A stretch of 64,000 nucleotides of DNA from Marsupella aquatica. Taxonomy: Eukaryota; Plantae; Marchantiophyta. Made by a program: the position numbers and the translations under genes. The notes beneath the pieces are model-generated. The model was not told the DNA's origin. It saw only the letters and a list, made by a program, of their open reading frames with translations, and did not search any database. Below are positions 1-64,000 of the stretch, in pieces. The DNA lies in contig OZ316892.1 of assembly GCA_973895155.1 (NCBI GenBank), forward strand, positions 29,704,932 to 29,768,931, in the 5' to 3' direction. Numbering within the stretch: position 1 is the first letter of the stretch; every line of letters begins with the position of its first letter.

Positions 1-188
1 CTATCGAGAATCAGTTCGAGAAAACTCAAATAAGCGTTAATTATATCATCGGTGAGCAACTCGCGCGGTCTCAGACACATCATATATTTCCTCTTGATCG
101 AGTGTTGTAAGAACTTGGTCAATAGCTCTTCCATATCCTTAGAAGGATCAAGGCATTGATCTATTCGACTAGCCAAATTTTCAAAAAA
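1..188 (-). pseudogene. Ulp1/peptidase C48-like exon (N-terminal part of catalytic domain)
   Basis: Manual translation FFENLASRIDQCLDPSKDMEELLTKFLQHSIKRKYMMCLRPRELLTDDIINAYLSFLELILD resembles the Ulp1 'L.P..WLND.IIN.Y..LL' motif. The catalytic triad would lie beyond the window start. Confidence 0.7.
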
Positions 189-1179
189 CTGCAAAAAATA
201 GAGATTTCAGTACGCCTTCAAATAACGTACTGAGGTTGTAGCCTAAGGGTTCTACCTCAGAAAACAGAAACAATAACAAATCAATAATAAAATAATGACG
301 TCTATAATAGAAACTTTAAGCTTATAGCTTGCAAATGACCTTTGGATTGGGTGGATCCGGCCTTTTCGTAGCTGATCTCTTGGGTGCCTCAATCGCAACA
401 ACATCCTTCAGCCCTCCTCGAGACCGCAGTGATCGCTCCACCGGACCAGTTTGCGAAGGTTAGAGCGATGAGGCAGGAAGACCTTCAAATGGTTGTGGCA
501 TTTGATTCAAATATTCCACAATCTGGGAATCCAATTCCAAAATATCCGGTGCCACAATTTCTGCGCGAGTGACCTCTGTAATATATCGGGGTCGAGACCA
601 CGAACCCGATCGCGTCAAGTCAGCTGTTAGTCTCTTAACGACTTGAGCCGAGTCTGGTGCCAAAGACGTTCTCAGGTCTTGCACTCGATTCTCGAAAAAG
701 CGAACATTATTGATGATTGTCTCCATTTTGGATGCAGTGGCAGTCTTCTCCTCGGTAATCAAAAGACCCTTCCAATATTGCAAAGTAAGAACTGTCTGGA
801 CTCGGAGCTGCTCTGGTGAATATTTATTCCAATCATCCAACGAGACCGTACTTAAGGGTGGATGGTTAAATTCAAACTCCGTGCGAAGAAAATAGTCTAA
901 TATTTTCTTCTTAACTGCAATTGAGGGTGAAGAAGGCTTCTTCAAATTCAGCCTTATTTTCGGTAGACGTTGTGCCTCAGGAATAAGCAAAAGATCCTTG
1001 GCCCTCTCGGCCTCCTTCCTCGCTGCCTCCAGTCTTGCGGAATTGACCTTTTTTGCCTCCAACTTCTTCGCCTCCACCCTCTCCGGTCTTGCGGTCTCGT
1101 CCGCCATCCTCTCGGCCAGCAGCCTCTCAGCCGCCACACTCTCCGCCTTGGCCCTATTTGCCTCTGTCACTAAAAGGAC

Positions 1180-1740
1180 TCTCGCAGCCTCCGCTTTCTC
1201 AGCCTGGGCTTTCTCAGCCTGGGCGTTCTTAGCCTCCGCTTTCTCAGCCTGGGCTTTCTCAGCCTGGGCTTTCTCAGCCTCCGCTTTCTCGGCCTCCGCT
1301 TTCTCCGCCTGGGCTTTCTCCGCAACCGCTTTCTCAGCCTGGGCTTTCTCAGCCTCCGCTTTCTCAGCCTGGGCTTTCTCAACCTCCGCTTTCTCCGCCT
1401 CCGCTTTCTCAGCCTCTGCTTTCTCAGCCTCGGCTTTCTTCTTCTTCTTCGCGGCAGTTGCTTTTCTAGCTACTGCCTTTTTCTTCTTAGCCTCCTTCTT
1501 TTGAAGCTCCTCTTGTCGGGATGCCTCCTCCTGCCGGGCCGCCTCCTTCTTTTGAAGCTTCTCTTGCCGGGCCGCCTCCTGCCGGGCCGCCTCCTCTCTG
1601 GCCTCCTCCTGCCGGGCCGCCTCCTTCTTTTGAAGCTCCTCTTGCCGGGCCGCCTCCTGCCGGGCCTCCTCCAGTCGGGCCTCCTCCTGCCGGGCCACCT
1701 CCTCTCTGGCCTCCTCCTGCCGGGCCGCCTCCTCTCGGTC
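1180..1740 (-). repeat. Coding tandem repeats: 15-bp unit (AEKAE/AEKAQ) array and EEAARQ-type array forming a charged helical linker
   Basis: Repeated gctttctcagcctcc/gctttctcagcctgg and gcctcctgccgggcc units inside ORF 460..1914. Confidence 0.9.
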
Positions 1741-2429
1741 CACCTCATGTTGAGGCTCCTGTGTGGCCTCTTCATCAGAGTCCTCAGCGTCCTCAGAACC
1801 CTCCATCTCCTCGTCCTCTTCATCAGCGTCCTCAGCGTCCTTCATCTCCTCTCCGTCACTCTCTTCATCTCCTCTATTGTCGGAATCTCCGACGTCGTTC
1901 TGCGTATTGGTCATCCACTCTGGATCTTGATCATTGACATCCCCATCCGCGTCACCTTCCGCGTCACCTTCCCCCTCACCATCCGCATTACCATTGCTCC
2001 CTGCATCCTCAACATTGAAGCCGCAGTCGACTTGATCTGAATAAAATCAGATCATTTGATAAGAATAACTCACGCGCATATTCGCGTGAAAAGAAATGTT
2101 ATGAATATCCACGCGCATGTTCGCGTGACGCAATAAAAAGTAAGAGGTTTCAAAAGTAACCTACTTTGGATTGGCCCACTAGGGTACTCCGTTGGTCGAA
2201 TGTACAATCGATCGGAATCTTCAGAGAGTGCATACTCTTGCAATAATTGATTACAAATATTATCAGGGATATGTTGTTCGTGGAGGACATCCAAAACATC
2301 AGCCCTGAGAGTAGTTACGGATGGACGGTACTTCATTAATTTATCTATACATTTTTCTATACTAGCCCGTACTGGGTCAATCAATGACAGCGTTGTATCA
2401 ATTGTCACCGTGGTGTGTTGCAAGAAACA

Positions 2430-3080
2430 AGACAACTCCCTATGCGTTGCCACAGGGCAATAATATTTTACATTGGATCCAGCATCCTGTAAAAAAAGCC
2501 AAAATTAGTTCACAATATTAATTGAGAATACAATAATCTAAATAATCTTAAAATCGAAACCCCAAAATATAAATCTCAAAACTTACCATTAAGCACTGGA
2601 TCAAGTTCGTTCCCTCACCGAAGCATATAGCCCATTCCCCACATTGGACGAATTGACTAACAATACTTTCAAAGAATGGAAGTATCTTTTCTGGGGAAGG
2701 TGTCGTGAACTCACCGCTCTCTTCAAAATTGGCTATCTTCTCAATCTGATATTTGGAGACCAATTGGAACTCGAGGGCTTGTGGATCGCCCATTGTGTTG
2801 AAGGCCAAGTTGTGAAAAGCGTAGGTTACAATAAGCTTCTTCTCCTTCGGCCGCTTCTGAATATAATGGCTATCGACAGCAACGTAGTGTGTGTACTTCC
2901 CTAATTCCCGTTTGATTAAGTAAGACTCAACTGGAGAGGCTACAATAATAACCACATGGTGTGGTTTTGCCCCTATCTCGCTAGTAGCACGAAATAACCC
3001 CTCATAGAATGAGCAATTTGGCGGACGCAAATTCCCATTGATGAGGGATCAAAATAAATCAAGCTTGCAAGGTTCTTGTC
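2430..3080 (-). pseudogene. Beta-class N6A/N4C DNA methyltransferase-like domain
   Basis: LASLIYFDPS then a 1-nt frameshift; restoring one base gives LIYFDPS(Y/F)NGNL, compare motif IV 'LIY.DPPYN'. Downstream EKILPFFESIVSQFVQCGEWAICFGEGTNLIQCLM|DAGSNVKYY parallels 'xKP..LL..LI......GD.VLDPF.GSGT...AA...GR..IG'. Motif order IV...X-I is the beta permutation. Motif I is degenerate. Confidence 0.55.
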
Positions 3081-3989
3081 TTCACGTATGATACAGTCTG
3101 CAAACCCAGCATTTTGTATATCCTTCAGGGATCGCAATTTCAGCCTCTCACCGACCGGCCGCACTAGTTGGTTTCCTTGACTATCAACTGATTTTTGTAT
3201 TCCTTCCACCAACTTGTAGAATATCGGGTCGATCTCCTTCAATAAATTATCATTACTAATATTTACATTTAAGCACTTCTTTAGATAACCACTCAACGCA
3301 TCTCTCAACTGCTTCCGCACCATCTTGTCGAGCTTAAAGCGATCAATCATTCCTTTGACCCGCAATTTCCGCGCTGAATCTGTTAGACTTTTCAGCTCCA
3401 TCCGGGTGGATGTATCCCCGTTGAGTTTACTCAATAATAAAATCTCAAACTCAACTTTTGTCTTCTTCTTTATGCAGAATTGCTCCAAACTCATGCTGGT
3501 CGTTGACAACACTGGAGCCTCAGAGGACTTCCTCGTCTTCCCAAATTTCACTTTGATGCTTCAGTTTTTGAGTATAGACAATCTTCCGCTCAACATATAT
3601 TCCGCTGCCTTTCGAAGAACCGAGTCTGAGCACCCTTGACAAGAACGAAACGTCTTCTTCAGAAGATGATAAGCACATGGATTATCCGCAATTTTGACGG
3701 CGTCCCTCTGTAAAATTCCGTTGTAAATTACAAGCTCTCCTGTCCTTGATAGTTCGTAGACCTCCATCCACTTCTTGAATGTTTCGTCCTCCATTGTAAA
3801 GAGAAACGGAGCCAATTCTCCAAATTTCATCATTTCGTTCTTCTCCATTTGAGCCCATGGGCAAACAAAACTTGTAGCTCTCATAAATACCTGAAAAACA
3901 ATGGAAACATGACAATTCTAAGCTTGACGCGACCGTTCGCGTGAAAAAAGTTTAAACGATAATGTGATCGAAGAGGGTTATTTATATAC

Positions 3990-4547
3990 CTCCCAATTTG
4001 GATGACGATAATGTGATCCAGGCCGCCCAAATGAGTTCCAGATATTACGACACTGTCGTACAATGGTAAGAAACTATCCTTCTTCCATTGATGTTTGATG
4101 ACAGTGGTTCAGAGCTTTCGATAATCCCATCAAATGAACATTATTGTCGTTGTTGAGCGTTGCCCAAAACATTACAACTTCTACAGTACCGCAAGCGTCT
4201 CGTACAACTTGGCTGACTTTATCGTCCTCTTTCAGCAATTTGTACGCCATTATTGTGTGCTGGCCTCCGAGTATCCAGAAATGACTGGTCATAATGTCCT
4301 CCTCCTTTGGCGATGAATCGTAGGGCACCCCATTGTAGTCGGGATCTCTGTTGGCCTCCAACTGAACCCACTTCACAGGGACTAAAAAGCAGCATCGCTT
4401 CTCGAACTTTATAGCCGAATGAGAGAGGAGTGAATTCTTTAGCCTATCTGTGTAATCCTGATTCCACTCTCGGCACTTGATGTGGTCCGGTGCAAGATGA
4501 CAATGTGATGTTTCAACCAAAAATGACTTGCTGTTTAATATATTCAC
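3990..4547 (-). pseudogene. ParB/Srx-like N-terminal domain
   Basis: CREWNQDYTDRLKNSLLSH...FWILGGQHTIMAYKLL...VEVVMFW...LSKALN resembles the ParB N-terminal pattern (R..d...v..L..Si ... iidGxHR..A ... v.v ... N). The arginine patch is degenerate (GGQHT). Confidence 0.55.
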
Positions 4548-5301
4548 AGCACTATATTCTTGAGGAAAGAATCGAACAGAGCCCCGACATTCGCTGAGGT
4601 AATTACTTTCGGAAGATTCTCCGCCGAGTATACTTCAACCTTGCTCACTGGCGGGGCCTTTCCTAAGCAAAATCCCTGGTTGAAAGGAACTCTCTGGAAC
4701 TCAAGTACGTCAATAATGTATTGACAAATCAAATCTCCCGTTGATCCCTCTGGATCGGAAGGATATCCCACACTAGTAACCTTTTCCAAGGCGTGCCTTG
4801 CACCTAGAAGATCATCGATTCTGGGCTGATTGAAGGTTACATATTGCGTTCGATCCAAATAAATGCTTATTTTGTCTTCCTGCTGGTCGTCGCTGACTAG
4901 CAGAACCAATCCCTCTGTACACTCTTTAACTTTCATGTTCTTCTCAAAGAAACACCCAAGAATTTTTTATCTCTCCAAAACTGTAGCTTTATCATTTTTG
5001 CCACCACAAGACGGATAGTCCCATTGCGAACGACTATTCCAAAATTGGATATCTCAGTCGATTCAAAGAGATGGATACTCTTTGTCTCCGTTGTTCTCTC
5101 TCTGATTGACTTTCCTCGATATGCAAGTATGGATGTCTCCACGGGAGTCATTTTTGTCTTGGTTTTCTTACGAGAAGCAGCTTTAGACAAGTCTCTTTTC
5201 CGCTTTGAGGTTCCGGTAGGATCCATTCTGAAACAGACAAATATTGAAAGTTAAACGTTTATTATAAAATACTAACACGCGCATGGTTGCGTCGTGCCAA
5301 A

Positions 5302-5835
5302 TTACATTTTAGGAATATTTATCCTGACCCAATCTTCTCGCTCTGAATCTTCATCTAACCAAAACCAAAGGTTCCTAAACGTGTCAAGTTCAGATCCTTC
5401 AAATCCACCCACAATGTCCAGCGGCGGGAGAGTTCTGATGGATTCTGTAAATCTTAATGCTACACTCCGTGAAGTCAAATGCCTTCGAAGCGATTCATAT
5501 CCTGGTCTATCAGTGAAGTCGTAAGCAACCAAGGTGACCGTCGCCCAAGTACTACTATAAGTAACTATGTGGCACCACTTCTTACTGACTGTTTGAATGG
5601 CGATCAAGTCCATGACCCAATTTTTAATCGTAGTATCCGACAAATTCCCAAGACAGTGGAAAAACTCTTTGACTAATGGCCAAATATATTTCTCGACAAT
5701 ATCGTCCAGAAGACCGGGTATTAGGTCTTTAGCTTGACTCCATATCATGTTTCGGTTGATAACCTTTGCACGTGCAATGCGCTCCATCATCATTTGACGA
5801 TGAGATTTTTGATTCATGTCAAAGGACTGCAGCAT
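5302..5835 (-). CDS. F-box-like protein 1 (split F-box), TE cargo
   Basis: LIPGLLDDIVEKYIWPLV ... IQTVSKKWCHIV; intronless and open; likely start is ATG 5817 after a putative acceptor. Confidence 0.65.
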   Translation of the reverse strand: MLQSFDMNQKSHRQMMMERIARAKVINRNMIWSQAKDLIPGLLDDIVEKYIWPLVKEFFHCLGNLSDTTIKNWVMDLIAIQTVSKKWCHIVTYSSTWATVTLVAYDFTDRPGYESLRRHLTSRSVALRFTESIRTLPPLDIVGGFEGSELDTFRNLWFWLDEDSEREDWVRINIPKM

Positions 5836-5869
5836 AATATGGAAACGATTAAGAACAAGAACCTATCCA

Positions 5870-6439
5870 TTAAGAACTGGGACCACCAAGATTCTGAGAA
5901 AATCTACCAAACCTTTCAATTAGGACATCTCGTTCTTCCTCATCTAAATTGTTATATTTGTTCGTAAACAATGCAATTTTGTCAGAAGTAGTAGTCCCAA
6001 GAACATATATTTTTGGAAGCATAGAAATATCCTGTCGAATAACTCGACAGACTGAGTCAAACTCCAACTCGTCAATTTTGGGTATGTCGTAAAGAGCATC
6101 ATTTGCGACATTGATAATCCGGTTTGCTTGTTTGAGGATAGCCCATAATCTTGTATTTGTAACTAAAAAGTTCCACTTCTTGCTATAAGCTCCAAGCCGA
6201 ATAAGGTCTCGGACCCTATTGATAACCAAATTGTTATCGAGGTGTCGATATCCACGCAATCTTTCAATTAAAATAAAGTGTTCGTAGAGTATTGGCCAAA
6301 TGTTTGAAATGACCAAAATATCTGGTATTCCTCCAATGAGACTAGAGGAGGATTTATCCAGTGTATCTCATATTGTTTTTTGTTTCCTTTCATGAGATGA
6401 AAGTCCGAAATCTCGACCCTCATTCAAAAGTTGGCTCAT
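5870..6439 (-). pseudogene. F-box-like protein 2, TE cargo, one premature TGA
   Basis: ATG 6439 is in frame with ORF 5870..6316, with TGA at 6368-6370; LIGGIPDILVISNIWPIL ... LGAYSKKWNFLV. Confidence 0.6.
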
Positions 6440-6504
6440 CCTGCTTTTATCATATCACAAAACATTGTTAGAAGACATACGACGTGCTTGGTCACGTAAG
6501 TTAA

Positions 6505-7056
6505 CTAGAATTCCTTAAAAGCGTAGATGTCACCCTCAAGGTATCCAACTTCGTGGCATCTGACTGTAAATTTCCATTTTTCAAGAGGGTGAAGAGCATC
6601 GTAAGTCTTCGTGAAGAGTTCCCTAAGATCTCTGGACATTGACCCCATGAATTTAATTCTTGTGTATCTCTGGAAGAAATTTTGAACTGTCGATGAGAGA
6701 GACTCATTTCTGATCGGTTTAGTAGGATTTCGTGGGAAAGCCAAATCTAATAAACTCAACTTGATTACACCCAGAAGATAGGTATTCCCAACAAGGTGGC
6801 GCCATCTGCGACACACCGAAGATAGTCCTACAAACTCATCCAATTCCTTTATTGAGAAATTTCCTGCATTAGCCGAGGAATTAAAAGTCTCCTTGATCCG
6901 AGGCCATATCAATTCCGCGACAATGAAATCTGGAAGTCCAGGTAGTAGTGTTTCAACAAATACAGAATATCCCGCCAGTAGACCATCTTGGCTTCTATCC
7001 AAAACGTCAAATATTGGGCATAGATATCTGAAGCTCTCCAGACCAGGTTTGCCCAT
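6505..7056 (-). CDS. F-box-like protein 3 (split F-box), TE cargo
   Basis: LLPGLPDFIVAELIWPRI ... LSSVCRRWRHLV; intronless open 183-aa ORF. Confidence 0.7.
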   Translation of the reverse strand: MGKPGLESFRYLCPIFDVLDRSQDGLLAGYSVFVETLLPGLPDFIVAELIWPRIKETFNSSANAGNFSIKELDEFVGLSSVCRRWRHLVGNTYLLGVIKLSLLDLAFPRNPTKPIRNESLSSTVQNFFQRYTRIKFMGSMSRDLRELFTKTYDALHPLEKWKFTVRCHEVGYLEGDIYAFKEF

Positions 7057-7194
7057 GACTCTTTTCAGCCAAATGATATATCCCAGAGATTATTTTCACG
7101 CGACTGGTCGCGTCTACAAATCAGAATGTATAAACAATTCTTTGAGAGACTGATTTTTTTGGGTCACAACGTGACAAATCATAAATGTTGCTTC

Positions 7195-7835
7195 GTCCTC
7201 TAACAGAACTAGTCAATGAGAGAGCTACCTCAAACGCGACTGGTCGCGTCAACTGATCCTAAAAGGAACCTTACCTCCTCTAACAGAACCAATCAATGAG
7301 AGCTACCTCAGACGCGACTGGTCGCGTCAACTACTCCTAAATGAAACCTTACCTCCTCTAACAGAACCAGTCAATGAGAGATCTACCTCAGACGCGACTA
7401 GTCGCGTCAACTGGTCCTAAAAGGAACCTTACCTCCTCTAACAGAACCAGTCAATGAGAGAGCTACCTCAGACGCGATTGGTCACGTCAACTGAACCTAA
7501 ACAACTATATCCACTGAACCTTCCCTGTGGAGATTTGGATATGGTACGCGCTCAGTAAATCTATCATGTTTCCTTCTGACACGCGACCGGTCGCGTCAAC
7601 TGGTCCTAAAAGGAACCTTACCTCCTCTAACAGAACCAGTCAATGAGAGAGCTACCTGACGCGACTGGTCGCGTCAACTGAACCTAAACAACTATATCCA
7701 CTGAACCTTCCTTGTGGAGATTTGGATATGGTATGCGCTTAGTAAATCTATCCAGTTTCCTTCTCACACGCGACTGGTCGCGTCAACTAGTCCTAAAAGG
7801 AACCTCACAATATTTTCACGCGACTGGTCGCGGCA
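7195..7835. repeat. Tandem array of ~79-bp units (plus two longer variant units), each with the GACGCGACTGGTCGCGTC palindrome
   Basis: Unit cctcctctaacagaaccagtcaatgagagagctacctcagacgcgactggtcgcgtcaactggtcctaaaaggaacctta; palindromes at 7233, 7311, 7391, 7471, 7580, 7658, 7767, 7817. Confidence 0.92.
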
Positions 7836-8917
7836 ACAGCTCAAACAAATTTTGGACAATAGGATAATACAATGATACAACTGTGATTACTGACCCGTAC
7901 GGACAAGGAAATCCGAGTAAGCATGATTTCATTCATTTGTATTCATTCATGAACTTTACAATAATTCAGATGTTTGAGCTCTGTCATTGTGAAACTATTA
8001 TATATCATAAGTTTAGAGAATGATCCAGCTAAGATGATTCAATTTAGCAGTCTACTGGTTGTATTCGTCAATTAAAGGATTCAGTGTAATGAGATTCACA
8101 TAACATGAGAGTTTATATGATTAAATTCACAGCGTGCAAGTTTGTAATGACTTACTTAAGACGATTCAGGTTGTATTTTAATTAGTGAGTTTGTATGATT
8201 AACACATATTTGAGTTTCCAAACAAACCGCATTATGAAAACTCAGCTTAACAATCAAGAGAAATTTTAGCAAACCACAATCAACACCAGCAGAAAATGTA
8301 GAAATTGCACCTGAATTCTAAAAAATTGATGTAATCGTCTGAGAGATTGACGTCCAAGCACTTGAAGACCTTGCTGCGGCATTCCAGAAAGTAAATATAA
8401 GATTGAAGATATTAATATGCTAAGCAACAACAACACAGCTTCTATACTTCTATACATAGAGCTTCGCTGCCACCAATTGAATAACATGTGCTTAATGCTA
8501 AGGAACTCATTATGTCGAGTTAAAAAGACTCTTTCAGAAGTACAATCAAAGCTGTGGATAGGCAAACTGAGCATGAATAAAAGCGCACTAAACTTGAAGA
8601 TTCAAAGAGGTGAAACAAACCTGAATGCTGAATGGAAGGAGCTGAAACAAGCTGCCAAAAAGTAGTTCGAGCTGCTGAAACACGTTGATCGAGCTGATAT
8701 GAGCTTAAAATTGGCTGACACGAGCTAATACAAGCACTCCCAAAAAACTAGCTGCAATGAACTAGCAAACTAGAAGTGAATACGAGCTGTAAATGCGAGC
8801 TGTAACGCACCAACGAGCTCCTGGTCGAAATGATCAACAACTACTAAGAGTTGCAATGCGCCGACAAGCACCTGACCACAACGAACGAGCTGCAACGACA
8901 AAAATGAAATCCAAGGC

Positions 8918-9130
8918 AGGAGCGAGAGCGAGAGCGAGAACGACGAGAGCGAGAGCGACGAGAGCGAGAGCGATGAGAGTGAGAGCGAGAGTGATGAGAG
9001 CGAGAGCGACGAGAGCAGGCGTGCGAAAGTCTAGGGAGCGAGAAACAACAACAATGAACAGTGAACTCGAGACCGTGGGCGCCGACACTAAGGAAGGACT
9101 AATTAGGGTATTGTTTTAGCATAACCCTAA
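8918..9130 (-). promoter_or_regulatory. Putative promoter/5' leader for the minus-strand cargo unit: (GAGAGC)n tract (CT-rich on minus strand) and telo-box-like motifs
   Basis: (gagagc/gacgagagc)n at 8920-9016; ttagggt at ~9103 and aaccctaa at ~9123. CT-rich 5' UTRs and telo-boxes are typical of plant promoters; function is inferred. Confidence 0.35.
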
Positions 9131-10439
9131 TAACAGCCTAGCGACAGAAAGGTTCCAGATGATCTCCGTACACTCCACCATCGACTGAACAAACTATGCA
9201 ATCGTGAAAAAAAGATTACCGGATTCCTTTTGATTTGCCGTACTAAAGGAGATTTCTATTTGATCGCCAATTTGCAATTTAAACTGGTAATTATGCAACT
9301 GCAAAAGATTGTTAGTGGGGACCCCCGGATCCGGATCCGTATCTTCACTATATCTGCCAATTCAAATCCAAAATGTAAACGAACGACAACTTTCTCACGA
9401 TCGTTCCATCACGTAGTGGAGGCGAACTTCAAAATCATTACATTTTGGTAGTGGAGACCGTCGGATCCGGATCCGTACTCCACTCTCTATCTTGCCAATT
9501 CAAACCCATACTCTAAACAACATAGAACGATTCTCACGGTCGGGGAGAACCGATATTCAAAATCAATCCTGTACAATGATTCTCACGACTGGAGACTCAA
9601 CCAATTTTCAAAATCAAAATCGAGTCCAGATGAACACATCCTCCATGGAGTCAATAGACTAATCTCATTGCTCACGGATCATTCTTCATTTTCAGTTTCT
9701 CCTGACCAGGATACTAGCTGGGCTCTCAGCGGAGGCTGATCCAAGGCACATTTGAGGTAGAGCAAATTGGATCATTCGACTATTCCAGTCGGAGGCGGAG
9801 CTCATTCAAGCAACGCTGGCGCAGTTCTTGTTGTATCACCTTCAATCTTGGGGAGAGCACATCCGATCAAGCGGGAGAGTTGCAACAAAGCGAGACGATA
9901 AACATTTAGAACCTCCATAGTCTGCCTCGTTCATCAAAGCATTCTAGTGGACCAAAAAAGAGCGGCTATTTTGAAATCACAGTCTGGTCGAGGATTTTGA
10001 TCTTGATACGATCAACAAGTTGTCATTCTCTGGTGGTGGGATTCGATCACGATACTCAAGGAAATTGGAGTTCAAAGAAGGAGGCTTAGTTGGCTGGGAC
10101 GAGGAGGCTACGCTGGAAGGAAGAGGCTTGGCTGAGAGGAGGGTTTCCGCCAACATCGGAGGGTTGCCGCCAACATTGCTGAGACCACACGCAACTGAAT
10201 AACTTGTAAGTATCAATCAGCATTAATTCCGCAATAAATGAGGAGAGTAGTTGCCTTAAATCACGCATTCAATGCATGAATTGAGTCAATGAAGTTATGG
10301 TCCAATTTCTCACTCTGATTTTGATCAATCCATGTTTCAAGTCCAATACAGAAGCAATGTATCAGAAGTACTAGTAGAGGATCCGAATGAATTCTCTAGT
10401 CTAAAATTGTATGGCGTTCAAGTATAGTTATCCGTACGT

Positions 10440-11660
10440 TTTGCTATTGTTTATTGTAGTCGACGGCCTAGCAAAACAAAATATAATCGAGGTCCATTTT
10501 TCAGATCAAACTGATCTCAACTTGTTAGTAGGATGACCTGATTTTTTGGATACACATGTAGTTCATCACGCGCACAGTCGCGTGAACCAATTTATCTCGT
10601 GTCTTTTGATATTGTTTATTGTAGTCAACAGCCTAGCAAATTCTCCAGCAATCTATTTTAAAACCAACGTCTTTGTTTCATCACGCGCACGGTCGCGTTA
10701 ATATTTTAGAGGTCAGCGAAAGCTTTGCACTCTTACACGTAATCGCCCTTTATTTCTCAGATCCTCCTGATCTCAACTTGTTAGTAGGATGACCTGTTTT
10801 TTGGTTACACATGTAGTTTGTCACGCGCACAGTCGCGTGAACCAATTTATCTCGTATCTTTTGATATTGTTTATTGTAGTCGACAGCCTAGCGAATTGGC
10901 CAGCAATCTATTTTAAAACCAACGTCTTTGTTTCATCACGCGCACGGTCGCGTTAATGTTTTAGAGGTCAGCGAAAGCTTTGCACTTTTAGACGTAATCG
11001 CCCTTTATTTCTCAGATCTTCCTGATCTCAACTTGTTAGTAGGATGACCTGTTTTTTGGTTACACATGTAGTTTATCACGCGCACAGTCGCGTGAACCAA
11101 TTTATCTCGTGTCTTTTGATATTGTTTATTGTAGTTGACAGCCTATCGAATTGGCCAGCAATCTATTTTGAAACCGAGTTCTGTGTTTCATCACGCGACC
11201 GGTCGCATTAATGTTTTAGAGGTTAGCGAAAGCTCTGCACTCTTAGACGTAATCGCCCTTTATTTCTCAGATCTTCCTGATCTCAACTTGTTAGTAGGAT
11301 GACCTGTTTTTTTGGTTACACATGTAGTTCATCACGCGCACAGTCGCATGAACCAATTTATCTTGATATTGTTTATTGTAGTCGACTGCCTAGCGAATTG
11401 GCCAGAAATATATTTTAAAACCGAGGTCTTCGTTTCATCACGCGCCCGGTCGCGTTAATATTTTAGAGGTCAGCGAAAGCTCTGCACTCTTAGACGTAAT
11501 CGCCCTTTATTTCTCAGATCTGTCTGATCTCAACTTGTTAGTAGGATGATCTATTTTTGGTTACACATGTAGTTCATCACGCGCACAGTCGTGTGAACCA
11601 ATTTATCTCAAGTCTTTTTGATATTGTTTATTGTAGTCGACAGCCTAGCGAATTGTCAGT
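10440..11660. repeat. Tandem array of ~255-bp units (~4.8 copies), two CACGCG-N6-CGCGT palindromes per unit
   Basis: gatctcaacttgttagtaggatgac recurs at ~10513, 10769, 11024, 11279 and 11527. Confidence 0.93.
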
Positions 11661-11901
11661 GAGAGGAATCTCAATTTTTCCTTGATTGCAAAAATGGTTA
11701 CATCGATCCCGAAGGACTTCGAATGTGGAATCCATATCCACTAGCACTATCCAGGAATTTAACTGACCTGGTCTTTCGAACACTATTTTCCACGGGACGA
11801 AATTAAGCTACACACTATCTATAACAAGTTCTAACTTGAACTACTCTTGAATCTGTAGTTCTAATCTTTGACTACTCAAAATATTATTGACTTTGATCGA
11901 G

Positions 11902-12444
11902 TCAGTCATTCCAAGATGAAGGCATCCACTCATCGGTGTCTGGTGTGGATTCCCTTGAATCCAGAAATTCTTCCTTTGCCCAAGTCCTAACGTCCATAGA
12001 TTTTCTCGGCTTGCTCTTTCTGTAATACAAATCAGAATCTTCGTTCATCTCTAATTGCCTTTTCTTCGGTGCGTCCACTTTCTTGGCCTCCTTCTTGACT
12101 GTCTTAGCATCTGTTGCTGCTTCCCCCGAAATGGATTGGACGCATGCTCTGGCCTTCAACTTCTCCCCCCTCAAAACGGATTCCATGAGGGCTTTGCCCT
12201 TTAACTTCTCCCTTGATGCCATCTTTGTAGTCATCTCTGTCGGATTGGTCTCCATCTAATCTTCCATCGACAAATGTGGCGAACAATATCGTCTCTCACA
12301 AAACATTTGACCCAATTTAGTCACCGTAAACATTATATTACATCGCTGACACATTCTGTAAGGATTACCATGAATTCGATACGTCGAACCTTCTGAATCG
12401 TCCGTCGGACCATCCTCATTCTTTGAGCTCAGCGGAGTAGTCAT
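11902..12444 (-). pseudogene. Small cargo gene with Cys-rich (CxxC...Cx4C) putative Zn finger and basic/acidic tail; one in-frame TAG
   Basis: ORFs 12256..12444 and 11902..12255 abut in the same frame (TAG ATG); YRMCQRCNIMF...FCERRYC. Confidence 0.45.
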
Positions 12445-12921
12445 CGCCCTTCAAACAAGAGATGCGGACCGAGACTAAGAATTGGAAATGAGAGAGCTGA
12501 TGTGCGAATAGATTATCCAATAGCCAAAAAGTGGAATGCGTGGGGGAATGAGCAATAGGGATCATCTCAATGCTTTATACTGTTTAGTCTCCACTAGTCA
12601 TTGTCCATAGTGGTTTCTAGAAGAGAGTGCGCATTTGACTGGCGCGTATTAGAATTGGCGGGAAGTTCAGTTGTCCTCTAATTATGGCTTTAATTTCACG
12701 TTTGGCGACCGCCCCGGGAATACTGATTGCTAGTGAACTACTGAGATTTCTTATGAGGGTCAGTAGTTACTGACTGTCCGGTGTCCACTCATTGGTAAAC
12801 TGGTACTGTCCACTCATTTTTTCTGAGTGGAGTTGAAATGATTGTTCGTAATTGATTGTAGTCGTTCTCATTCACTTGAAATGACTGACAGACCATGCAT
12901 AATCTGTTACCGGTATGTGTG

Positions 12922-13230
12922 ATGCCTTTAGATCCGTAATTGTATCTTCCTATCTTGCGCGCAATCGTATCTTACTTATGAAGTACCAAGTATGAGCTAG
13001 AGTTTGGGCCTAGCCTTCTAGCTTCTACATCGTAGACCCTGTTATCCCTACACCCTCTGACTAAGGTCACGCGACATGCCTTTAGATCCGTAATTGTATC
13101 TTCCTGTCTCACGCGCAATCGTATCTTACTTATGAAGTACCAAGTACGAGCTAGAGTTTGGGCCTAGCCTTCTAGCTTCTACGTTGTAGACCCTGTTATC
13201 CCTACACCCTCTGACTAAGGTCACGCGACT
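12922..13230. repeat. 154-bp direct tandem duplication upstream of the transposase, flanked by a second dispersed duplicate (~12765-12920 vs ~13345-13470)
   Basis: atgcctttagatccgtaattgtatcttcc at 12922 and 13076. Confidence 0.88.
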
Positions 13231-13625
13231 AGTCGCATGCAGGGCAGTGCATTGACTATATTCTGCCTACTTATTGACGGTCGTGACAGGACAATGCAGT
13301 TCACGGACATTTTACTGGCGCTTATTAGCACTACTGTCCTCAGCAGTTACTGACTGTCCACTCATTTGTTCTGAGTGGATGTGAAATGATTGATCGTAAT
13401 CGATTGTGGTCATTCTCATTCATTTGAAATGACTGACGGACCATGCATAGTCTGTTGCCGGTATGTGGTACCTCTAGGGTCACGCGACCAGTCGCGTGCA
13501 ACGCAATGCATTGACTACATTCTGCTTATTGACCGACGTGACAGGACAGTGCAATGAAATTGACGGACGTGACAGGACTGTACGCTTACAGTGATATTCT
13601 CTGATGTGCAGGATCATAATTATTA

Positions 13626-16600
13626 TGGTGACATCGATAGTATGGATCAGGGAAGGTGGACAAGTTATTATAGGCATACGTGAGAAACAGGTTGGAAAAG
13701 GTCGCGTGATAAGTCTTGATCCTTCCAGGGTTTGTCACAATGTTCCTCTTGGGGCGGACAGAGTTCTTCTTCTATTGGAGGAAGTTTTTGACGAGACCAT
13801 TCTATGCGAAGATGGCAAACTTTTGAAGGACATGATTGGGGGTTACCTTGTATGGGAAAGGAATCAGCTTTTTTGAGCTCCCATAGAATCGGAGGATGTG
13901 TTTGGCACTGTTGGTGATGATCAAGATCCAGTCAATCAAAATTCTGATGGGAACAACCATAATGAGAGTCGGTCTGGTGTGGAAGTAGTTTTACCAAAGG
14001 CCTTGTGGATGGGCATGCCTGTAAAGGTGGTGGATGAGAACAAGTTGATTTTTGCAGTGGCAACTATACATGTTCTAGATCCTATAGTGAAGCTTGGGGA
14101 TATATGTCACCATTGGGAATACACATGTGGGAATTCTGATCAACAATTTTGTCAAGGGAGCTACCATAGATCATCTGAAGCATAGAGATTGCTTAAAAGC
14201 TTGGTCGATGGACCAACTCATTGCCAAGGATGGCAACTTGTTGTCTTTCCACAACATCAGGCAAGCTGTGGGAGGGAACACATCTCCAACAAGTGGCAAG
14301 CGGTCTTACGTCCATAAAAGTAGGAAAGAAAGAGTCCATCTTCCCAGACATCTAGAAGAGACACATCTTTGGCACGTCAAGATGTGTTGTTGATAAACAC
14401 TAAGGACTGTTGTAGTGAACATTGTTGCCAATATTTGGACCGCAACTTGGCTATGGCAATTAGGCAAAAGTGGTGGTCAAAATCTTTTGCGGAGCGCAAG
14501 GAGGAGGAAATCAAGGCTATTAAAAATACAATACACTTGGGTACTGGAGAAAGGATTCTAGCAGTGGAAGGCAAAGTATTGTGCTTGGAGGCATGGAGAA
14601 TCATTCATTCAAGAGGAAAGACTCAATTTTATGCCTTGAAGAAGACTGTGATGGCTGGAATGAACATAGGTACCCATGGTAATGCTGGAAAAGGCGTATG
14701 TCCGAGAAAGTATCTCAAGCATTCATGTCAATGAAAGAGATTATTGAGGAGGCAGCTGATCATCATCCAGCCAAGTTGCATGAGAACCATGGCAGATAAT
14801 ACAAGGATGGTTTTGAGGGAATTGCCAACAAATCTTACTTGGGAGAATATTAGAAATAGGGTTAATATTGTCAACCAGGAGGCTGGTCTTCCTCCAATTT
14901 CCCAACCCACCTTGAGTCATCTACATCAGATGTATTTCAGGGAGTTCTCACGTCACAAAAAGGGCAACAACTTTTCAAAGTGTACAACTTGTAGTGAGTT
15001 GCTTCAACAAAAAGCAAACCTTACAGGAGCTAAGGAAGAGTTAGAGGGCCTAAGGCGTGACGAGGAGGAACATCACCAAGACCACACACAGCAAAGAATG
15101 TGCTATCATACTTGGAGATATGAGTCCATCCATCGTCCAAAGGAAGTGTTATGCCTTATTCATGATAAGATGGATCATTCAAAGACAGCTCTCCCAAGAA
15201 TGCCCTTCAATCCTAAGCATGTGGATGGTGCCCAAAAGTTCCCAATTACTGTCACTGGTATCCTTACTCATGGTCATGGTCCCAAGGCCATAGCCCAATA
15301 TCATGTTGGAGTGTGGCCAGGTGATGTCAACATCACTATTGGGTCAATTGATTCAATACTAAGGATGTTGGAAAACCCAAATCCAATGATCAAATCACTT
15401 GTGGAGGGGCCAGACTCGACAAGTCTTTTTAAAGACCTCCTTTTTGGGAGAGCAGATATCTTGGAGGCAAGTGTCCTTAGAGCATTTGAGGATGACATTG
15501 CCTACATCTCAAGCCTAGGTACTTTACTCACAATCCTTTAATTTATTATTATTTAATAATATAAGCTCACACACACTGACACTCTACTTTGTGTAGTTGT
15601 TGCTCCTCCTAGCCAAGGTTTCATTAATAGGGTTTAAACCCTAAACCCTAAATTGGGGTTTAGGGTCTGACTAGGGTTTTATTTAAAAGCATTCTGAGAT
15701 TGTTACATTGTGATGCAACACCTGAGGCACCAAAGTTCAGGCCCCTTCCACGAGTATTGAAGCTACAACTGGATAATTGTGCCTCAGACAACAAGAACAG
15801 ATATATGATGGCTTATTTGTCATTGTTGACGGCAAGGGAAGTGTTTGAAGAGGTTCATCTTGGTTTTATGGTGGTTGGGCATACTCATGAGGACGTTGAC
15901 GGTATGTTCGGGCATTTTTCAGAGTCTATGATGCATAACCCCACATACTCATTGCCTGAGTTAATGTCCTTGTTCATGAGAGCAAGGACACCCAATGCAG
16001 TCCCACATTTTCTATAGGAGGTCCCAGATTTCAAAAACTACTTAGCTCCATTCATGTTGAAGGGCCCTGAGGCATTGGTGGGGCATTTAAAACCCAGACT
16101 GTTTAGGTTCTATGTTCGTCATGATAGTATGCCATGCTTCCAATACAAAATGAAGTCAACTGATTAGGGATGGTTACCCAAGGAAGGTATTGAAATGTGG
16201 TCATGGAAAGATGACAAAAGTCCTCACATCCCAATTGGGGTGCCCAAACGGCTACCAATGATGGAGTTGAAAATGCTTCCTGAAGTGCTGACAGGGTTGA
16301 AGAAGCATGTGTCATTCTTTGAGTTTATTCTAAAGCGAACAAAAGAGGAAGAACCAAAGCGACGTTGGACAACTATCATCAATTATTGGAATGACATTGT
16401 AGATACTCTACAGGGTGAGCAGGTGCAATATGAACCTGAAGGTGCACACAACTTGGAATACGGGTTTTGGCCTTTATCAATATGGAGAGAGCACGTTCCA
16501 CCAGAATATCGAAATGTGGCATGTGAGTTGGAGGCAACAGTGGATTATGTGGGACCAGCAAAAGATAAACCTCCTGAGAGTTTTAACCCTAGGGTTGATG

Positions 16601-17015
16601 TTGTGAAGGGCTGTTATGTGTTGGTACGGCCGGACGACTCAGACCTGATGTTTATCCCGTCCATATGGGGTTAGTTGTTACAGATGTGGTAGAAGGACCA
16701 GTGAATGAACAAAACCTTCTTACTCATGTATGTGGCGTTGAGTGGTTTAGACCATTTATGGCAAAGAAGCAATGTGGTCAATCAGATTGGCAGCCAAGAG
16801 AGCGGTGGGCAGATTCTTGGGATAAGAAATGAGAACGTGATCCAACTCCAATATACAAGGAAGCTGAGACAATAGATGTTTCCTCTGCCTTGTGGTGTTT
16901 CAAAGCACGCCAAGGACCAGTGACAGGGCTGGTAGGAATTCCAAAGAATGTTGTTGTCAAGGCAAGAGACTATCTCTTGACATGCATAGCAAGTGACAAA
17001 TCCTAGACAGTAATG
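13626..17015 (+). pseudogene. DUF7869-type / Sola-like DDD transposase with N-terminal Tnp1/En-Spm-like (DUF8039-like) domains
   Basis: Core motifs LIHDKMDHSK, LQLDNCASDNKNRYMMAYLSLL and FMVVGHTHEDVDGMF; FSKCTTC...H...H Zn motif; CCSEHCC and LCLEAW; N-terminal VGKGRVISLDP..CHNVPLG...GGYLVW. Several frameshifts and in-frame stops (13874 TGA, 16015 TAG). Intron region ~15519-15717. Confidence 0.8.
15628..15680. repeat. Short telomere-like TTTAGGG/CCCTAAA cluster in both orientations inside a transposase intron
   Basis: tagggtttaaaccctaaaccctaaattggggtttagggtctgactagggtttt. Confidence 0.75.
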
Positions 17016-17097
17016 AAGCATGTAGTTTAGCATACAGTTTAAAAGGCAACTCAGAATAGTAGTAGGCAGAGAACTCAAGTTTAGACAAGTCTTATCG

Positions 17098-17556
17098 TTG
17101 GTTAGTTTATTTAAGATATAATATTAGTTAGTGGGGCCTTAGTTTGGTGATATTAAGGCATGATATTATTGACATTCAAATGAATGTCCAGTAGACATTG
17201 TAATATACAACAATCCTATTAATAAATAATAATTATAGTTACACCTTCAAGTGAACTCAACTTTCAATGATTTTCTGATTTTATATGGTTCCATGCCTGA
17301 TTGAGTCAAAGCAATAGAAACTAACTAATTAAAGGGTGATACTATGATTGTAGGTCACGCACCCTGGTGCGTGTCAATCTTTTTTTGCATTCAACCCTAT
17401 AGTAATTAAATAGACAAGTTAGTTAGTTGGTTAGTTTATTTAAGATATAATATTAGTTAGACAGTGGGGCCTTAGTTTGGTGATATTAAGGCATGATATT
17501 ATTGACATTCAAATGAATGTCCAGTAGACATTGTAATATACAACAATCCTATTAAT
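17098..17556. repeat. ~127-bp direct repeat pair downstream of the transposase
   Basis: ttggttagtttatttaagatataatattagtta...caacaatcctattaat at ~17098-17224 and ~17427-17556. Confidence 0.88.
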
Positions 17557-18072
17557 TGTTGTAAAGGGTGGTCAATCTTTTTTGTATTCAACCCTATAGT
17601 AATTAAATAGACAATTGAAACAATGAATGACAGTTTAATTAAGGATTTGTGCATGGATCAAGAGGTACTTGATGTCATTTAGTGATGCATTGTTATAAAG
17701 ATCTTGCAACAAAACATTTGAAGTTTTTGACTATCCCACCAAATGTTAAAGAGGTTGATCATTCATTAACTTATAATATTTAGATAAAATTGGAATTAAT
17801 CTAATACTTCAGTATTCCTTAAATTGGGGTTATAGGTTTCATTTTCGTTGAAGTCTCTCAATGATGCGTTTGCATCACCTCAATGTTTCTTACATTGAGA
17901 CTAAAATTTGTAATTAAGAAACTGACCTCTGGTTAAGAGACTGACCTCTGGACCAGTTTCTTACTCTTGACTCCATGGCTTTCCTCGAGAAAATCAAAGG
18001 TCAAAAGAGGAGACAACCATGATTGTGCTGGGAGCCCACCTTTAGGGGTGTATGTAACTGCACATCAAAATG

Positions 18073-18273
18073 TGACATATAGGGTGGCTGACCTCCCTCC
18101 ATCCTCCATAGCATGATAAACCCCTTTATTTTCTTTAAATCAATGAGTGCCCACCATATATTAACACATTTTGACATATAGGGTGTCTGACCTCCCTCCA
18201 TCCTCCATAGCATGATAAACCCCTTTATTTTCTTTAAATCAATGAGTGCCCACCATATATTAACACATTTTGA
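18073..18273. repeat. ~99-bp tandem duplication within a ~240-bp insertion in the RLK remnant
   Basis: tgacatatagggt...ttaacacattt occurs twice; flanks align with 38020-38045. Confidence 0.85.
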
Positions 18274-18374
18274 TGTGTGATTGACTCACGTTCATAACTA
18301 TGGAGCATGCGAGTATGGACCAATCTTCAAAGTGAAAAATTTGTTCCAAGTAAGAAGAATAGAAAATCAATATA

Positions 18375-20247
18375 CAGTGTCTAAGTGCAAGCTCCCTACA
18401 AGGCGCTCTCGGGAAGGCACTCCAAACTTGCACTTATCCACTTGATGTAATATGTGATAAGTGCAATGGGATATCCTTTATGCACTTGTCCAGATGTGCA
18501 TGTTGCACTGTAAAATAAGGGCATGTTTAAAGCTTACTCACTTCTTTGATGTGTTGTGAGGTCATACACATTGGATTCCTCATACCCCAAATTTTCATAT
18601 TGCACAATTCATCTGGATAAGTGCATGGATAAGTGCATGAAACTGCTGTATGTAATTATCCATTGCAGTTATTAAGGAATGCTTCTGGCTCATGCATTAT
18701 TGTAACTCATAGATGCATGATCATCGTTTAGATGAAAATGCACTTGCGTATTCGTCTTTTAGTGACACTCACATACAATGCATTTTTTTATTATTGGCTG
18801 AACAAAGTTCAGCAGTTGTGATGGGGCCAGAAACGCCCCATGATGTGTCTGTTTGCAATACTTGGGTACAATTCTTTGTCCACTTGACATGTACACTTGT
18901 TCTAACTAGGCCCTACAGTATTGTCATGATGGCTTATTGACGAGAGGAAAGTACTTTCCTGTTAGTATTTTCCAATGTAAAGTTCAGCTATTGTGACTAA
19001 ATCTCTTTGGTCAAGGCATGGTTTTAATTTTCAATTGTGACCTTGGAAGGCTGTCGTCTTTGTCTTTCCATTTAAAAAAATAATTTAGACCCAAATATAT
19101 GCATCTTTATGAAAATGTCATTGCAGAGTGTAGGACTCTAACACTACAGTAGGCTTTTCAATCCCAAGGGATAACCGCCACCACTCTGCCACACAATGAT
19201 GATGCGCATTATGTCCCTGATATTATATTACATTATAAGTATTTATGACCATGGCCTCTCTTTCTCAGTCTCCCTTGTTCACCATTCAAAACTTTATAAT
19301 CAATTGCATTACTTCATAATAAACGATTCTTAATAAGCTAAATATGATAACATTGTTCTGATAATAGGATGCCCTTACATTACCAAAGGGTCCTCTAACT
19401 AATTGAGTGAACATACTTATATATGGGCATGTGTAATAGAATATTAAATTCACTTCTAGGAGTGAGTCACATGTGTAGCATTTAATGGTGTCCTGTAATT
19501 TAGTGAACATTGACCTGAAATGGTTACAGCCAGTTCCCTATGCTGGAATTAAAAAACATTCTAACTGCCACTAGTTGCATTTGAACCCCACTTTTGGGGA
19601 AGGATATATGTTACAAGGCTTTGGGAAGGATGTGTGTTAAGGCTGCTGGTGGATGTGTGTTAAGTTTCAAGTGTCGCTGGAGAAGTCTGAACCCCACTTT
19701 TGGGGGGATGTGTTAAAAGGGATATGAAGCAAACAATATTTGTACCCAACACTTCTGTCACCCCACTCTCACTATCTACAACCAACCCAACCCATGGCCT
19801 GTTGTATGATGATGGTGGTAGTTTCCACTTATTTATCTTTGTTCTGTGGGTAGCAAACCTGCACCTATGGGGCTATGGGCAGCCACAACTCGCACAACGA
19901 ACTGCATTCTGTAATGCAGGGGGTCTCAAAATTAGGGCCAGGTCATCCTGCCACAGAATGACCCTCATGTCCGTGAGGGTGACTGCGGGCTCATTTCACA
20001 GGCTTGAAATTTTTTTGGTTTTAACTTTTTGACGCACTGGGATACCAGTGCTCTGCTCTCCTGTCAAAAAACCACAGGGTGGCATGTGTGCCCGTCAAAA
20101 AACCCCACGGTGATAGTGTGTAGACCTGCCCTGGGGGCTGCCGCACGCCTTTATGGCCAAGTCCGCCTGAACCTAACTCAGACTGCCCGGAAAGAAGCCA
20201 CTGCCTATATTTGAGTGCCGCAAACAATGAGTCAGGTGAGTCCCCTG
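18375..20247. mobile_element. Probable non-autonomous DNA-TE-derived insertion(s)
   Basis: Absent from the other module copies. The left part has multiple GGATAAGTGCA/TGCACTTATCC motifs in both orientations (18430-18640). CAGGGG...CCCCTG imperfect inverted ends at 19917/20247. No TSD found. Confidence 0.35.
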
Positions 20248-20462
20248 ACTTATAGAAGGAAATAAAATTGTTAGTGAGGGAACACTTTTGGAGGCAACGA
20301 AAAAGTTCTCCTCAGGCGTGACTTATAGAAGGAAATAAAATTGTTAGTGAGGGAACACTTTTGGAGGCAACGAAAAAGTTCTCCTCAGGCGTGACTTATA
20401 GAAGGAAATAAAATTTTTAGTGAGGGAACACTTTTGGAGGCAAAGAAAAAGTTCCCTGAGGC
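20246..20462. repeat. 73-bp tandem repeat x3
   Basis: tgacttatagaaggaaataaaa... starts at 20246, 20319 and 20392. Confidence 0.92.
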
Positions 20463-20909
20463 CGGTGCCGCGAAAATTACTAGAGGCCGCAAAAGAACCG
20501 GATCTTTCAGGCCAAATTATTACATTACGCTGAAGCGTAGAAGTCTGTGACAGTAGTAGAGTCGAAGGTGACGACGGCCTGCGCTCCTGGATATGGTGGC
20601 CCTCCTCAATCGGTTCATCGATCGTAATACCTGCTTCACAAATCGGCTGAGCCATAGCCATATTTCTGAAGAGTCCTCGGCCCACTTGGGCGGAAAAAGT
20701 TTGGAAGGTTTCGAGCTGATTTATAGCTGAGCGCCTCGTTCGTCGGGCCACATTCTGAAAAGGTTAGAGCTCGATCTCTCTGAGCTCTGTTACTTGGTAA
20801 CGTGTACGTCATTCATGGTTCTAGCTCAATCTGTTTATAAGCCCAGATCTGGGAGAGATTTTAATCCGTCCTCCTCACCACTATGTTTAGAGGTTTTCGG
20901 AGTTTAGGG

Positions 20910-20966
20910 TTCCTTTCCTTTCCTTTCCTTTCCTTTCCTTTCCTTTCCTGCCTTGCCTTGCCTTGC
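20910..20966. repeat. (CCTTT)n/(CCTTG)n microsatellite
   Basis: tcctttcctttcctttcctt...ccttgccttgcc. Confidence 0.9.
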
Positions 20967-21433
20967 CACTCCCTCTCCGGACTGCTCTGTTCTAGCTGAT
21001 TTTGGCGTTCCATTTGATTCAGAGCTTTTTTTTCGACCCTGCCCTCCACGACTTGGACAGGCAATCTAGCTTCCAAGCATCAAATGTCAATGCTTGCTTG
21101 TCGTTGCCGAGTAAGGGAATATGCTAGGCTGTGATGGGTTCAGCGAAGGCAGATCCGAGCATTAACATTTTAGATGGGCTTTTCAGGATTGAAACACAAA
21201 TCTTAAATGTCACTCAATCGACCTTTGATAGTACGGTGTGGTTATTGGTTTGAGAGGTTCTAAAGTCCGGAATTCACAAGCCAGGAATTTGGAGGAGAAA
21301 ACTACTACTAGTGATAATTGGGGATGAAACTGAATTTTTCTATTATTGGAGCCAGGATAGCGCAGACGAAACTCATAGCAATGCTATTACGATTGTTGGT
21401 AGTTGCAGTGGAATATTTGTGACCTTTACAAGC

Positions 21434-24400
21434 ATGTGGAACTTGTGGAAGAAATGGAAGAAAGTTCAAGCTTTGCATAAATTTGAAGGTAAATCTTAGA
21501 TCAAGCTCACTTCTGTAATGGTATTTTTAATTACACTTTCTAGCTTTTGTTTACAATGTTGTAGTATTCAAATCATGTAAATTCCTGTGCGACGTATAAT
21601 TTCTATGCTTGAAGTACTCAGTACCTACTGCCCATTCACGAGCTGATAAGATGACTGGAGTACTGCATTTGATTTGATTCAATCAAGTTGAAATCTGCTT
21701 AACACGATCTACTCTGTGATGAGAATAGCCTTGGCAGGTCGTGATGTGCAGCCTGTGCTTTATGAGTACAATGACCTTAAACTCGCTACGAGGAATTTTC
21801 ACAATGACAATTGCATTGGGGAGGGTGGGTTTTCCAAAGTTTACAAGGTGAATCTCGCCAGCTTAACTCATTATTTATTTAGGTCTTGCATGTATTACCA
21901 TGAATATCAAGAGCATGATTTGTCCTTGAACATCATTCTCCTTAGGGTTACGCAAGTCATTTAGTCTTGTTGCTACATAGCGTTGATTGGTGGAGCCAAG
22001 ACAAATAACTTTGTTGGAAAGTTATAAAGTAAGGAGGAAACTTAAATATGTGAATCCCAACTAACTAAGATTTGGATATAGCATGTTCACTCTAAATGCC
22101 TTCCTATTTTAACTCATAGATATAAATAATGTTGTTAAATCATATTCAAATACATTTCTTAAATGACTTATTATAAAATAAAGGAAATGCCTATTAAATT
22201 CCAAACGTTGAATGGGGGAGAAATGAGGGGCAGCAGTCTCAGACTAAGGGGTAAGGAGGCGCCGTCCTGGGGAGAGTCATAAATAGTTTTAAAGTAAACC
22301 TAACGTCAGGAAAATGAAAGGCATCACTATTGGTGGTGGTCTTCCTTTGAGACTGAGAGCTTGAGGACCCAAGACTTGCCCTGCAATGACATTTTGATTA
22401 AGATGGAGGGCTAGGTAAAGGACAAATTATTCACAGCAAATTTTCATATCTGAACATAATCTTATATAATCAATATTTCTCAAATTAATTTTTTCTGGCA
22501 ACTAATGAGACTGACTCATGATTCTTTTGAACAAGAAAGGGTGAGCAGAATATTTTGACAGTACCACTGGAAGGGGGAATATATCCAAACTAACATAGAA
22601 ATATACTTAGAGCCAGGGGAAATTGCAAGTGATATTTGTGTGTACTACTTCATGATGACAATATGGACGTTAAACTCACTTCCAATGTGTTAGCAAATAA
22701 AGTTATATCAGGTTAAGGCCTGAGGCTAGACAAGTCTACAAGAGGCTAATGTACAAGTGACAATCGTGTCTCAAGTTTGTGATTGATTATATAGCATTAT
22801 TGCATATCAATTCTTTACGTCAATGCTACTGGGAGTAACAAAATAAATGTGGTAAATGAAGCAAATCTAAATTCGCTGTGCCATCTGGCTCTCTTACATG
22901 TGATTAGGGAGTGTTTGAAGACGGGACAATGCTAGCAGTGGAGAAGCCAAAAGATTCTTCAAACTCACAAGGCTTGGGTGATTTTTTGAACGAAGTGATG
23001 CTAATCACCGGCATCAGGCATAGAAACTTGGTTCAACTGAAAGGATGTTGTATTAAAGCGAAGCAGCACATACTTGTTTATGAATATGTGGAAAATGGAA
23101 ACCTGGGAGAAGCACTATGGGACCAGCCATGTCGTAAGTTTCATACTCCTTTCCAGTGAATTGTAGTTCCATTCTTACTGGGCTTCCAAATGTTGCATAT
23201 TTTGGTCTTCCAATTGTTACATATTTTGTAGTGGTTGCCCCAATTCATGGCTGATGGACTATGAGATAATGTTTTATAACTCGTTTCCACTCGATTTCTG
23301 TTCTGTTGTAAGTTTGCCCAACTCTGAGCGCGATAGACATGGTATGAAGCAGATGGATTGTTCAGTGTTATATATGTTAGTATAAGTTAAAATGATTACA
23401 TTTTGAGATGCATGAATTATGTGAGTCATGATTATGTTTGGTCCCCGGAGAATGAGCCACGTACGGAAGGCAAACAGAATATTCTCTAATTTCAACATCT
23501 TTCTCCCTAATTTTCTCCATGGGTGCAGCGTCAAATGGAGGATTGAACTGGGAGAATCGTTTCAACATATGTGTGGGGGTTGCTCGAGGTCTTTCCTATC
23601 TTCATGAAGGGTTAGAACCATCAATTATCCATGGAGATATAAAGCCATGGAACATTCGTTTGGATATGGATCTTAACCCCAAAATTTGTGACTTACAATC
23701 AAGTGAAGACTACACAATTGCAGGGACTCTGTAAGTTGAGTTGTTTAGGGTCTACTTATTTCTAGATTGAGCTTAAGTTCTAGATAAAAACTCTTTTTAT
23801 TCATGCTACAACTAATAACTGATTCAAAAGCATAGCTAGTCCATGATCTACTTAAAAAGCTTCAACACACACAATTTGTGAAACCCGTCTCATCAAGTCA
23901 AGGAAAAATGCACCAGAGTCCATGTCAAAACTATTGTTGATCGTGTTCATAATTGTTTGGGTGTGATTTGGATGTAGCGGATACATAGCTCCAGAATATA
24001 TGTCTACTGGCCAGTGTTCAACGAAAGTGGATGTTTATAGCTATGGCATTGTTGTTTTCGCGGTTCTTTCTGGAAGGAAGGACAAATTCCTTGCAAGCTG
24101 GGTATGGTCTTACTTTTTCAAAATTTGCAACTTATGGATTGCTAGAAGTTCAAGTTCAAGTTGATCTTATCTAGGAAAACTCATGGTACTATTCCAGGTA
24201 ATGAAGTTGCAGTAACTCATGGACGGGTTGTGTTTAAGAACTCAGGTGCATACCTGTATTTTTTCCATTTACAGTCAAATGTGGTGACCATTATTCGGTG
24301 CATGTGGGGCACTGCTAGTAGGTTCTAGTTTTCACTCTCTCCTATTATTTCTGCTGAATTTTCAATTCTAGTTTTCAGCTTTTTTGGCAAATAGATCTGG

Positions 24401-24987
24401 TACCCGACCACTTGACAGCACCAGTTCTGGACTGTTTCAGATTTGCGTACTTTCGCTAATAATGAATACAGTTCATCAAGGCCAGACTAGATTCACGGGG
24501 GTTTCCCCCAATATTACATATGTTCGTTCAGCTAGAGGTAGTCTATTGGCAATGCATGGAAAACATAAATTATGGAGACCTTAAAAGTTGTTGATTTGAT
24601 GGAACGGCTGCAACATTATTCATTTGATTTGGGCAGAAATTATTGGCTATGTACCTTTACAAGGAAAATTTGGTTCAGTTTCTAACATAGTTTACTTGAT
24701 TGTGTCTGTAGGTTAAAAAGAAGCAAAACGAGGGGTTATTGCTGGAGATCTTGCAACCCGAGTTGAGAGAGAACTGTGTAGGATCTGAAGTAGTGAGAGC
24801 CATGAATGTTGGTCTGTTATGTATACAAGAAGATCCAACAAGGCGCCCATCAATGTCTCAAGTAGTAAACATGCTCTTGGGAAATATGGATACAGTACAA
24901 GAGCATGAAAATGACCAATCTGATTGGGAAGACCCATCGACTGAAGGTAAGATTAAATATCGATGTGAACCCTCTCAATTCTCATGA
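21434..24987 (+). pseudogene. Receptor-like kinase cytoplasmic domain, copy 1 (LRR-VIII/malectin-type); DFG region deleted
   Basis: Exons [24 protein letters not shown]; [23 protein letters not shown]; [30 protein letters not shown]; GYIAPEY; [23 protein letters not shown] lacks the FGLAKS segment seen in the other copies. Confidence 0.88.
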
Positions 24988-26458
24988 TGGAAGAAGGCTT
25001 TTTTGTCGTCAAGAAAATTAATGTGAATGATCACTCGGGTCATTTCTCATCGCATCTGTGATGTAAGAAGCGTCCTCATATCTAAGCTCTCACTGAGAAA
25101 GAGAACTCAACAGCTGACAGAGGCTGGAGTGAAGGTAGTGTGACTACTTGTGTTTGATTTTGAAATACATATCATACATATCATGCAAAACAAATTAGAA
25201 ACATCATGCTCAGGTCTGGGGAGAGCTAGTTGTGGGTGCGTGGTGATGCTGTGAATAGTGAAGAATACCGAATGTGGACTTGAATGGATGTGCCACACAA
25301 AATTCAAGTACGCGATGTGTTTCCGGTCAGCAAAACGGAATGCTCACAGTCTGTATTTCCGCATTATCTTTGTTTTGAGCTTCTGTGGAATTGAAACGAC
25401 TCGATTCATTTGAATCTTCAAGTACTTTTTACTATCGTTCAGGAGTGACGGCTGAAAGTTATTAGTAAGTACAAAGCTTAGACAGGTTGACGTACTGTGG
25501 GAAGGGTGGAAATCTGGAATGACCGATATTCGTTCCCAGCCTTTTTCTTGTGGAAATATTGATTGTGCGTTTGCGCATGGTTGCAGATGACTTGGACGAT
25601 TTATATAGTCACCTGATCACTGAGGAGACTATGTGCGACCCTGTAAGTATGGATACACCAACAAGCCGCCCATCAACGTCTCAAGTAGTAAACACGGTGG
25701 GAAGTATGGATACAGTACAAGAGCATGAAAATCACCAACCTGATTTGGAAGGCCCATCGACTGAAGGTAAGGTTAAATATCTATGTGAACCCTCTCAATT
25801 CTCATGATGGAAGAAGGCTTTTTTGTCGTCTAGAAAATTAATGTGAATGATCACTGAGGTCATTTCTCATCGCATCTGTGATCTAAGAAGAGTCCTGATG
25901 TCTAACCTCTCACTGAGAAACAGAACACTCAAAAGCTGACCGAGGCTGGAGTGAAGGTAGTGTAACTATTTGTGTTTGATTTTGAAATACATTTCATATC
26001 ATGCAACACAAATTAGAAGCATCATGAGGTGTGGGGAGAGCTAGTTGTGGGTGCGTGGTGATGCTGTGAATAGTGAAGAATACCGAATGTGGACTTGATG
26101 TGCCACACAAAATTCAAGTACGCTATGTGTATCCGGTCAGATGCAAGACTGGATGCGCGCAGTCTGTATATCCGCATTATCTTTGTTTTGAGCGTTTGTG
26201 GAATTGAAACGACTCGATTCATTTGAATCTTCAAGTACTTTTCTACAATTGTTCAGGACGGCTGAAAGTTATTAGTAAGTACAAAGCTTAGACAGGTTGA
26301 CGTACTGTGGGAAGGGTGGAAATCTGGAATGACCGATATTCGTTCCCAGCCTTTTTCTTGTGGAAATATTGATTGTGCGTTTGCGCATGGTTGCAGATGA
26401 CTTGGACGATTTATATAGTGACCCGATCACTGAGGAGACTATGTGCGACCCTGTAAGC
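24880..26458. repeat. ~810-bp local tandem duplication (kinase tail to U-box start)
   Basis: gaccgatattcgttcccagcc at 25521 and 26331; chimeric ORF 25550..25807. Confidence 0.88.
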
Positions 26459-26920
26459 TGCTCTGATGGCCGGACTTATTGTCGATGGACTCTGATCGAC
26501 AATTTAATGACCAGGTCACCATATGACAGGACAAAACTGACTATCTATTGTGATGACATCACTGCAAGGTCAAGATTATTTAGAGCCATTCCAGAACAAG
26601 AATCAAAGTTTCGGCAGCGTCGAAACAAACATCGAGAGGAGGCCCTGCAGCACGCACGCACTGATCCAGTCGAGTTGGAGTGCGCCATAGAGAAGCTGAA
26701 CGACGTTCTCTTGTGGGACCGTGGAGATACTGAATGTCGGAATGAGCTTGCTCGTGTTCTAAGTCTTGTTTGTGAAACATTTCCTGAACCATCGCTTTTG
26801 GATACAATTCCTGAGGTGATGCACGAAGATGTGATACGAGCTAGACTTGATAGCGAAGGAGCTCTCGTTCTTAAATTCTTGGTGGTATTTTATATTGCAA
26901 TCTGGACGTTCATAATCTAG
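26387..26920 (+). CDS. U-box domain protein with helical region and C-terminal hydrophobic anchor, copy 1 (5' exon uncertain)
   Basis: YSDPITEETMCDPVSCSDGRTYCRWTL...TRSPYDRTKL fits the U-box pattern (CPIT.E.M.DPV...DG.TY.R..I...SP....L); C-terminus LVLKFLVVFYIAIWTFII. Confidence 0.75.
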   Translation: MVADDLDDLYSDPITEETMCDPVSCSDGRTYCRWTLIDNLMTRSPYDRTKLTIYCDDITARSRLFRAIPEQESKFRQRRNKHREEALQHARTDPVELECAIEKLNDVLLWDRGDTECRNELARVLSLVCETFPEPSLLDTIPEVMHEDVIRARLDSEGALVLKFLVVFYIAIWTFII

Positions 26921-27879
26921 TAGATTCCAGGCACAGAGTAAATTAATGCAGATCTTTGACCAAGTTATCGTAAACAGTGGGGAAGACTCTGGTTAATGAT
27001 GACATTTGAGTAACGCTAAGAGTCTCTAGAAGTCCCGCTTCTATGGAGTATCAAGACCCTGCATGAAGGCGAAGCGTCAAAATGGTGGGTATATCAAATT
27101 GCATTTCCTGACTCTAAGATTAAAGTCAACACTTTTATGAACATCCGGTTGCCGTCTCTCTCGTTGGATTTCCAGTATTTATCTTAGTTTTTGCAATCCT
27201 GAGTATTGATGGCTCTGTCGTTATTTTGATCGTCCTGAGTAGGAAGGCAGAAGCACCAGCAGCAGCTCCGATTTGACCGAAGGCAAGTCACTCACTTCCG
27301 TCCAGCACTCCAAGGATATAACTCATTGTACGTGGATAAATTGGGTATATATATCGATGACGAGATATGGCCGGTTCCAGACCCAGTGAAGTTCAGACTG
27401 AGGAGTCAATATTGTACAAAAATATTTCCCGGTGACTTTCCGTCATCTCACTTTTCTGATCGGTCCTGCAAACTGAAGATCGCATTTTATCTGTAAACCT
27501 GTGCATAATCTCGGGCATAATGCTGTTCCGTGACTTGCAGAGTGTTATTTTCTGAGCTTAGTGGTTGACTTTATAATTAAACTATGTACATGACGATTAG
27601 TGTCGGAAGAGGTCCTTCTGCCGGAAACCTTCGAGCGACCAGCGTACGTTCTCCAACTTCCAGAATCTGAAAACTCCAGGAGAAGGACGATGCTCAATGT
27701 AGTGGTTCGATAGATTCCAGTGGATGCCCTTTAATTTCTTTAAGTGCTCTCGTCTTTCTCGTCTGCAAGCTTAGCCTCTTGATCAGGTTCAATCAGTCCG
27801 ATTTACACCTTGGCAGTTGCGCGAAGGAAGGATATTTGTCTCAGCAGATTGAAAAAGATATAGTAGACGTTATCCTAGG

Positions 27880-30800
27880 ACCATGGAAATGCCAACAACG
27901 CCAGGAAGTCTGCATACCTTCCGCCGATATTTTGACGAGAAGAGAAGAGAAAAGCAGAGAAGAGAAAGCTGATATCTAGGTAGGGGACAGAGAGAGAAGC
28001 TGGTATCTAGCTAGGGAGACACAGTTTGTAGCAACAGTTGAAGACAGAAGAAGCAACTCTGAATAGGATGCCATTCAGTCAGTGGATCTGGGTTCAATTG
28101 CGGAAATTTCTGGATCCATCGCATGATGAAATGACGTTCGCGCAGCTGCAAGCATTTTGAGCCGATGACAAAAACTGGAGGAGTATTTCCTCGTTCGCAT
28201 GGCACCATTATCAAAAGACAGGGGACTGGTTCGCAAGAATGTTTGAGGCGGTGGGCTAGATTGGGAGCCAGGTATATAATTATGCCAACTCGGTCCTTGT
28301 GAGGGAGCTTCCGGGATGCCAGTGGACCTTGATGTATTTCCCTGTTTAAGAGAAATCATTAGGGGCTGACGAGAACTCAGTAGGGGCACATTAAGTTTAG
28401 TGTGCCACGTCGATCAGCAGTCGTGGAATGGTAGTACTTAGGAATCAGAAAATTCTCGACCAATCCAAGCGTGGAATGGTAGTACTTAGGAAGCAGGAAC
28501 TTCTCGACCAATCCAAGCGGTATTGTTGTTTACGACCTTTGAAGCCTCTAGTCAGGTTAATGTAGCAACAGTCATCCCGTTCCCGTGAAGTCCCGGATCT
28601 ATCTAGATGAACGATGCACTTACCTGAAGTTCAAGAATTAAGGGGCTGTTCAATCAGGGTGAACCTGACTTGGTTAGCTGGAGTATTCGTGCGGATGTGA
28701 GTCATTGGAAGGAGTCACATGGAAAACAGTCGCCGGCTGAAACACCTTATGTGGAGAAGGTGGAGCTCGGTGACGTGAAGCTCAATGGGACAGGCATAGC
28801 TCCTGTTTTGCAAAACGTACTGACTAATGTGACCACTCAACATATCTGGCAATGTTATCTCAGGTGCACTGCTATATCCTTTGAGAATACCTCGTGCGCT
28901 ACTTGTTCTTGATATCAGCAACAACTTACAGCTTCGAAGGCCCATTCGAAGGTCTGTAGCTTGAAGCAATCAAGAGGGTCGAAGCTTTGAACGTAATATA
29001 AGAAGAATAGAAAATTAACATATGACAATTGCTGGGGCAGTCTGGCCATGGCCTTATTCGAACACAAGAAGTGTTCAGGAATCATTCACTCGTGTAGGTT
29101 GCAATTAGAAGCAATAATATAACAGTCAATATATTCCACTCACTTTAGAAATTATTGGCTCTGGCCCGGTGTTGAGGCAGTTGCAATGATCTAGAGAACC
29201 TAGAAGATCAAAGCCCACAAATGGGGTACAAAATCCTTGTTAAGACCCGTTCTCGGGACCGGACCATTGACGAGTTTCGTGGCACAGGCATTCCCTGTTG
29301 TAACCATTACAACCAAACGGCTTGACTTGTGGAATCCTGTTGGCTAGGGCTCCAGGCCTACAATTCTGTGAGCATCAACGAACAGGGTAATTATTAGGTT
29401 TTCTGGTTTCTGCCAGCAAATGGTAGCTTAGGTGAAACAGAAATGCTAAGAATGTTCGTTCTGTAATTTTCCTAGATGAATTTGTGATGGGTGTATCTCC
29501 CTACACTTCAAGATACCTTCAAATTGTGGCTAATGGGATCTGTGGCTAGGTGGAAAACCTGACTAATCTAAGGCAAAAAAGAACAGCGGGATTCTAGCCA
29601 AAAGCAGTGAAGACTCTTAAGTGAGGTACGATTTGATGTGTTTTTACCACCAAATTAAATATCCCCAAAACTTACGTAATAAAATTGGTTACTGGGTGTT
29701 GACAGAACTCAGTAACAGAAAATTAAAGGTCATGTCCAATTCAAACATTGTATCAGACTGAGACTACAAACAGTTTTGACTTTCTACTCTGTTAGTTGAG
29801 GGGTCTTCAAGATTGTAGTCTAGTGTGGTGTGAAGCTAATTGTACCCATGGTGCTTCTCGGTATCGTTTTGATTTACTGTGTAGTTTTTGTGTATGCGTA
29901 ATGTAACCCTTTGCTCTAAGTATCCATTACGGGTTGGGGGTTGATTTCCATGATTGCTATTTACAGGAAACAAAAAAAAAGGTGGGCTGAGTTCCATTCA
30001 TGGTTGCTGTTTACACTAAACAAAAACAGGGTGTTCCCGGACTGGATATTTACTCCCTACTTCCCAGGGATTTTTTGGAGATCCATGTCTTACAGAGAGG
30101 TGGTGCCATGTCCCACCGGGTCTTCACTTAATCTAAAATGAGTTTATTGAGGAAATGCTTTTGAAGGCACACAAAAAGAGCCAGAGTTATGCAGTTGCCT
30201 CGAAGATTCCTGTAAAACCACTGAAAGACGTGGTTCTTCGTTGATAGTCAGGGTCCACAGATCAATCTGGGGCCCAGATGAAGCTGAAGGGCAGCTACAT
30301 CTAAGTCTGTAAAAAAGTAGAGTTGTGTGCTCGAGGGAGGTTTGTGCAATCATGGTTTCAGGACTGTTTAGACCCAGTTCATCATCGGAAGTCACTAGAA
30401 AGGATAATTGATGGACCTCGTTAATTAGGCGCCTGGATGACTGCAGTGATCGAGATTCTGCAATGGCTAGAGTGCTTGGAACCTGATTCACTACATCACT
30501 GTTTCCCCAAGTATCCCAATTTGGCATCCATTCCATCAGCAGCATAGAGGTTCAGGCGATCTGTTCACTCAGAGCTTCACTCACGTCGAGGTTACTTTTG
30601 CTGACGTACTACCAATTGAAGATTGCGATCGAGAGTCTGTAGATCAAGCACAGCGGAGCACTTACTTAGATGGTTCAGCTTAATTAAACCAAAGTCCGTA
30701 ATTTGGCCAAATTCTGAAAAGGTAAGAGCTCGATCTCTCTCTCGATCTGCCCTCTGAGCTCTCTTACTTGGTAACCTCTATACTTATCGTTTTGTCGAAG

Positions 30801-31620
30801 TGACCGTAGCTCTGGCGAAACCTGTCCAAGAAACCAGATATGTGAGAGGCTTCAATCCTTCCTCCCCAATACGATGTAGGGAACAGAGTGGTCACATTGA
30901 CGTTTTCAGACTTGGCAGCTGCTCCTGTTCCTTTCCTTTCCTTCAGACAGTTGTCAATTCCTCTCGGATTGCTCTCTCCTAGCTGCTCTTGATGTTTCAT
31001 TTCATTCCGAGCCTTTCCTTTGATCTGTCCTCCACGACGTGGACAGGTTTCAGTGGCGGGTGGCCGGGTTCTGCTGTTGAGCGTTTCGATTTTCAGTTGT
31101 GGCCGGGTTCTGCTTCGACTCAGCAGCTAATTTTCCACTCCATTGATCTCCATGCTCGCAGTGGCAACTGATCGAGTAGATACTGAATTAAACCCTAAAT
31201 CAAATTTCAAGATTAAAGGTGTGAATTCTGTGAAATTCTCATCATGTAGTGATGCTTAATTAGTCATGCTTGTCCAGTGAACAGTTCCGGTTGCCGTATG
31301 CGTAGACATCATACTTAATTGTGCCCTCTGGCCACGCATCCCCAATCCCACCACTCCGTCGGGGCAATTTAGCATGGAAGTGATTGAAAATCAATGTAAT
31401 TTGGCGTAGAGTTCCTCATGATTTTCGACTTGTGTTGGGCTACAGCTGCTGTCGTTGAATGTGTACGCTGGTTTAAAGCAAGCACCAGCCAAGCCGTGAT
31501 TTGAGCTCTAGAGGAGAACTACTTCCATGACGTGCGAATATCAAAATCTCCATAGCTGCGGATCGACAGTGTCCATCTTTCCAAGGGATCTCCCACCAAG
31601 CGTCTTCTAACAAACGGCTG
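27880..31620 (+). pseudogene. Partial, heavily decayed LRR-RLK ectodomain copy without kinase
   Basis: Collinear similarity to 47150-51420, e.g. VEKVELGDVKLNGTGIAPVLQNVLTNVTT at ~28750 vs TEKLELSDFRLNGTGIAPLLRNGLTNLTT at ~47970. Confidence 0.65.
29238..30126. mobile_element. Possible solo LTR
   Basis: Insertion relative to other copies; begins TGTTAAGACCCG and ends CGGGTCTTCA (imperfect inverted TG...CA termini); no clear 5-bp TSD. Confidence 0.35.
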
Positions 31621-31876
31621 GCCTTCAAAAGACAATTGTCATTGGCAGCACGTGTCGGTGTACGTGGTATGCGGTGCAGCCCTTTGAAAGTTCTCTTCCG
31701 CCTGAGGTATCTTCACCTTTACCACTCGGAGATTGTTATTCTACAAAGGCTTTTGCCCAGGCTGTGTGCGAGTGAAGAAGCCGCGGCAGCAGTGGACGCT
31801 TGCTTTGGTACACCGACATTTCTCTTCTGCTCAGGAACAGCACTCAGAGGCAAAGGTTTCTGACAACAAGCGTACC

Positions 31877-34800
31877 ATGGCAGCGGCCCCATATAAAGGG
31901 CCTCCTGTAGCAGTCATTGGTGCCGGAGGTGAGAAAACTTGAATGGAATTTGAAGTCGTATTCTCTGTCGCGACAGTATTATAACTATGCATTCTGTTGT
32001 CTCGATCAAATATGCTTCGATATCTTCTATTGTCACATTGAAGCAGGCAAGTAAATCTATATCTGAAATTAGTAGACTCAGAAGGAATCAACTGCAAATC
32101 GGTTTGGTATAGTTCACCGAATTCTCGATGGTCTTGTGTATTTAACCTGCCCTGCAAGCCTATAATTGATTCGTGGAAAAAACAGCACTTACCGGGCTTG
32201 CACGTTCCAATTCAATTCCACTGAGCGTTATGGTAGACAGGAATCACTGTAATGCCCTAAAGTCTTTAGAAATGTTTTTTCGTGTGACTTTTTTGACCCG
32301 ATGTTACACATATGGAATCTCTCATCTATACCTGGGGTAGATTACTGCCACGACTCGGCAGACGATTTTGCTTTAACTGTGAAGATGGGATGTTATTGGT
32401 GCAACAGTTGCAGGCTGTGTTGCTGCATCGTCACTCGCAGAACGAGGCATACCTGTGAGACTCTTTGAAACGGGACGAGGCCCGGGAGGTCGACTTTCGA
32501 CTCGCCGGTGTGGTCTCTGTGTTCTAGTCTTGTGCTACATAAGATTTTCTTAATCTCCTTTGCGGCTCTTTGCGTTAGAAGTTGTGAAATTCACCAGTTT
32601 GGTTTCTAAAATCTGCCGTCTCAAAAATTGTCTAAGAGTTTTTGGAACTTGTAGATTCTGATAAGTTCGGAAAGATGAAGGGAAGAGGATGTTGATGACA
32701 ATATGCTTCTTTTGCTTATGGACAGGGAGAAAATGATGGACGGGACGGAGCTGTTGTTTGACCACGGTGCGCAATATATGACAGTCAGCAACCCATCTGT
32801 GCAGTCTTTGGTGGACAAATGGCAGGCTGCTGGTTTAGTTGACATTTGGCATGCAAAGTTTGGCTCTTTCGACATGGTTGAACGACAGTATTCAGATGAA
32901 ACTGTGAGCATCTTCTGGTAGAGCTCTGTCAATTTCCTCATTTTTCTTGGCAGTGTTGTTCCGATGTCTTCCCATTACTACCCACCTACCATCCCACAAG
33001 TAGAAGTATCCATTTTGCTTGCTCCTCAAATGAGAAAGTCCCACCAAAATCTCCTAATAGAAGAGCAGCCCCTATCTCATCCTCCGGAACTTTTGACATC
33101 TAACTTCCCCAGCCTGTTTAGGAATATCCCCGGTTTCCAGTGGTTACTATGGAGGGCTTTACAATATCTTTCCTCTGTACTTTGGACTCTTAAAAGTGCT
33201 AACTACTGAATTGATGAAACGTTAGTATGATGATGGCATGACCAAATATGTTGGAGTTCCTGGAATGAATTCGATCTGCAAGGCCATGACTTTGGAACCT
33301 GGTATGAACAATTTCCTGCTGATGAACAGAATGCCGTCTATAGAAGAGTCTGTCGGCTTAGTTGCTTCCCCGATGGTCTTGTCAGAAGTGATTGGTTTTA
33401 CTTATTCTGCGAAACGTTGTGCTAAAGCAGGTATAAATGCCCTGTACAACAGCATGGTCGTCGAAATGATATGGAAGGAGGAAGGACTGTGGCTTTTAAA
33501 GGGCAAGAATGGGGAAAGCCTAGGAGGATATGGGGCTGTGGTAGTAGCTGATAAAGCACTTGCTTCCAGCCGCTTTAGAGCTCAATCGGGATTGCCGCCT
33601 CCGCTTGGTAAGACCGACTTATGTACATCCATATGCTGTGAGGTTTGGGGTGTTGTAAATGTTATTATGTCCATACAAGCAAATCCCGACGTGATTTTGC
33701 AAAACATTTTCAATATTTCAGATTTCCATAGTCATCCTTGGAATCAAACGCTTGTGAAATCATATTTATATATGGACAACACCCTGGCTAAACTTTCAGG
33801 CCTCTGGTAGTTCTACCCTTAACGGCATTGTCCTGTTCAATCTGTGTCAAGCGCAGTAGATGGACACCTTTCCTCCCTAAAAGTTTATTACCACCTTGTA
33901 GATGGACACTTTTCATTCCCTGAAGGTTTATCACCTTCTTGTAGATATTGCTATGCGGAAGAGATGTTTACATCTACCTTTGGTGTCAATAACACAATGA
34001 TTTTTCTATCTTGGATACAAATTTTGTCATTGTAGTTCTATTACCATCATCAGAACCACAGTCTTAAAACTTAGATGTATCCACACATTTCTTCTAGATC
34101 ATACCATATGTTGTGATATGGATGGTAAGGTAGTTAATTAGTCTGTGGACTACATCTAATTGTTTTTGTTCTACCTTGTCCTCATGATTGCAGAAAATGC
34201 TGGAGTACCCGATTTGTACAGAACTTTGTCCTGTATTGGATCAGTGCCATGTTTCACTGTTATGGTGGCGTTTTCTCACCCTCTGACTTCTGTGAGTGAC
34301 TCGTGATCTACGTCTCAGTTTGTGTTCCCCAGGGGTGTTGGTCTTCCATGAGTCAAAATCCTAAGATCCATTTGTTACATCTGCTTATCTTGCTAGCGTT
34401 TCTTCATTGGATGTCTCTTTCTTAACGTATATGACAAGCAGAAATCTGTCTTCTTGTCAAACATGGAACTCGTTGTCTTCTTCTGCAGTTGTTGGTGCTT
34501 TCTAGTATGACAAGATGTACAATGACAAAATACGAACGCCCATCCGTCACAGTCCATGAGACTATCAAACTACAAGGATACGTTGAGATGCTAACATGTT
34601 TGATTTGGGTTTGTTCGCAGGTGCCATTTGATAGATTTACTATAGAGTCTTCAAACTTCTTGGCAGGAGCTGTCCGGGTGAGCAGCAAGCCGGGCCGGAA
34701 GGTGCTTCCAAACAGGTTACGCTTCTTTCAAAGCATTTTGTGATTGAAGTTAATCATGTACTTTTCTCACCCGTCCTTGCATGTTCTTCTTACATTCGTA

Positions 34801-35654
34801 TGATCATCCATCCCAGCAGTGTCCCTGTGAACTCTGAATGGAATGTTGAGAGTTTTTGCATTAAGATAGCTTATAACAAATTCAGCTGTAATTGTAAAGA
34901 GGCTCGTTTGAGTTTGTTCTTTAATTGCGCCATAGTTACATCGCTTGCGAGATTGTCTCACTCAAACTTACTCCTATTAGTCAACAGTGGAGCATAGAAT
35001 ACAATGCTCTTTCTACAATATGCGCACTGCTGGATGATTTGCCCCACAAAACACTCACATCATTTTGTGGTTGACTTCTATAGTGAAAATTGGGTGCTGC
35101 ATTCTTCCATAGACTATGCCTTGGGCATTGTAAACAAGGAGGGGTTTGCGAAGCCTTCTAGTGCATCGTTGGAGTCAATTGCCTTAACTCTTCTGAAGGA
35201 ATTCCAAGGGATTGTTCCAGAGGCTATCGATCCAATCCATGTGAAAGCTCACCGCTGGTAAGTATTTCTGTCACCTCTCTTCATGCACTGAACAAACAGC
35301 AAGCGCAAGGCCTCTACTTGTTTCCTGCCATTGGTTTATTTCAAGCTACAAGTTTGAGCATGCAGATCTAGTCTAGTACGATGTATAGTGGCTAGAGATA
35401 GGTGGAGTCACGTTGCATCAGGGTTTTGGGTGTGTTCGTCTTTAAAATTATGGTCCATGTAATGATGCAGGGGTTCATCTTTTCCAACAGCTTCTGTTGC
35501 TCCAGAGGAGAAATGTCTTGTGGATACAAGGAAGAAAATTGTTGCGTGTGGTGACTTCTGTGTATCCCCTCGCATTGAAGGCGCCATTTTCAGTGGGCTT
35601 GCAGCAGCTGACAAAATTGAGCAAATTCTGAAGATTTCAACGGCCAAGATCTAG
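31877..35654 (+). CDS. Renalase-like FAD/NAD(P)-dependent oxidoreductase, multi-exon, apparently intact
   Basis: VAVIGAG|VAGCVAASSLAERGIPVRLFETGRGPGGRLSTRR (Rossmann and GG motifs); FDHGAQYMTV; KYVGVPGMNSICKAM; WVLHSS..YA; KAHRW|GSSFP; ACGDFCVSPRIEGAIFSGLAAA; stop at 35652-35654. Start could lie further upstream. Confidence 0.9.
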
Positions 35655-36849
35655 TTGAAGCTGATTGACCATCAAAGTAACTGAACATCAATCCATATCA
35701 GCCAGATCTTCAAATGTCTTTAAGAATTGACTCTCAAGTTCCCTCTTGGGTGGGTATCATGCTTAAGAATCTTTGGATAATTTTCTCAAAAGTAGGATAT
35801 ATATCAACCGCGAGGGTGGAGTGGCCAAAAGAATTTAGATCAAATGGTAGACACCCATAGCAGAAAACGTCCGTAACAAAAGGAGAACAACTTTGTTAGT
35901 TTGGCCACTTTGTATTCGTATCATGGCACTTGTCACCAATTATTGTAGACGACCAATCAAATTTTTAAACCACTTCCAATCCAATTCGAAAAAACTTATT
36001 TCACATTTTTCTGTAAAATGTTTAAATATTCATTCAACTTTTCCCTATCTTTGACTTGTTTGATATCATAAATTGTTTATTTAACATCACAATACTTGTG
36101 AGTTTAGGGTAAATTGGGTGTACATGGATCAGGAGATAGGGCCCGTTCCAGACCCAGTGAAGTTCAGACCGAGGAGTCAAATACTTTACAAAAACATTTG
36201 CCTGCGACTTTCCTTCACCTGACTGCTCTGATCGGTCCTTCAAACTGAAGATGGCGTTTTTATCTGTAGACCTCGGCAGAATCGCAGACAGAGAGAATGC
36301 TTTTCCGTGAATTGCAGAGTGTTAGTTTCTTTCGTTATATAATAGTTCACTTCCAAAATATCTATATAACGTTCAGTGTCGAAAGATTTCCTTCTGCCGG
36401 ACACCTTCGAGCGACTCAACAAGTTCCAGAATCTTCAAACTCCACTACAAGGACGTTGCTATCAATCAACAAGCTCAATATAATAGTTTTATGGATTTCA
36501 GTGGATACCCGTTAATTTCTTTAAGTGCTCTCCTCTGCTATTTCTCTTCTGCAACCTCATCATCTTGATCAGGTTCAATCAGTCCGATTCACACCTTAGC
36601 AGTTGCGGGAACGAAGGGGAACTTTTTGAGATAGGGCCTGAGTTGCAATTACAGTCAGAGGGAACAGGTTATGTGCCACTGAAGTGATGCTCCTCGAACT
36701 CCATTAGAGCTCTTGTGCAGAATTGTACATTCGAATACCTTATGTTTTCAGATTGGGCTAAGTCACAGCGATGAATTATTCTCGTGTGATCCCCAGAGAA
36801 GGGGGTCCTGAGCCAGTTATGTAATCGATGGGCATATGTGCTAAATCAT

Positions 36850-38252
36850 TTGTAATATGAAGCAAATCTACAGTAGAATCTGCAGACGATTGCTCGAGTA
36901 AATTGCGTACTGACTCGTAAACCTTCTCGTAGAGTTCTTGTTCAAATGTACTGTCTGTAAAATATCTTAGGAAATCTGCATACTAACGCCGATTTTCTCG
37001 ATAGCAGCACCAATAGCTTCCTTGGTAGCCTTCCTCAGGTTCTCAGCTGCGATCACAAATTGAACTGCTCCGCTCCCCTGAGTCCGGTGGCATTCAGTTG
37101 CCAGTGCTCAACATTGGCAGGAGCCACTTTTCAGGTGAGGTTTCCGGCTCGCTTTTACCATCTCTTTGTCTGGAGGATGATGTGGCAGCTTGGTCAATCT
37201 GACTTCGCACGTGTTGGAGGAGAACACTTTTGAAAGAAGCGTTTCTTCGCACTCTATCGGTGTACTGAGCTGGTGGAGTTGAAGCGTTCGTACAAGAAGT
37301 TTCAGTGCCCTTCCCCTCTGATGGCCTTTAAAAGCTTCAAAAATTCGAAACTTTAATTGGAGGCAATGAGCGACGCCATCAGTGCTGATTTACAAATACC
37401 GAATGATGGAGGAAGTTTCAGGCAGCTCAAATCTTTCAGTCTCGGCTACAACTCTTAAAAGGGAAAGACTCCTGATAATCTTGGTAACCTGTCTAATCTG
37501 AAGAGTCTGGATCTCCAGTACAACAATTTCGGGTACCTTTCCGAAAACTCTGGCCAAGTTGTCGCAGCTGAAGATTTCGAGCCTCCGATCGAACAATTTT
37601 AACGGGAGCATTCGGGGAGAGTTCTCCCAGCTGATCGAATAAGTTGGAGACCTTTCGTCTGAATCACAATAAGCTTAGGGGATCTCTCTCGCCGTGTCTC
37701 AGCAACTGCACCAACCTAATATATCTCTGGTACCGTACCTCCTGAGTTGGGGAATCTAACGAACCTTGTTGGGTTCTCTCTGTATGGCAATTATTTCAGT
37801 CAAAGTACTCCCCCAGAACTTATTACCTTTTCCTATTCCATAGGCGGTCGTTTCTTCTGTTGGAACGAATGGCGTCATTTCGTCGGAATTTCTCACGCGT
37901 TTGCATCGCCTCGATTTTTCATACATTGAGACTAAAATTTGTCAGTGACATCTAGACCAGTTACTTACTCTAGACTCAATGTCCTCCGAGACCCAAAGAC
38001 AAGAGCAGCATGTGATGGGAACCCATCTTTCGACGGACGTTCATAATTATGTAGAGCGCGAGCATGGACCAATCTTCAAAGTGAGAAATTTGTGCCAAGG
38101 AAGGAGAACGGAAATTAAATTAATACATGGAGTTGCTGGGTCAGTCCCCGGTCAGTTCGTAGACGAGAAAAGAAACCGTCAGGAATCATTCACTTGTATA
38201 AAGTCAGGTGGCAATAAGGAGCAGTATGTAAGACAGCCACATATACAACTCA

Positions 38253-38293
<41 letters not shown>

Positions 38294-40700
38294 AGCTCTG
38301 GCCCACTGTTGAGACTCTTGCAATGAGCTAGAGAGCATAGATTATCGTTGGCACGGGGTTAGATTCACTACAGTAGTTTACAACCTGTCAATGGAATATC
38401 AAACTATTGAGGGAAGACTCTGAACGCAACTGAAATTCACTGGTGCCGGTGCCTGGAAGGAGATGCAGTTCCCTCGAAGATTCATGAGAAAATATGGACA
38501 CTGAAAGATGCGGTTCTTTATTGACGGCCGGCCTGCGGTCCTGGATATATATGGAGGTCCTCCCCAATTGGTTTAAACGAACTCAACACCTGCCTCACAG
38601 TCTATGCAGGACACAGTGCACTACTGTAGCTAGCCCCAGTGACCTCCTCTGACTTATGGTCATATTTCCGAAGCGTCCGGGCAGCACTCTGATGGAAAGT
38701 TCTGCGTTCCCGTGAATTCTACGCGTCCAGACGTTATCATGATCATCACTTTTGCGGCAGATGTTTTTATGGGACTGAATTTTCTCATACGCAGGAGTCA
38801 AAAGGAGATGTGTCTTCGACGGAGTTAAAGTAGGCGCCTGGCTATGACAAGAGTGATCGAGATTCTGCACTCGCTAGAGTGCTTCGATTTTCCCAATTTT
38901 CTCAATTGAGCACCCGTTCGATCAGCTGGATAGAGGTTCAAGGGATTTCTTCAATCGCATCAGGGTTCCTTTTGCTCACATACTACCAATTCAAGATCGC
39001 GAGCGGGGGTCTGTAGATCCACCACATCGGAGCGCCTAGTTCGTCAGGCCACACTCTGGAAAGGTGAGAGCTTGATCTCTCTCTCTCTGCCCTCTGAGCT
39101 CTCTTGCTACGTAAACCTTTACATCATTCTGTCAGACTGAACGTGGATCTAGCGCAGCCTGTCCAACAATCCAGATATGTTAAAGATTTCAGTCCTTCCG
39201 GGCCCCCCGGTATGTTGTGAGATTTTCAGAGCTTGCAGCGGCTGGTTCCTTGCCTTTCCTTTAGTTGTCACTCTCTCTCGGGATCTGTTCTCGCTTCTAT
39301 CAGGCTGCGCGCCCTCCGCTCAGGTGTTTCAGTGGCGGTGGGTGCTGTGCTTAGCGTTTCCATTTTCAGCAGCGGTCGGGTTCTGCTTCGACCCAGCGAC
39401 TAAGTTTCCAGTCCATCGATCTCCATGCTCGCAGTGGCCACTGATCGAGTACAGTACTGGGTCCCGTCGTCCGAGAAGGTTGCAAATTTCAAGATTGAAG
39501 GTGTGAAGTAAGTGAGACCCTCATCATTCAGTCATGCTTAATCATGCTAGTCCAGTGACTTGCCGTGTGAATGACATGCTTAATTGTGCGCCTCTGCCCA
39601 AGCTAACCTTACTCTCAAGAACCTTCCGTTATACTCCCATGCCAAATTTTGAATTGCACCGAAGGAGTCAAGGTGAACACTGGTGGGACTGGGATGGATG
39701 GGATGGGACGGGCTGGTATCGAGCATGAGAAAATTGATTTCAATTGTGGAGGGCTTTCTTTGTTGCCTGTGTGGGTTGGGTTTGATCGGAGTACTCAGAG
39801 CTGCGACCAGTTTGGTGTGTGCGGGCCTTAAACTCTCGTCCTAAACGACACTAAAAGCCCCCACAAAAGCTCGAGCCCCTCTAAAAATTAAAGTCGCTTC
39901 CCATAGTGGTGCATGATCCAGCTAAATCACACGAATCAGCTCAACTAGATTTAAGTTTGTGAACTTGTCATTTTACCTCAACTGCTGGCCTTAGCCCCTG
40001 GGCCGTATCCACTCAACACCGCCGCTTCATGACCTCTCCATACCTCTCCATTAGTGTTCTAGTGGACAGCTCTGTCTCAGCTAAGTTCCTGAGTTCTGTG
40101 TGCAGAGACGATGTAAATTTGGCCCAGAGTTTCTCGTGATTGACGTGTGCTTGGCTACAGCTGCCGTCGTTGAATGGGTACGTTCCTTCAAAATCCAGCA
40201 GCAGCCAAGCTGTGATTTTCGGTCTAGAGGACGACTTTTTCGATGGCTGTGCGAATACCAAAATCTCCATATTAGCGGATTGACAGTGTCAATACAGTCT
40301 GGGGTATCAATTTTTCACCGCAATCTAGCTTCCCAGCATCAAATTGTCGATTGTCTTGCTTGCTTGTATTTGCCGATTAAGGGCATCTGCTAGGCTGTGG
40401 TGGTTCAGCGAAGGCAGATCCGAACATTAACATTTTAGATGGTCCTCTCAGGATTGAAACACAAATGTATCTTGAATGTCACTCAATCTGCTGGGACCTT
40501 TGATAGCACTGTGTGATTATGGGTTTGAGAGGTTCTAAAGTCCGGAATTCGCAAGGCAGGAATTTGGAGGAGAAAACTACTACTAGAGATGATTGGGGAA
40601 GAAACTGAATTTTTCTATTATTGGAGCCAGGATAGGGCAGACAAAACTCATAGCAATGCTATCACTATTGTTGGTAGTTGCAGTGGAATATTGGGGGCCT
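36850..40700 (+). pseudogene. Decayed LRR/malectin-like ectodomain, copy 2
   Basis: LRR remnants GYNS*KGKTPDNLGNLSNLKSLDLQYNN (~37444-37525) and GTVPPELGNLTNLVGFSLYGN (~37730); VKVNTGG (~39668); many stops and frameshifts. Confidence 0.75.
38255..38291. repeat. (TA)n microsatellite
   Basis: tatatata... run. Confidence 0.95.
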
Positions 40701-40708
40701 GTTCAAGC

Positions 40709-43700
40709 ATGTGGAACCTGTGGAAGAAATGGAAGAAAGTTCAAGCTTTGCATAAATTTGAAGGTAAATCTGAGATCAAGCTAGTGACATGTTCTTCACT
40801 AGTATTTTTAATTACATTTTCTAACTTTTGTTTACAATGTTGTAGTATTCAAATCATGTAAATTCCTGTCCGACGTATAATTTCTATGCTTGAAGCACTC
40901 AGTACTACTGCCCATTCACGAGCTGATAAGATGACTTGAGAACTGGATTTGATTTGATTCAACCAAGTTGAAATCTGCTTAACACAATCTACTCTGAATA
41001 GGCTTGGCAGGTCGTGATGTGCAGCCTGTGCTCTATGAGTACAATGACCTTAAACTCGCTACGAGTAATTTTCACAATGACAATTGCATTGGGGACCGTG
41101 GGTTTTCCAAAGTTTACAAGGTGAGATTTGCCAGCTTAATTAACTCACTATTTATTTAAATAGGTCTTGCATGTATTACCACGGATATTAAGAGCATGAT
41201 TTGTCCTTGAACATCATTCTCCTCTAAGGTTACGCAAGTCATTTAGTATTGTTGCTACATAGGGGTGATTGGTGGAGCCAAGCCAAATAACTTTGTTGGA
41301 AAGTTATAAAATAAGGAGGAAACATAAATACATGAATTCCAACTAACTAAAAGATTTGGATAAAGCATGTTCACTCTAAATGCCTTCCTATTTGAACTCA
41401 TAGATGTAACTTATGTTGTCATATCATACTCTAATGCATTCTTTAAATGATTTTATAAAATAATGGAAGGGCCTACAAAATTCCAAACGTTGAATGGGGG
41501 AGAAATGAGGGCCAGCAGTCTCAGACTGAGGGGTAAGGAGGCCCCGGCCAGGGGAGAGTCATAAATATTTTAAAGTAAACCTAACGAAAACGAAAGGCAT
41601 CACTATTGTGTAGCACATTGGTGCTGGTCTTCCTTTGAGACTGAGAGGTTCAGGACTAAAGACTTGCCCTGCAATTACATTTTGATTAAGATGGAGGGCT
41701 AGGTAAAGGACATATTATTCACATCAAATCAAACACAATTTGATTTAATGAACAAGTATAGTTACATAATATATCTCAAATTAATATTTTCTGGCAACTA
41801 ATGATAATGAATCATGATTCTTTTGAGCAAGAAAGGGTGAGCAGAATATTTTGACAGTATCACTGGAAGGAGGAATATATCCAAACCAATGTACAAATAC
41901 ACTTAGAGATGACCTCACCCCCAAGCAAGGGGGGAATTGGAAGGTAATAGTTGTGCTACTGCTTCACGATGACAATATGGATGTTAAAGTCACTTCCAAT
42001 GTGTAAGCAAATAAAATTATATCAGGTTAATAAAGGCCTGAGGCTAGACAAGTCTACAAGAGGCTAATGTACAGGTGACAATCGTGTCTCAAGTTTGTGA
42101 TTGATTATATAGCATTATTGCATATCAATTATTTACTTCAATGCTACTGGGAGTAACAAATAAACGTGGGTAAATGAAGCAAATCTGAGTTTAGTGTGCC
42201 ATGTGACTCTCTTACATGTGTTTAGGGAGTGTTTAAAGACGGGACAGTGCTAGCAGTGGAGAAGCCAACAGATTCTTCAGAATCACAAGGCTTGGGTGAT
42301 TTTTTGAATGAGGTGATGCTAATCACCGGCATCAGGCATAGAAACTTGGTTCAACTGAAAGGATGTTGTATTAAAGCGAAGCAGCACATACTTGTTTATG
42401 AATATGTGGAAAATGGAAACCTGGGAGAAGTACTATGGGACCAGCCATGTCGTAAGTTTCATACTCCTTTCCAGTGAATTGTAGTTCCATTCTTACTGGG
42501 CTTCCAAATGTTGCATATTTTGGTCTTCCAATTGTTACATATTTTGTAGTGTTTGCCCCAATTCATGGCTGATGGACTATGAGATAATATTTTATAACTC
42601 GTTTTCACTCGATTTCTGTTCTGTTGTAAGTTTGCCCAACTCTGAGCGCGATAGACATGGTATGAAGCAGATGGATTGTTCAGTGTTATATATGTTAGTA
42701 TAAGTTAAAATGATTACATTTTGAGATGCATGAATTATGTGAGTCATGATTATGTTTGGTCCCCGGAGAATGAGCCACGTCCGGATGGCAAACAGAATAT
42801 TCTCTAATTGGCAAACAGAATATTCTCTAATTTCAACATCTTTCTCCCTAATTTTCTCCACGGGTGCAGCGTCAAATGGAGGATTGAACTGGGAGAATCG
42901 TTTCAACATATGTGTGGGGGTTGCTCGAGGTCTTTCCTATCTTCATGAAGGGTTAGAACCATCAATTATCCATGGAGATATAAAGCCATGTAACATTCGT
43001 TTGGATATGGATCTTAACCCCAAAATTTGTGACTTTGGCCTAGCAAAGAGTATCCCAGATGGATCAAGTGAAGACTACACAATTGCAGGGACTCTGTAAG
43101 TTGAGTTGTTTAGGGTCTTCTTATTTCTAGATTGAGCTTAAGTTCTAGATAAAAACTCTTTTTATTCATGCTACAACTAATAACTGATTCAAAAGCATAG
43201 CTAGTCCATGATCTACTTAAAAAGCTTCAACAGACACAATTTGTGAAACCCGTCTCATCAAGTCAAGGAAAAATGCACCAGAATCCATGTCAAACTATTG
43301 TTGATCGTGTTCATAATTGTTTGGGTGTGATTTGGATGTAGCGGATACATAGCTCCAGAATATGTGTATACTGGCCAGCGTTCAACGAAAGTGGATGTTT
43401 ATAGCTATGGCATTGTTGTTTTCGCGGTTCTTTCTGGAAGGAAGGCCTTCACCGTGTCTTACAACTCTCCACCTTTCGAGTACCTTGCAAGCTGGGTATG
43501 GTCTTACTTTTTTAAAATTTGCAACTTATGGATTGCTAGAAGTTCAAGTTCAAGTTGATCTTATCTAGGAAAACTCATAGTACTATTCCAGGTAATGAAG
43601 TTGCAGTAACTCATGGACGGGTTGTGTTTAAGAACTCAGGTGCATACCTGTATTTTTTCCATTTACAGTCAAATGTGGTGACCATTATTCGGTGCATGCG

Positions 43701-44438
43701 GGGCACTGCTAGTAGGTTCTAGTTTTCACTCTCTCCTATTATTTCTGCTGAATTTTCAATTCTAGTTTTCAGCTTTTTTGGCAAATAGATCTGGTACCCG
43801 ACCACTTGACAGCACCAGTTCTGGACTGTTTCAGATTTGCGTACTTTCGCTAATAATGAATACAGTTCATCAAGGCCAGACTAGATTCACGGGGGTTTCC
43901 CCCAATATTACATATGTTCGTTCAGCTAGAGGTAGTCTATTGGCAATGCATGGAAAACATAAATTATGGAGACCTTAAAAGTTGTTGATTTGATGGAACG
44001 GCTGCAACATTATTCATTTGATTTGGGCAGAAATTATTGGCTATGTACCTTTACAAGGAAAATTTGGTTCAGTTTCTAACTTAGTTTACTTGATTGTGTG
44101 TGTAGGTTGAAAAGAAGCAAAACGAGGGGTTATTCCTGGAGATCTTGCAACCCGAGTTGAGAGAGAACTGTGTACGAGCTGAAGTAGTGAGAGCCATCAA
44201 TGTTGGTCTGTTATGTATACAAGAAGATCCAACAAGGCGCCCATTAATGTCTCAAGTAGTAAACATGCTCTTGGGAAGTATAGATATACCAACAAGCCGC
44301 CCATCAACCTCTCAAGTCGTAAACACGGTGGGAAGTACGGATACAGTACAAGAGCATGAAAATGACCAACCTGATTTGGAAGACCCATCGACTGAAGGTA
44401 AGATTAAATATCGATGTGAACCCTCTCAATTCTCATGA
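40709..44438 (+). CDS. Receptor-like (pseudo)kinase cytoplasmic domain, copy 2
   Basis: Same exon structure as copy 1; G-loop GDRGFS, AVEK, HGDIKPCNI, DFGLAKS and APEY present; no stop noticed in exons. Expression unknown. Confidence 0.7.
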
Positions 44439-45035
44439 TGGAAGAAGGCTTTTTTGTCGTCAAGAAAATTAATGTGAGTGATCACTCGGGTCATTTCTCA
44501 TCGCATCTGTGATGTAAGAAGCGTCCTCATATCTAAGCTCTCACTGAGAAAGAGAACTCAACAGTGACAGAGGCTGGAGTGAAGGTAGTGTGACTACTTG
44601 TGTTTGATTTTGAAATACATATCATACATATCATGCAATACCTTGTGCAAAACAAATTAGAAACATTATGCTCAGGTCTGGGGACAGCTAGTTGTGGGTG
44701 CGTGGGGATGCTGTGAGTAGTGAAGAATACCGAATGTCGACTTGAATGGATGTGCCACACAAAATTCAAGTACGCGATGTGTTTCCGGTCAGCAAAACGG
44801 AATGCGCAGAGTCTGTATTTCCGCATTATCTTTGTTTTGAGCTTCTGTGGAATTGAAACGACTCGATTCATTTGAGTCTTCAAGTACTTTTTTACAATTG
44901 TTCAGGACGGCTGAAAGTTATTAGTAAGTACAAAGCTTAGACAGGTTGACGTACTGTGGGAAGGGTGGAAATCTGGAATGACCGATATTCGTTCCCAGCC
45001 TTTTTCTTGTGGAAATATTGATTGTGCATTTGCGC

Positions 45036-45569
45036 ATGGTTGCAGATGACTTGGACGATTTATATAGTGACCCGATCACTGAGGAGACTATGTGCGACCC
45101 TGTAAGCTGCTCTGATGGCCGGACTTATTGTCGATGAACTCTGATCGACAATGGAATGACCAGGTCACCATATGACAGGACCAAACTGACTATCTATTGT
45201 GATGACATCACTGCAAGGTCAAGATTATTTAGAGCCATTCCAGAACAAGAATCAAAGTTTCGGCAGCGTCGAAACAAACATCGAGAGGAGGCCCTGCAGC
45301 ACGCACGCACTGATCCAGTCGAGTTGGAGTGCGCCATAGAGAAGCTGAACGACGTTCTCTTGTGGGACCGTGGAGATACTGAATGTCGGAATGAGCTTGC
45401 TCGTGTTCTAAGTCTTGTTTGTGAAACATTTCCTGAACCATCGCTTTTGGATACAATTCCTGAGGTGATGCACGAAGATGTGATACGAGCTAGACTTGAT
45501 AGCGAAGGAGCTCTCGTTCTTAAATTCTTGGTGGTATTTTATATTGCAATCTGGACGTTCATAATCTAG
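45036..45569 (+). pseudogene. U-box/TM protein copy 2 with premature stop
   Basis: TGG>TGA at 45135-45137 relative to copies 1 and 3. Confidence 0.8.
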
Positions 45570-46086
45570 TAGATTCCAGGCACAGAGTAAATTAATGCAG
45601 ATCTTTGACCAAGTTATCGTAAACAGTGGGGAAGACTCTGGTTAATGATGACATTTGAGTAACGCTAAGAGTCTCTAGAAGTCCCGCTTCTATGGAGTAT
45701 CAAGACCCTGCATGAAGGGGAAGCGTCAAAATGGTGGGTATATCAAAATGCATTTCCTGACTCTAAGATTAAAGTCAACACTTGCATGAACATCCGGTTG
45801 CCGTCTCTCTCGTTGGATTTCCAGTATTTATCTTAGTTTTTGCAATCCTGAGTATTGATGGCTCTGTCGTTATTTTGATCGTCCTGAGTAGGAAGGCAGA
45901 AGCACCAGCAGCAGCTCCGATTTGACCGAAGGCAAGTCACTCACTTCCGTCCAGCACTCCAAGGATATAACTCATTGTACGTGGATAAATTGGGTATATA
46001 TATCGATGACGAGATATGGCCGGTTCCAGACCCAGTGAAGTTCAGACTGAGGAGTCAATATTGTACAAAAATATTTCCCGGTGACT

Positions 46087-46190
46087 GTGCGCTGAGAATC
46101 GTTGAAGTAGGCAGGCACTGTGATAACAGCCTTGGCCACCTTGTCGTTCAAAAATTTCGAAGCATCGTCGACGAGCTTCCTCAGCACCAG
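46087..46190 (-). pseudogene. ~100-bp fragment of plastid-type Hsp70/DnaK
   Basis: [34 protein letters not shown]. Confidence 0.9.
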
Positions 46191-46999
46191 CAGCAGGTCC
46201 GTTATGACCGAAGGCGAGACACTCAATTCCGTTCAGCAGTCCCAAGCATTGAACTCCCGATTGAACTCCAAGACATGTATAATCCAGAAATAAGTCATTG
46301 TACGTGGACAAATTGGGTATATATCGATCACGAGATATGGCCGGTTCCAGACCCAGTGAAGTTCAGACCGAGGAGTCAAATACTGTACAAAATTATTTGC
46401 CTGCGACTTTCCGTCATCTGACTGTTCTGATCGGTCCTTCAAAATGAAGGTGGCGTTGTTATCTGTAGACCTCGGCAGAATCTCAGACAGAATGCTTTTC
46501 CGTGAATTGCAGAGTCTTTGTTTCTTTCGTTAGATATATAGTTCACTTTCAAAATATATATTTAACGTTCAGTGTAGGAAGATTTCCTTCTGCTGGAAAC
46601 CTTCGAGCGACTCAACAAGCCAGAATCTTCAAACTCCAGTAGAAGGACGGTGCTATCAATCAAAAAGCGCAATACAGTAGTTTTATGGATTCCAGTGGAT
46701 CCCCTTAATTTCTTAAAGTGCTGTCCTCTGCAATTTCTCGTCTGCTTATCTTCTTGATCAGGTTCAATCAGTCCGATTCACACCTTAACAGTTGCGGGAA
46801 CGAAGGGGAACTTTTTGAGATAGGGCCTGAGTTGCAATTCCAGTCAGAGGGAACAGGTTATGTGCCACTGAAGTTATACTCCTCGAACTCCATTAGAGCT
46901 GTTGTGCAGAATTGTACATTCGAATACCTTATGTTTTCAGATTGGACTAAGTTACAGCGATGAATAATCTTCGTGTGATCCCCAGAAAAGGGGTCATGG

Positions 47000-49900
47000 G
47001 CCAGTTATGTAATCGATGGGCCAATTATGTAATCGATGGGCATATGTGCTAAATCATTTGTAATATGAAGCAAATCTACAGTAGAATCTGCAGACGACTG
47101 CTCGAGTAAGTTGCTTACTGACTCGTAAACCTTCTCGTAGGGTTCTTGTTCAAATGTACTGTCTGCCGATTTTCTGACGAGAAGAGAAGGTGATCTCTAG
47201 TCAGGGCACAGAGACAAAAGTTGATATCTAGGTAGGAGGACAGTTTGTAGCAAAAGTTGGAATAGGGTTGCCACTCAGTCGGAGGATCTGGGTTCACTTG
47301 CGGTCCTCTTCAGGCTGTCTTTCCTGGGTAGCTAGAAAGTAAAGTTTCGGGATCGATCACACGATGAAATGACGTCCACGCAGCTGCAAGCATTTTGAGC
47401 CAATGACAAACACTTGAAGAGTCTTTCCTCATTCTCACGGGACCATTATCAAGAGAGAGGGGACCTGCTGGCAACAAAGGTTGAAGCGGTGGGCTAGAGT
47501 AGGGGCCAGGTATATTATTATGCCAACTCGATCAGTCCTTGTGAGGGAGTTTTCGGGATGCCAGTCGACCTTGATGTGTTTCCCTGTTGAGGAGAAATCA
47601 CTACGGGCTGAAGAGAACTCATTAGGGGCAGCATGAGTTTAATGTGCCACTTCAGCAATCGTTGAAAGTTGATACTTCGGAATCAGTGAATTCTCGACCG
47701 TGTCAAGCGGGGCTAGTCCTTTTTTCAGGCTGGGCTGGTCTTTATATTGGTTGTTTTCTACGTTTGAAGCCTATAGTCCGGTCAACATAGCAACTCTCAT
47801 TCCGTCCACGGGAAGTCCCGGATCCTATCAACTCTGCATGACCGATGCTCTCTACTGACGTTCAAGAAGGTCCTGCTCAATGAGGGTGAACCTCGATTGG
47901 CTAGCTGAAGTACTAGTGCGGGTCATTGGAAAGAAGTGTCATGGAAAACAGCCGGGTCTGGAACCCGTTATACGGAGAAGTTGGAGCTTAGTGACTTTAG
48001 GCTCAATGGGACAGGCATAGCTCCTCTTTTGCGAAACGGCCTCACTAATCTGACCACTCTCAACATATCTGGCAGCCAGCTAGACCCTTTGAGAATATGT
48101 CCATCACTAGTTCTCGATAGCAGCACCAACAGCTTCCTTGGTAGCCTTCCTCAGGTTCTCAGCTGCGATTACACATTGAACTGCTCCGCTCCCCTGAGTC
48201 CGGTGGCGTTCAGATGCCAGTGCTCAACATTGGCAGGAGCCACTTTTCAGGTGAGGTTTCCGGCTCGCTGTTTCCATCTCTTTTGTCTGGAGGAAGATGT
48301 GGCAGCTTGGTCAATCTGACTTTGCACGTGTTGGAGGAGAACTCTTTTGAAGAAGCGTTTCTTCGCACTCTATCGGTAATTGTACTGAGCTGGTGGAGTT
48401 GAAGCTTTCGTACAAGAAGTTTTCAGTGCCCTTCCCCTCTGATGGCCTTTAAAAGCTTCAAAAATTCGAAACTTTGGAGGCAATGAGCGACGCTATCAGT
48501 GCTGATTTACAAATACCGAATGATGGAGGAAGTTTCGGGCAGCTCAAATCTTTCAGTCTCGGCTACAACTCTTAAAAGGGAAAGACTCCTGATAATCTTG
48601 GTAACCTGTCTAATCTGAAGAGTCTGGATCTCCAGTACAACAATCTTTCCGGTACCTTTCCGAAAACTCTGGCCAAGTTGTCGAAGCTGAGATTTCGAGC
48701 CTCCGATCGAACAATTTTAACGGGAGCATTCCGGAAGAGTTCTCCCAGCTGATCGAGTTGGAGACCTTTTGTCTGAATCACAGTAAGAGTAGGGGATCTC
48801 TCTCGCCGTATCTCAGCAACTGCACCAACCTAATCTATCTCTGGTACCGTACCTCCTGAGTTGGGGAATCTAACGAACCTTGTTGCGTTCTCTCTGTATG
48901 GCAATTATTTCAGTCAAAGTACTCCCCCAGAACTTATTAACTTTCCTATTCCATAGACGATCATTTCTTCTGTTGGAACGAATGGCGTCATTTTCGTCGG
49001 AGTTTCTCATGCGTTTGCATCGCCTCGATTTTTCATACCTTGAGACTAAAATTTGTCAATGACATCTATTACTCTAGACTCAATGTCCTCCGAGAAAATT
49101 AAAGACCCAAAGACGAGAGCAGCATGTGATGGGAACCCATCTTTCGACGGACGTTCATAATTATGTAGAGCGCGAGCATGGACCAATCTTCAAAGTGAGA
49201 AATTTGTGCCAAGTAAGAAGAACGGAAATTAAATTAATACATGGAGTTGCTGGGTTACGACAAAATAAACCTTCAGGAATCATTCACTGGTATAAGGTCA
49301 GGTGGCAATAAGGAGCAGTATGTAAGACAGCCACTGTACGTTGAGACTCTTGCAATGAGCTAGAGAGCATAGATTATCGTTGACACGGGGTTAGATTCAC
49401 TACAGTAGTTTAAAACCTGTCAATGGAATATCAAACTATTGAGGGAAGACTCTGAACGCAACCGAAAATCACTGGTGCCGGTGCCTGGAAGGAGATGCAG
49501 TTCCCTCGAAGATTCATGAGAAAATATGGACACTGAAAGATGCGGTTCTTTACTTAAAGTCAGGGCCTACTGTTCAACCCCACTGATCAAACTCTCGCCA
49601 ATATTAAGCTGAAGCGTAGAAGTAAGTCTGTAAACGTAGAGTGGAAGTTGCCGGCCGGCCTGCGGTCCTGGATATGGAGGTCGTCCCCAATTGGTTTGAA
49701 CGAACTCAACACCTGCCTCACAGTCTATGCTGGACACAGTGCACTAGCTAGCCCCAGTGACCTCCTCTCTGACCCACGGTCATATTTCCGAAGCGTCCGG
49801 GCAGCACTCTGATGGAAAGTTTAGGGTCAACTTTCCTAAGTCTGAACGCGTTATCATGATCATCACTTTTGCAGCATATGTTTTTATGGCACTGAATTTT

Positions 49901-51790
49901 CTCATCCGCAGGAGTTAAAGTAGGCGCCTGGCTATGACAAGAGTGATCGACATTCTGCACTCGCTATAGTGCTTCAATTTTCCCAATTTTCTCAATTGAG
50001 CACCCGTTCGATCAGCTGGATAGAGGTTCAAGGGATTTCTTCAATCGCATCAGGTTACTTTTGCTCACATACTACCAATTCAAGATCGCGAGCGGGGGTC
50101 TGTAGATCCACCACATCGGAGCGCCTAGTTCGTTCTGGAAAGGTGAGAGCTCCATATCTCTCTCTGCCCTCTGAGCTCTCTTGCTAGGTAACCTCTACGT
50201 CATTCTGTCAGACTGACCGTGGATCTAGCGCAGCCTGTCCAAGAACCCAGATATGTGAAAGATTTCAGTCCTTCCGCCCCCCGGGTATGTTGTGAGATCT
50301 TCAGAGCTGGCAGCGGCTGGTTCCTTGCCTTTCCTTTAGTTGTCACTCTCTCTCGGGACTGCTCTGTTCTCTCTTCTATCAGGCTGCTCCGCTCAGGTTT
50401 TTCAGTGGCGGTGGGTGCTGCTGCTTAGCGTTTCGATTTTCAGCAGCGGTCGGGTTCTGCTTCGACCCAGCGACTAAGTTTCCACTCCATCGATCTCCAT
50501 GCTCGCAGCGGCCACTGATCGAGTACAGTACTGAGTCCCGTCGTCCGAGAAAGTTGCAAACTTCAAGATTGAAGGTGTGAAGTAAGTGAAACCCTCATCA
50601 TTCAGTCACTCATGCTTAATCATGCCAGTCCAGTGACCTGTTCCGGTTGCCGTGTGTGTGAATGACATCCTTAATTGTGCGCCTCTGCCCAAGCTAACCT
50701 TACTCTCAAGGACCTTCCGTTATACTTCCATGCCAAATTTTGAATTGCACCGAAGGAGTCAAGATGAACACTGGTGGGACTGGGATGGATGGGATATACA
50801 TGGGACGGGCTTGCATCGAGCATGAGAAAATTGACTTCAATTGGTGGAGGGCTTTCTTTTGTTGCATATGTGGGTGGGGTTTGATCGGAGTACTGAGAGC
50901 TGCGTACAGTTTGGTGTGTGCGGGCCTAAAGCTCTCTTCAAACGGAAGAAAAGCCCCCACAAAACTCGCGCCCCTCTGCAATATCGCTTTCCATAGTGGT
51001 GCATGATCCAGCTGAATCACACGAATCAGCTCAATCAGATCTAAGTTTGTGCACTTTTTCGTTTCCTTCAACTGCTGGCCTTTAGCCACTGAACCGAATT
51101 TACTCAACACCGCCACTTCATGACCTCTCCATTAGTGTTCTAGTGGACAACTCTGTGTCAGCTAAGTTCCTGAGTTCGGTGTGCAGAGTGGATGTAATTT
51201 TGGCGTAAGGCATCTCGTGACGACTGGTGCTTGGCTACAGCGGCCGTTCATTGAATGTGTATGCTCCTTCAAAATCCAGAGACAGCTAACCTGTGATTTT
51301 CGGTCTAGAGGACAACTTTTTCGATGGCTGTGCGAATAGCAAATCTCCATGTTAGCGGATTGACACTGTCAATACAATCTGGGGTATCAATTTATCACCG
51401 CAATCTAGCTTTCCAGCATCAAATGTTGATTGTCTTGCTTGCTTGTCTTCGCCGATTAAAGGTATTTGCTAGGCTGTGGTGGTTCAGCGAAGGCAGATCC
51501 GAGCATTAATATTCTAGATGGTCCTCTCAGGATTGAAACACAAATGTATCTTGAATGTCACTCAATCTGCTGGGACCTTTGATAGTACGGTGTGATTATG
51601 GGTTTGAGAAGTTCCAAAGTCCGGAATTTGCAAGGCAGGAATTTGGATGAGAAATTTGGATGAGAAAACTACTACTAGTGATAATTGCGGAAAAAACTGA
51701 ATTTTTCTATTATTGGAGCCAGGATAGCGCAGACAAAACTCATAGCAATGCTATTACTATTGTTGGTAGTTGCAGTGGAATATTGGGGAC
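47000..51790 (+). pseudogene. Decayed LRR/malectin-like ectodomain, copy 3
   Basis: LTNLTTLNISGSQL and LDSSTNSFLGSLP (47936 ORF); NLGNLSNLKSLDLQYNNLSGTFPKTLAKLSKL (~48594-48690); multiple disruptions. Confidence 0.78.
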
Positions 51791-51800
51791 CTGTTCAAGC

Positions 51801-54800
51801 ATGTGGAACCTATGGGAGAAATGGAAGAAATGGAAGAAAGTTCAAGCTTTGCATAAATTTGAAGGTAAATCTTAGATCAAGCTAGTGACATGTTCTTCAC
51901 TAGTACTTTTAATTGCATTTTCTAACTTTTGTTTACAATGTTGTAGTATTCAAATCATGTAAATTCCTGTCCGACATAGAATTTCTATGCCTGAAGCACT
52001 CAGTACTACTGCCCATTCCCGAGCTGATAAGATGACTTGAGTACTGGATTTGATTTGATTCAACCAAGTTGAAATCTGCTTAACACAATCTACTCTGAAT
52101 AGGCTTGGCAGGTCGTGATGTGCAGCCTGTGCTTTATGAGTACAATGACCTTAAACTCGCTACGAGGAATTTTCACAATGACAATTGCATTGGGCGTGGT
52201 CGGTTTTCCAAAATTTACAAGGTGGATTTGCCAGCTTAATTATAGTCTTGTTGCTACATAGCGTTGATTGGTGGCGCCAAGCCAACTTTGTTGGAAAGTT
52301 ATAAAATAACGAGGGAACATAAATATGTGAATCCCAACTAACTAAGATTTGGATATAGCATGTTCACTCTAAATACCTTCCTATTTTAACTCATAGATAT
52401 AAATTATGTTGTTATTTCATATTCAAATACATTTCTTAAATGATTTATTGTAAAATAATGCCTATAAAATTCCAAACGCTGAATGGGGGAGAAATGAGGG
52501 GTCAGCAGTCTCACTGAGGGGTAAGGAGGCGCCCGCCAAGGGAGAGTCATAAATATTTTTTAAGTAAACCTGATGTCAGGAAAATGAAAGGCATCACTAT
52601 TGTGTAGCACATTGGTGGTGGTCTTCCTGTGAGACTGAGAACATGAGGAATCAAGACTGGCCCTGCAATTACATTTTGATTAAGATGGAGGGCTAGGTAA
52701 AGGACAAATTATTCACAGCAAATCTTCACCTCTGAACATAATTTTATTTAATGAAAATCTAATTAAATAAATACTCCTCAAATTAATATTTTCTGGCAAC
52801 TAATGATTGTTTTGAACAAGAAAGGGTGAGCAGAATATTTTGACAATATCACTTGAAGGGGGAATATATCCAAACCAACATAGAAATATACTTAGAGATG
52901 ACCTCACCCCCAAGCAAGCCAGGGGGGAATTGGAAGTAATATTTGTGCTTACTACTTCATGATGACAATATGGAGAACTCACTTCCAATGTGTAAGCAAA
53001 TAAAATTATATCAGGTTAAGGCAAGAGGCTAATGTACAAGTGACAATCGTGTCTAAACTTTGTGATTGATTATATAGCATTATTGCATATCAATTCTTTG
53101 CTTCAATGTTACTGGGAGTAACAAATAAATGTGGGTAAATGAAGCAAATCTGAATTCCCTGTGCCATGTGACTCTCTTACATGTGATTAGGGAGTGTTTG
53201 AAGACGGGACAGTGCTAGCAGTGGAGAAGCCAAGAGAGTCTTCCAACTCACAAGGCTTAATTGATTTCTTGAATGAGGTGATGCTAATCACCGGTATCAG
53301 GCATAGAAACTTGGTTCAACTGAAAGGATGTTGTATTAAAGAGAAGCAGCACATACTTGTTTATGAATATGTGGAAAATGGAAATTTGGGAAAAGCACTA
53401 TGGAACCAGCCATGGCGTAAGTTTCATACTCCTTTCCAGTGAATTGTAGTTACATTCTTACTGGGCTTCCAATTGTTACATATTTTGTAGTGTTTGCCCC
53501 AATTCATGGCTGATGGACTATGAGATAATGTTTTATAACTAGTTTCCACTCAATTTCTGTTCTATTGTAAGTTTGCCCAACTCTGAGCGCGATACACATG
53601 ATATCACGCAGATGGATTGTGCAGTGTTATATATGTTAGTATAAGTTGAAATGATTACATTATGAGATGCATGAATTATGGGTGTCATGAGTATGTTTGG
53701 TCCCCGGAGAATGGGCCACGTACGGATGGCAAACAAAATGTTCTCTAATTTCAACATCTTTTAGACTCATTTTCTCCACGTGTGCAGCGTCAAATGGAGG
53801 ATTGAACTGGGAGAATCGTTTCAACATATGTGTGGGGGTTGCTCGAGGTCTTTCCTATCTTCATGAAGGGTTACAACCATCAATTATCCATGGAGATATA
53901 AAGCCATCCAACATTCTTTTGGATATGAATCTTAATCCCAAAATTTGTGACTTTGGCCTAGCAAAGAGTTTCCCAGAAGGATCAAGTGAAGACTACAACG
54001 CTGCAGGGACTCTGTAAGTTGACTTGTTTAGGGTCTACTTATTTCTAGATTGAGCTTAAGTTCTAGATAAAAACTCTTTTCATTCATGCTACAACTAATA
54101 ATTGATTCAAAAGCATAGCTAGTCCATGATTTACTTAAAAAGCTTCAACGCACACAATTTGTGAAACCCGTCTCATCAAGTCAAGGAAAAATGCACTAGA
54201 GTCCATGTCAAAGCTATTGTTGATCGTGTTCATAATTGTTTGGGTGTGATTTGGATGTAGCGGATACATAGTACAATTTGTCAAACCCATCTCATCCCCG
54301 ATCTCATCAAGTCAAGGAAAAATGCACTAGAGTCCATGTCAAAGCTATTGTTGATCGTGTTCATAATTGTTTGGGTGTGATTTGGATGTAGCGGATACAT
54401 AGCTCCAGAATATATGTCTACTGGCCAGTGTTCAACGAAAGTGGATGTTTATAGCTATGGCATTGTTGTTTTCGCGGTTCTTTCTGGAAGGAAGGCCATC
54501 AACTCCTCTGACAACTCTCTATCTTTCGAGGAAAAATTCCTTGCAAGCTGGGTATGGTCTTACTTTTTCAAAATTTGCAACCTATGGATTGCTAGAAGTT
54601 CAAGTTTAAGTTGATCTTATCTAGGAAAACTCATGGTACTATTCCAGGTAATGAAGTTGCAGTAACTCATGGACAGGTTGTGTTTAAGAACTCAGGTGCA
54701 TACTTGTATTTTTTCCATTTACAGTCAAATGTGGTGACCATTATTCGGTGCATGCGGGGCACTGCTAGTAGGTTCTAGTTTTCACTCTCTCCTATTATTT

Positions 54801-55494
54801 CTGCTGAATTTCAATTCTAGTTTTCAGTTTTTTGGGCAAATAGATCTGGTACCCGACCACTTGACAGCACCAGTTCTGGACTGTTTCAGATTTGCGTACT
54901 TTCGCTAATAATGAATACAGTTCATCAAGGCCAGACTAGATTCACGGGGGTTTCCCCCAATATTACATATGTTCGTTCAGCTAGAGGTGGTCTATTGGCA
55001 ATGCATGGAAAACAGAAATTATGGAGACCTTAAAAAGTTGTTGATTTGATGGAACGGCTTCAACATCATTCATTTGATTTGGGCAGAAATTATTGGCTAT
55101 GTACCTTTACAAGGAAAATTTGGTTCAGTTTCTACCTTAGTTTACTTGATTGTGTGTGTAGGTTAAAAAGAAGCAAAACGAGGGGTTATTGCTGGAGATC
55201 TTGCAACCCGAGTTGAGAGAGAACGGTGTACGAACTGAAGTAGTGAGAGCCATCAATGTTGGTCTGTTATGTATACAAGAAGATCCAACAAGGCGCCCAT
55301 CAATGTCTCAAGTAGTAAACATGCTCTTGGGAAGTATGGATACACCAACAAGCCGCCCATCAACGTCTCAAGTAGTAAACACGGTGGGAAGTATGGATAC
55401 AGTACAAGAGCATGAAAATGACCAACCTGATTTGGAAGACCCATCGACTGAAGGTAAGATTAAATATCGATGTGAACCCTCTCAATTCTCATGA
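51801..55494 (+). CDS. Receptor-like (pseudo)kinase cytoplasmic domain, copy 3
   Basis: Exons read through: [11 protein letters not shown] / LAVEK / [21 protein letters not shown] / GYIAPEY / [21 protein letters not shown]; duplicated acceptor at 54260/54391. Confidence 0.72.
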
Positions 55495-56053
55495 TGGAAG
55501 AAGGCTTTTTTGTCGTCTAGAAAAATTAATGTGAATGATCACTTTGGTCATTTCTCATCGCATCTGTGATGTAAGAAGCGTCCTCATATCTAAGCTCTCA
55601 CTGAGAAAGAGAACTCAACAGGTGACAGAGGCTGGAGTGAAGGTAGTGTGACTACTTGGTTTGATTTTGAAAGACATATCATATCATGCAAAACAAATTA
55701 GAAACATCATGCTCAGGTCTGGGGAGAGCTAGTTGTGGGTGCTGTGAATAGTGAAGATACCGAATGTGGACTTGAATGGATGTGCCACACAAAATTCAGT
55801 ACGCGATGTGTTTCCGGTCAGCGCACAGTCTGTATTTCCGCATTATCTTTGTTTCGAGCTTGTGTGGAATTGAAACGACTCGATTCATTTGAATCTTCAA
55901 GTACTTTTTTACAATCGTTCAGGACGGCTGAAAGTTATTAGTAAGTACAAAGCTTAGACAGGTTGACGTACTGTGTGGAAGAGTGGAAATCTGGAATGAC
56001 CGATATTCGTTCCCAGCCTTTTTCTGGTGGAAATATTGATTGTGAGTTTGCAC

Positions 56054-56587
56054 ATGGTTGCAGATGACTTGGACGATTTATATAGTGACCCGATCACTGA
56101 GGAGACTATGTGCGACCCTGTAAGCTGCTCTGATGGCCGGACTTATTGTCGATGGACACTGATCGACAATGGAATGACCAGGTCACCATATGACAGGACA
56201 AAACTGACTATCTATTGTGATGACATCACTGCAAGGTCAAGATTATTTAGAGCCATTCCAGAACAAGAATCAAAGTTTCGGGAGCGTCGAAACAAACATC
56301 GAGAGGAGGCCCTGCAGCACGCACGGACTGATCCAGTCGAGTTGGAGTGCGCCATAGAGAAGCTGAACGACATTCTCTTGTGGGACCGTGGAGATACTGA
56401 ATGTCGGAATGAGCTTGCTCGTGGTCTAAGTCTTGTTTGTGAAACATTTACTCAAACATCGCTTTTGGATACAATTCCTGAGGTGATGCACGAAGATGTG
56501 ATAAGAGCTAGACTTGATAGCGAAGGAGCTCTCGTTCTTAAATTCTTGGTGCTATTTTATATTGCAATCTGGACGTTCATAATCTAG
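56054..56587 (+). CDS. U-box/TM protein copy 3 (5' exon uncertain)
   Basis: Open ORF nearly identical to 26387-26920. Confidence 0.75.
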   Translation: MVADDLDDLYSDPITEETMCDPVSCSDGRTYCRWTLIDNGMTRSPYDRTKLTIYCDDITARSRLFRAIPEQESKFRERRNKHREEALQHARTDPVELECAIEKLNDILLWDRGDTECRNELARGLSLVCETFTQTSLLDTIPEVMHEDVIRARLDSEGALVLKFLVLFYIAIWTFII

Positions 56588-57599
56588 TAGATTCCAGGCA
56601 CAGAGTGAATTTAATGCAGAACTCTGACCAAGTTATCGTAAACAGTGGGGAAGACTCTGGTTAATGGTGACATTTGATTAAGGCTAAGAGTCTCTAGAAG
56701 TCCTGCTTCTATGGAGTATGAAGACCGTGCATCAAGGCGAAGCGTCAAAATGGTGGGTATATCAAATTGCATTTCCTGACTCTAAGATTAAAGTCAACAC
56801 TTGTTTGAGTATCAATGATTACCATGTTTGGTCGTCAAATATCTGGTTGCCGTCTCGACATTGCCGTTTGATATCTCGTTGGATTTCCAGTATTTATCTT
56901 AGTTTTTGCAATCCTGAGTATTGATGGCTCTGTCGTTAATTTCATTTATATGTAGGAAGGAAGGCAGAAGCACCACCAGCAGCTCCGAATTGACCGAAGC
57001 CAAGTCACTCACTTCCGTCCAGCAGTCCAAGGAAATAACTCATTGTACGTGGACAAACTGGGTATATATACCGAGGACGAGATATGGGCGGTTCCAAACC
57101 CAGTGAAGTTCAGACTGCATGAGAAGTCAATATTGTACAAAAATATTTTCCGGTGAATTTCCGTCATCTCACTTTTCTGATCGGTCCTTCAAACTTAAGA
57201 TCGCATTTTATCTGTAAACCTGTGCATAATCTCGGGCAAAATGCGTTTCCGTGACTTGCAGAGTGTTATTTTCTGAGCTTAGTGGTTGACTTTTAAACTT
57301 TGTAGATGACGATTAGTGTCGGAAGAGTTCCTTCTGCCGGAAATCTTCGAGCGACCAGTAATCTGAAAACTCCAGTAGAAGGACGATGCTCAATGCAGTG
57401 GTTCGATAGATTCCAGTGGAGACCCTTTAATTTCTTTAAGTGCTCTCGTCTGGGATTTCTCGTCTGCAAGCTTAGCCTCTTGATCAGGTTCAATCAGTCC
57501 GATTTACACCTTGGCGAAGAAAGGATATTTGTCTCAGCAGATGGAAAAAGATATAGTAGAGGTTATCCTAGGACCATGGAAACATCCAACAACGCCAGG

Positions 57600-58430
57600 A
57601 AGTCTGCATACCTTCCGCCGATTTTTTGACGAAAATAGAAGAGAAGAGCAGAGAAGAGAAGCTGATATCTAGTTAGGGGACATAGAGAGAAGCTGGTATC
57701 TAGCTAGGGAGACAGAGTTTGTAGCAACAGTTGGAAGACATAAGAAGCAACTCTGGAGTAATTTGAATAGGGTGCCATTCACTCAGTGGATCTGGGTTCA
57801 ATTGCGGAAATTTTCTGGATCCTTCGCATGATGAAAAGACGTTCGCGCAGATGCGGCATTTTGGAGCCGATGACAAAACTGGAGGAGTATTTACTCGTTC
57901 TCACATGTAGCATAAAAAAACAGGGGACTGGTTGGCAACAATGTTTGAGGCGGTGGGCTAGGTTGGGGGCCAGGTATATAATTATGCCAACTCGGTCCTT
58001 GTGAGGGAGCTTTCGGGATGCCAGTGGACCTTGATGTATTTCCGTGTTGAAGAGAAATCATCAGGGGCTGACGACAACTCAGTAGGGGCAGAATGAGTTT
58101 AGTTTGCCACGTTGATCAGCAATCGTGGATGGTAGTACTTAGGAATCAGAAAATTCTCGACCGATCCAAGTTGTTTGTTGATCCCCAAAACTTATTGGAA
58201 AGAATTGGTTACTGGGTGTTGACAGAACTCAGTAAAAAAAATGAAAGGTCATGTCCAACCCATTCATTGTATGAGACTGAGTGCTTTGGTTGTTGCATTT
58301 GGAAGACTACAATTTACAGTTTTGACTTTCTACTCGGTTAGTTGAGTGGTTTTCAAGATTGTAATCTAGTGTGGGTGAAGCTAATTTCTAATGTAGAGGG
58401 AAATTATATGTCCAGTAAGGGTTGGGGGTT
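57600..58430 (+). pseudogene. Partial decayed RLK module copy truncated by CACTA insertion
   Basis: Collinear with 27900-28520 and 29660-29942. Confidence 0.65.
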
Positions 58431-58854
58431 CACTAATAGAAAACAAGGTTATTTATGAACGCAACAATGACTACTCACATGGTCTTTTCAACAAAACAAT
58501 GACGCATCCGTTTCTGTCTTTCTAGATGCGTTGCAATGGACATTTGGGTCATGGTCCTTTCAGACAAATGATGCAAAAACATGTGGTCAATTCATACCTT
58601 CCGAAATGACTTATTTTATGATTTGGTCATAAATGGTGAATGGTCCGAAATGACCAAAAAACCACCGTCGATGGTTTCCATACCCAATTACACAACGCCA
58701 TGTGGCAGTTAAAGAACAAAGGTCATTAGTCATTTTGGACTTGTCCAAACTGACGCACAATATGTAACAAATCAAGTAGTGACATGTGCCTCAAAGGGTA
58801 TTCACCATGTGGCAATAGGCTTGGGTCATTTTGGACTTGTCCAAAATGACTACA

Positions 58855-61140
58855 TTATAGACAAGTCATATGGGGGCACGTGGTTGAATTGGGAGGTGAC
58901 ACGTGAAGATACACATTGGTCATTAAGGATATGTCATTAAGGATATGTCTACCTTCTTTGGTATCTATAGTCACCTTACTATGACTAGGCACAAATGTTG
59001 GAACTTGTGCATTACTGGAGTGATGTGCCATCCACGTAGTCATCATGCTTGCCAACTCCTTCACAGTGCCTCTCAACTCATCGACATCCAATTTCACAGC
59101 CCCAATGACAATGATCTCTTCTTTTGAATGTGGGGTCTATAAATGACTCACAAACCAACATAACATTCTCACTGTCAAACTAACAAACAACACAACATTG
59201 TGTCAATTGAAATAGAAAATGATGTACAAATTAGATTGGAATGACAATACTCATAGCTGATCCATGTCTGTATCCTCGCCCCAGTAAACTAGCACTCCCC
59301 ACTTGCCAATGATGGGCTCACCTTTGATCCCAAAAGACTACGAGTCTGACCTTCTGCACTTGCCAATGATGGGCTCATTGTCACCTTTGGCAACGAACTG
59401 TGACTACCAAGGTTTTCTTTCAGGTCAGATATACCTGGGCTTGATCCTCTCTTCTGCTTCTGTTCAAACACACAATGAATGAGAATCATAGAGTATGTTT
59501 TCATCAAAATTCACAAACAATGACAGAATTGATAGTGAAATGATATAGACAGTTTACCATTCTCTTTGCTGCTGCAACATGCCCTCCTCTTCCAAAGTGA
59601 GAGGTATCTTGCACTCGTGCTCTTTTATCAGTCATCTGTTTACTCAAAAATATCATTGCTGGACTCGTGTCAAAATGAGATACCAAAGCTGCCCATTTCT
59701 TTGGATCAACACTAGATGGCCTAGGTTTGGTTGAATCCTCAGTGCAAACTTTCTTCCAGTAAGTATGCATTTTATGGCGATCTCTCTTCAATATGCTATG
59801 ACAATGACTCTAGAATAATTTATTGTCAAGAAATTCCCCACCCACATACTTCCACTCAACTGCCATGCCCTGGGCCCTCAATCTTAACTAATACATGGAG
59901 GACGTGCAAACGCTCGAAAGGTAATTTTTATTCATTTTGAACTAATAATCATAATTATTACCGGTAATAAGGGAACTTTTAATAGTAAAATGGAAATAAC
60001 AAGGGGTAAACAGGAAAAGTGCCCGATCGCAGGGGGGTCCACTTCTTTTACACGGAGTGAGGGCCCAGGGCTGCCATGTTATTCCACACATTGGTTATAT
60101 CATTTTGATGATGATCAGTCCATTTTGGCTTTGATACATCAAAGGCTCTGAGTACATTGCCACGAAGTTCCTCTAGCCAGTATTGTTTGTTGGGATCAGA
60201 ATCATCAATGTCATTGTCATAAATCTGCATTTCACATGCAATGTAAATTCATAACTCTGGAATTTCTGCAAATTCCAAAGATTTATACACAATAACATCC
60301 TCACAACAATGTCTAAATCTACATTCACAAAAAGTAGAATACTCACTTTAATGTGTTTGGGCACATCTTCCTAAGTCCTTCGTTCATTGGCAGCTTTATA
60401 TCAAACATCTTCTTAGCATGCCTTCATTCCCTGCACATCTCATAGGCCCCGCCTGTAATGCACACACATGCATTCAATCAGAAAATATGTACATTGAAAA
60501 GTTGAGCAAATGCACTTGCATATGCATGACAAGCAGATTGTGTATTACCTTAAGATCCTCTAGAATGTAGTATGTCAAATTGACCTGATCTGCCTTTAGA
60601 TGCTGATGGAACCACTAAACAAACACACAACACCAAAGCACTTCAATGAATCATTTCATTTCCAAGTAGAATATCAACTTCCAAACACACCTGAAAAGTA
60701 TATCAGTAAAATCCACTCACTTTCATAATTATAAGAGTCCAGTGTCTGGGTCTTGCCAACATCTCACCAGCCCACCTCCACCAGGCCCAGTCTTCTTAGG
60801 CCCACGATCTTGTTTCTGTACCTACATCATGGACAACGTAGGCATATTAACAAATACTTTGAAAAAGGGACAAGGATCCCTTCCTATTAGGATGATGAAG
60901 TTCAAGCATTACTTGTTGTTCACTCTCTGGTTTTGACCCTCCAATGTCAGAATTCTCAATGTCATATACCTAGAATGAGAGGCATAGCCATCATCACCAG
61001 ACTCTGCCATCTTCACCTTGGTAGCTTGTGATAGTCTAGAGCTCCTCCTCTTTGGCAATGTTTTAGTTGAAGTACCTTTCACCAATGCAGGCTTTCTTCT
61101 CTGTCGTTGTACATGATTGTGTGGTTGGGCCTCTAAGGAA
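58855..61140 (-). pseudogene. CACTA TnpA-like (Transposase_24/Ptta) multi-exon remnant
   Basis: RHKMHTYWKK...PRPSSVDPKKWAALVSHF...SKQMTDKRARV...HFGRGG; boundaries approximate. Confidence 0.65.
59868..60070. mobile_element. 203-bp MITE with 13-bp TIR and 8-bp TSD
   Basis: ctgccatg|CCCTGGGCCCTCA ... TGAGGGCCCAGGG|ctgccatg; removing it restores the TnpA reading NNMAVEWKYVGGEF. Confidence 0.9.
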
Positions 61141-61422
61141 CAAAGCAATCATCAACATACACCAATGCAGATCAAACATACATGAAAAATGAATCTACAA
61201 CACAATAACAATGGTACTTATGTACAGGATCCATACTAGTATGAGACCAATCTGGAATAATCCAACAAAACATGAGCCAAAAAACTCTATTGACTGAATC
61301 AAAATTGCAACAGACATTTTAACACACACGTCGGCATGAAGTCTGGCCCCAACAGATCACACATAACCCTAACATTATGCTCTATGTTCCAGTTTCATTC
61401 CTCCTCATAAGCATTCATAGAA

Positions 61423-63063
61423 TGTGACAACCCCTGCATTAATCTTCCTTTCATAGGCTGCATTCACCAACTGCACAAATGGGCATTTGAACATTAGTTT
61501 GATTTCATATATAGTCCATACATGTAGTCCATCTATGGACTTCACACACCTAAAACCTATTCACTGCTTAGGAGTGGTGGACCTTGCCACCCAGCGCCCT
61601 CACCAATCCCAACACCCTCTCCTAAGTTCCCCTGGTGCCCGAACGCCTCCACGGAACTCTTGGAGAAAACAACTTGGTGCCCTTGGCACCGCCCGCGGCC
61701 ACTCCCATACGAAGCCGCACTTGCCCCCTAACACGACCGCCGCTCAACGGTCTTCACAGTCTGCGCAAGCCACCAACTGAGCACTCTAGTCAAGACTTCG
61801 GTAAGTAACCCAACATGATCTAGTTCTCCATAAGTCTAGCATCCTAATTCAAGCTCAGCAGACATTGGTAAGTAGGTCAGCAATAGGTCCTCCAGATGCC
61901 ATAAGCCAGAACCAGAGCCAACACCCACTGTTCGTCCAGAACAGCCCCTCTTCGGGTGCAGCTTGAGTTCCCCCTCGTACCTATCAATCCCCAACTGACC
62001 GCCTTGCCCCCAGGATGTGCTCATGGCCCAATTTGTGTAGCTTGCCCTAAAGCTTGTCCGAACATGTCGGGACCATAAATAATGGCCCCAAGTAACTCTA
62101 GTAACCAACTCTCAGACCTCGCTCTGCTGATAGCCTAGGGGCCAAGTTCACTTGGAACTCAACCTCCATGCCTACTTGGCCTTGCCTCCCCAAAGCAAGC
62201 TCCCTAGGGAGACTGAACGCAGTTCGGTTGCTATTCGGTAGGATTTGGCAAGCGGGCGAGATAGCCCCCACAAACCGCTAGAATCCATGGCACCCCTAGA
62301 CCCAGATGAGTTCAGGAAGATGTAGTCCTCCTTGAGAGCTTTCCAACGCACCCAAGAAGTACCCCAATGGACTTCCCGTTGTGAAGTTATCGCCGTTTTT
62401 GTTTGACATTTTCCCTTAGTGTCACGATCACCGCGGCCCATGACTTCGGCTCGCCCTTAGCCCCCTGGGAGACACCACTCCCCTCATATATGCTTCTGGA
62501 GACCTGCCACCCCCAGACCAACTTTGGTCCCCAAATTTTGGCCCCCCACCTGGACCCCAACCCGCATGTCTGGGCGCACCACCAACTGGCAATGTCCAGA
62601 CATTAATAACTTTCTAGTTAGGTGTCTGTAAGTGGAGACTTGCCTTAGCCCGGTGTGATAGGGCCAACCCGGTGCTGATGCCTAGGCCATCAGAACCCGT
62701 TGTCGCTTGGGGCCCCCGATCGGCCAAACCTGAATCGGGCCATAACTCGTGCCCTAAGCATTCGTTGCCCAAGAGGAGCTCTCATTCAAGCCCTCAAAAC
62801 TCAAAGTCCGTCTGGGGGTCCGGACGGTCGACCTTGAGTCTGGCCCTTTCCCCTAGACCCGACTAGCCCTCAACTAGTCTAAGTCTTTAGTGTGTGTCGC
62901 CAGCTTAGCGCCTTGCCTTCGCTAGTGCCACGTCCCATTGCCGATAAGTCTCCCCATACTAAGTCATCCCCAGATGGCCGTTCCAGGCCTGGACCATAGG
63001 GGAGCTCGGCGTCAAAGTCAGCGGCATTGGAGCTAAGTGTTAAGGTAGTCGTGTTCCGCGACT
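61423..63063 (-). repeat. 3' LTR (~1.64 kb) of chromovirus
   Basis: Outer end TGTGACAACCCC at 61423; PPT-like ttttaaggggcgg (minus strand, 63068-63080) next to the inner end, whose TG appears mutated. Confidence 0.65.
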
Positions 63064-63516
63064 TGCACCGCCCCTTAAAAATGGTCATGTCCGCGTGACC
63101 TAAGTAAACATTCCAACACGCCTAGACCACTTTAGGTCTAAAAAATATTGTAGGTAACAAATGGTTTGCCCATAAGGCTGACGCAAACCAGGTTGGTGTG
63201 CGCATTCCCAACTTGGGAAATTCCAACTAATCCCACTCATCCAAGTAGGATGCCAGTCGGGATGCCAGTCCAAGCAGGTAAGCCAACTCCAAACTTGTCG
63301 GACCCTTTGTTCTCTCCTTGGGGTAAGTCTTCCCTTTAGTTTGAACCAACCAGCCCACAGATGTGAGGCCAACTCCATCAACTTCCACTCACAAAAAACA
63401 AATCGGCCACCCAACAACCTCTAGCTCCCATGCAATCTGACTTTACCATTAAGAGGCCGAAAGGAGTGAAACCAGGATACAACTCACAAAGGTAGCCACA
63501 GTTGCCTATACTAGGT

Positions 63517-64000
63517 CACAACAGCGGTAGGCTGCTTTGCTTACGATAGCTGCCAAGGATCTCTGGGGCATTACCTAAATTTTCTTTCGGTTCCCAAGTA
63601 CTCTCGGCCTGATCATATCCGTGAACCATTTCACCAAATACTCCAAGATTTGTCTCCCTAGCTTGCGTTTGTAACAGTGGTCCAGAATTGCCTCCACCTC
63701 AAACTCCTCAGTGTCCTCCACTAGCATGGCGTCTGGACGCAAGACTTGATCCTTGTTGGGGTCGTCATCTGGCTAACATGGTAGCTTTAATTTGCCTACG
63801 CCCATTTTCTTGGGTGTCTCCAACACCACCGAAATTGGATTATCCTTGTGGGCCCATCGTATTATGCGATAAGGCCTCGCATATCTTGGAGCCAACTTCC
63901 TACTTATGTTCCCGTGGTATTGCTCAGGTCTCAACTGTAACCAGATGCTCTCCCCAATTTCAAAGCTTGTAACCTGGCGTCGATGTTTATCCCCTTGTTC
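63517..64000 (-). pseudogene. Ty3/Gypsy chromovirus integrase C-terminus plus chromodomain
   Basis: DKHRRQVTSFEIGESIWL...RKLAPRYARPYRII (GPY/F region); EEFEVEAILDH...EYLVKW/GYDQAESTWEPKENL (chromodomain); stop and frameshift present. Confidence 0.9.

Follow-up and report, generated by a model that had tools for sequence, protein, structure and literature searches.

The closest described relative in design is Sola1-1_Ec32 of Ectocarpus (PMC12477816), a Sola1 transposon of 21.5 kb with ends AACCG/CGGTT and a 4-bp TSD. A gene on its opposite strand encodes ParB-like and 4mC/6mA methyltransferase domains. Its authors suggest that the protein binds and modifies its own element, and they point to similar proteins in both green and red algae; the accessible text gives no target site or effect for the algal ParB-methyltransferase genes. 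A target preference for AWWT is reported for Sola1. Sequence-specific anti-silencing is described for MULEs of Arabidopsis, VANDAL/VANC and KAONASHI (KIU); besides a MULE transposase these have DUF1985/DUF287 proteins, and their motif is asymmetric and 9 bp long (PMC5735166, PMC13317346). DUF3723 is a conserved cargo gene of giant fungal transposons (10.1101/2021.12.13.472469).

The window analyzed here is a stretch of 64,000 nucleotides from Marsupella aquatica. Its positions 1-17831 hold one decayed copy of a giant Sola1-like (DUF7869) DNA transposon, which is present in many copies and exceeds 17 kb. The reading preferred here, at close to an even call, is that an accessory protein with ParB-like and methyltransferase-like domains, predicted to be non-catalytic, binds the palindromes of its own element and keeps CG methylation off the cargo and off the promoter region that separates it from the transposase.

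Extent, ends and transposase

The extent of the element (1..17831, no strand assigned) was established from read depth and a single-copy junction contig; the left end lies beyond the window. Summed depth in runs X1, X2 and X4 is high over the intervals covered, 1760-7190 and 11660-17900, and cargo and transposase are each multi-copy in all four sequencing runs. Rough copy depth in X1 is 402-492 for cargo contigs and 698-743 for transposase contigs, as compared to 19-24 for single-copy DNA. The transposase is apparently about 1.5 times as abundant as the cargo, which could mean that the histories of the two halves differ in part. The family is young, with many close copies. As the first-pass annotation had claimed, cargo and transposase are supported as one element, because both halves are multi-copy, palindromes flank the divergent spacer left and right, and no inverted counterpart of the right end (left terminal repeat) occurs between cargo and transposase.

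Two adjoining or recently joined units, a CpG-poor Sola1 and a separate CpG-rich cargo repeat with the CpG change described below as the seam, would be an improbable account. X1 contig depth does go up near 13100-13500, where values of about 380-530 give way to about 590-740, and no second copy joining both halves was seen, nor any contig spanning them (7190-11660 is left out of the depth data). However, the CpG step (13705-14069) falls inside the transposase coding region, away from the depth step, which itself has palindromes and a duplicated block on either side, and the interval between the halves has no left terminal repeat. Both halves were found in all three organisms examined, and the same divergent layout is described for Sola1-1_Ec32 (PMC12477816).

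The right end was placed at 17829-17834, best at 17831, from the start of the junction contig (17805-18117, single-copy in X1 and X2), in agreement with the 17830 proposed earlier; positions 17835-18087 are single-copy. The putative right terminus GGGGTT (to 17831) is followed by the candidate 4-bp target site ATAG (17832-17835), together 17826..17835 on the + strand, as judged from the junction contig and the likeness to the end of Sola1-1_Ec32. ATAG agrees with AWWT at three of four positions; the left flank, like the left end, lies beyond the window. Position 18282 was ruled out as the right end, since the contigs with loose ends at that point (87, 113 and 55) stem from a small, separate repeat spanning about 18054-18282. 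This copy is decayed, as also noted in the first-pass annotation: it has stops and frameshifts where most of the other copies read differently. A metagenome scan of 186 candidate stretches returned one locus, discarded as an LTR-retrotransposon region whose match was weak (36 aa).

The transposase pseudogene (DUF7869/Sola1-like, 13625..17006, + strand) was delimited by Pfam, alignment and tblastn and contains one intron at about 15520-15720. Pfam DUF7869 matches lie on the + strand at 15664-16014 (E 9e-31) and 14735-15538 (E 5.7e-4). The sequence is collinear with full-length DUF7869 proteins, relatives being 35% to 64% identical, and carries the acidic motifs HDKMDH, QLDN and GHTHEDVD, all three conserved among relatives. 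Transcription is divergent from the cargo, which lies on the - strand, as had been annotated. We take DUF7869 to be tied to Sola transposases, and the assignment to Sola1 is putative; the literature search returned no paper on DUF7869. Pfam gave no MULE, DUF1985 or DUF287 match in the proteins of the element.

The accessory gene and the smaller cargo

The large accessory gene (1..5226, - strand) is spliced, exceeds 1,500 codons and continues past the window edge. GT-AG introns and homologues define exons at about 5226-3990, 3890-2587, 2486-2165, 2036-340 and from 188 to beyond position 1; the homologues are collinear through the breaks of the window copy and through intron 1. The gene had been annotated as a ParB-methyltransferase-Ulp1 fusion, and the three parts fared differently.

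A ParB/DUF3723-like domain is probably present at 3990..4560 (- strand), a claim of moderate strength that draws on homologues. For homologue P0001, the ESM Atlas gave DUF3723 at 0.96 and ParB_N at 0.91; homologue P0064 matched PHROG 1033, ParB-like, at E 0.13. The domain contains ILGGQHT, conserved as [IV]LGGQHT. Pfam and PDB searches gave no match, and the predicted fold was poor (pLDDT 40). In tblastn searches P0064 found nothing among phages, and P0001 had a single plasmid match, at E 4. A helical region separates this domain from the next.

The second domain (2587..3140, - strand) has the fold of beta-class amino-methyltransferases, as judged from a model of homologue P0002, fold searches and alignments. 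P0002 is 45% identical to the window sequence over the domain, and its model found M1.HpyAVI as the best Foldseek match (E 1.4e-4) and CcrM as the best VIA match (Z 10.0). Sequence-level searches did not detect a methyltransferase (Atlas best 0.81). P0018 was rejected as a relative, being a chance match. The fold is that of CcrM, M1.HpyAVI, M.PvuII and Marchantia MpDN4MT1, which have DPPY or TSPPY, whereas the accessory protein family has neither. METTL14 is an inactive subunit, and in this respect the accessory domain is more like METTL14.

The catalytic motifs are degenerate. The window copy has DPSS at the DPPY position and CFGEG at motif I. Motif IV ([DNS]PP[YFW]) is missing in all six versions (DPSS, DCSV, DSTL, DSTL, DGTI and YASI), five of which retain the Asp; motif I reads [CI]F[GS]EG in 4/4 versions, with Phe and Gly kept and the Asp-Pro of DPFxGxG gone. 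The domain is thus predicted to be catalytically inactive, a prediction because the motif positions come from the fold match together with a profile alignment that falls short of significance (probability 0.23, E 0.26), and because the strict motif matched just four of eight reference methyltransferases. That the protein is an active 4mC/6mA writer marking the element, with 4mC at CGCG blocking 5mC and sparing CpG, is distinctly improbable. The clear beta-class fold with N4-cytosine enzymes among its matches, the retained motif IV Asp and F-G-x-G loop, and the 4mC writers in Marchantia (10.1101/2021.02.12.428880) speak for such a writer. Against it, PPY is replaced in every version, which argues against 4mC/6mA writing, all four versions compared have another residue ahead of the motif I Phe, sequence profiles recover no methyltransferase, and inactive methyltransferase domains have a precedent on DIRS1 transposons (PMC4738411).

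Downstream, an acidic, charged, low-complexity helical repeat region of 15-bp units (1095..1994, - strand) was identified by Tandem Repeats Finder and translation. The last exon in the window (1..188, - strand) ends in LRPRELLTDDIINAYL, which we take to resemble a Ulp1 motif. Its 62 aa gave no Pfam or PDB match; about 20 residues of the would-be Ulp1/Peptidase C48 domain lie in the window and the remainder past the edge, which leaves the Ulp1 part of the annotated fusion unconfirmed.

Three ORFs on the - strand, F-box-like ORF 1 (6505..7056, Pfam F-box E 0.015), ORF 2 (5870..6439, one internal stop, F-box-like E 0.0071) and ORF 3 (5302..5817, F-box-like E 0.054), were aligned and are paralogues of one another. 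All score below the Pfam cut-off (E 0.007-0.06) and match the second half of the motif; the top PDB match is SKP2 at E 0.79. The two halves of the motif are about 20 residues further apart than is usual for F-boxes. The three annotated F-box genes hold as a paralogous set and less firmly as F-box genes. A small CxxC...CxxxxC ORF with a basic tail and one internal stop (11902..12444, - strand) was found by translation and is multi-copy at cargo-like depth; it has no Pfam match and no family. A further decayed ORF is possible at about 9130-9920 (- strand). Neither ORF, nor the CpG step, was part of the first-pass annotation.

Palindromes and the CpG step

The 16-bp palindrome ACGCG-N6-CGCGT occurs in 24 copies with at most one mismatch, all within 2072-13497 and none elsewhere in the window. 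Exact copies number 17, with none past 17834 and none in 300 Markov simulations. All 24 are non-coding by the gene model (introns, spacers or arrays), which bears out the first-pass observation of a palindrome spread over noncoding parts. Array 1 (7098..7833) has 80/187-bp units and nine palindromes, including two at its edges; array 2 (10496..11655) has a 255-bp unit repeated 4.6 times and also nine. The repeat finder and a motif scan delimited both. Solo palindromes within 2072..5292 start at 2072 and 2111 (intron 3), 3927 (intron 1) and 5277 (ahead of the start codon). The divergent spacer between cargo and transposase (12580..13620) has internal duplications, palindromes at 13223 and 13482, and TTGGCGGGAA at 12655, presumably E2F-like. 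At least six palindromes are solo in unrelated contexts, with varied spacers and preserved half-sites. Among CGCG-Nk-CGCG pairs (k 0-12), 18 of 19 have k=6.

CpG is kept across the palindrome-bearing 13.8 kb and then drops about threefold some 310 bp past the last palindrome, with the change point at 13705..14069, best at 13807. With palindromes masked, CG/GC is 486/549 over 1-13600 versus 47/144 over 13600-17834; the two differ at p 5e-9, and the remaining window has 1263/1981. The step is also seen at synonymous-type sites, where cargo and transposase sides have 64/348 versus 8/175 for NCG and 67/208 versus 11/110 for NNC before G. Protection is not uniform, since the array 1 spacers are CpG-poor with palindromes masked (o/e 0.21, 5 CG). 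The host methylates element DNA, since transitions private to this copy are enriched at CG and CHG (16/25 in cargo and 11/18 in transposase, scored on the 53 of several hundred differences in the rows shown). Recent import from an unmethylated donor is unlikely as the cause of the CpG content, because the cargo is old and intron-bearing, with relatives, Calypogeia fissa among them, 28-60% identical.

Since CG is kept only over the palindrome zone, the element likely binds itself to escape silencing; the palindrome distribution and the CpG step both count for this reading. By analogy, VANC-like self-recognition that limits CG methylation would be the best reading. The accessory protein would bind the palindrome as a dimer, as suggested by CGCG half-sites 10 bp apart, start to start. 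Binding rather than methyl transfer would shut out host CG methylation, like VANC on VANDAL elements, so that the divergent promoters would stay usable while the transposase body, which has no sites, would stay methylated. In the weakest step, the products of the F-box-like ORFs and a Ulp1 domain, if present, might act against host silencing proteins, by the SCF-mediated degradation and deSUMOylation that the first-pass annotation had proposed. Of the annotated proposal that the family marks or protects its own DNA, self-recognition or shielding gains indirect support from the CpG step, and 4mC/6mA writing is not supported, given the degenerate catalytic motif.

CGCG cores are known plant factor sites. 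It is rather unlikely, though to be taken seriously, that the transposase or host transcription factors recognize the palindromes, that CpG is kept by transcribed gene-like cargo, and that the ParB-methyltransferase-like protein acts in, for example, transposition or copy inheritance. Transposases can activate their own copies sequence-specifically (bioRxiv 10.64898/2026.08.24.746577), and bryophyte genes have little body methylation (PMC10952607). CpG in the 4-kb cargo windows is 0.72-0.92, reaching down into the upper part of the host range (0.36-0.79), so the cargo may simply be gene-like chromatin. Yet the palindromes are internal and not subterminal, with a single two-mismatch copy within 4.3 kb of the right end, and the strict 6-bp spacing is absent in 46 kb of host DNA in the window. 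The transposase gene must be transcribed too, yet it is CpG-depleted.

The self-binding reading can be put more strongly, as a second, independently evolved land-plant anti-silencing system. A prokaryote-derived ParB and dead-methyltransferase protein on a giant Sola1 would load on parS-like palindromes and shield about 14 kb from CG methylation, with its own F-box and deSUMOylase-like effectors and the CpG step as footprint. This version is unlikely as it stands, although a serious contender. A candidate site, a predicted outcome and many close copies make the self-binding idea directly testable.

Comparison with known systems

The design of the element has been reported before from algae, and here it takes a land-plant form. 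The combination had been thought undescribed; its core is known, since in Sola1-1_Ec32 a ParB-methyltransferase gene already lies opposite a Sola1 transposase, and self-marking has likewise been proposed there (PMC12477816). The literature searched yielded no such element with a land-plant host, degenerate active site, F-box cargo or CpG boundary, no paper joining plant transposon, ParB, methyltransferase, Ulp1 and F-box, and no title on such liverwort elements; older work outside that search may cover related elements.

Likened by description only, the Marsupella element shares with Sola1-1_Ec32 its giant Sola1-like character, an accessory gene opposite the transposase (- versus +) and a methyltransferase-type domain, and its putative right end GGGTT resembles CGGTT. 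Unlike Sola1-1_Ec32, it resides in a land plant, and its protein exceeds 1,500 aa as opposed to 1,104, with a degenerate catalytic motif, a repeat region and a possible Ulp1 domain. Three F-box-like genes, the CxxC ORF, palindrome arrays and the CpG step are further differences from the algal element as described; the string "palindrom" is absent from the main text of PMC12477816. The family thus supplies a candidate binding site, a predicted sharp methylation boundary and a changed mechanism, binding without catalysis.

The ESM Atlas clusters nearest to the ParB-like domain are DUF3723, known as fungal Starship cargo (10.1101/2021.12.13.472469), a likeness at the level of clusters; Starships are tyrosine-recombinase elements, unlike the Sola1-like element here. 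An F-box domain inside a DNA transposon has been described before, in Zisupton/KDZ elements, but with another transposase and with the F-box in a transposase isoform, as opposed to three separate ORFs (PMC12062965).

As in VANDAL/VANC, a short motif specific to the element is placed in its introns, spacers and tandem repeats (PMC5735166). As in VANDAL/VANC and KAONASHI, the accessory protein contains internal peptide repeats, and the local CG hypomethylation known there is predicted here; Ulp1 is present in some VANCs (PMC5735166, PMC13317346). It differs in its DUF7869 transposase, ParB/methyltransferase-like protein and 16-bp palindrome. Anti-silencing has been demonstrated for VANDAL/VANC and KAONASHI, whereas we infer it for the Marsupella element; if true, VANC-like anti-silencing would have evolved twice in plant transposons, from unrelated proteins.

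Extent, copy number and decay of the element

The feature is real, and its cargo (minus strand) and transposase (plus strand) very probably belong to one Sola1-like element. The transposase gene (13625-17006, plus strand) matches DUF7869 and is collinear with full-length relatives. Its intron carries telomere-like AAACCCT repeats at 15620-15680, and 15 bp of these nearly reproduce the right end of the element. Across 11660-21000, the summed contig depth of four sequencing runs stays high as far as about 17900 and rises once more at 18054-18282. A 313-bp contig at 17805-18117 has single-copy depth and zero differences from the window, in runs X1 and X2 alike. Assuming that contigs overlap 30 bases into repeats, the start of this junction contig places the right end at 17829-17834, where the window reads GGGGTT, then ATAG. 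Position 17831 is the best estimate of the terminus, because the supplement of PMC12477816 gives Sola1-1_Ec32 a CGGTT terminus and a 4-bp TSD, and AWWT is the target preference cited for Sola1. The last 331 bp have no inverted partner anywhere in the window, so the left end probably lies beyond base 1, with the cargo enclosed.

The repeat at 18054-18282 is separate and small, with a 99-bp unit present twice and short inverted arms. In three runs it is flanked by many different sequences (87, 113 and 55 contigs), and it is probably a MITE-like family; the copy here appears to be missing a few bases at its end. Further right, three tandem copies of a host segment (21200-28500, 40500-47700 and 51600-58100) contain kinase-like fragments as well as a U-box ORF and are mostly 92-100% alike.

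Contig depth in X1 was 19-24 for single-copy sequence, 402-492 for the main cargo and 698-743 for the transposase, which suggests roughly 20 and 35 copies, respectively; depth itself is not a copy number. Pieces of both occur in all four runs, from three organisms. No contig joined the two halves among those aligned up to 7190 and from 11660 onward. That two units have merely been joined here is improbable.

The first-pass annotation had called this copy decayed, which holds: at its frameshifts and most of its stops, in cargo (near 3032, 4076 and 4559) and transposase (near 13874, 14324, 14688, 14777, 16015, 16165, 16646 and 16832), most other copies differ. This comparison indicates that the family is in better shape than the window copy. 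Changes specific to the window copy are chiefly of the C-to-T kind, with enrichment at CG and CHG (53 rows scored of several hundred).

Accessory gene and other cargo

The large accessory gene (1-5226, minus strand) starts at 5226 and comprises more than 1,500 codons in five or more exons; its introns are of GT-AG type and the window DNA is eukaryotic. Named relatives of this gene come only from the liverwort Calypogeia fissa, the source of the names or named members of 5 of the 11 cargo-gene clusters consulted. The host is taken to be a land plant, probably a liverwort. The C. fissa homologue P0064 extends from the N-terminus past intron 1 and homologue P0002 spans exon 2, which confirms a single protein. 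Homologues P0001, P0002, P0004 and P0010 appear to stop where introns 1 and 2 of the window lie, which suggests that the intron positions have been kept among relatives of 28-60% identity.

A fusion of ParB, methyltransferase and Ulp1 domains had been proposed. The methyltransferase fold is recovered: in a structure model of P0002 (7 sequences, pLDDT 71), residues 242-452 resemble beta-class amino-methyltransferases. Foldseek returned M1.HpyAVI (E 1.4e-4), a VIA search gave CcrM at Z 10.0 with 11 DNA amino-methyltransferases as top matches, and phage methylases are also among the named fold matches. The assignment of a ParB-like domain rests on ESM Atlas (DUF3723 0.96, ParB_N 0.91), a weak PHROG match and a GGQH motif. 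Pfam and PDB searches of the last exon in the window did not confirm Ulp1.

The DPPY position is degenerate in 6/6 versions (DPSS, DCSV, DSTL, DSTL, DGTI and YASI), and the sequence at motif I is [CI]F[GS]EG in 4/4. The domain is predicted to be inactive; this stays a prediction because the profile alignment placing the degenerate motifs opposite those of E. coli YhdJ is not significant and the strict motif fits just 4/8 reference methyltransferases. Active marking of the element by the methyltransferase is given a low probability.

The three F-box genes reported earlier are present as mutually paralogous ORFs, with weak F-box matches. A CxxC ORF was found by translation at 11902-12444 (minus strand). 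A CAG acceptor lies at most 15 bases before the start codon in four of six genes (F-box 2, F-box 3, the large gene and the transposase), the other two having weaker AG sites, which hints at a single leader spliced onto alternative ORFs. A (GAGCGA)n repeat at 8920-9016, CT-rich on the minus strand, may be where the F-box genes and the large gene start, or a leader for them. The stretch 9130-9920 has two low-stop frames (7 stops on minus and 5 on plus, versus 8-21 in the remaining frames), an internal repeat and no Pfam match; it is possibly a further decayed cargo gene. In the divergent spacer between cargo and transposase, TTGGCGGGAA (12655-12664) resembles an E2F site and could tie expression to S phase.

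Palindromes and CpG content

The 16-bp palindrome ACGCG-N6-CGCGT occurs 24 times at up to one mismatch, all inside 2072-13497. Exact copies number 17, with none elsewhere in the window and none in 300 simulations, and the spacer of the CGCG pair is 6 in 18 of 19 cases. Sixteen palindromes sit in two tandem arrays (7098-7833 and 10496-11655) and are thus not independent; at least six solo copies lie in unrelated introns and spacers.

Most cargo segments have a CpG observed/expected ratio of about 0.75-1.0 once palindromes are masked; the ratio is 0.29 for the transposase, 0.17 for the 3' end and 0.61 for the remainder of the window. The change point, 13807 (13705-14069), falls within the transposase gene, some 310 bp beyond the final palindrome, and the step persists at synonymous-type sites. 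Against a simple reading of it, spacers of the first array are CpG-poor (0.21) and CpG of the cargo windows overlaps the top of the host range. Our preferred reading, held at slightly under even chances, is that the accessory protein would bind its own element non-catalytically and limit CG methylation. That host factors or the transposase read the palindromes is rather unlikely, at roughly one chance in four.

Comparison with known systems

The combination had been presented as unrecognised. Its core design is already known, since the available part of PMC12477816 describes Sola1-1_Ec32 (21.5 kb) with a ParB-like and 4mC/6mA methyltransferase gene on the opposite strand, and cites similar genes from green and red algae. 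For this combination in land plants, a title-level literature search that missed several key papers found no report. Individual parts recur elsewhere, as far as the available portions of the sources go: DUF3723 is a cargo gene of Starships (10.1101/2021.12.13.472469), F-box is found in Zisupton (PMC12062965), and DIRS1 elements carry inactive methyltransferases (PMC4738411). In similarly partial sources, VANC proteins reduce CG methylation locally, binding to short motifs that lie within non-coding tandem repeats (PMC5735166), and some carry Ulp1 (PMC13317346). The element is like VANDAL in motif layout, yet is not a VANDAL member.

What the first reader, a model, noticed from the sequence alone, without database searches (positions are those of the whole stretch)
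1..5226. About ten apparent ORF fragments are one spliced polyprotein-like gene ending in a Ulp1 protease
Phase-compatible introns (3891-3989, 2487-2586, 2037-2164, ~189-339) and C>T-type stops link an NLS-like start, ParB-like domain, MTase-like domain, D/E-rich tract, EAARQ/AEKAE helical spacer and Ulp1 motif into roughly 1500+ aa. A DNA-targeting/modifying head tethered by a long spacer to a deSUMOylase suggests local removal of SUMO from silencing factors on the element (inference).
Basis: partly seen in the sequence, partly recalled or inferred. Interest (0 to 1): 0.75.

Follow-up and report, generated by a model that had tools for sequence, protein, structure and literature searches.

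The report
Plant transposon ParB-like helper gene
This is a broken copy of one long intron-containing gene whose protein has a predicted bacterial ParB-type domain; it likely belongs to a large plant jumping gene studded with one 18-letter palindrome that the protein would bind, possibly to keep the element unmethylated, much like helper genes recently described in algae.

Summary
The ORF fragments at 1-5226 (minus strand) are one decayed spliced gene of at least about 1,580 codons, open at the window's left edge. All four introns are phase-compatible; the three stops and two of three frameshifts are open in other sequencing runs; intact relatives run across the 5' breaks and share the first splice donor. 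The ParB/Srx fold is supported by structure (without ParB's arginine patch), and an unnoticed PH-like fold precedes it. The methyltransferase label scored no better than shuffles, and the Ulp1 label rests on a 20-residue look-alike with no database hit; the catalytic core would lie outside the window. Best reading: accessory gene of a giant DNA transposon that targets its own palindromes, a land-plant variant of the ParB accessory genes published for red and brown algal transposons.

The parts
3990..5226 (-). Coding exon 1 (ATG 5226; K/R-rich start, PH-like fold, ParB/Srx fold); frameshifts near 4995 and 4559, stop at 4074-4076
   Evidence: collinear with intact P0001 over residues 10-408; reads
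4687..5121 (-). Predicted PH-like fold (P0001 residues about 30-175; window position by projection)
   Evidence: VIA-align: 42 of 50 rows cover this part, mostly PH/PTB/FERM domains, best Z 5.7, rmsd 3.2, 90 aligned; a lead, Z under 8
4089..4538 (-). ParB/sulfiredoxin-fold domain with invariant WIxGGQHTI motif (P0001 residues 226-375; by projection)
   Evidence: Foldseek PDB ranks 1-10 all ParB/PadC/Noc; VIA Z 8.3 to PadC and KorB; BFVD; alignment
3891..3989 (-). Intron 1, holds one palindrome (3926)
   Evidence: 11 of the 13 relatives that reach this column stop aligning just after [WF][KEG]V, one (P0021) reads on into exon-2-like sequence
2587..3890 (-). Coding exon 2: helical region, then the putative degenerate methyltransferase-like stretch (about 3110 onward); stop at 3561-3563, frameshift near 3032
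   Evidence: P0021 39% identical over 154 residues across the stop, E 1e-29; MTase tests not significant
2487..2586 (-). Intron 2 (no palindrome)
2165..2486 (-). Coding exon 3
2037..2164 (-). Intron 3, holds two perfect palindromes (2071, 2110)
340..2036 (-). Coding exon 4: D/E tract, EAARQ repeats (1523-1733), AEKAE 15-nt repeats (1185-1439), unique region; stop at 460-462
189..339 (-). Intron 4 (weak donor, phase-compatible, no palindrome)
1..188 (-). Coding exon 5, open at the window edge; Ulp1-like motif LTDDIINAYL at about 18-74
   Evidence: no family hit; likeness recalled, not shown
5228..5305 (-). Probable 5' intron (GT..AG, 78 nt) just ahead of the ATG, holds one palindrome (5276)
   Evidence: sequence; inferred
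5302..7089 (-). Three tandem F-box-like ORFs (7089-6505, about 6440-5870, 5862-5302), probably separate cargo genes
   Evidence: Pfam F-box/F-box-like E 0.007-0.064, below cut-off; frames
7097..7834 (.). Tandem array (80- and 187-nt units) with 8 palindromes plus one decayed copy
10496..11655 (.). Tandem array (255-nt unit, 4.6 copies) with 9 palindromes
13222..13498 (.). Two palindromes ahead of the transposase-like gene; CpG level drops just after them
13628..16988 (+). Decayed, spliced DUF7869 transposase-like gene, divergent from the ParB-like gene; CpG-poor
   Evidence: Pfam DUF7869 E 8.1e-31 at 15724-16014 and E 5.7e-4 at 14735-15538; frames; transposase role recalled from the D..DNC..GHTHE pattern
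17356..17373 (.). Last palindrome, with two CpG-decay changes, behind the transposase-like gene

Best explanation
The region is a decayed copy of one spliced gene of at least 1,580 codons with a predicted ParB-type domain, and it is likely the accessory gene of a giant DNA transposon whose protein would bind the element's own 18-bp palindrome and likely shield the motif-bearing part from silencing. Shown: gene structure, breaks being lesions of this copy, ParB/Srx fold in a model of an intact relative, palindrome distribution, CpG contrast, a divergent DUF7869 gene. Inferred: that gene, palindromes and transposase-like gene are one element (no ends found); that a dimer of the protein binds CACGCG-N6-CGCGTG in introns and arrays, as ParB binds parS and VANC binds VANDAL motifs; that the long charged helical spacer holds a C-terminal effector, possibly a Ulp1-type SUMO protease (about even odds), near chromatin; that this keeps CG methylation off the motif-rich 13.5 kb. 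The middle domain is more likely an inactive scaffold than a working DNA methylase. This copy is dead; any effect on it would come in trans from other copies.
For: Gene. Fold: AlphaFold2 model of P0001 with 25-row alignment, mean pLDDT 80.9; Foldseek PDB ranks 1-10 all ParB/PadC/Noc, probability 0.94-1.00, best E 7.7e-3; VIA Z 8.3, rmsd 3.1, 98 aligned to PadC and Z 8.3, rmsd 2.7, 94 aligned to KorB; BFVD best E 9.5e-4 with many ParB rows. Palindrome: 24 copies in 1-18000, 0 in 18001-64000, expected 0.17 (max 2 in 30 Markov sequences), fixed spacer of 6; 4 copies lie in three introns of this gene; one weak exonic copy at 599. CpG observed/expected 0.86 (148 of 172) in non-repeat exons against 0.30 (44 of 148) in the transposase-like gene, P 3e-11, step at about 13,500 just behind the last strong motif. 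Many divergent contigs lie on the stretch in each run (979 in X1, 312 of them under 95% alike), as a repeat family would give. Precedent: Bostrychia PAG3 (ParB plus oxygenase, tandem inverted repeats adjacent; 10.1101/2025.02.11.637652, section 8 read), Ectocarpus Sola1-1_Ec32 (ParB plus N4C/N6A methylase opposite the transposase; PMC12477816, passages), VANC motifs in tandem repeats and introns (PMC5735166, passages), VANC with Ulp1 (PMC13317346, passages).
Against: No Foldseek PDB match reaches E 0.001 and Z 8.3 is near the tool's stated background of 7-8; the GERRxRA arginine patch is absent (GGQHT; PMC7333895); no helix-turn-helix was identified. Element ends, terminal repeats and target duplication were not found; the left end is outside the window. 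CpG 0.86 equals the level of neighbouring host U-box ORFs (0.86-0.97), so only the contrast is informative, and the CpG-poor block runs on to about 19,900 into host-like DNA (17839-18360: 5 of 20 expected, paralogous stretches 14 of 12.5 and 10 of 10.5), which also fits two insertions of different age. The gene copy itself shows decay biased to CG and CHG (27 of 41 listed transitions, background 36%, P 8e-5), so protection was at best partial. MTase and Ulp1 labels have no statistical support.
Confidence: 0.55

Rival explanations
1. The protein binds the palindromes as a transposition helper or transcriptional regulator (like CACTA TnpA), without any anti-silencing effect; the CpG step marks a join of a younger CpG-rich insertion with an older methylated transposase block.
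For: CpG-poor block extends past the last motif into host-like DNA; CpG of the gene equals host genes; no ends found.
Against: Palindromes with the same GGTCACGC flank lie on both sides of the transposase-like gene (13222, 13481, 17356); divergent layout matches Sola1-1_Ec32; motifs lie in internal introns and arrays rather than at an end.
Confidence: 0.25
2. One reading: an active DNA methylase head marks the element and a tethered Ulp1 removes SUMO from silencing factors.
For: By eye the best local hhalign match places TPSPEKILPFFESIVSQFVQCGEWAICFGEGT on the HPTQKP..VVLDPFxGSGTT motif of beta-class methylases; algal relatives and six earlier scan notes describe ParB plus methylase-like cargo; Ulp1 domains are common transposon cargo (PMC2528002, passages).
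Against: A 38-sequence beta-methylase profile scored the stretch -1.2 bits (354 of 2000 shuffles as high); hhalign local 14.2 against shuffle mean 13.5 (53 of 150 as high); where DPPY would fall the sequence reads DPS and the FxGxG motif lacks its Asp; no Ulp1 hit.
Confidence: 0.12
3. A relic of an endogenous giant virus or another non-transposon insertion; F-box, ParB-like and Ulp1-like genes are viral cargo.
For: Best BFVD structure match is a Cafeteria roenbergensis virus protein (E 9.5e-4); tandem F-box-like genes.
Against: No relative confirmed in viral contigs (0 of 16 pattern matches), prokaryote genomes (0 of 27) or plasmids; spliceosomal introns with a conserved donor; adjacent DUF7869 gene; no viral core gene seen in the window.
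Confidence: 0.05

Closest known systems
PAG3 of Bostrychia Plavaka elements (10.1101/2025.02.11.637652; section 8 and passages seen)
   Same: N-terminal ParB-like domain on a giant DNA transposon (their best HHpred hit 7BNR is my Foldseek rank 2), tandem arrays of inverted repeats next to the gene, proposed self-binding and self-modification, mostly degenerate copies.
   Different: PAG3 carries a 2OG-oxygenase; here a PH-like fold, an unclassified middle domain, a 300-residue charged spacer and a possible Ulp1 tail; motifs also in the gene's introns; host is plant-like, transposase is DUF7869. Sequence homology to PAG3 not tested.
ParB plus N4C/N6A methylase gene of Ectocarpus Sola1-1_Ec32 (PMC12477816; passages seen)
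   Same: ParB-like domain followed by a methylase-like position, opposite strand to the transposase, element of about 20 kb.
   Different: 1,104 aa with a recognised methylase; here at least 1,580 aa and the methylase is unrecognisable by profile.
VANC and KIU of Arabidopsis VANDAL elements (PMC5735166, PMC13317346, PMC10398659; passages seen)
   Same: Short motif amplified in tandem repeats and introns of the element, accessory protein with tandem peptide repeats, Ulp1 domain fused in KIU, proposed anti-silencing.
   Different: VANC has DUF1985/DUF287 (MAIN-like) domains and binds a 9-bp non-palindromic motif on Mutator elements; no such domain here.
Bacterial ParB/parS, PadC, KorB, Noc (PMC7333895; passages seen)
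   Same: ParB/Srx fold; a palindromic site repeated many times.
   Different: No GERRxRA patch, no identified HTH, no ParA, eukaryotic introns; CTP clamp behaviour untested.
DUF3723 (fungal; Starship cargo, recalled; papers seen only as a search listing)
   Same: Nearest named Atlas cluster to P0001 (0.93, 155 of 256 features).
   Different: No Pfam DUF3723 hit; recognition score below the tool's threshold, so a lead only.

Membership tests
ParB/Srx fold superfamily | ParB/sulfiredoxin N-terminal fold | tested here: met
   on a model of relative P0001 (62% identical to the window ORF); agreement of three searches, each individually modest.
ParB CTPases (ParB/Noc/KorB) | GERRxRA arginine patch | tested here: not met
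   Invariant WIxGGQHTIxAY in 8 of 8 rows of A3; motif definition PMC7333895.
ParB CTPases (ParB/Noc/KorB) | Helix-turn-helix that reads parS | not tested
   Would lie in exon 2, which was not folded.
ParB CTPases (ParB/Noc/KorB) | CTP binding, clamp closing and sliding | not testable with these tools
   Needs biochemistry.
Beta-class N6A/N4C methyltransferase (PF01555) | Profile or fold match | tested here: inconclusive
   No Pfam hit on pieces; own profile not above shuffles; single-sequence model pLDDT 44.6 is uninformative; no homologues to build a profile.
Beta-class N6A/N4C methyltransferase (PF01555) | Intact DPPY and DPFxGxG motifs | tested here: not met
   Candidate positions read YFDPS and AICFGEGT in this copy.
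Ulp1/SENP protease (Peptidase_C48) | Profile match to the N-terminal part of the domain | tested here: inconclusive
   62-residue piece: no C48 hit, 0 of 24 candidates at E 10, no PDB relative; piece is short.
Ulp1/SENP protease (Peptidase_C48) | His-Asp-Cys triad | not testable with these tools
   Left of the window; no genome held.
ParB accessory genes of giant DNA transposons (PAG3, Sola1-1_Ec32 type) | ParB-like domain at the N-terminal part of a multi-domain accessory protein | tested here: met
ParB accessory genes of giant DNA transposons (PAG3, Sola1-1_Ec32 type) | Tandem arrays of inverted repeats near the gene | tested here: met
ParB accessory genes of giant DNA transposons (PAG3, Sola1-1_Ec32 type) | Same element as a DDE transposase, with terminal repeats and target duplication | tested here: inconclusive
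   DUF7869 gene 8.4 kb away, flanked by the motif; ends not found, superfamily not assigned.
VANC/KIU anti-silencing proteins | DUF1985/DUF287 domains on a Mutator element | tested here: not met
   No such Pfam hit on any of the 8 pieces of the gene or the 27 rows of A1.
VANC/KIU anti-silencing proteins | Motif-dependent loss of DNA methylation | not testable with these tools
   Only the indirect CpG contrast.

The most novel reading that the evidence does not exclude
A land-plant giant transposon has built a VANC-like anti-silencing system from bacterial ParB/parS-type parts: the protein loads at 18-bp palindromes placed in introns and arrays, spreads over about 13 kb, and carries a SUMO protease on a long tether, leaving a CpG footprint that stops where the motifs stop. 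It would be an origin of sequence-specific anti-silencing independent of VANDAL, converging on the same Ulp1 effector.
Probability: 0.2. Interest if true: 0.8.

Novelty: new variant of a known kind. Interest (0 to 1): 0.5.

Why it matters
The algal papers could only propose that ParB accessory proteins bind and modify their own transposon, and one of them names VANDAL as the only proven case. This locus supplies a precise candidate site (CACGCG-N6-CGCGTG), a multi-copy family in a plant-like host with cytosine-methylation-type decay, and a CpG footprint that predicts where methylation should stop, so the proposal becomes directly testable by binding assays and a methylome. A programmable, spreading anti-silencing factor would also be a useful chromatin tool. 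The copy itself is dead, and similar cargo has already turned up in print and in other windows of this scan, which limits surprise.

Tried and rejected
No genome held, so no extension left of the window. No RNA holder listed among 6 runs; that says nothing on expression. Pfam on 17 pieces gave no ParB, methylase or C48 family; PHROGs (11 proteins) and NCBIfam (12 proteins) gave only weak unrelated rows; PDB sequence searches nothing relevant. Protein-database searches with 3564-3890 (0 of 59 candidates) and 3-188 (0 of 24) found nothing. Atlas on 2587-3030: no usable hit; its single-sequence fold was unusable; phage tblastn no match. Related loci: none in viral contigs or prokaryote genomes; one short degenerate piece in metagenomes (L001, 1 of 39). 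Methylase profile built from 38 of 39 chosen loci (of 75 fetched, near-duplicates and partial matches left out) did not beat shuffles. Considered joining the F-box-like ORF 5862-5306 to the gene through the 5305-5228 intron (phase fits); judged less likely because five of six relatives inspected start at an equivalent Met with a K/R-rich stretch and the sixth (P0006) has such a Met at the same place behind a different apparent phase; not excluded without transcripts. Tried to assign the transposase to Sola or CACTA: the defining paper was not held and passages of PMC5751038 and PMC9033089 gave no motif; left unassigned. No CACTA-type end near 16.9-19.5 kb. Passages of PMC4738411, 10.1101/2021.02.12.428880, 10.1101/2024.04.02.587720 and 10.64898/2026.08.24.746577 described no such protein. 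Ten paper searches showed no land-plant ParB plus Ulp1 transposon gene; subscription papers and the bioRxiv supplements (for example Bostrychia Supplemental Table 6) were not seen and may hold one. No complex prediction was run.


Full report
Observation. On the minus strand the fragments between 5226 and the window's left edge join into one frame through four GT..AG introns (3989-3891, 2586-2487, 2164-2037, 339-189), three stops and three frameshifts. The spliced length in the window is 4,748 nt, about 1,583 codons, and the last exon is still open at base 1. No genome is held, so the end of the gene could not be read.

The breaks are lesions of this copy. Contigs of five public runs of unrecorded kind, from three studies, were laid on the region (four runs, two, X1 in both). 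The stop at 462 reads as sense in X1 (528 of 528 summed depth) and X2 (3031 of 3133), with no cover listed for X4 and X5; the stop at 4076 in X1, X2, X3 and X4 (92-100%); the stop at 3563 in X1 (410 of 438) and X3 (675 of 996). One-base insertions close the frameshifts near 3032 (full depth in X1, X2, X4) and 4559 (53-100%). The frameshift near 4995 is closed in only 12-22% of depth in X2 and X4 and is not listed for X1 or X3, so part of the family may share it. In X1 the window has A or T where the run has G or C at 121 places, the reverse at 41. Of 54 listed differences that I used (38 of the 40 rows and 16 of the 24 rows; five duplicates and five minor or ambiguous rows dropped; 351 further rows were not shown), 41 are C>T and 27 of these are in CG or CHG context against 36% background (P 8e-5), as expected for decay under plant-type cytosine methylation (inference).

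Relatives. One protein of 713 candidates, P0001 (418 aa, 62% identical), is collinear with the window from 5190 to 3987 across both 5' frameshifts and the 4076 stop. A full HMMER scan found only 24 further relatives at E 0.001 among 1.84 billion representatives. Of the 13 relatives that reach the end of exon 1, 11 stop aligning right after [WF][KEG]V, as expected if a gene caller ran into an intron at the same donor; P0021 reads on into exon-2-like sequence and across the 3561 stop (39% over 154 residues); P0005 is out of frame there. Several relatives begin with Met and a K/R-rich stretch at the same place as ATG 5226, which favours that start. Introns 2-4 rest on phase and consensus alone; no RNA holder was listed.

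Domains. An AlphaFold2 model of P0001 from a 25-row alignment (mean pLDDT 80.9) matches ParB, PadC and Noc in all ten best Foldseek PDB rows (best E 7.7e-3, none under 0.001), many ParB proteins in BFVD (best E 9.5e-4), and PadC and KorB at Z 8.3 for residues 226-375 in VIA-align, with sulfiredoxin, SbnI, serine kinase and pNOB8 ParB-N next (that these share the fold is recalled). The family motif is WIxGGQHTIxAY, not GERRxRA (PMC7333895, passages), so it is ParB-like without shown CTPase function. Residues 30-175 resemble PH/PTB domains in 42 of 50 VIA rows (best Z 5.7; a lead). The Atlas puts P0001 nearest fungal DUF3723 clusters (0.93, weak by the tool's own measure). The methylase label failed every test: no library hit, an unusable single-sequence model, and a 38-sequence beta-class profile scoring the X-read stretch at -1.2 bits, with 354 of 2000 shuffles as high, or 14.2 against 13.5 in hhalign, 53 of 150 shuffles as high. 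The best local alignment does fall on the HPTQKP..DPFxGSGTT motif, so a dead methylase fold is possible; the catalytic motifs are not intact. The Ulp1 label rests on LTDDIINAYL, whose likeness to the start of C48 domains I recall; no search supported it.

Surroundings. Upstream lie three F-box-like ORFs (Pfam E 0.007-0.064, below cut-off). At 13.6-17.0 kb, on the opposite strand, lies a decayed spliced gene with DUF7869 (E 8e-31) and a D..DNC..GHTHE pattern that I recall from DDE transposases; its superfamily is not assigned. Beyond about 17.8-21 kb the window holds tandemly duplicated U-box, LRR and kinase-like genes, which point to a land plant (inference). The palindrome CACGCG-N6-CGCGTG with up to two mismatches occurs 24 times between 2,071 and 17,373 and never in 18,001-64,000; 0.17 are expected. 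Four copies lie in three introns of the gene (including the probable 5' intron), 17 in two tandem arrays, three flank the transposase-like gene; a weight matrix adds a decayed copy at 7471 and a weak exonic one at 599. CpG observed/expected is 0.76-1.39 in windows up to 13,500 and 0.15-0.48 from there to about 19,900; exons of the gene give 148 of 172, the transposase-like gene 44 of 148 (P 3e-11). Against over-reading: host U-box ORFs give 0.86-0.97, and the CpG-poor block continues into host-like DNA whose paralogues keep their CpGs, which fits methylation confined to the motif-free end but also fits two insertions of different age. No element end was found.

How it most likely works. Inferred: the protein is the accessory factor of a giant DNA transposon; it enters the nucleus through its K/R-rich start, dimerises through the ParB-like domain, binds the palindrome, and holds a C-terminal effector on a long acidic and helical spacer; the outcome is reduced CG methylation over the motif-rich part. 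Odds: transposon accessory gene 0.85, binds the palindrome 0.6, anti-silencing 0.4, Ulp1 tail 0.5, active methylase 0.12. These are judgements, not computed values.

Comparison with what is known. Giant Plavaka elements of the red alga Bostrychia carry PAG3, a ParB-like domain plus an oxygenase, beside tandem arrays of inverted repeats, with the same proposal of self-binding (10.1101/2025.02.11.637652; section 8 read whole; passages). Ectocarpus Sola1-1_Ec32 (21.5 kb) carries a 1,104-aa ParB plus N4C/N6A methylase gene opposite its transposase (PMC12477816; passages). Arabidopsis VANC binds motifs amplified in tandem repeats and introns (PMC5735166; passages; PMC10398659, passages), and KIU versions carry Ulp1 (PMC13317346; passages); Ulp1 is also cargo of CACTA and Mutator elements (PMC2528002; passages). 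Six earlier notes of this scan on other genomes describe ParB plus eroded methylase-like cargo, one with an 18-letter palindrome and one in a plant; they are unchecked and not independent support, but they lower novelty. So the finding works like PAG3 and VANC, is not a VANC, and is not shown to be a ParB CTPase, a methylase or a Ulp1.

Verdict. Gene model right, domain labels half right, context richer than reported. New variant of a known kind; interest 0.5; the bold reading (a ParB/parS-derived, spreading anti-silencing system with a SUMO protease in a land plant) has probability about 0.2 and would deserve 0.8.

Noticed in passing
window 5302-7089 (-): Three tandem F-box-like ORFs, each with a LIPG/LPD..IWP start of the F-box; other runs show in-frame 3-nt deletions at 5344 and 6404; possible shared leader spliced to several acceptors.
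   Followed up: partly
window 13628-16988 (+): Decayed DUF7869 gene with the domain split by an intron near 15540-15720; strongly CpG-depleted.
   Followed up: partly
window 17839-18360: Host-like DNA similar to 37897-38108 and 48988-49222 but with its CpGs lost (5 of 20 expected, against 10 of 10.5 and 14 of 12.5), suggesting methylation spread or capture at the element's right side.
   Followed up: partly
window 7164-7400: Summed contig depth jumps several-fold in X1, X2 and X4 over the 80-nt motif array, with junctions suggesting variable unit number or copies elsewhere.
   Followed up: no
window 8266-9119 and 11902-12255: Short ORFs inside the motif-bearing region (a coiled-coil-like piece, an SR/DE low-complexity tract, a K/E-rich 117-aa ORF) that may be further cargo genes.
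   Followed up: no
window 21060-58130: Three tandem copies of a host unit with kinase-like, U-box and LRR pieces (repeat spacing about 19 and 11 kb).
   Followed up: partly
window 33226-33810 (+): ORF resembling an FAD-dependent oxidoreductase exon by eye; no Pfam hit.
   Followed up: no
P0021: Relative that lacks intron 1 and also lacks the GGQH core of the ParB-like domain: a spliced, rearranged or exon-skipped form.
   Followed up: partly
L001:493-633: Only metagenome locus found; short, stop-ridden piece with the WIIGGQHT motif in AT-rich repeat-like DNA.
   Followed up: partly

Follow-up and report, generated by a model that had tools for sequence, protein, structure and literature searches.

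In the giant Plavaka transposons of red algae, the gene for a ParB-like protein, PAG3, adjoins tandem arrays of inverted repeats, and self-binding has been proposed (Petroll et al., 10.1101/2025.02.11.637652). The 21.5-kb transposon Sola1-1_Ec32 of Ectocarpus carries an accessory gene whose product joins ParB to an N4C/N6A methyltransferase domain (Dinatale et al., PMC12477816), and that paper's main text has 0 occurrences of "palindrom". For the VANDAL/VANC system, element-specific short motifs have been tied to the loss of methylation, with both binding and demethylation demonstrated (PMC5735166, PMC10398659); the targets of VANC21 lie in introns, intergenic DNA and terminal non-coding DNA, and the motifs were gained via tandem repeats (PMC5735166). 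Among the bacterial ParB-like proteins, BisD of ICEclc needs the arginine of its GxxR motif for nucleotide binding (PMC12409273).

That a ParB-like gene and inverted repeats form a pair has been proposed previously for the red-algal transposons; the locus described here is a land-plant variant of this pairing, and a step in CpG content is the added evidence. Like Plavaka (17–19 kb) with its PAG3, this is a giant DNA transposon in which a ParB-like accessory gene accompanies tandem arrays of inverted repeats. Unlike Plavaka as described, it resides in a land plant, encodes a DUF7869 transposase, spreads its sites over introns and leaders across 11 kb and shows the CpG step; moreover, we identified no 2OG-oxygenase domain in it. 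As in Sola1-1_Ec32, the ParB-like gene is on the strand opposite the transposase, but a methyltransferase domain is not supported here, and the Sola1-1 termini differ (AACCG). With VANC targets, the sites share their location in intronic, intergenic and upstream non-coding DNA of the element and their amplification by tandem repeats. On the other hand, the VANC motifs are 8–9-bp non-palindromes in Mutator-type elements, whereas we find a 16–20-bp palindrome together with a predicted ParB-fold protein, and what we observe here is a step in CpG on the evolutionary scale, which is one-sided and does not decay with distance. The likeness to ParB–parS, KorB and BisD–bisS lies in the ParB-N fold (modelled here), the 16-bp palindrome and the carriage on a mobile element (PMC12409273), the site being present on the same replicon as the ParB-fold gene, as in ParB/parS systems. 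Unlike the bacterial systems, the gene is eukaryotic and contains introns, its product lacks the GxxR arginine and has extra PH-like N-terminal and long C-terminal parts, and no ParA was seen in the element. Our literature search, with most subscription papers outside its coverage, found no land-plant transposon pairing a ParB-like gene with palindromes.

The window, that is, the whole 64,000-base stretch analysed, contains 24 matches to ACGCG-N6-CGCGT (ACGCGNNNNNNCGCGT) with at most one mismatch, of which 17 are exact, compared with a mean of 0.20 and a maximum of 1 in dinucleotide shuffles (n = 100). All 24 fall within 2072–13497 and none in the 45.7 kb of host DNA in the window. An earlier, sequence-only reading had reported more than 20 copies limited to the element; both statements hold, although each site starts one base to the right of the position then noted. 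When exact arms were matched across spacers of 0–15, the spacer of 6 was the only one to yield any (17 vs 0). A weight matrix trained on 14 sites scored the 24 sites at 16.7–31.9, against 7.5 for the top site in host DNA, and added weaker sites at 600, 6482 and 17357 (total 27).

Across a set of 11 representative sites, pairing holds in 10–11 at the core positions and in only 5–7 at positions 1, 2, 8 and 9. The motif had been written as (C/G)ACGCG-N6-CGCGT(G/C); its arms and 6-bp spacer stand, but the outer C/G pairs in just 6 of the 11, so palindromy there is unreliable, and the half-site is best rendered as T-S-A-C-G-C-G-M-M. The outer letters are chosen independently in each half. Because half-site positions vary without keeping their pairs, the palindrome would suit the site of a dimeric protein better than a hairpin. 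A comparison of 30-base flanks (grouping threshold 0.62; null 99th percentile 0.56) placed the 27 sites in 13 groups and the 24 sites in 10 unrelated groups, the latter reduction arising because two tandem arrays, one of 80/187 bp and one of 255 bp, supply 16 of the 24. The dimeric-site proposal of the earlier reading thus gains support from the fixed spacer, the unrelated flanks and the independently varying half-sites. The sites at 7098 and 7818 have a short left flank in common and may be related.

The sites belong to a multicopy element. Contigs of four public runs cover the window from 1 to ~18,280 at a high, fairly even depth that then collapses; in run X1, six of the eight listed pieces have a depth of 399–729, compared with 21 for the contig spanning 18253–20000. 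Loose ends at 18282 were found in 108, 142 and 68 contigs of runs X1, X2 and X3, with a shared 10-base end followed by diverse flanks, and the present copy lacks these ~10 terminal bases of the other copies. The right end of the element is therefore placed at 18225..18282, and the left end, like the TSD, lies outside the window. Because depth is not copy number and none of the listed pieces spans the stretch, we infer, rather than observe directly, one multicopy element of >18 kb. Similarly, the even depth suggests that cargo and transposase are linked in other copies, among which no listed contig spans both.

On the minus strand, the element carries a broken cargo gene of ~4.8 kb (460..5226), with frameshifts and stops in the present copy, and upstream of it three paralogous F-box-like ORFs (5302..7089), each with a weak F-box-like match (E 0.007–0.054) that falls under the curated cut-off. 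A short minus-strand ORF of no known kind (11902..12255) is divergent from a broken, CpG-poor DDE-type transposase gene on the plus strand (13610..17005; DUF7869, E 9e-31). DUF7869 transposases are, we assume, linked to the Sola superfamily, and none of the 23 ORF pieces scanned had a Mutator-type Pfam match. The present copy is dead, and CpG is where its sites now decay: six of their seven mismatches are CpG transitions. The host DNA of the window carries receptor-kinase genes, which mark the host as a land plant.

The sites occupy non-coding DNA. We read four GT-AG introns within the cargo ORF or directly ahead of it, and all of them but 2586–2487 hold a site. Two exact sites, 2072 and 2111 (2072..2126), lie in the intron at ~2164–2037, and another exact site (3927..3942) lies in the intron 3989–3891, which is supported by the fact that the first-exon ORFs of relatives lose similarity at the same W-x-V position. 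The one-mismatch site at 5277..5292 had been called intergenic (as 5276), but it is likely intronic because a GT-AG stretch, 5305–5228, ends just before the cargo ATG; the intronic placement of the other cargo-gene sites stands as read. In other copies, the joints suggest intron-site duplications and array-length changes: 35 bp including the site at 3927 appear to be duplicated (joint 3948 to 3914), and the site at 5277 is apparently duplicated in some copies (joint 5315 to 5276). The matrix-only sites on this side are a weak variant within the cargo gene's final coding exon (600..615, score 12.9) and an eroded site between two F-box-like ORFs (6482..6497, score 4.5).

Tandem amplification of the sites occurred repeatedly. 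Nine sites lie at 7098..7833, seven of them inside the 80/187-bp array (7196–7805), and nine more in the 255-bp array (10496..11655; 4.6 units), where each unit contains two unrelated site contexts. An AC/CA swap occurs in one array unit. The sites at 13223 and 13482 (13223..13497) belong to a duplicated unit that precedes the transposase ORF and likely lie within leader introns of the transposase on the plus strand; GTATGT donors precede both, and this intron status is read from GT/AG signals alone. Lone half-sites lie at 13069, 13111 and 13703. The transposase gene itself (13610..17005), its internal intron included, has no intact site, and downstream of it is a symmetric variant, ACGCA-N6-TGCGT (17357..17372), which lacks both inner CpGs. 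This is the degenerate copy noted earlier at ~17356. The variant exists, but its reading as private decay was rejected, for no alternative letter reaches 5% in any of the four runs and the variant is fixed in the family; it holds two of the six CpGs remaining in 17005–18282.

The CpG content of the element changes abruptly at 13810 (support 13710–13980), ~300 bp past the last intact site, from 36.8 to 9.2 CpG per kb. With the sites masked, the CpG o/e is 0.82 over 1–13,700 and 0.23 over 13,811–18,282; we refer to 1..13810 as the CpG-retaining arm. At codon positions 3-1, the cargo gene has a CpG odds ratio of 0.68, compared with 0.43 in the F-box-like ORFs and 0.16 in the transposase; cargo against transposase at these positions gives an odds ratio of 3.5 (p = 0.0008), so that the step is not accounted for by amino-acid content. 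The non-coding parts of the arm retain CpG as well (0.80–0.93). On the cargo side, 12 of 13 kilobase bins have an o/e of at least 0.7. None of the 4 bins on the transposase side reaches this value, and 16 of the 45 in the host DNA do; the host DNA has CpG-rich stretches too, the longest run being 5 kb.

Inside the arm, CpG retention is flat with distance from the sites (0.74–1.13 at every distance), and a local protective halo around each site was rejected for want of such distance decay. The densest array bin (7–8 kb) has a masked o/e of 0.30. CpG survival had been seen as special to the sites, which it is not, since the whole arm retains CpG and six of the seven site mismatches are themselves CpG transitions. 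Within the arrays, CpG decay affected 4/112 positions in the palindrome arms and 7/59 elsewhere (p = 0.049), a contrast that is weak because the units depend on one another and the count of 7/59 is inflated at the alignment ends. The drop is one-sided, and CpG depletion at codon 3-1 is seen as early as the transposase N-terminus (13595–14140; odds ratio 0.2), for which reason the step may mark the place where two modules with separate histories were joined.

The cargo gene, on the minus strand, is laid out as a weak PH-like N-terminus, a ParB-N fold (~4530–4080), a helical and alpha/beta middle, acidic and charged repeats, and a C-terminal domain. Its exon piece 4634–4074 had one match among longer proteins, P0001, at 62% identity. 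A search with P0001 gave 24 clusters at 50% identity, and the cargo family is old and diverse. Of the ten relatives whose source was checked, two belong to the liverwort Calypogeia fissa, which makes a liverwort host likely; CAM6091819.1 and CAM6093214.1 are relatives from this species. A metagenome scan for relatives with flanks reduced 33 pattern matches to 1 locus, a decayed 1.2-kb fragment (CpG o/e 0.36, no ACGCG) too short for the test, and viral contigs scanned for relatives with flanking DNA gave none. A single exact 20-mer match in the viral contigs was treated as chance.

The structure model of P0001 (pLDDT 80) retrieved only ParB, Noc or PadC in its best 10 Foldseek rows, at E 0.004–0.03, none reaching 0.001. 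In VIA, KorB and PadC aligned best with residues 226–375 (Z 8.4, rmsd 2.8–2.9, 94–98 aligned; for KorB, rmsd 2.8 and 94), followed by SerK, sulfiredoxin and SbnI at Z 6.2–7.3, and the PH-like match of the N-terminus was weak (Z 5–5.7). A ParB-N fold is thus predicted for the cargo family from a 62%-identical relative, but such a fold is no proof of DNA binding because sulfiredoxin, SerK and SbnI share it. In all 10 full-core rows, the nucleotide-pocket motif is GQHT or GQHS, with Thr or Ser replacing the GxxR arginine in the register that we assigned. Consequently, the ParB-like assignment of the sequence-only reading carries over to the fold, as modelled on the relative, but not to the CTP arginine: the protein would be ParB-like in fold while lacking one defining mark of the ParB CTP clamps. 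A degenerate N4/N6 methyltransferase reading of the middle domain (3080–2400) was a resemblance by eye and is not supported. The ORF pieces had no methyltransferase match in Pfam, a 44-sequence profile gave no such domain match, and homologue searches with the middle region found none; hhalign placed it on the motif X–I region, but at least 8 of 40 shuffles outscored its 16.3, and the fold matches of its single-sequence model (pLDDT 38) were discarded.

Could the element shield itself from silencing with its own ParB-fold protein? CpG is ordinarily worn away under methylation, and its retention in the site-bearing arm hints that the element might. In this scheme, the cargo protein would load as a dimer at the palindromes and occupy or spread over the arm that they bracket, so that in active lineages host CG methylation would be kept off the cargo and promoter arm. 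The transposase body would stay methylated; this gene, which lies past the last intact site, has lost most of its CpG. The effector might act by occluding the maintenance methyltransferase, or it might be the middle domain or one of the adjacent F-box-like ORFs. We infer binding, spreading and the protective meaning of the CpG step to different degrees: the cargo protein, the predicted partner, probably binds the palindrome, but the odds that it binds as a dimer and also keeps the arm unmethylated, as VANC does, seem to us about even. The VANC-like reading offered earlier agrees with the layout of the VANC targets, and the CpG step fits anti-silencing, but the transposase is of the DUF7869 and not the Mutator type.

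More tentatively, and with somewhat less than even confidence, we propose that early land plants harbour giant transposons with a bacterial-type ParB site-and-clamp epigenetic shield, which would load at intron palindromes, spread over ~14 kb, keep the cargo and promoters unmethylated and stop at the transposase gene. If true, plants would possess, besides VANC, a second sequence-specific anti-silencing system that evolved independently, and the ParB–palindrome pairs of eukaryotic transposons would have their first methylation-type footprint. The shielding idea is directly testable because there is a defined site, a multicopy family in several public runs, relatives in a liverwort that has been sequenced and a sharp CpG boundary; should it hold, it would provide a compact protein-plus-site tool to keep transgenes unsilenced over many kilobases.

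A different account lets the cargo protein bind the palindrome for another job, either compacting or bridging the giant element for transposition or switching promoters like KorB or BisD; the CpG step would then only mark where a cargo module without methylation meets an old transposase module that is methylated. CpG retention without distance decay, a step that falls approximately at the start of the transposase ORF and the presence of sites on both sides of the transposase all speak for it, as does the ParB-like clamp BisD of ICEclc, which activates distant genes (PMC12409273). However, the old, diverse cargo family and the CpG-retaining non-coding arm fit a recent capture poorly, and we regard this account, the main alternative, as doubtful, though well worth keeping in view. 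The palindrome might instead recruit a host factor, for instance a transcription factor that reads CG, whether of the CGCG-box type or another; this factor would hold the arm open, and the ParB-fold protein would be unrelated. The half-sites do contain CGCG, the clusters of sites fall in introns and leaders, which are places of host enhancer action, and binding by the cargo protein is itself a prediction. Yet the 45.7 kb of host DNA has 0 full sites, and its half-site density is 0.22 per kb compared with 3.55 per kb in the CpG-retaining arm. Plant CGCG-box factors, moreover, are not known to fit a spacer held strictly at 6 bp, which leaves a host factor unlikely.

CACTA elements carry subterminal motifs bound by their transposase, and the sites here could be internal repeats of that kind. 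Transposase binding, also raised in the sequence-only reading, would agree with the confinement of the sites to the element and with the one variant ~900 bp inside the right end, the sole end in the window; nevertheless, all 24 intact or near-intact sites lie internally, 4.8–16 kb from that end, and track introns and arrays, so that this proposal is weak and quite improbable. Finally, it is very improbable that the palindromes work as hairpins in intron RNA or that they arose neutrally through tandem duplication and template switching. Intronic placement and the origin of 16 of the 24 sites as array copies would be in keeping with this, and both the symmetric change at 17357 and the AC/CA swap could stem from template switching, but identical letters recur in 10 unrelated flank groups, and the variable positions often break the pairing.

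The cargo gene, the broken ParB-like gene of the transposon, is predicted to encode a PH-like fold (Z ~5) N-terminal to its ParB domain, as modelled on residues 30–175 of the relative P0001 (window 5226–4600, minus strand); the passages of the papers describing algal ParB-like transposon genes do not mention such a fold. Furthermore, its C-terminal part contains 15-bp coding repeats (1100–1750, minus strand); tandem peptide repeats are also described in the variable regions of VANC, the anti-silencing protein of VANDAL elements (PMC5735166).

Could the neighboring F-box-like ORFs, three paralogues at 5302–7089 on the minus strand, be connected to this gene? Splicing out the intron that bears the site could join the last of them to the cargo gene in the same reading frame, and the predicted products of the three might target host proteins for degradation. 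The GA-rich repeats at 8920–9130, together with a telo-box-like sequence, may serve as promoter or leader for the cassette on the minus strand.

In the tandem array, the inner half-site letters switch between units from CA to AC or CC (11193–11208 and 11440–11455), possibly as a result of template switching within the quasi-palindrome. The window copy carries a ~320-bp rearrangement compared with most copies of the element (17099–17600), and its right end lacks ~10 terminal bases. Beyond it, a host segment bearing broken receptor-kinase genes is repeated in three or four copies at spacings of ~19 kb and ~11 kb (21200–58100).

Follow-up and report, generated by a model that had tools for sequence, protein, structure and literature searches.

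Three diverged F-box-like genes as probable accessory genes of a giant Sola-type transposon in Marsupella aquatica

Parasite F-box effectors, such as polerovirus P0, are established. The three genes described here resemble them in that each encodes an odd F-box-like protein of a parasite that could turn the SCF ligase on its host, but the parasite in this case is a transposon, and no sequence or fold link to P0 was found, with no match in a viral structure library at E up to 0.001. Their carrier resembles giant transposons of algae. Sola1-1_Ec32 of Ectocarpus is a giant Sola element of 21.5 kb whose ParB-like accessory gene and transposase lie on opposite strands; the former includes an N4C/N6A methyltransferase domain, through which the element is proposed to mark its own DNA (PMC12477816). 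The layout matches that of the Marsupella element, to which three F-box-like genes and arrays of CGCG palindromes are added; the term 'F-box' is absent from the accessible text and five supplements of that article. The Plavaka giants of Bostrychia (17-19 kb) have three accessory genes, one of them ParB-like and tied to tandem repeats. However, their transposase is of the EnSpm/Plavaka type, their accessory products are a methylase-SET protein, a ParB-oxygenase and an unknown, and the accessible text contains no mention of an F-box (10.1101/2025.02.11.637652).

Two further systems share single traits with this locus. VANDAL elements have accessory genes beyond the transposase, in some families with a captured SUMO-protease (Ulp1) domain (PMC5735166, PMC13317346), and in the VANDAL/VANC system a short motif accumulates in introns, between genes and in tandem repeats (PMC5735166), a layout like that of the palindrome described below. 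VANDAL elements are Mutator-like, and their motif is A/T-rich and non-palindromic, with tested binding and demethylation (PMC5735166), whereas the element here has a DUF7869 transposase and a CG-rich palindrome known from sequence alone; no VANC homologue was seen in it. F-box sequence is likewise carried by the telomeric retroelements of Drosophila, there as 140-235 bp fragments that are 76-95% identical to a host gene and are read as piRNA sources (PMC13534243); the genes here, in contrast, are whole and deeply diverged. A 2026 review of plant gene capture has no occurrence of 'F-box' in its accessible text (PMC13317346). As far as we searched, the carrier type (in algae), F-box fragments (in fly retroelements) and parasite F-box effectors are already known, and no DNA transposon has been reported to carry whole F-box-like genes as standing accessories, although subscription papers or Repbase could hold such a report.

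The window, that is, the whole stretch of 64,000 nucleotides analysed, opens inside a multi-copy element at positions 1-18282; its right end is at 18282, its left end lies beyond the window, and its length exceeds 18 kb. At approximately 13604-16990 on the plus strand lies a DUF7869 transposase (107.4 bits, E 9e-31, cut-off 26), a domain that we take as the mark of Sola transposases; in this copy it has stops and frame shifts. Telomere-like TTTAGGG/CCCTAAA pieces were seen in a likely intron of this gene (15620-15680), and similar pieces lie downstream of the family gene in one metagenome contig (L002). Sola elements have been reported from moss and are rare in flowering plants (PMC10741241). 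The flank of the element contains receptor-kinase and U-box pieces, which, with this distribution of Sola, point to a land plant as the probable host. At 21200-58100 a host segment, again with kinase and U-box pieces, is repeated in three nearly identical copies spaced 11-19 kb apart.

The initial annotation, which was made from the sequence of the window, had described the three genes as cargo of a transposable element, and both the contig depth and the sharp element end at 18282 bear this out. When contigs from public sequencing runs were placed on positions 1-20000, three of the four runs gave high depth in every bin to about 18.3 kb (bins to 18676), and beyond the element end the depth dropped 20- to 100-fold. 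Loose contig ends gathered at 18282 (113, 55 and 86 in three runs), with no comparable cluster inside the element among the listed ends (24 of 1405). In one run (X1), single contigs reached ~23 times the flank-contig depth over the gene nearest to the transposase (g3, see below) and 33-34 times over the transposase itself, which gives a rough copy estimate; the flank contig had no differences from the window in 1748 bases. No run contig spanned both the gene trio and the transposase. Pieces of the trio were also present in further public runs under two other organism labels (22 of 30 bins in X5 and 19 of 30 in X6). At 18282 the loose ends of three runs share ~11 further letters before the sequence becomes A/T-rich; the agreement is low (0.43-0.46). 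Other copies thus seem to run ~11 bases further, and this copy may lack its very end. The target duplication reported for Sola1 is a 4-bp AWWT (PMC3845634). In the region 18225-18282, 47 contigs of X1 also diverge before 18225, which may reflect the other inverted repeat or a non-autonomous family.

The three genes occupy 5302-7056 of the minus strand in a head-to-tail row, in the order g3 (7056-6505; 183 aa), g2 (6439-5870; 189 codons) and g1 (5835-5302; 177 aa). They had been annotated as intronless, tandem and split in their motif. Across all six frames of the 64 kb window there are exactly three occurrences of the pattern G[LI]xDxxVxxxIWP, one in each gene, so three tandem split-motif genes are real; the absence of introns is deduced from open frames that match their relatives along the full length. 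Two of the three genes are damaged in this copy. Only g3 is an open frame with an intact motif; g2 is broken by an in-frame stop at 6368-6370, and in g1 the motif proline has become a leucine. The true start of g1 may be at ~5790: the protein is 41% identical to one relative (P0001) in an alignment that starts at residue 16. The segment of g2 ahead of the stop aligns with relatives from residue 5 on.

The three proteins are mutually 24-32% identical, and their pairwise local scores (z 16-17) were reached by none of 1000 shuffles in all three pairs. At the DNA level no similarity among the genes is left (best E 0.11). From the isoleucine of IWP to the tryptophan of the second motif there are 36, 42 and 35 residues in the trio; in canonical F-boxes this distance is ~19 residues (Skp2). 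The wide spacing that had been noted is therefore real, but the insertion, put at about 20-30 residues, amounts to 16-23 residues beyond the canonical distance. Similarly, the second motif ends in LV as described in the other genes but in IV in g1. The C-termini had been called unrelated-looking. This does not stand: weak homology was found in two of the three pairs (score attained in 3 of 1000 shuffles for g1-g2 and in 8 of 1000 for g2-g3), and the C-termini also align across the wider family, although the similarity between g1 and g3 in this part is not significant (118 of 1000).

Searching 1.84 billion representatives with a profile of the three genes (E up to 0.001) retrieved 42 matches. 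Five of these (P0009, P0030, P0031, P0033 and P0035) are long repeat proteins and were dropped as spurious, and 37 were kept as true outside relatives. A word-index search found no match with the three-gene alignment and three with a 40-row alignment; the latter added two further family members, and a metagenome contig added one. Ten matches were looked up, of which eight belong to the family; every one derives from a Logan or ENA assembly, and none is named. The wide motif spacing is a trait of the family (median 36; 34-44 in 39 of 40 rows). The mean share of the commonest residue is 0.64 in the first motif half and 0.45 in the second, compared with 0.28 in the insert, 0.25 in the N-terminal part and 0.32 in the C-terminal part. 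Over the 40 rows, the tryptophan of the second half is present in all 40 and that of IWP in 39, followed by the isoleucine (36), the motif proline (34) and the leucine (32). One member (P0040) has none of the residues that normally separate IW from the second motif and may be a deletion derivative.

The assignment to the F-box falls short of the Pfam cut-offs gene by gene and is consistent across the family. In the Pfam check the trio scored 13.7-16.5 bits against cut-offs of 20.5 and 24.3 (g3, 15.8 bits against 20.5), and the matches cover the second half of the models only (residues 75-97 in g1, 76-100 in g2 and 75-91 in g3); the first motif halves alone gave a Pfam match in none of the three. 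Among the 43 family members, however, the F-box was the only recurring Pfam family, matched at E up to 1 in 22 members and as F-box-like in 15, with the next Pfam family in two. A single member (P0010) lies above the cut-off, at 20.8 against 20.5. The three best neighbours of g1 in the Atlas (score 0.94) carry an F-box-like label on 11-23% of their members; they are small fungal clusters in which this is a minority label. Skp2 is the top match of the three-gene profile among PDB sequences, at E 0.79. A match of the C-terminal part to TFAM (E 0.016) was taken as a helix look-alike and set aside. Since both the score and the spacing of 35-42 residues depart from a compact motif of ~45 residues, we file the family as F-box-like rather than F-box. 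It shares with F-box proteins (PF00646, PF12937; Skp2) both signature halves and three helices in the same, here predicted, order, but differs from them by the 16-23 extra residues between the halves, by scores under the Pfam cut-offs and by having no LRR, WD40, kelch or FBA domain.

AlphaFold models of g1 (pLDDT 90.4) and g3 (pLDDT 87.6) are both all-helical, with an identical order of helices: an N-terminal helix is followed by a loop containing L-I-P-G-L-P, by a long helix that spans IWP and by another helix; a helix starting at K/R-K/R-W then leads into four or five C-terminal helices. Because of this order in both models, the insert likely lengthens the first two F-box helices into a hairpin and does not break the motif. 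Fold comparisons do not exclude an F-box: Foldseek against the PDB gave no matches at E up to 0.001 for either model (for g1, the F-box chain of Cdc4 ranked 15th, at E 3.3), a viral structure library likewise gave none at E up to 0.001, and a VIA fold search with g3 reached a best Z of 3.5, with none at or above 5.

The trio products could instead be descendants of F-box proteins that no longer bind SKP1 and whose helical fold does another job, such as pairing with the ParB-like protein described below. Scores under the Pfam cut-offs and a first half that is not recognised alone fit this alternative, as does the insert, found at 16-23 residues in nearly all members; judging from the models, the lengthened hairpin could block SKP1. 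In canonical F-boxes, however, the hydrophobic and proline positions of the motif face SKP1, and the most conserved columns of the family are these very positions. We consider a loss of SKP1 binding rather unlikely, and lean, on the evidence of sequence conservation, towards products that bind SKP1.

Strong divergence around a kept motif had been taken to imply long selection, and the phylogeny agrees: with the conservation of the family, it points to old paralogues maintained in parallel. g3 groups with five outside relatives (100/100), g2 with its own outside relatives (99/97) and g1 with its own (100/97; weaker, 86/72, in another tree). A single clade of g1, g2 and g3 was rejected (p-AU 2e-5) in a test on 33 of the 43 rows, the short and long-branch rows being left out. 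Since each paralogue groups with its own outside relatives, the triplication is older than the present element family, and each branch has been kept. With regard to earlier origins, a search with the motif pattern returned three short metagenome contigs, no viral match and one prokaryotic match, the last being an off-frame chance hit; a viral or bacterial origin thus finds no support from this one pattern. PHROGs gave no match.

These data also bear on whether the proteins are SCF decoys, which would bind SKP1, recruit no substrate and so blunt host ligases acting against the element. They are short and have no known substrate-binding domain, and the motif halves are their best conserved regions, with the C-terminal part scoring low (0.32), as a decoy would allow. 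Yet the C-terminal part of ~90 residues is kept, can be aligned family-wide and folds confidently in the models, and three parallel paralogue lineages fit different partners better than one decoy role. We find decoys quite unlikely and prefer adaptors.

The state of this copy needs to be separated from that of the family. Compared with the bulk of copies in X1, this copy differs mainly in the direction of methyl-cytosine loss (192 vs 36). At position 6368, in the g2 stop, other copies differ from it in 6308.7 of 6308.7 depth in X4 and in 5002.5 of 5050.4 in X3, and at 5708, the g1 motif proline, all or nearly all other depth differs. From 40 listed differences out of 235, 32 substitutions were classified, 24 of them non-synonymous and eight synonymous, as expected without selection, and they are mostly private to this copy. 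This copy decays neutrally, and function is therefore to be judged on the family. Four of the five listed indels inside the three frames are multiples of three, and the fifth falls in the last two codons. Rare derivatives without the whole trio were also seen, as two joints with short anchors at about single-copy depth.

Neutral decay of this copy is one point in favour of passive cargo, meaning either that host genes were captured a single time and are carried to no purpose or that a family of host genes has come to lie in a transposon at this locus alone; the mostly undescribed genomic settings of the relatives and the common occurrence of functionless gene capture (PMC13317346) are others. 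Captured passengers, however, usually stay near a host gene and are fragmentary, whereas the trio consists of whole frames that are 24-32% identical to each other. No named host gene appeared among the eight family members looked up, and the trio has an upstream motif of its own and indels that keep the frame. Passive cargo is very unlikely in our judgement, and we regard the trio as functional accessory genes with high confidence.

Directly downstream of g1, on the same strand and opposite to the transposase, lies a gene in pieces (2551-5226, minus strand) whose nearest Atlas clusters are DUF3723 (score 0.96), a domain that is presumably ParB-like; profile searches gave no HMM hit for this gene. 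A relative of 418 aa (P0046) joins its pieces at 5190-3987 into one gene, and a predicted intron of 99 nt (3989-3891) contains a palindrome. At its 3' end, also in pieces, the stretch 2551-3048 resembles a methyltransferase by eye, with no methyltransferase hit in Pfam, PDB sequences, PADLOC or NCBIfam; if this end is real, plants too would have a self-marking accessory gene like that of the algal giant transposons. Two other frames on the minus strand lie inside the element: a low-complexity, coiled-coil-like one of 484 aa (460-1914) with 15-nt repeats, acidic and then E/A/K-rich, for which no family match was found, and a charged one of 117 aa (11902-12255).

The palindrome ACGCG-N6-CGCGT occurs in 24 copies (one mismatch allowed; 0.1 expected), all within 2072-13482 and none elsewhere in the 64 kb window. 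One copy (7098-7113) is located 42 bp before the g3 start, a worn copy with two mismatches (6482-6497) 43 bp before the g2 start, and another (5277-5292) precedes the ParB-like start by 51 bp; at the corresponding place ahead of g1 there is none. A palindrome before three of these four genes has p ~1.5e-5, for an interval chosen after seeing the data. The sites are spread over spacers, the predicted intron, a place before the transposase, and two tandem arrays, one upstream of the trio at 7196-7830 (80- and 187-nt units, eight copies) and one at 10496-11655 (255-nt repeat, nine copies). A tract of GAGCGA repeats lies at 8793-9119.

With 56 CG against 48 GC, the trio has retained its CpG, whereas the transposase, with 28 CG against 94 GC, has lost it (p 2e-6). 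Relative to expectation it stands at 0.84 in the palindrome-bearing arm (motifs and arrays excluded), 0.25 in the transposase and 0.61 in the host flank. At codon junctions, 16 of 27 expected CpGs were seen in the trio, an intermediate value, as compared with 42 of 48 in the ParB-like gene and seven of 24 in the transposase. The CpG richness of the arm may reflect its source and not protection. Ahead of a distant member of the family, on metagenome contig L003, stand four CGCG palindromes that differ in sequence from the one here (L003 30-301; nine matches, against at most five in 100 shuffles), as if each element family had its own palindrome. The other two of the three metagenome contigs have no CGCG palindromes, one of them having tandem repeats instead; all three are too short to show a transposase.

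Taken together, we favour a reading in which the trio belongs to the accessory genes of a giant Sola-type transposon, is old and conserved, and encodes products that likely bind SKP1 as adaptors, a combined claim that we hold to be evenly poised. The lengthened F-box would dock on host SKP1 by its conserved motif face, and proteins that bind SKP1 would act as SCF ubiquitin-ligase adaptors for the element. The helical C-terminal part of ~90 residues would bring a substrate to the SCF, and the three paralogues may persist because they grip different substrates. The palindrome is a candidate binding site of an element protein, the product of the ParB-like gene being the candidate, and such binding could keep the arm expressed and low in CG methylation.

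What the adaptors might target can at present be given only in tentative terms. That the target is a host silencing or chromatin factor is a guess, and an unlikely one; an element protein, or no target at all as in a decoy, is in either case less likely still. Under the second of these options, a sub-case of the adaptor reading, the trio would degrade the element's own transposase or ParB-like protein, as a brake or an antidote. F-box antidotes are known in nematode selfish toxin-antidote elements, and the ParB-like gene follows the trio directly on the same strand, its start preceded by the same palindrome. The element has no identified toxin-like gene, however, and derivatives without the trio exist, so we assign this form of self-control a low probability. 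Adaptors acting on host proteins would fit a counter-silencing arm, in which the ParB-like protein protects the palindromes and the hairpin-lengthened F-box proteins send silencing or chromatin proteins to the proteasome. This complete scheme is speculative and itself unlikely; if it is true, a transposon does what plant viruses do with F-box suppressors, in three parallel lineages across species.

To our knowledge, few transposon anti-silencing proteins are known. In the accessible parts of the papers cited above, such proteins work either on the DNA of the element or by way of small RNAs. If a transposon has long kept ubiquitin-ligase adaptors, a route of anti-silencing at the protein level would be added to these, and the substrates of the adaptors would name host factors that are important for silencing in this plant lineage. 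Even otherwise, the locus provides an F-box-like family that is invisible to Pfam and has a defined insert, together with a plant example of the giant, ParB-carrying elements of the algal type.
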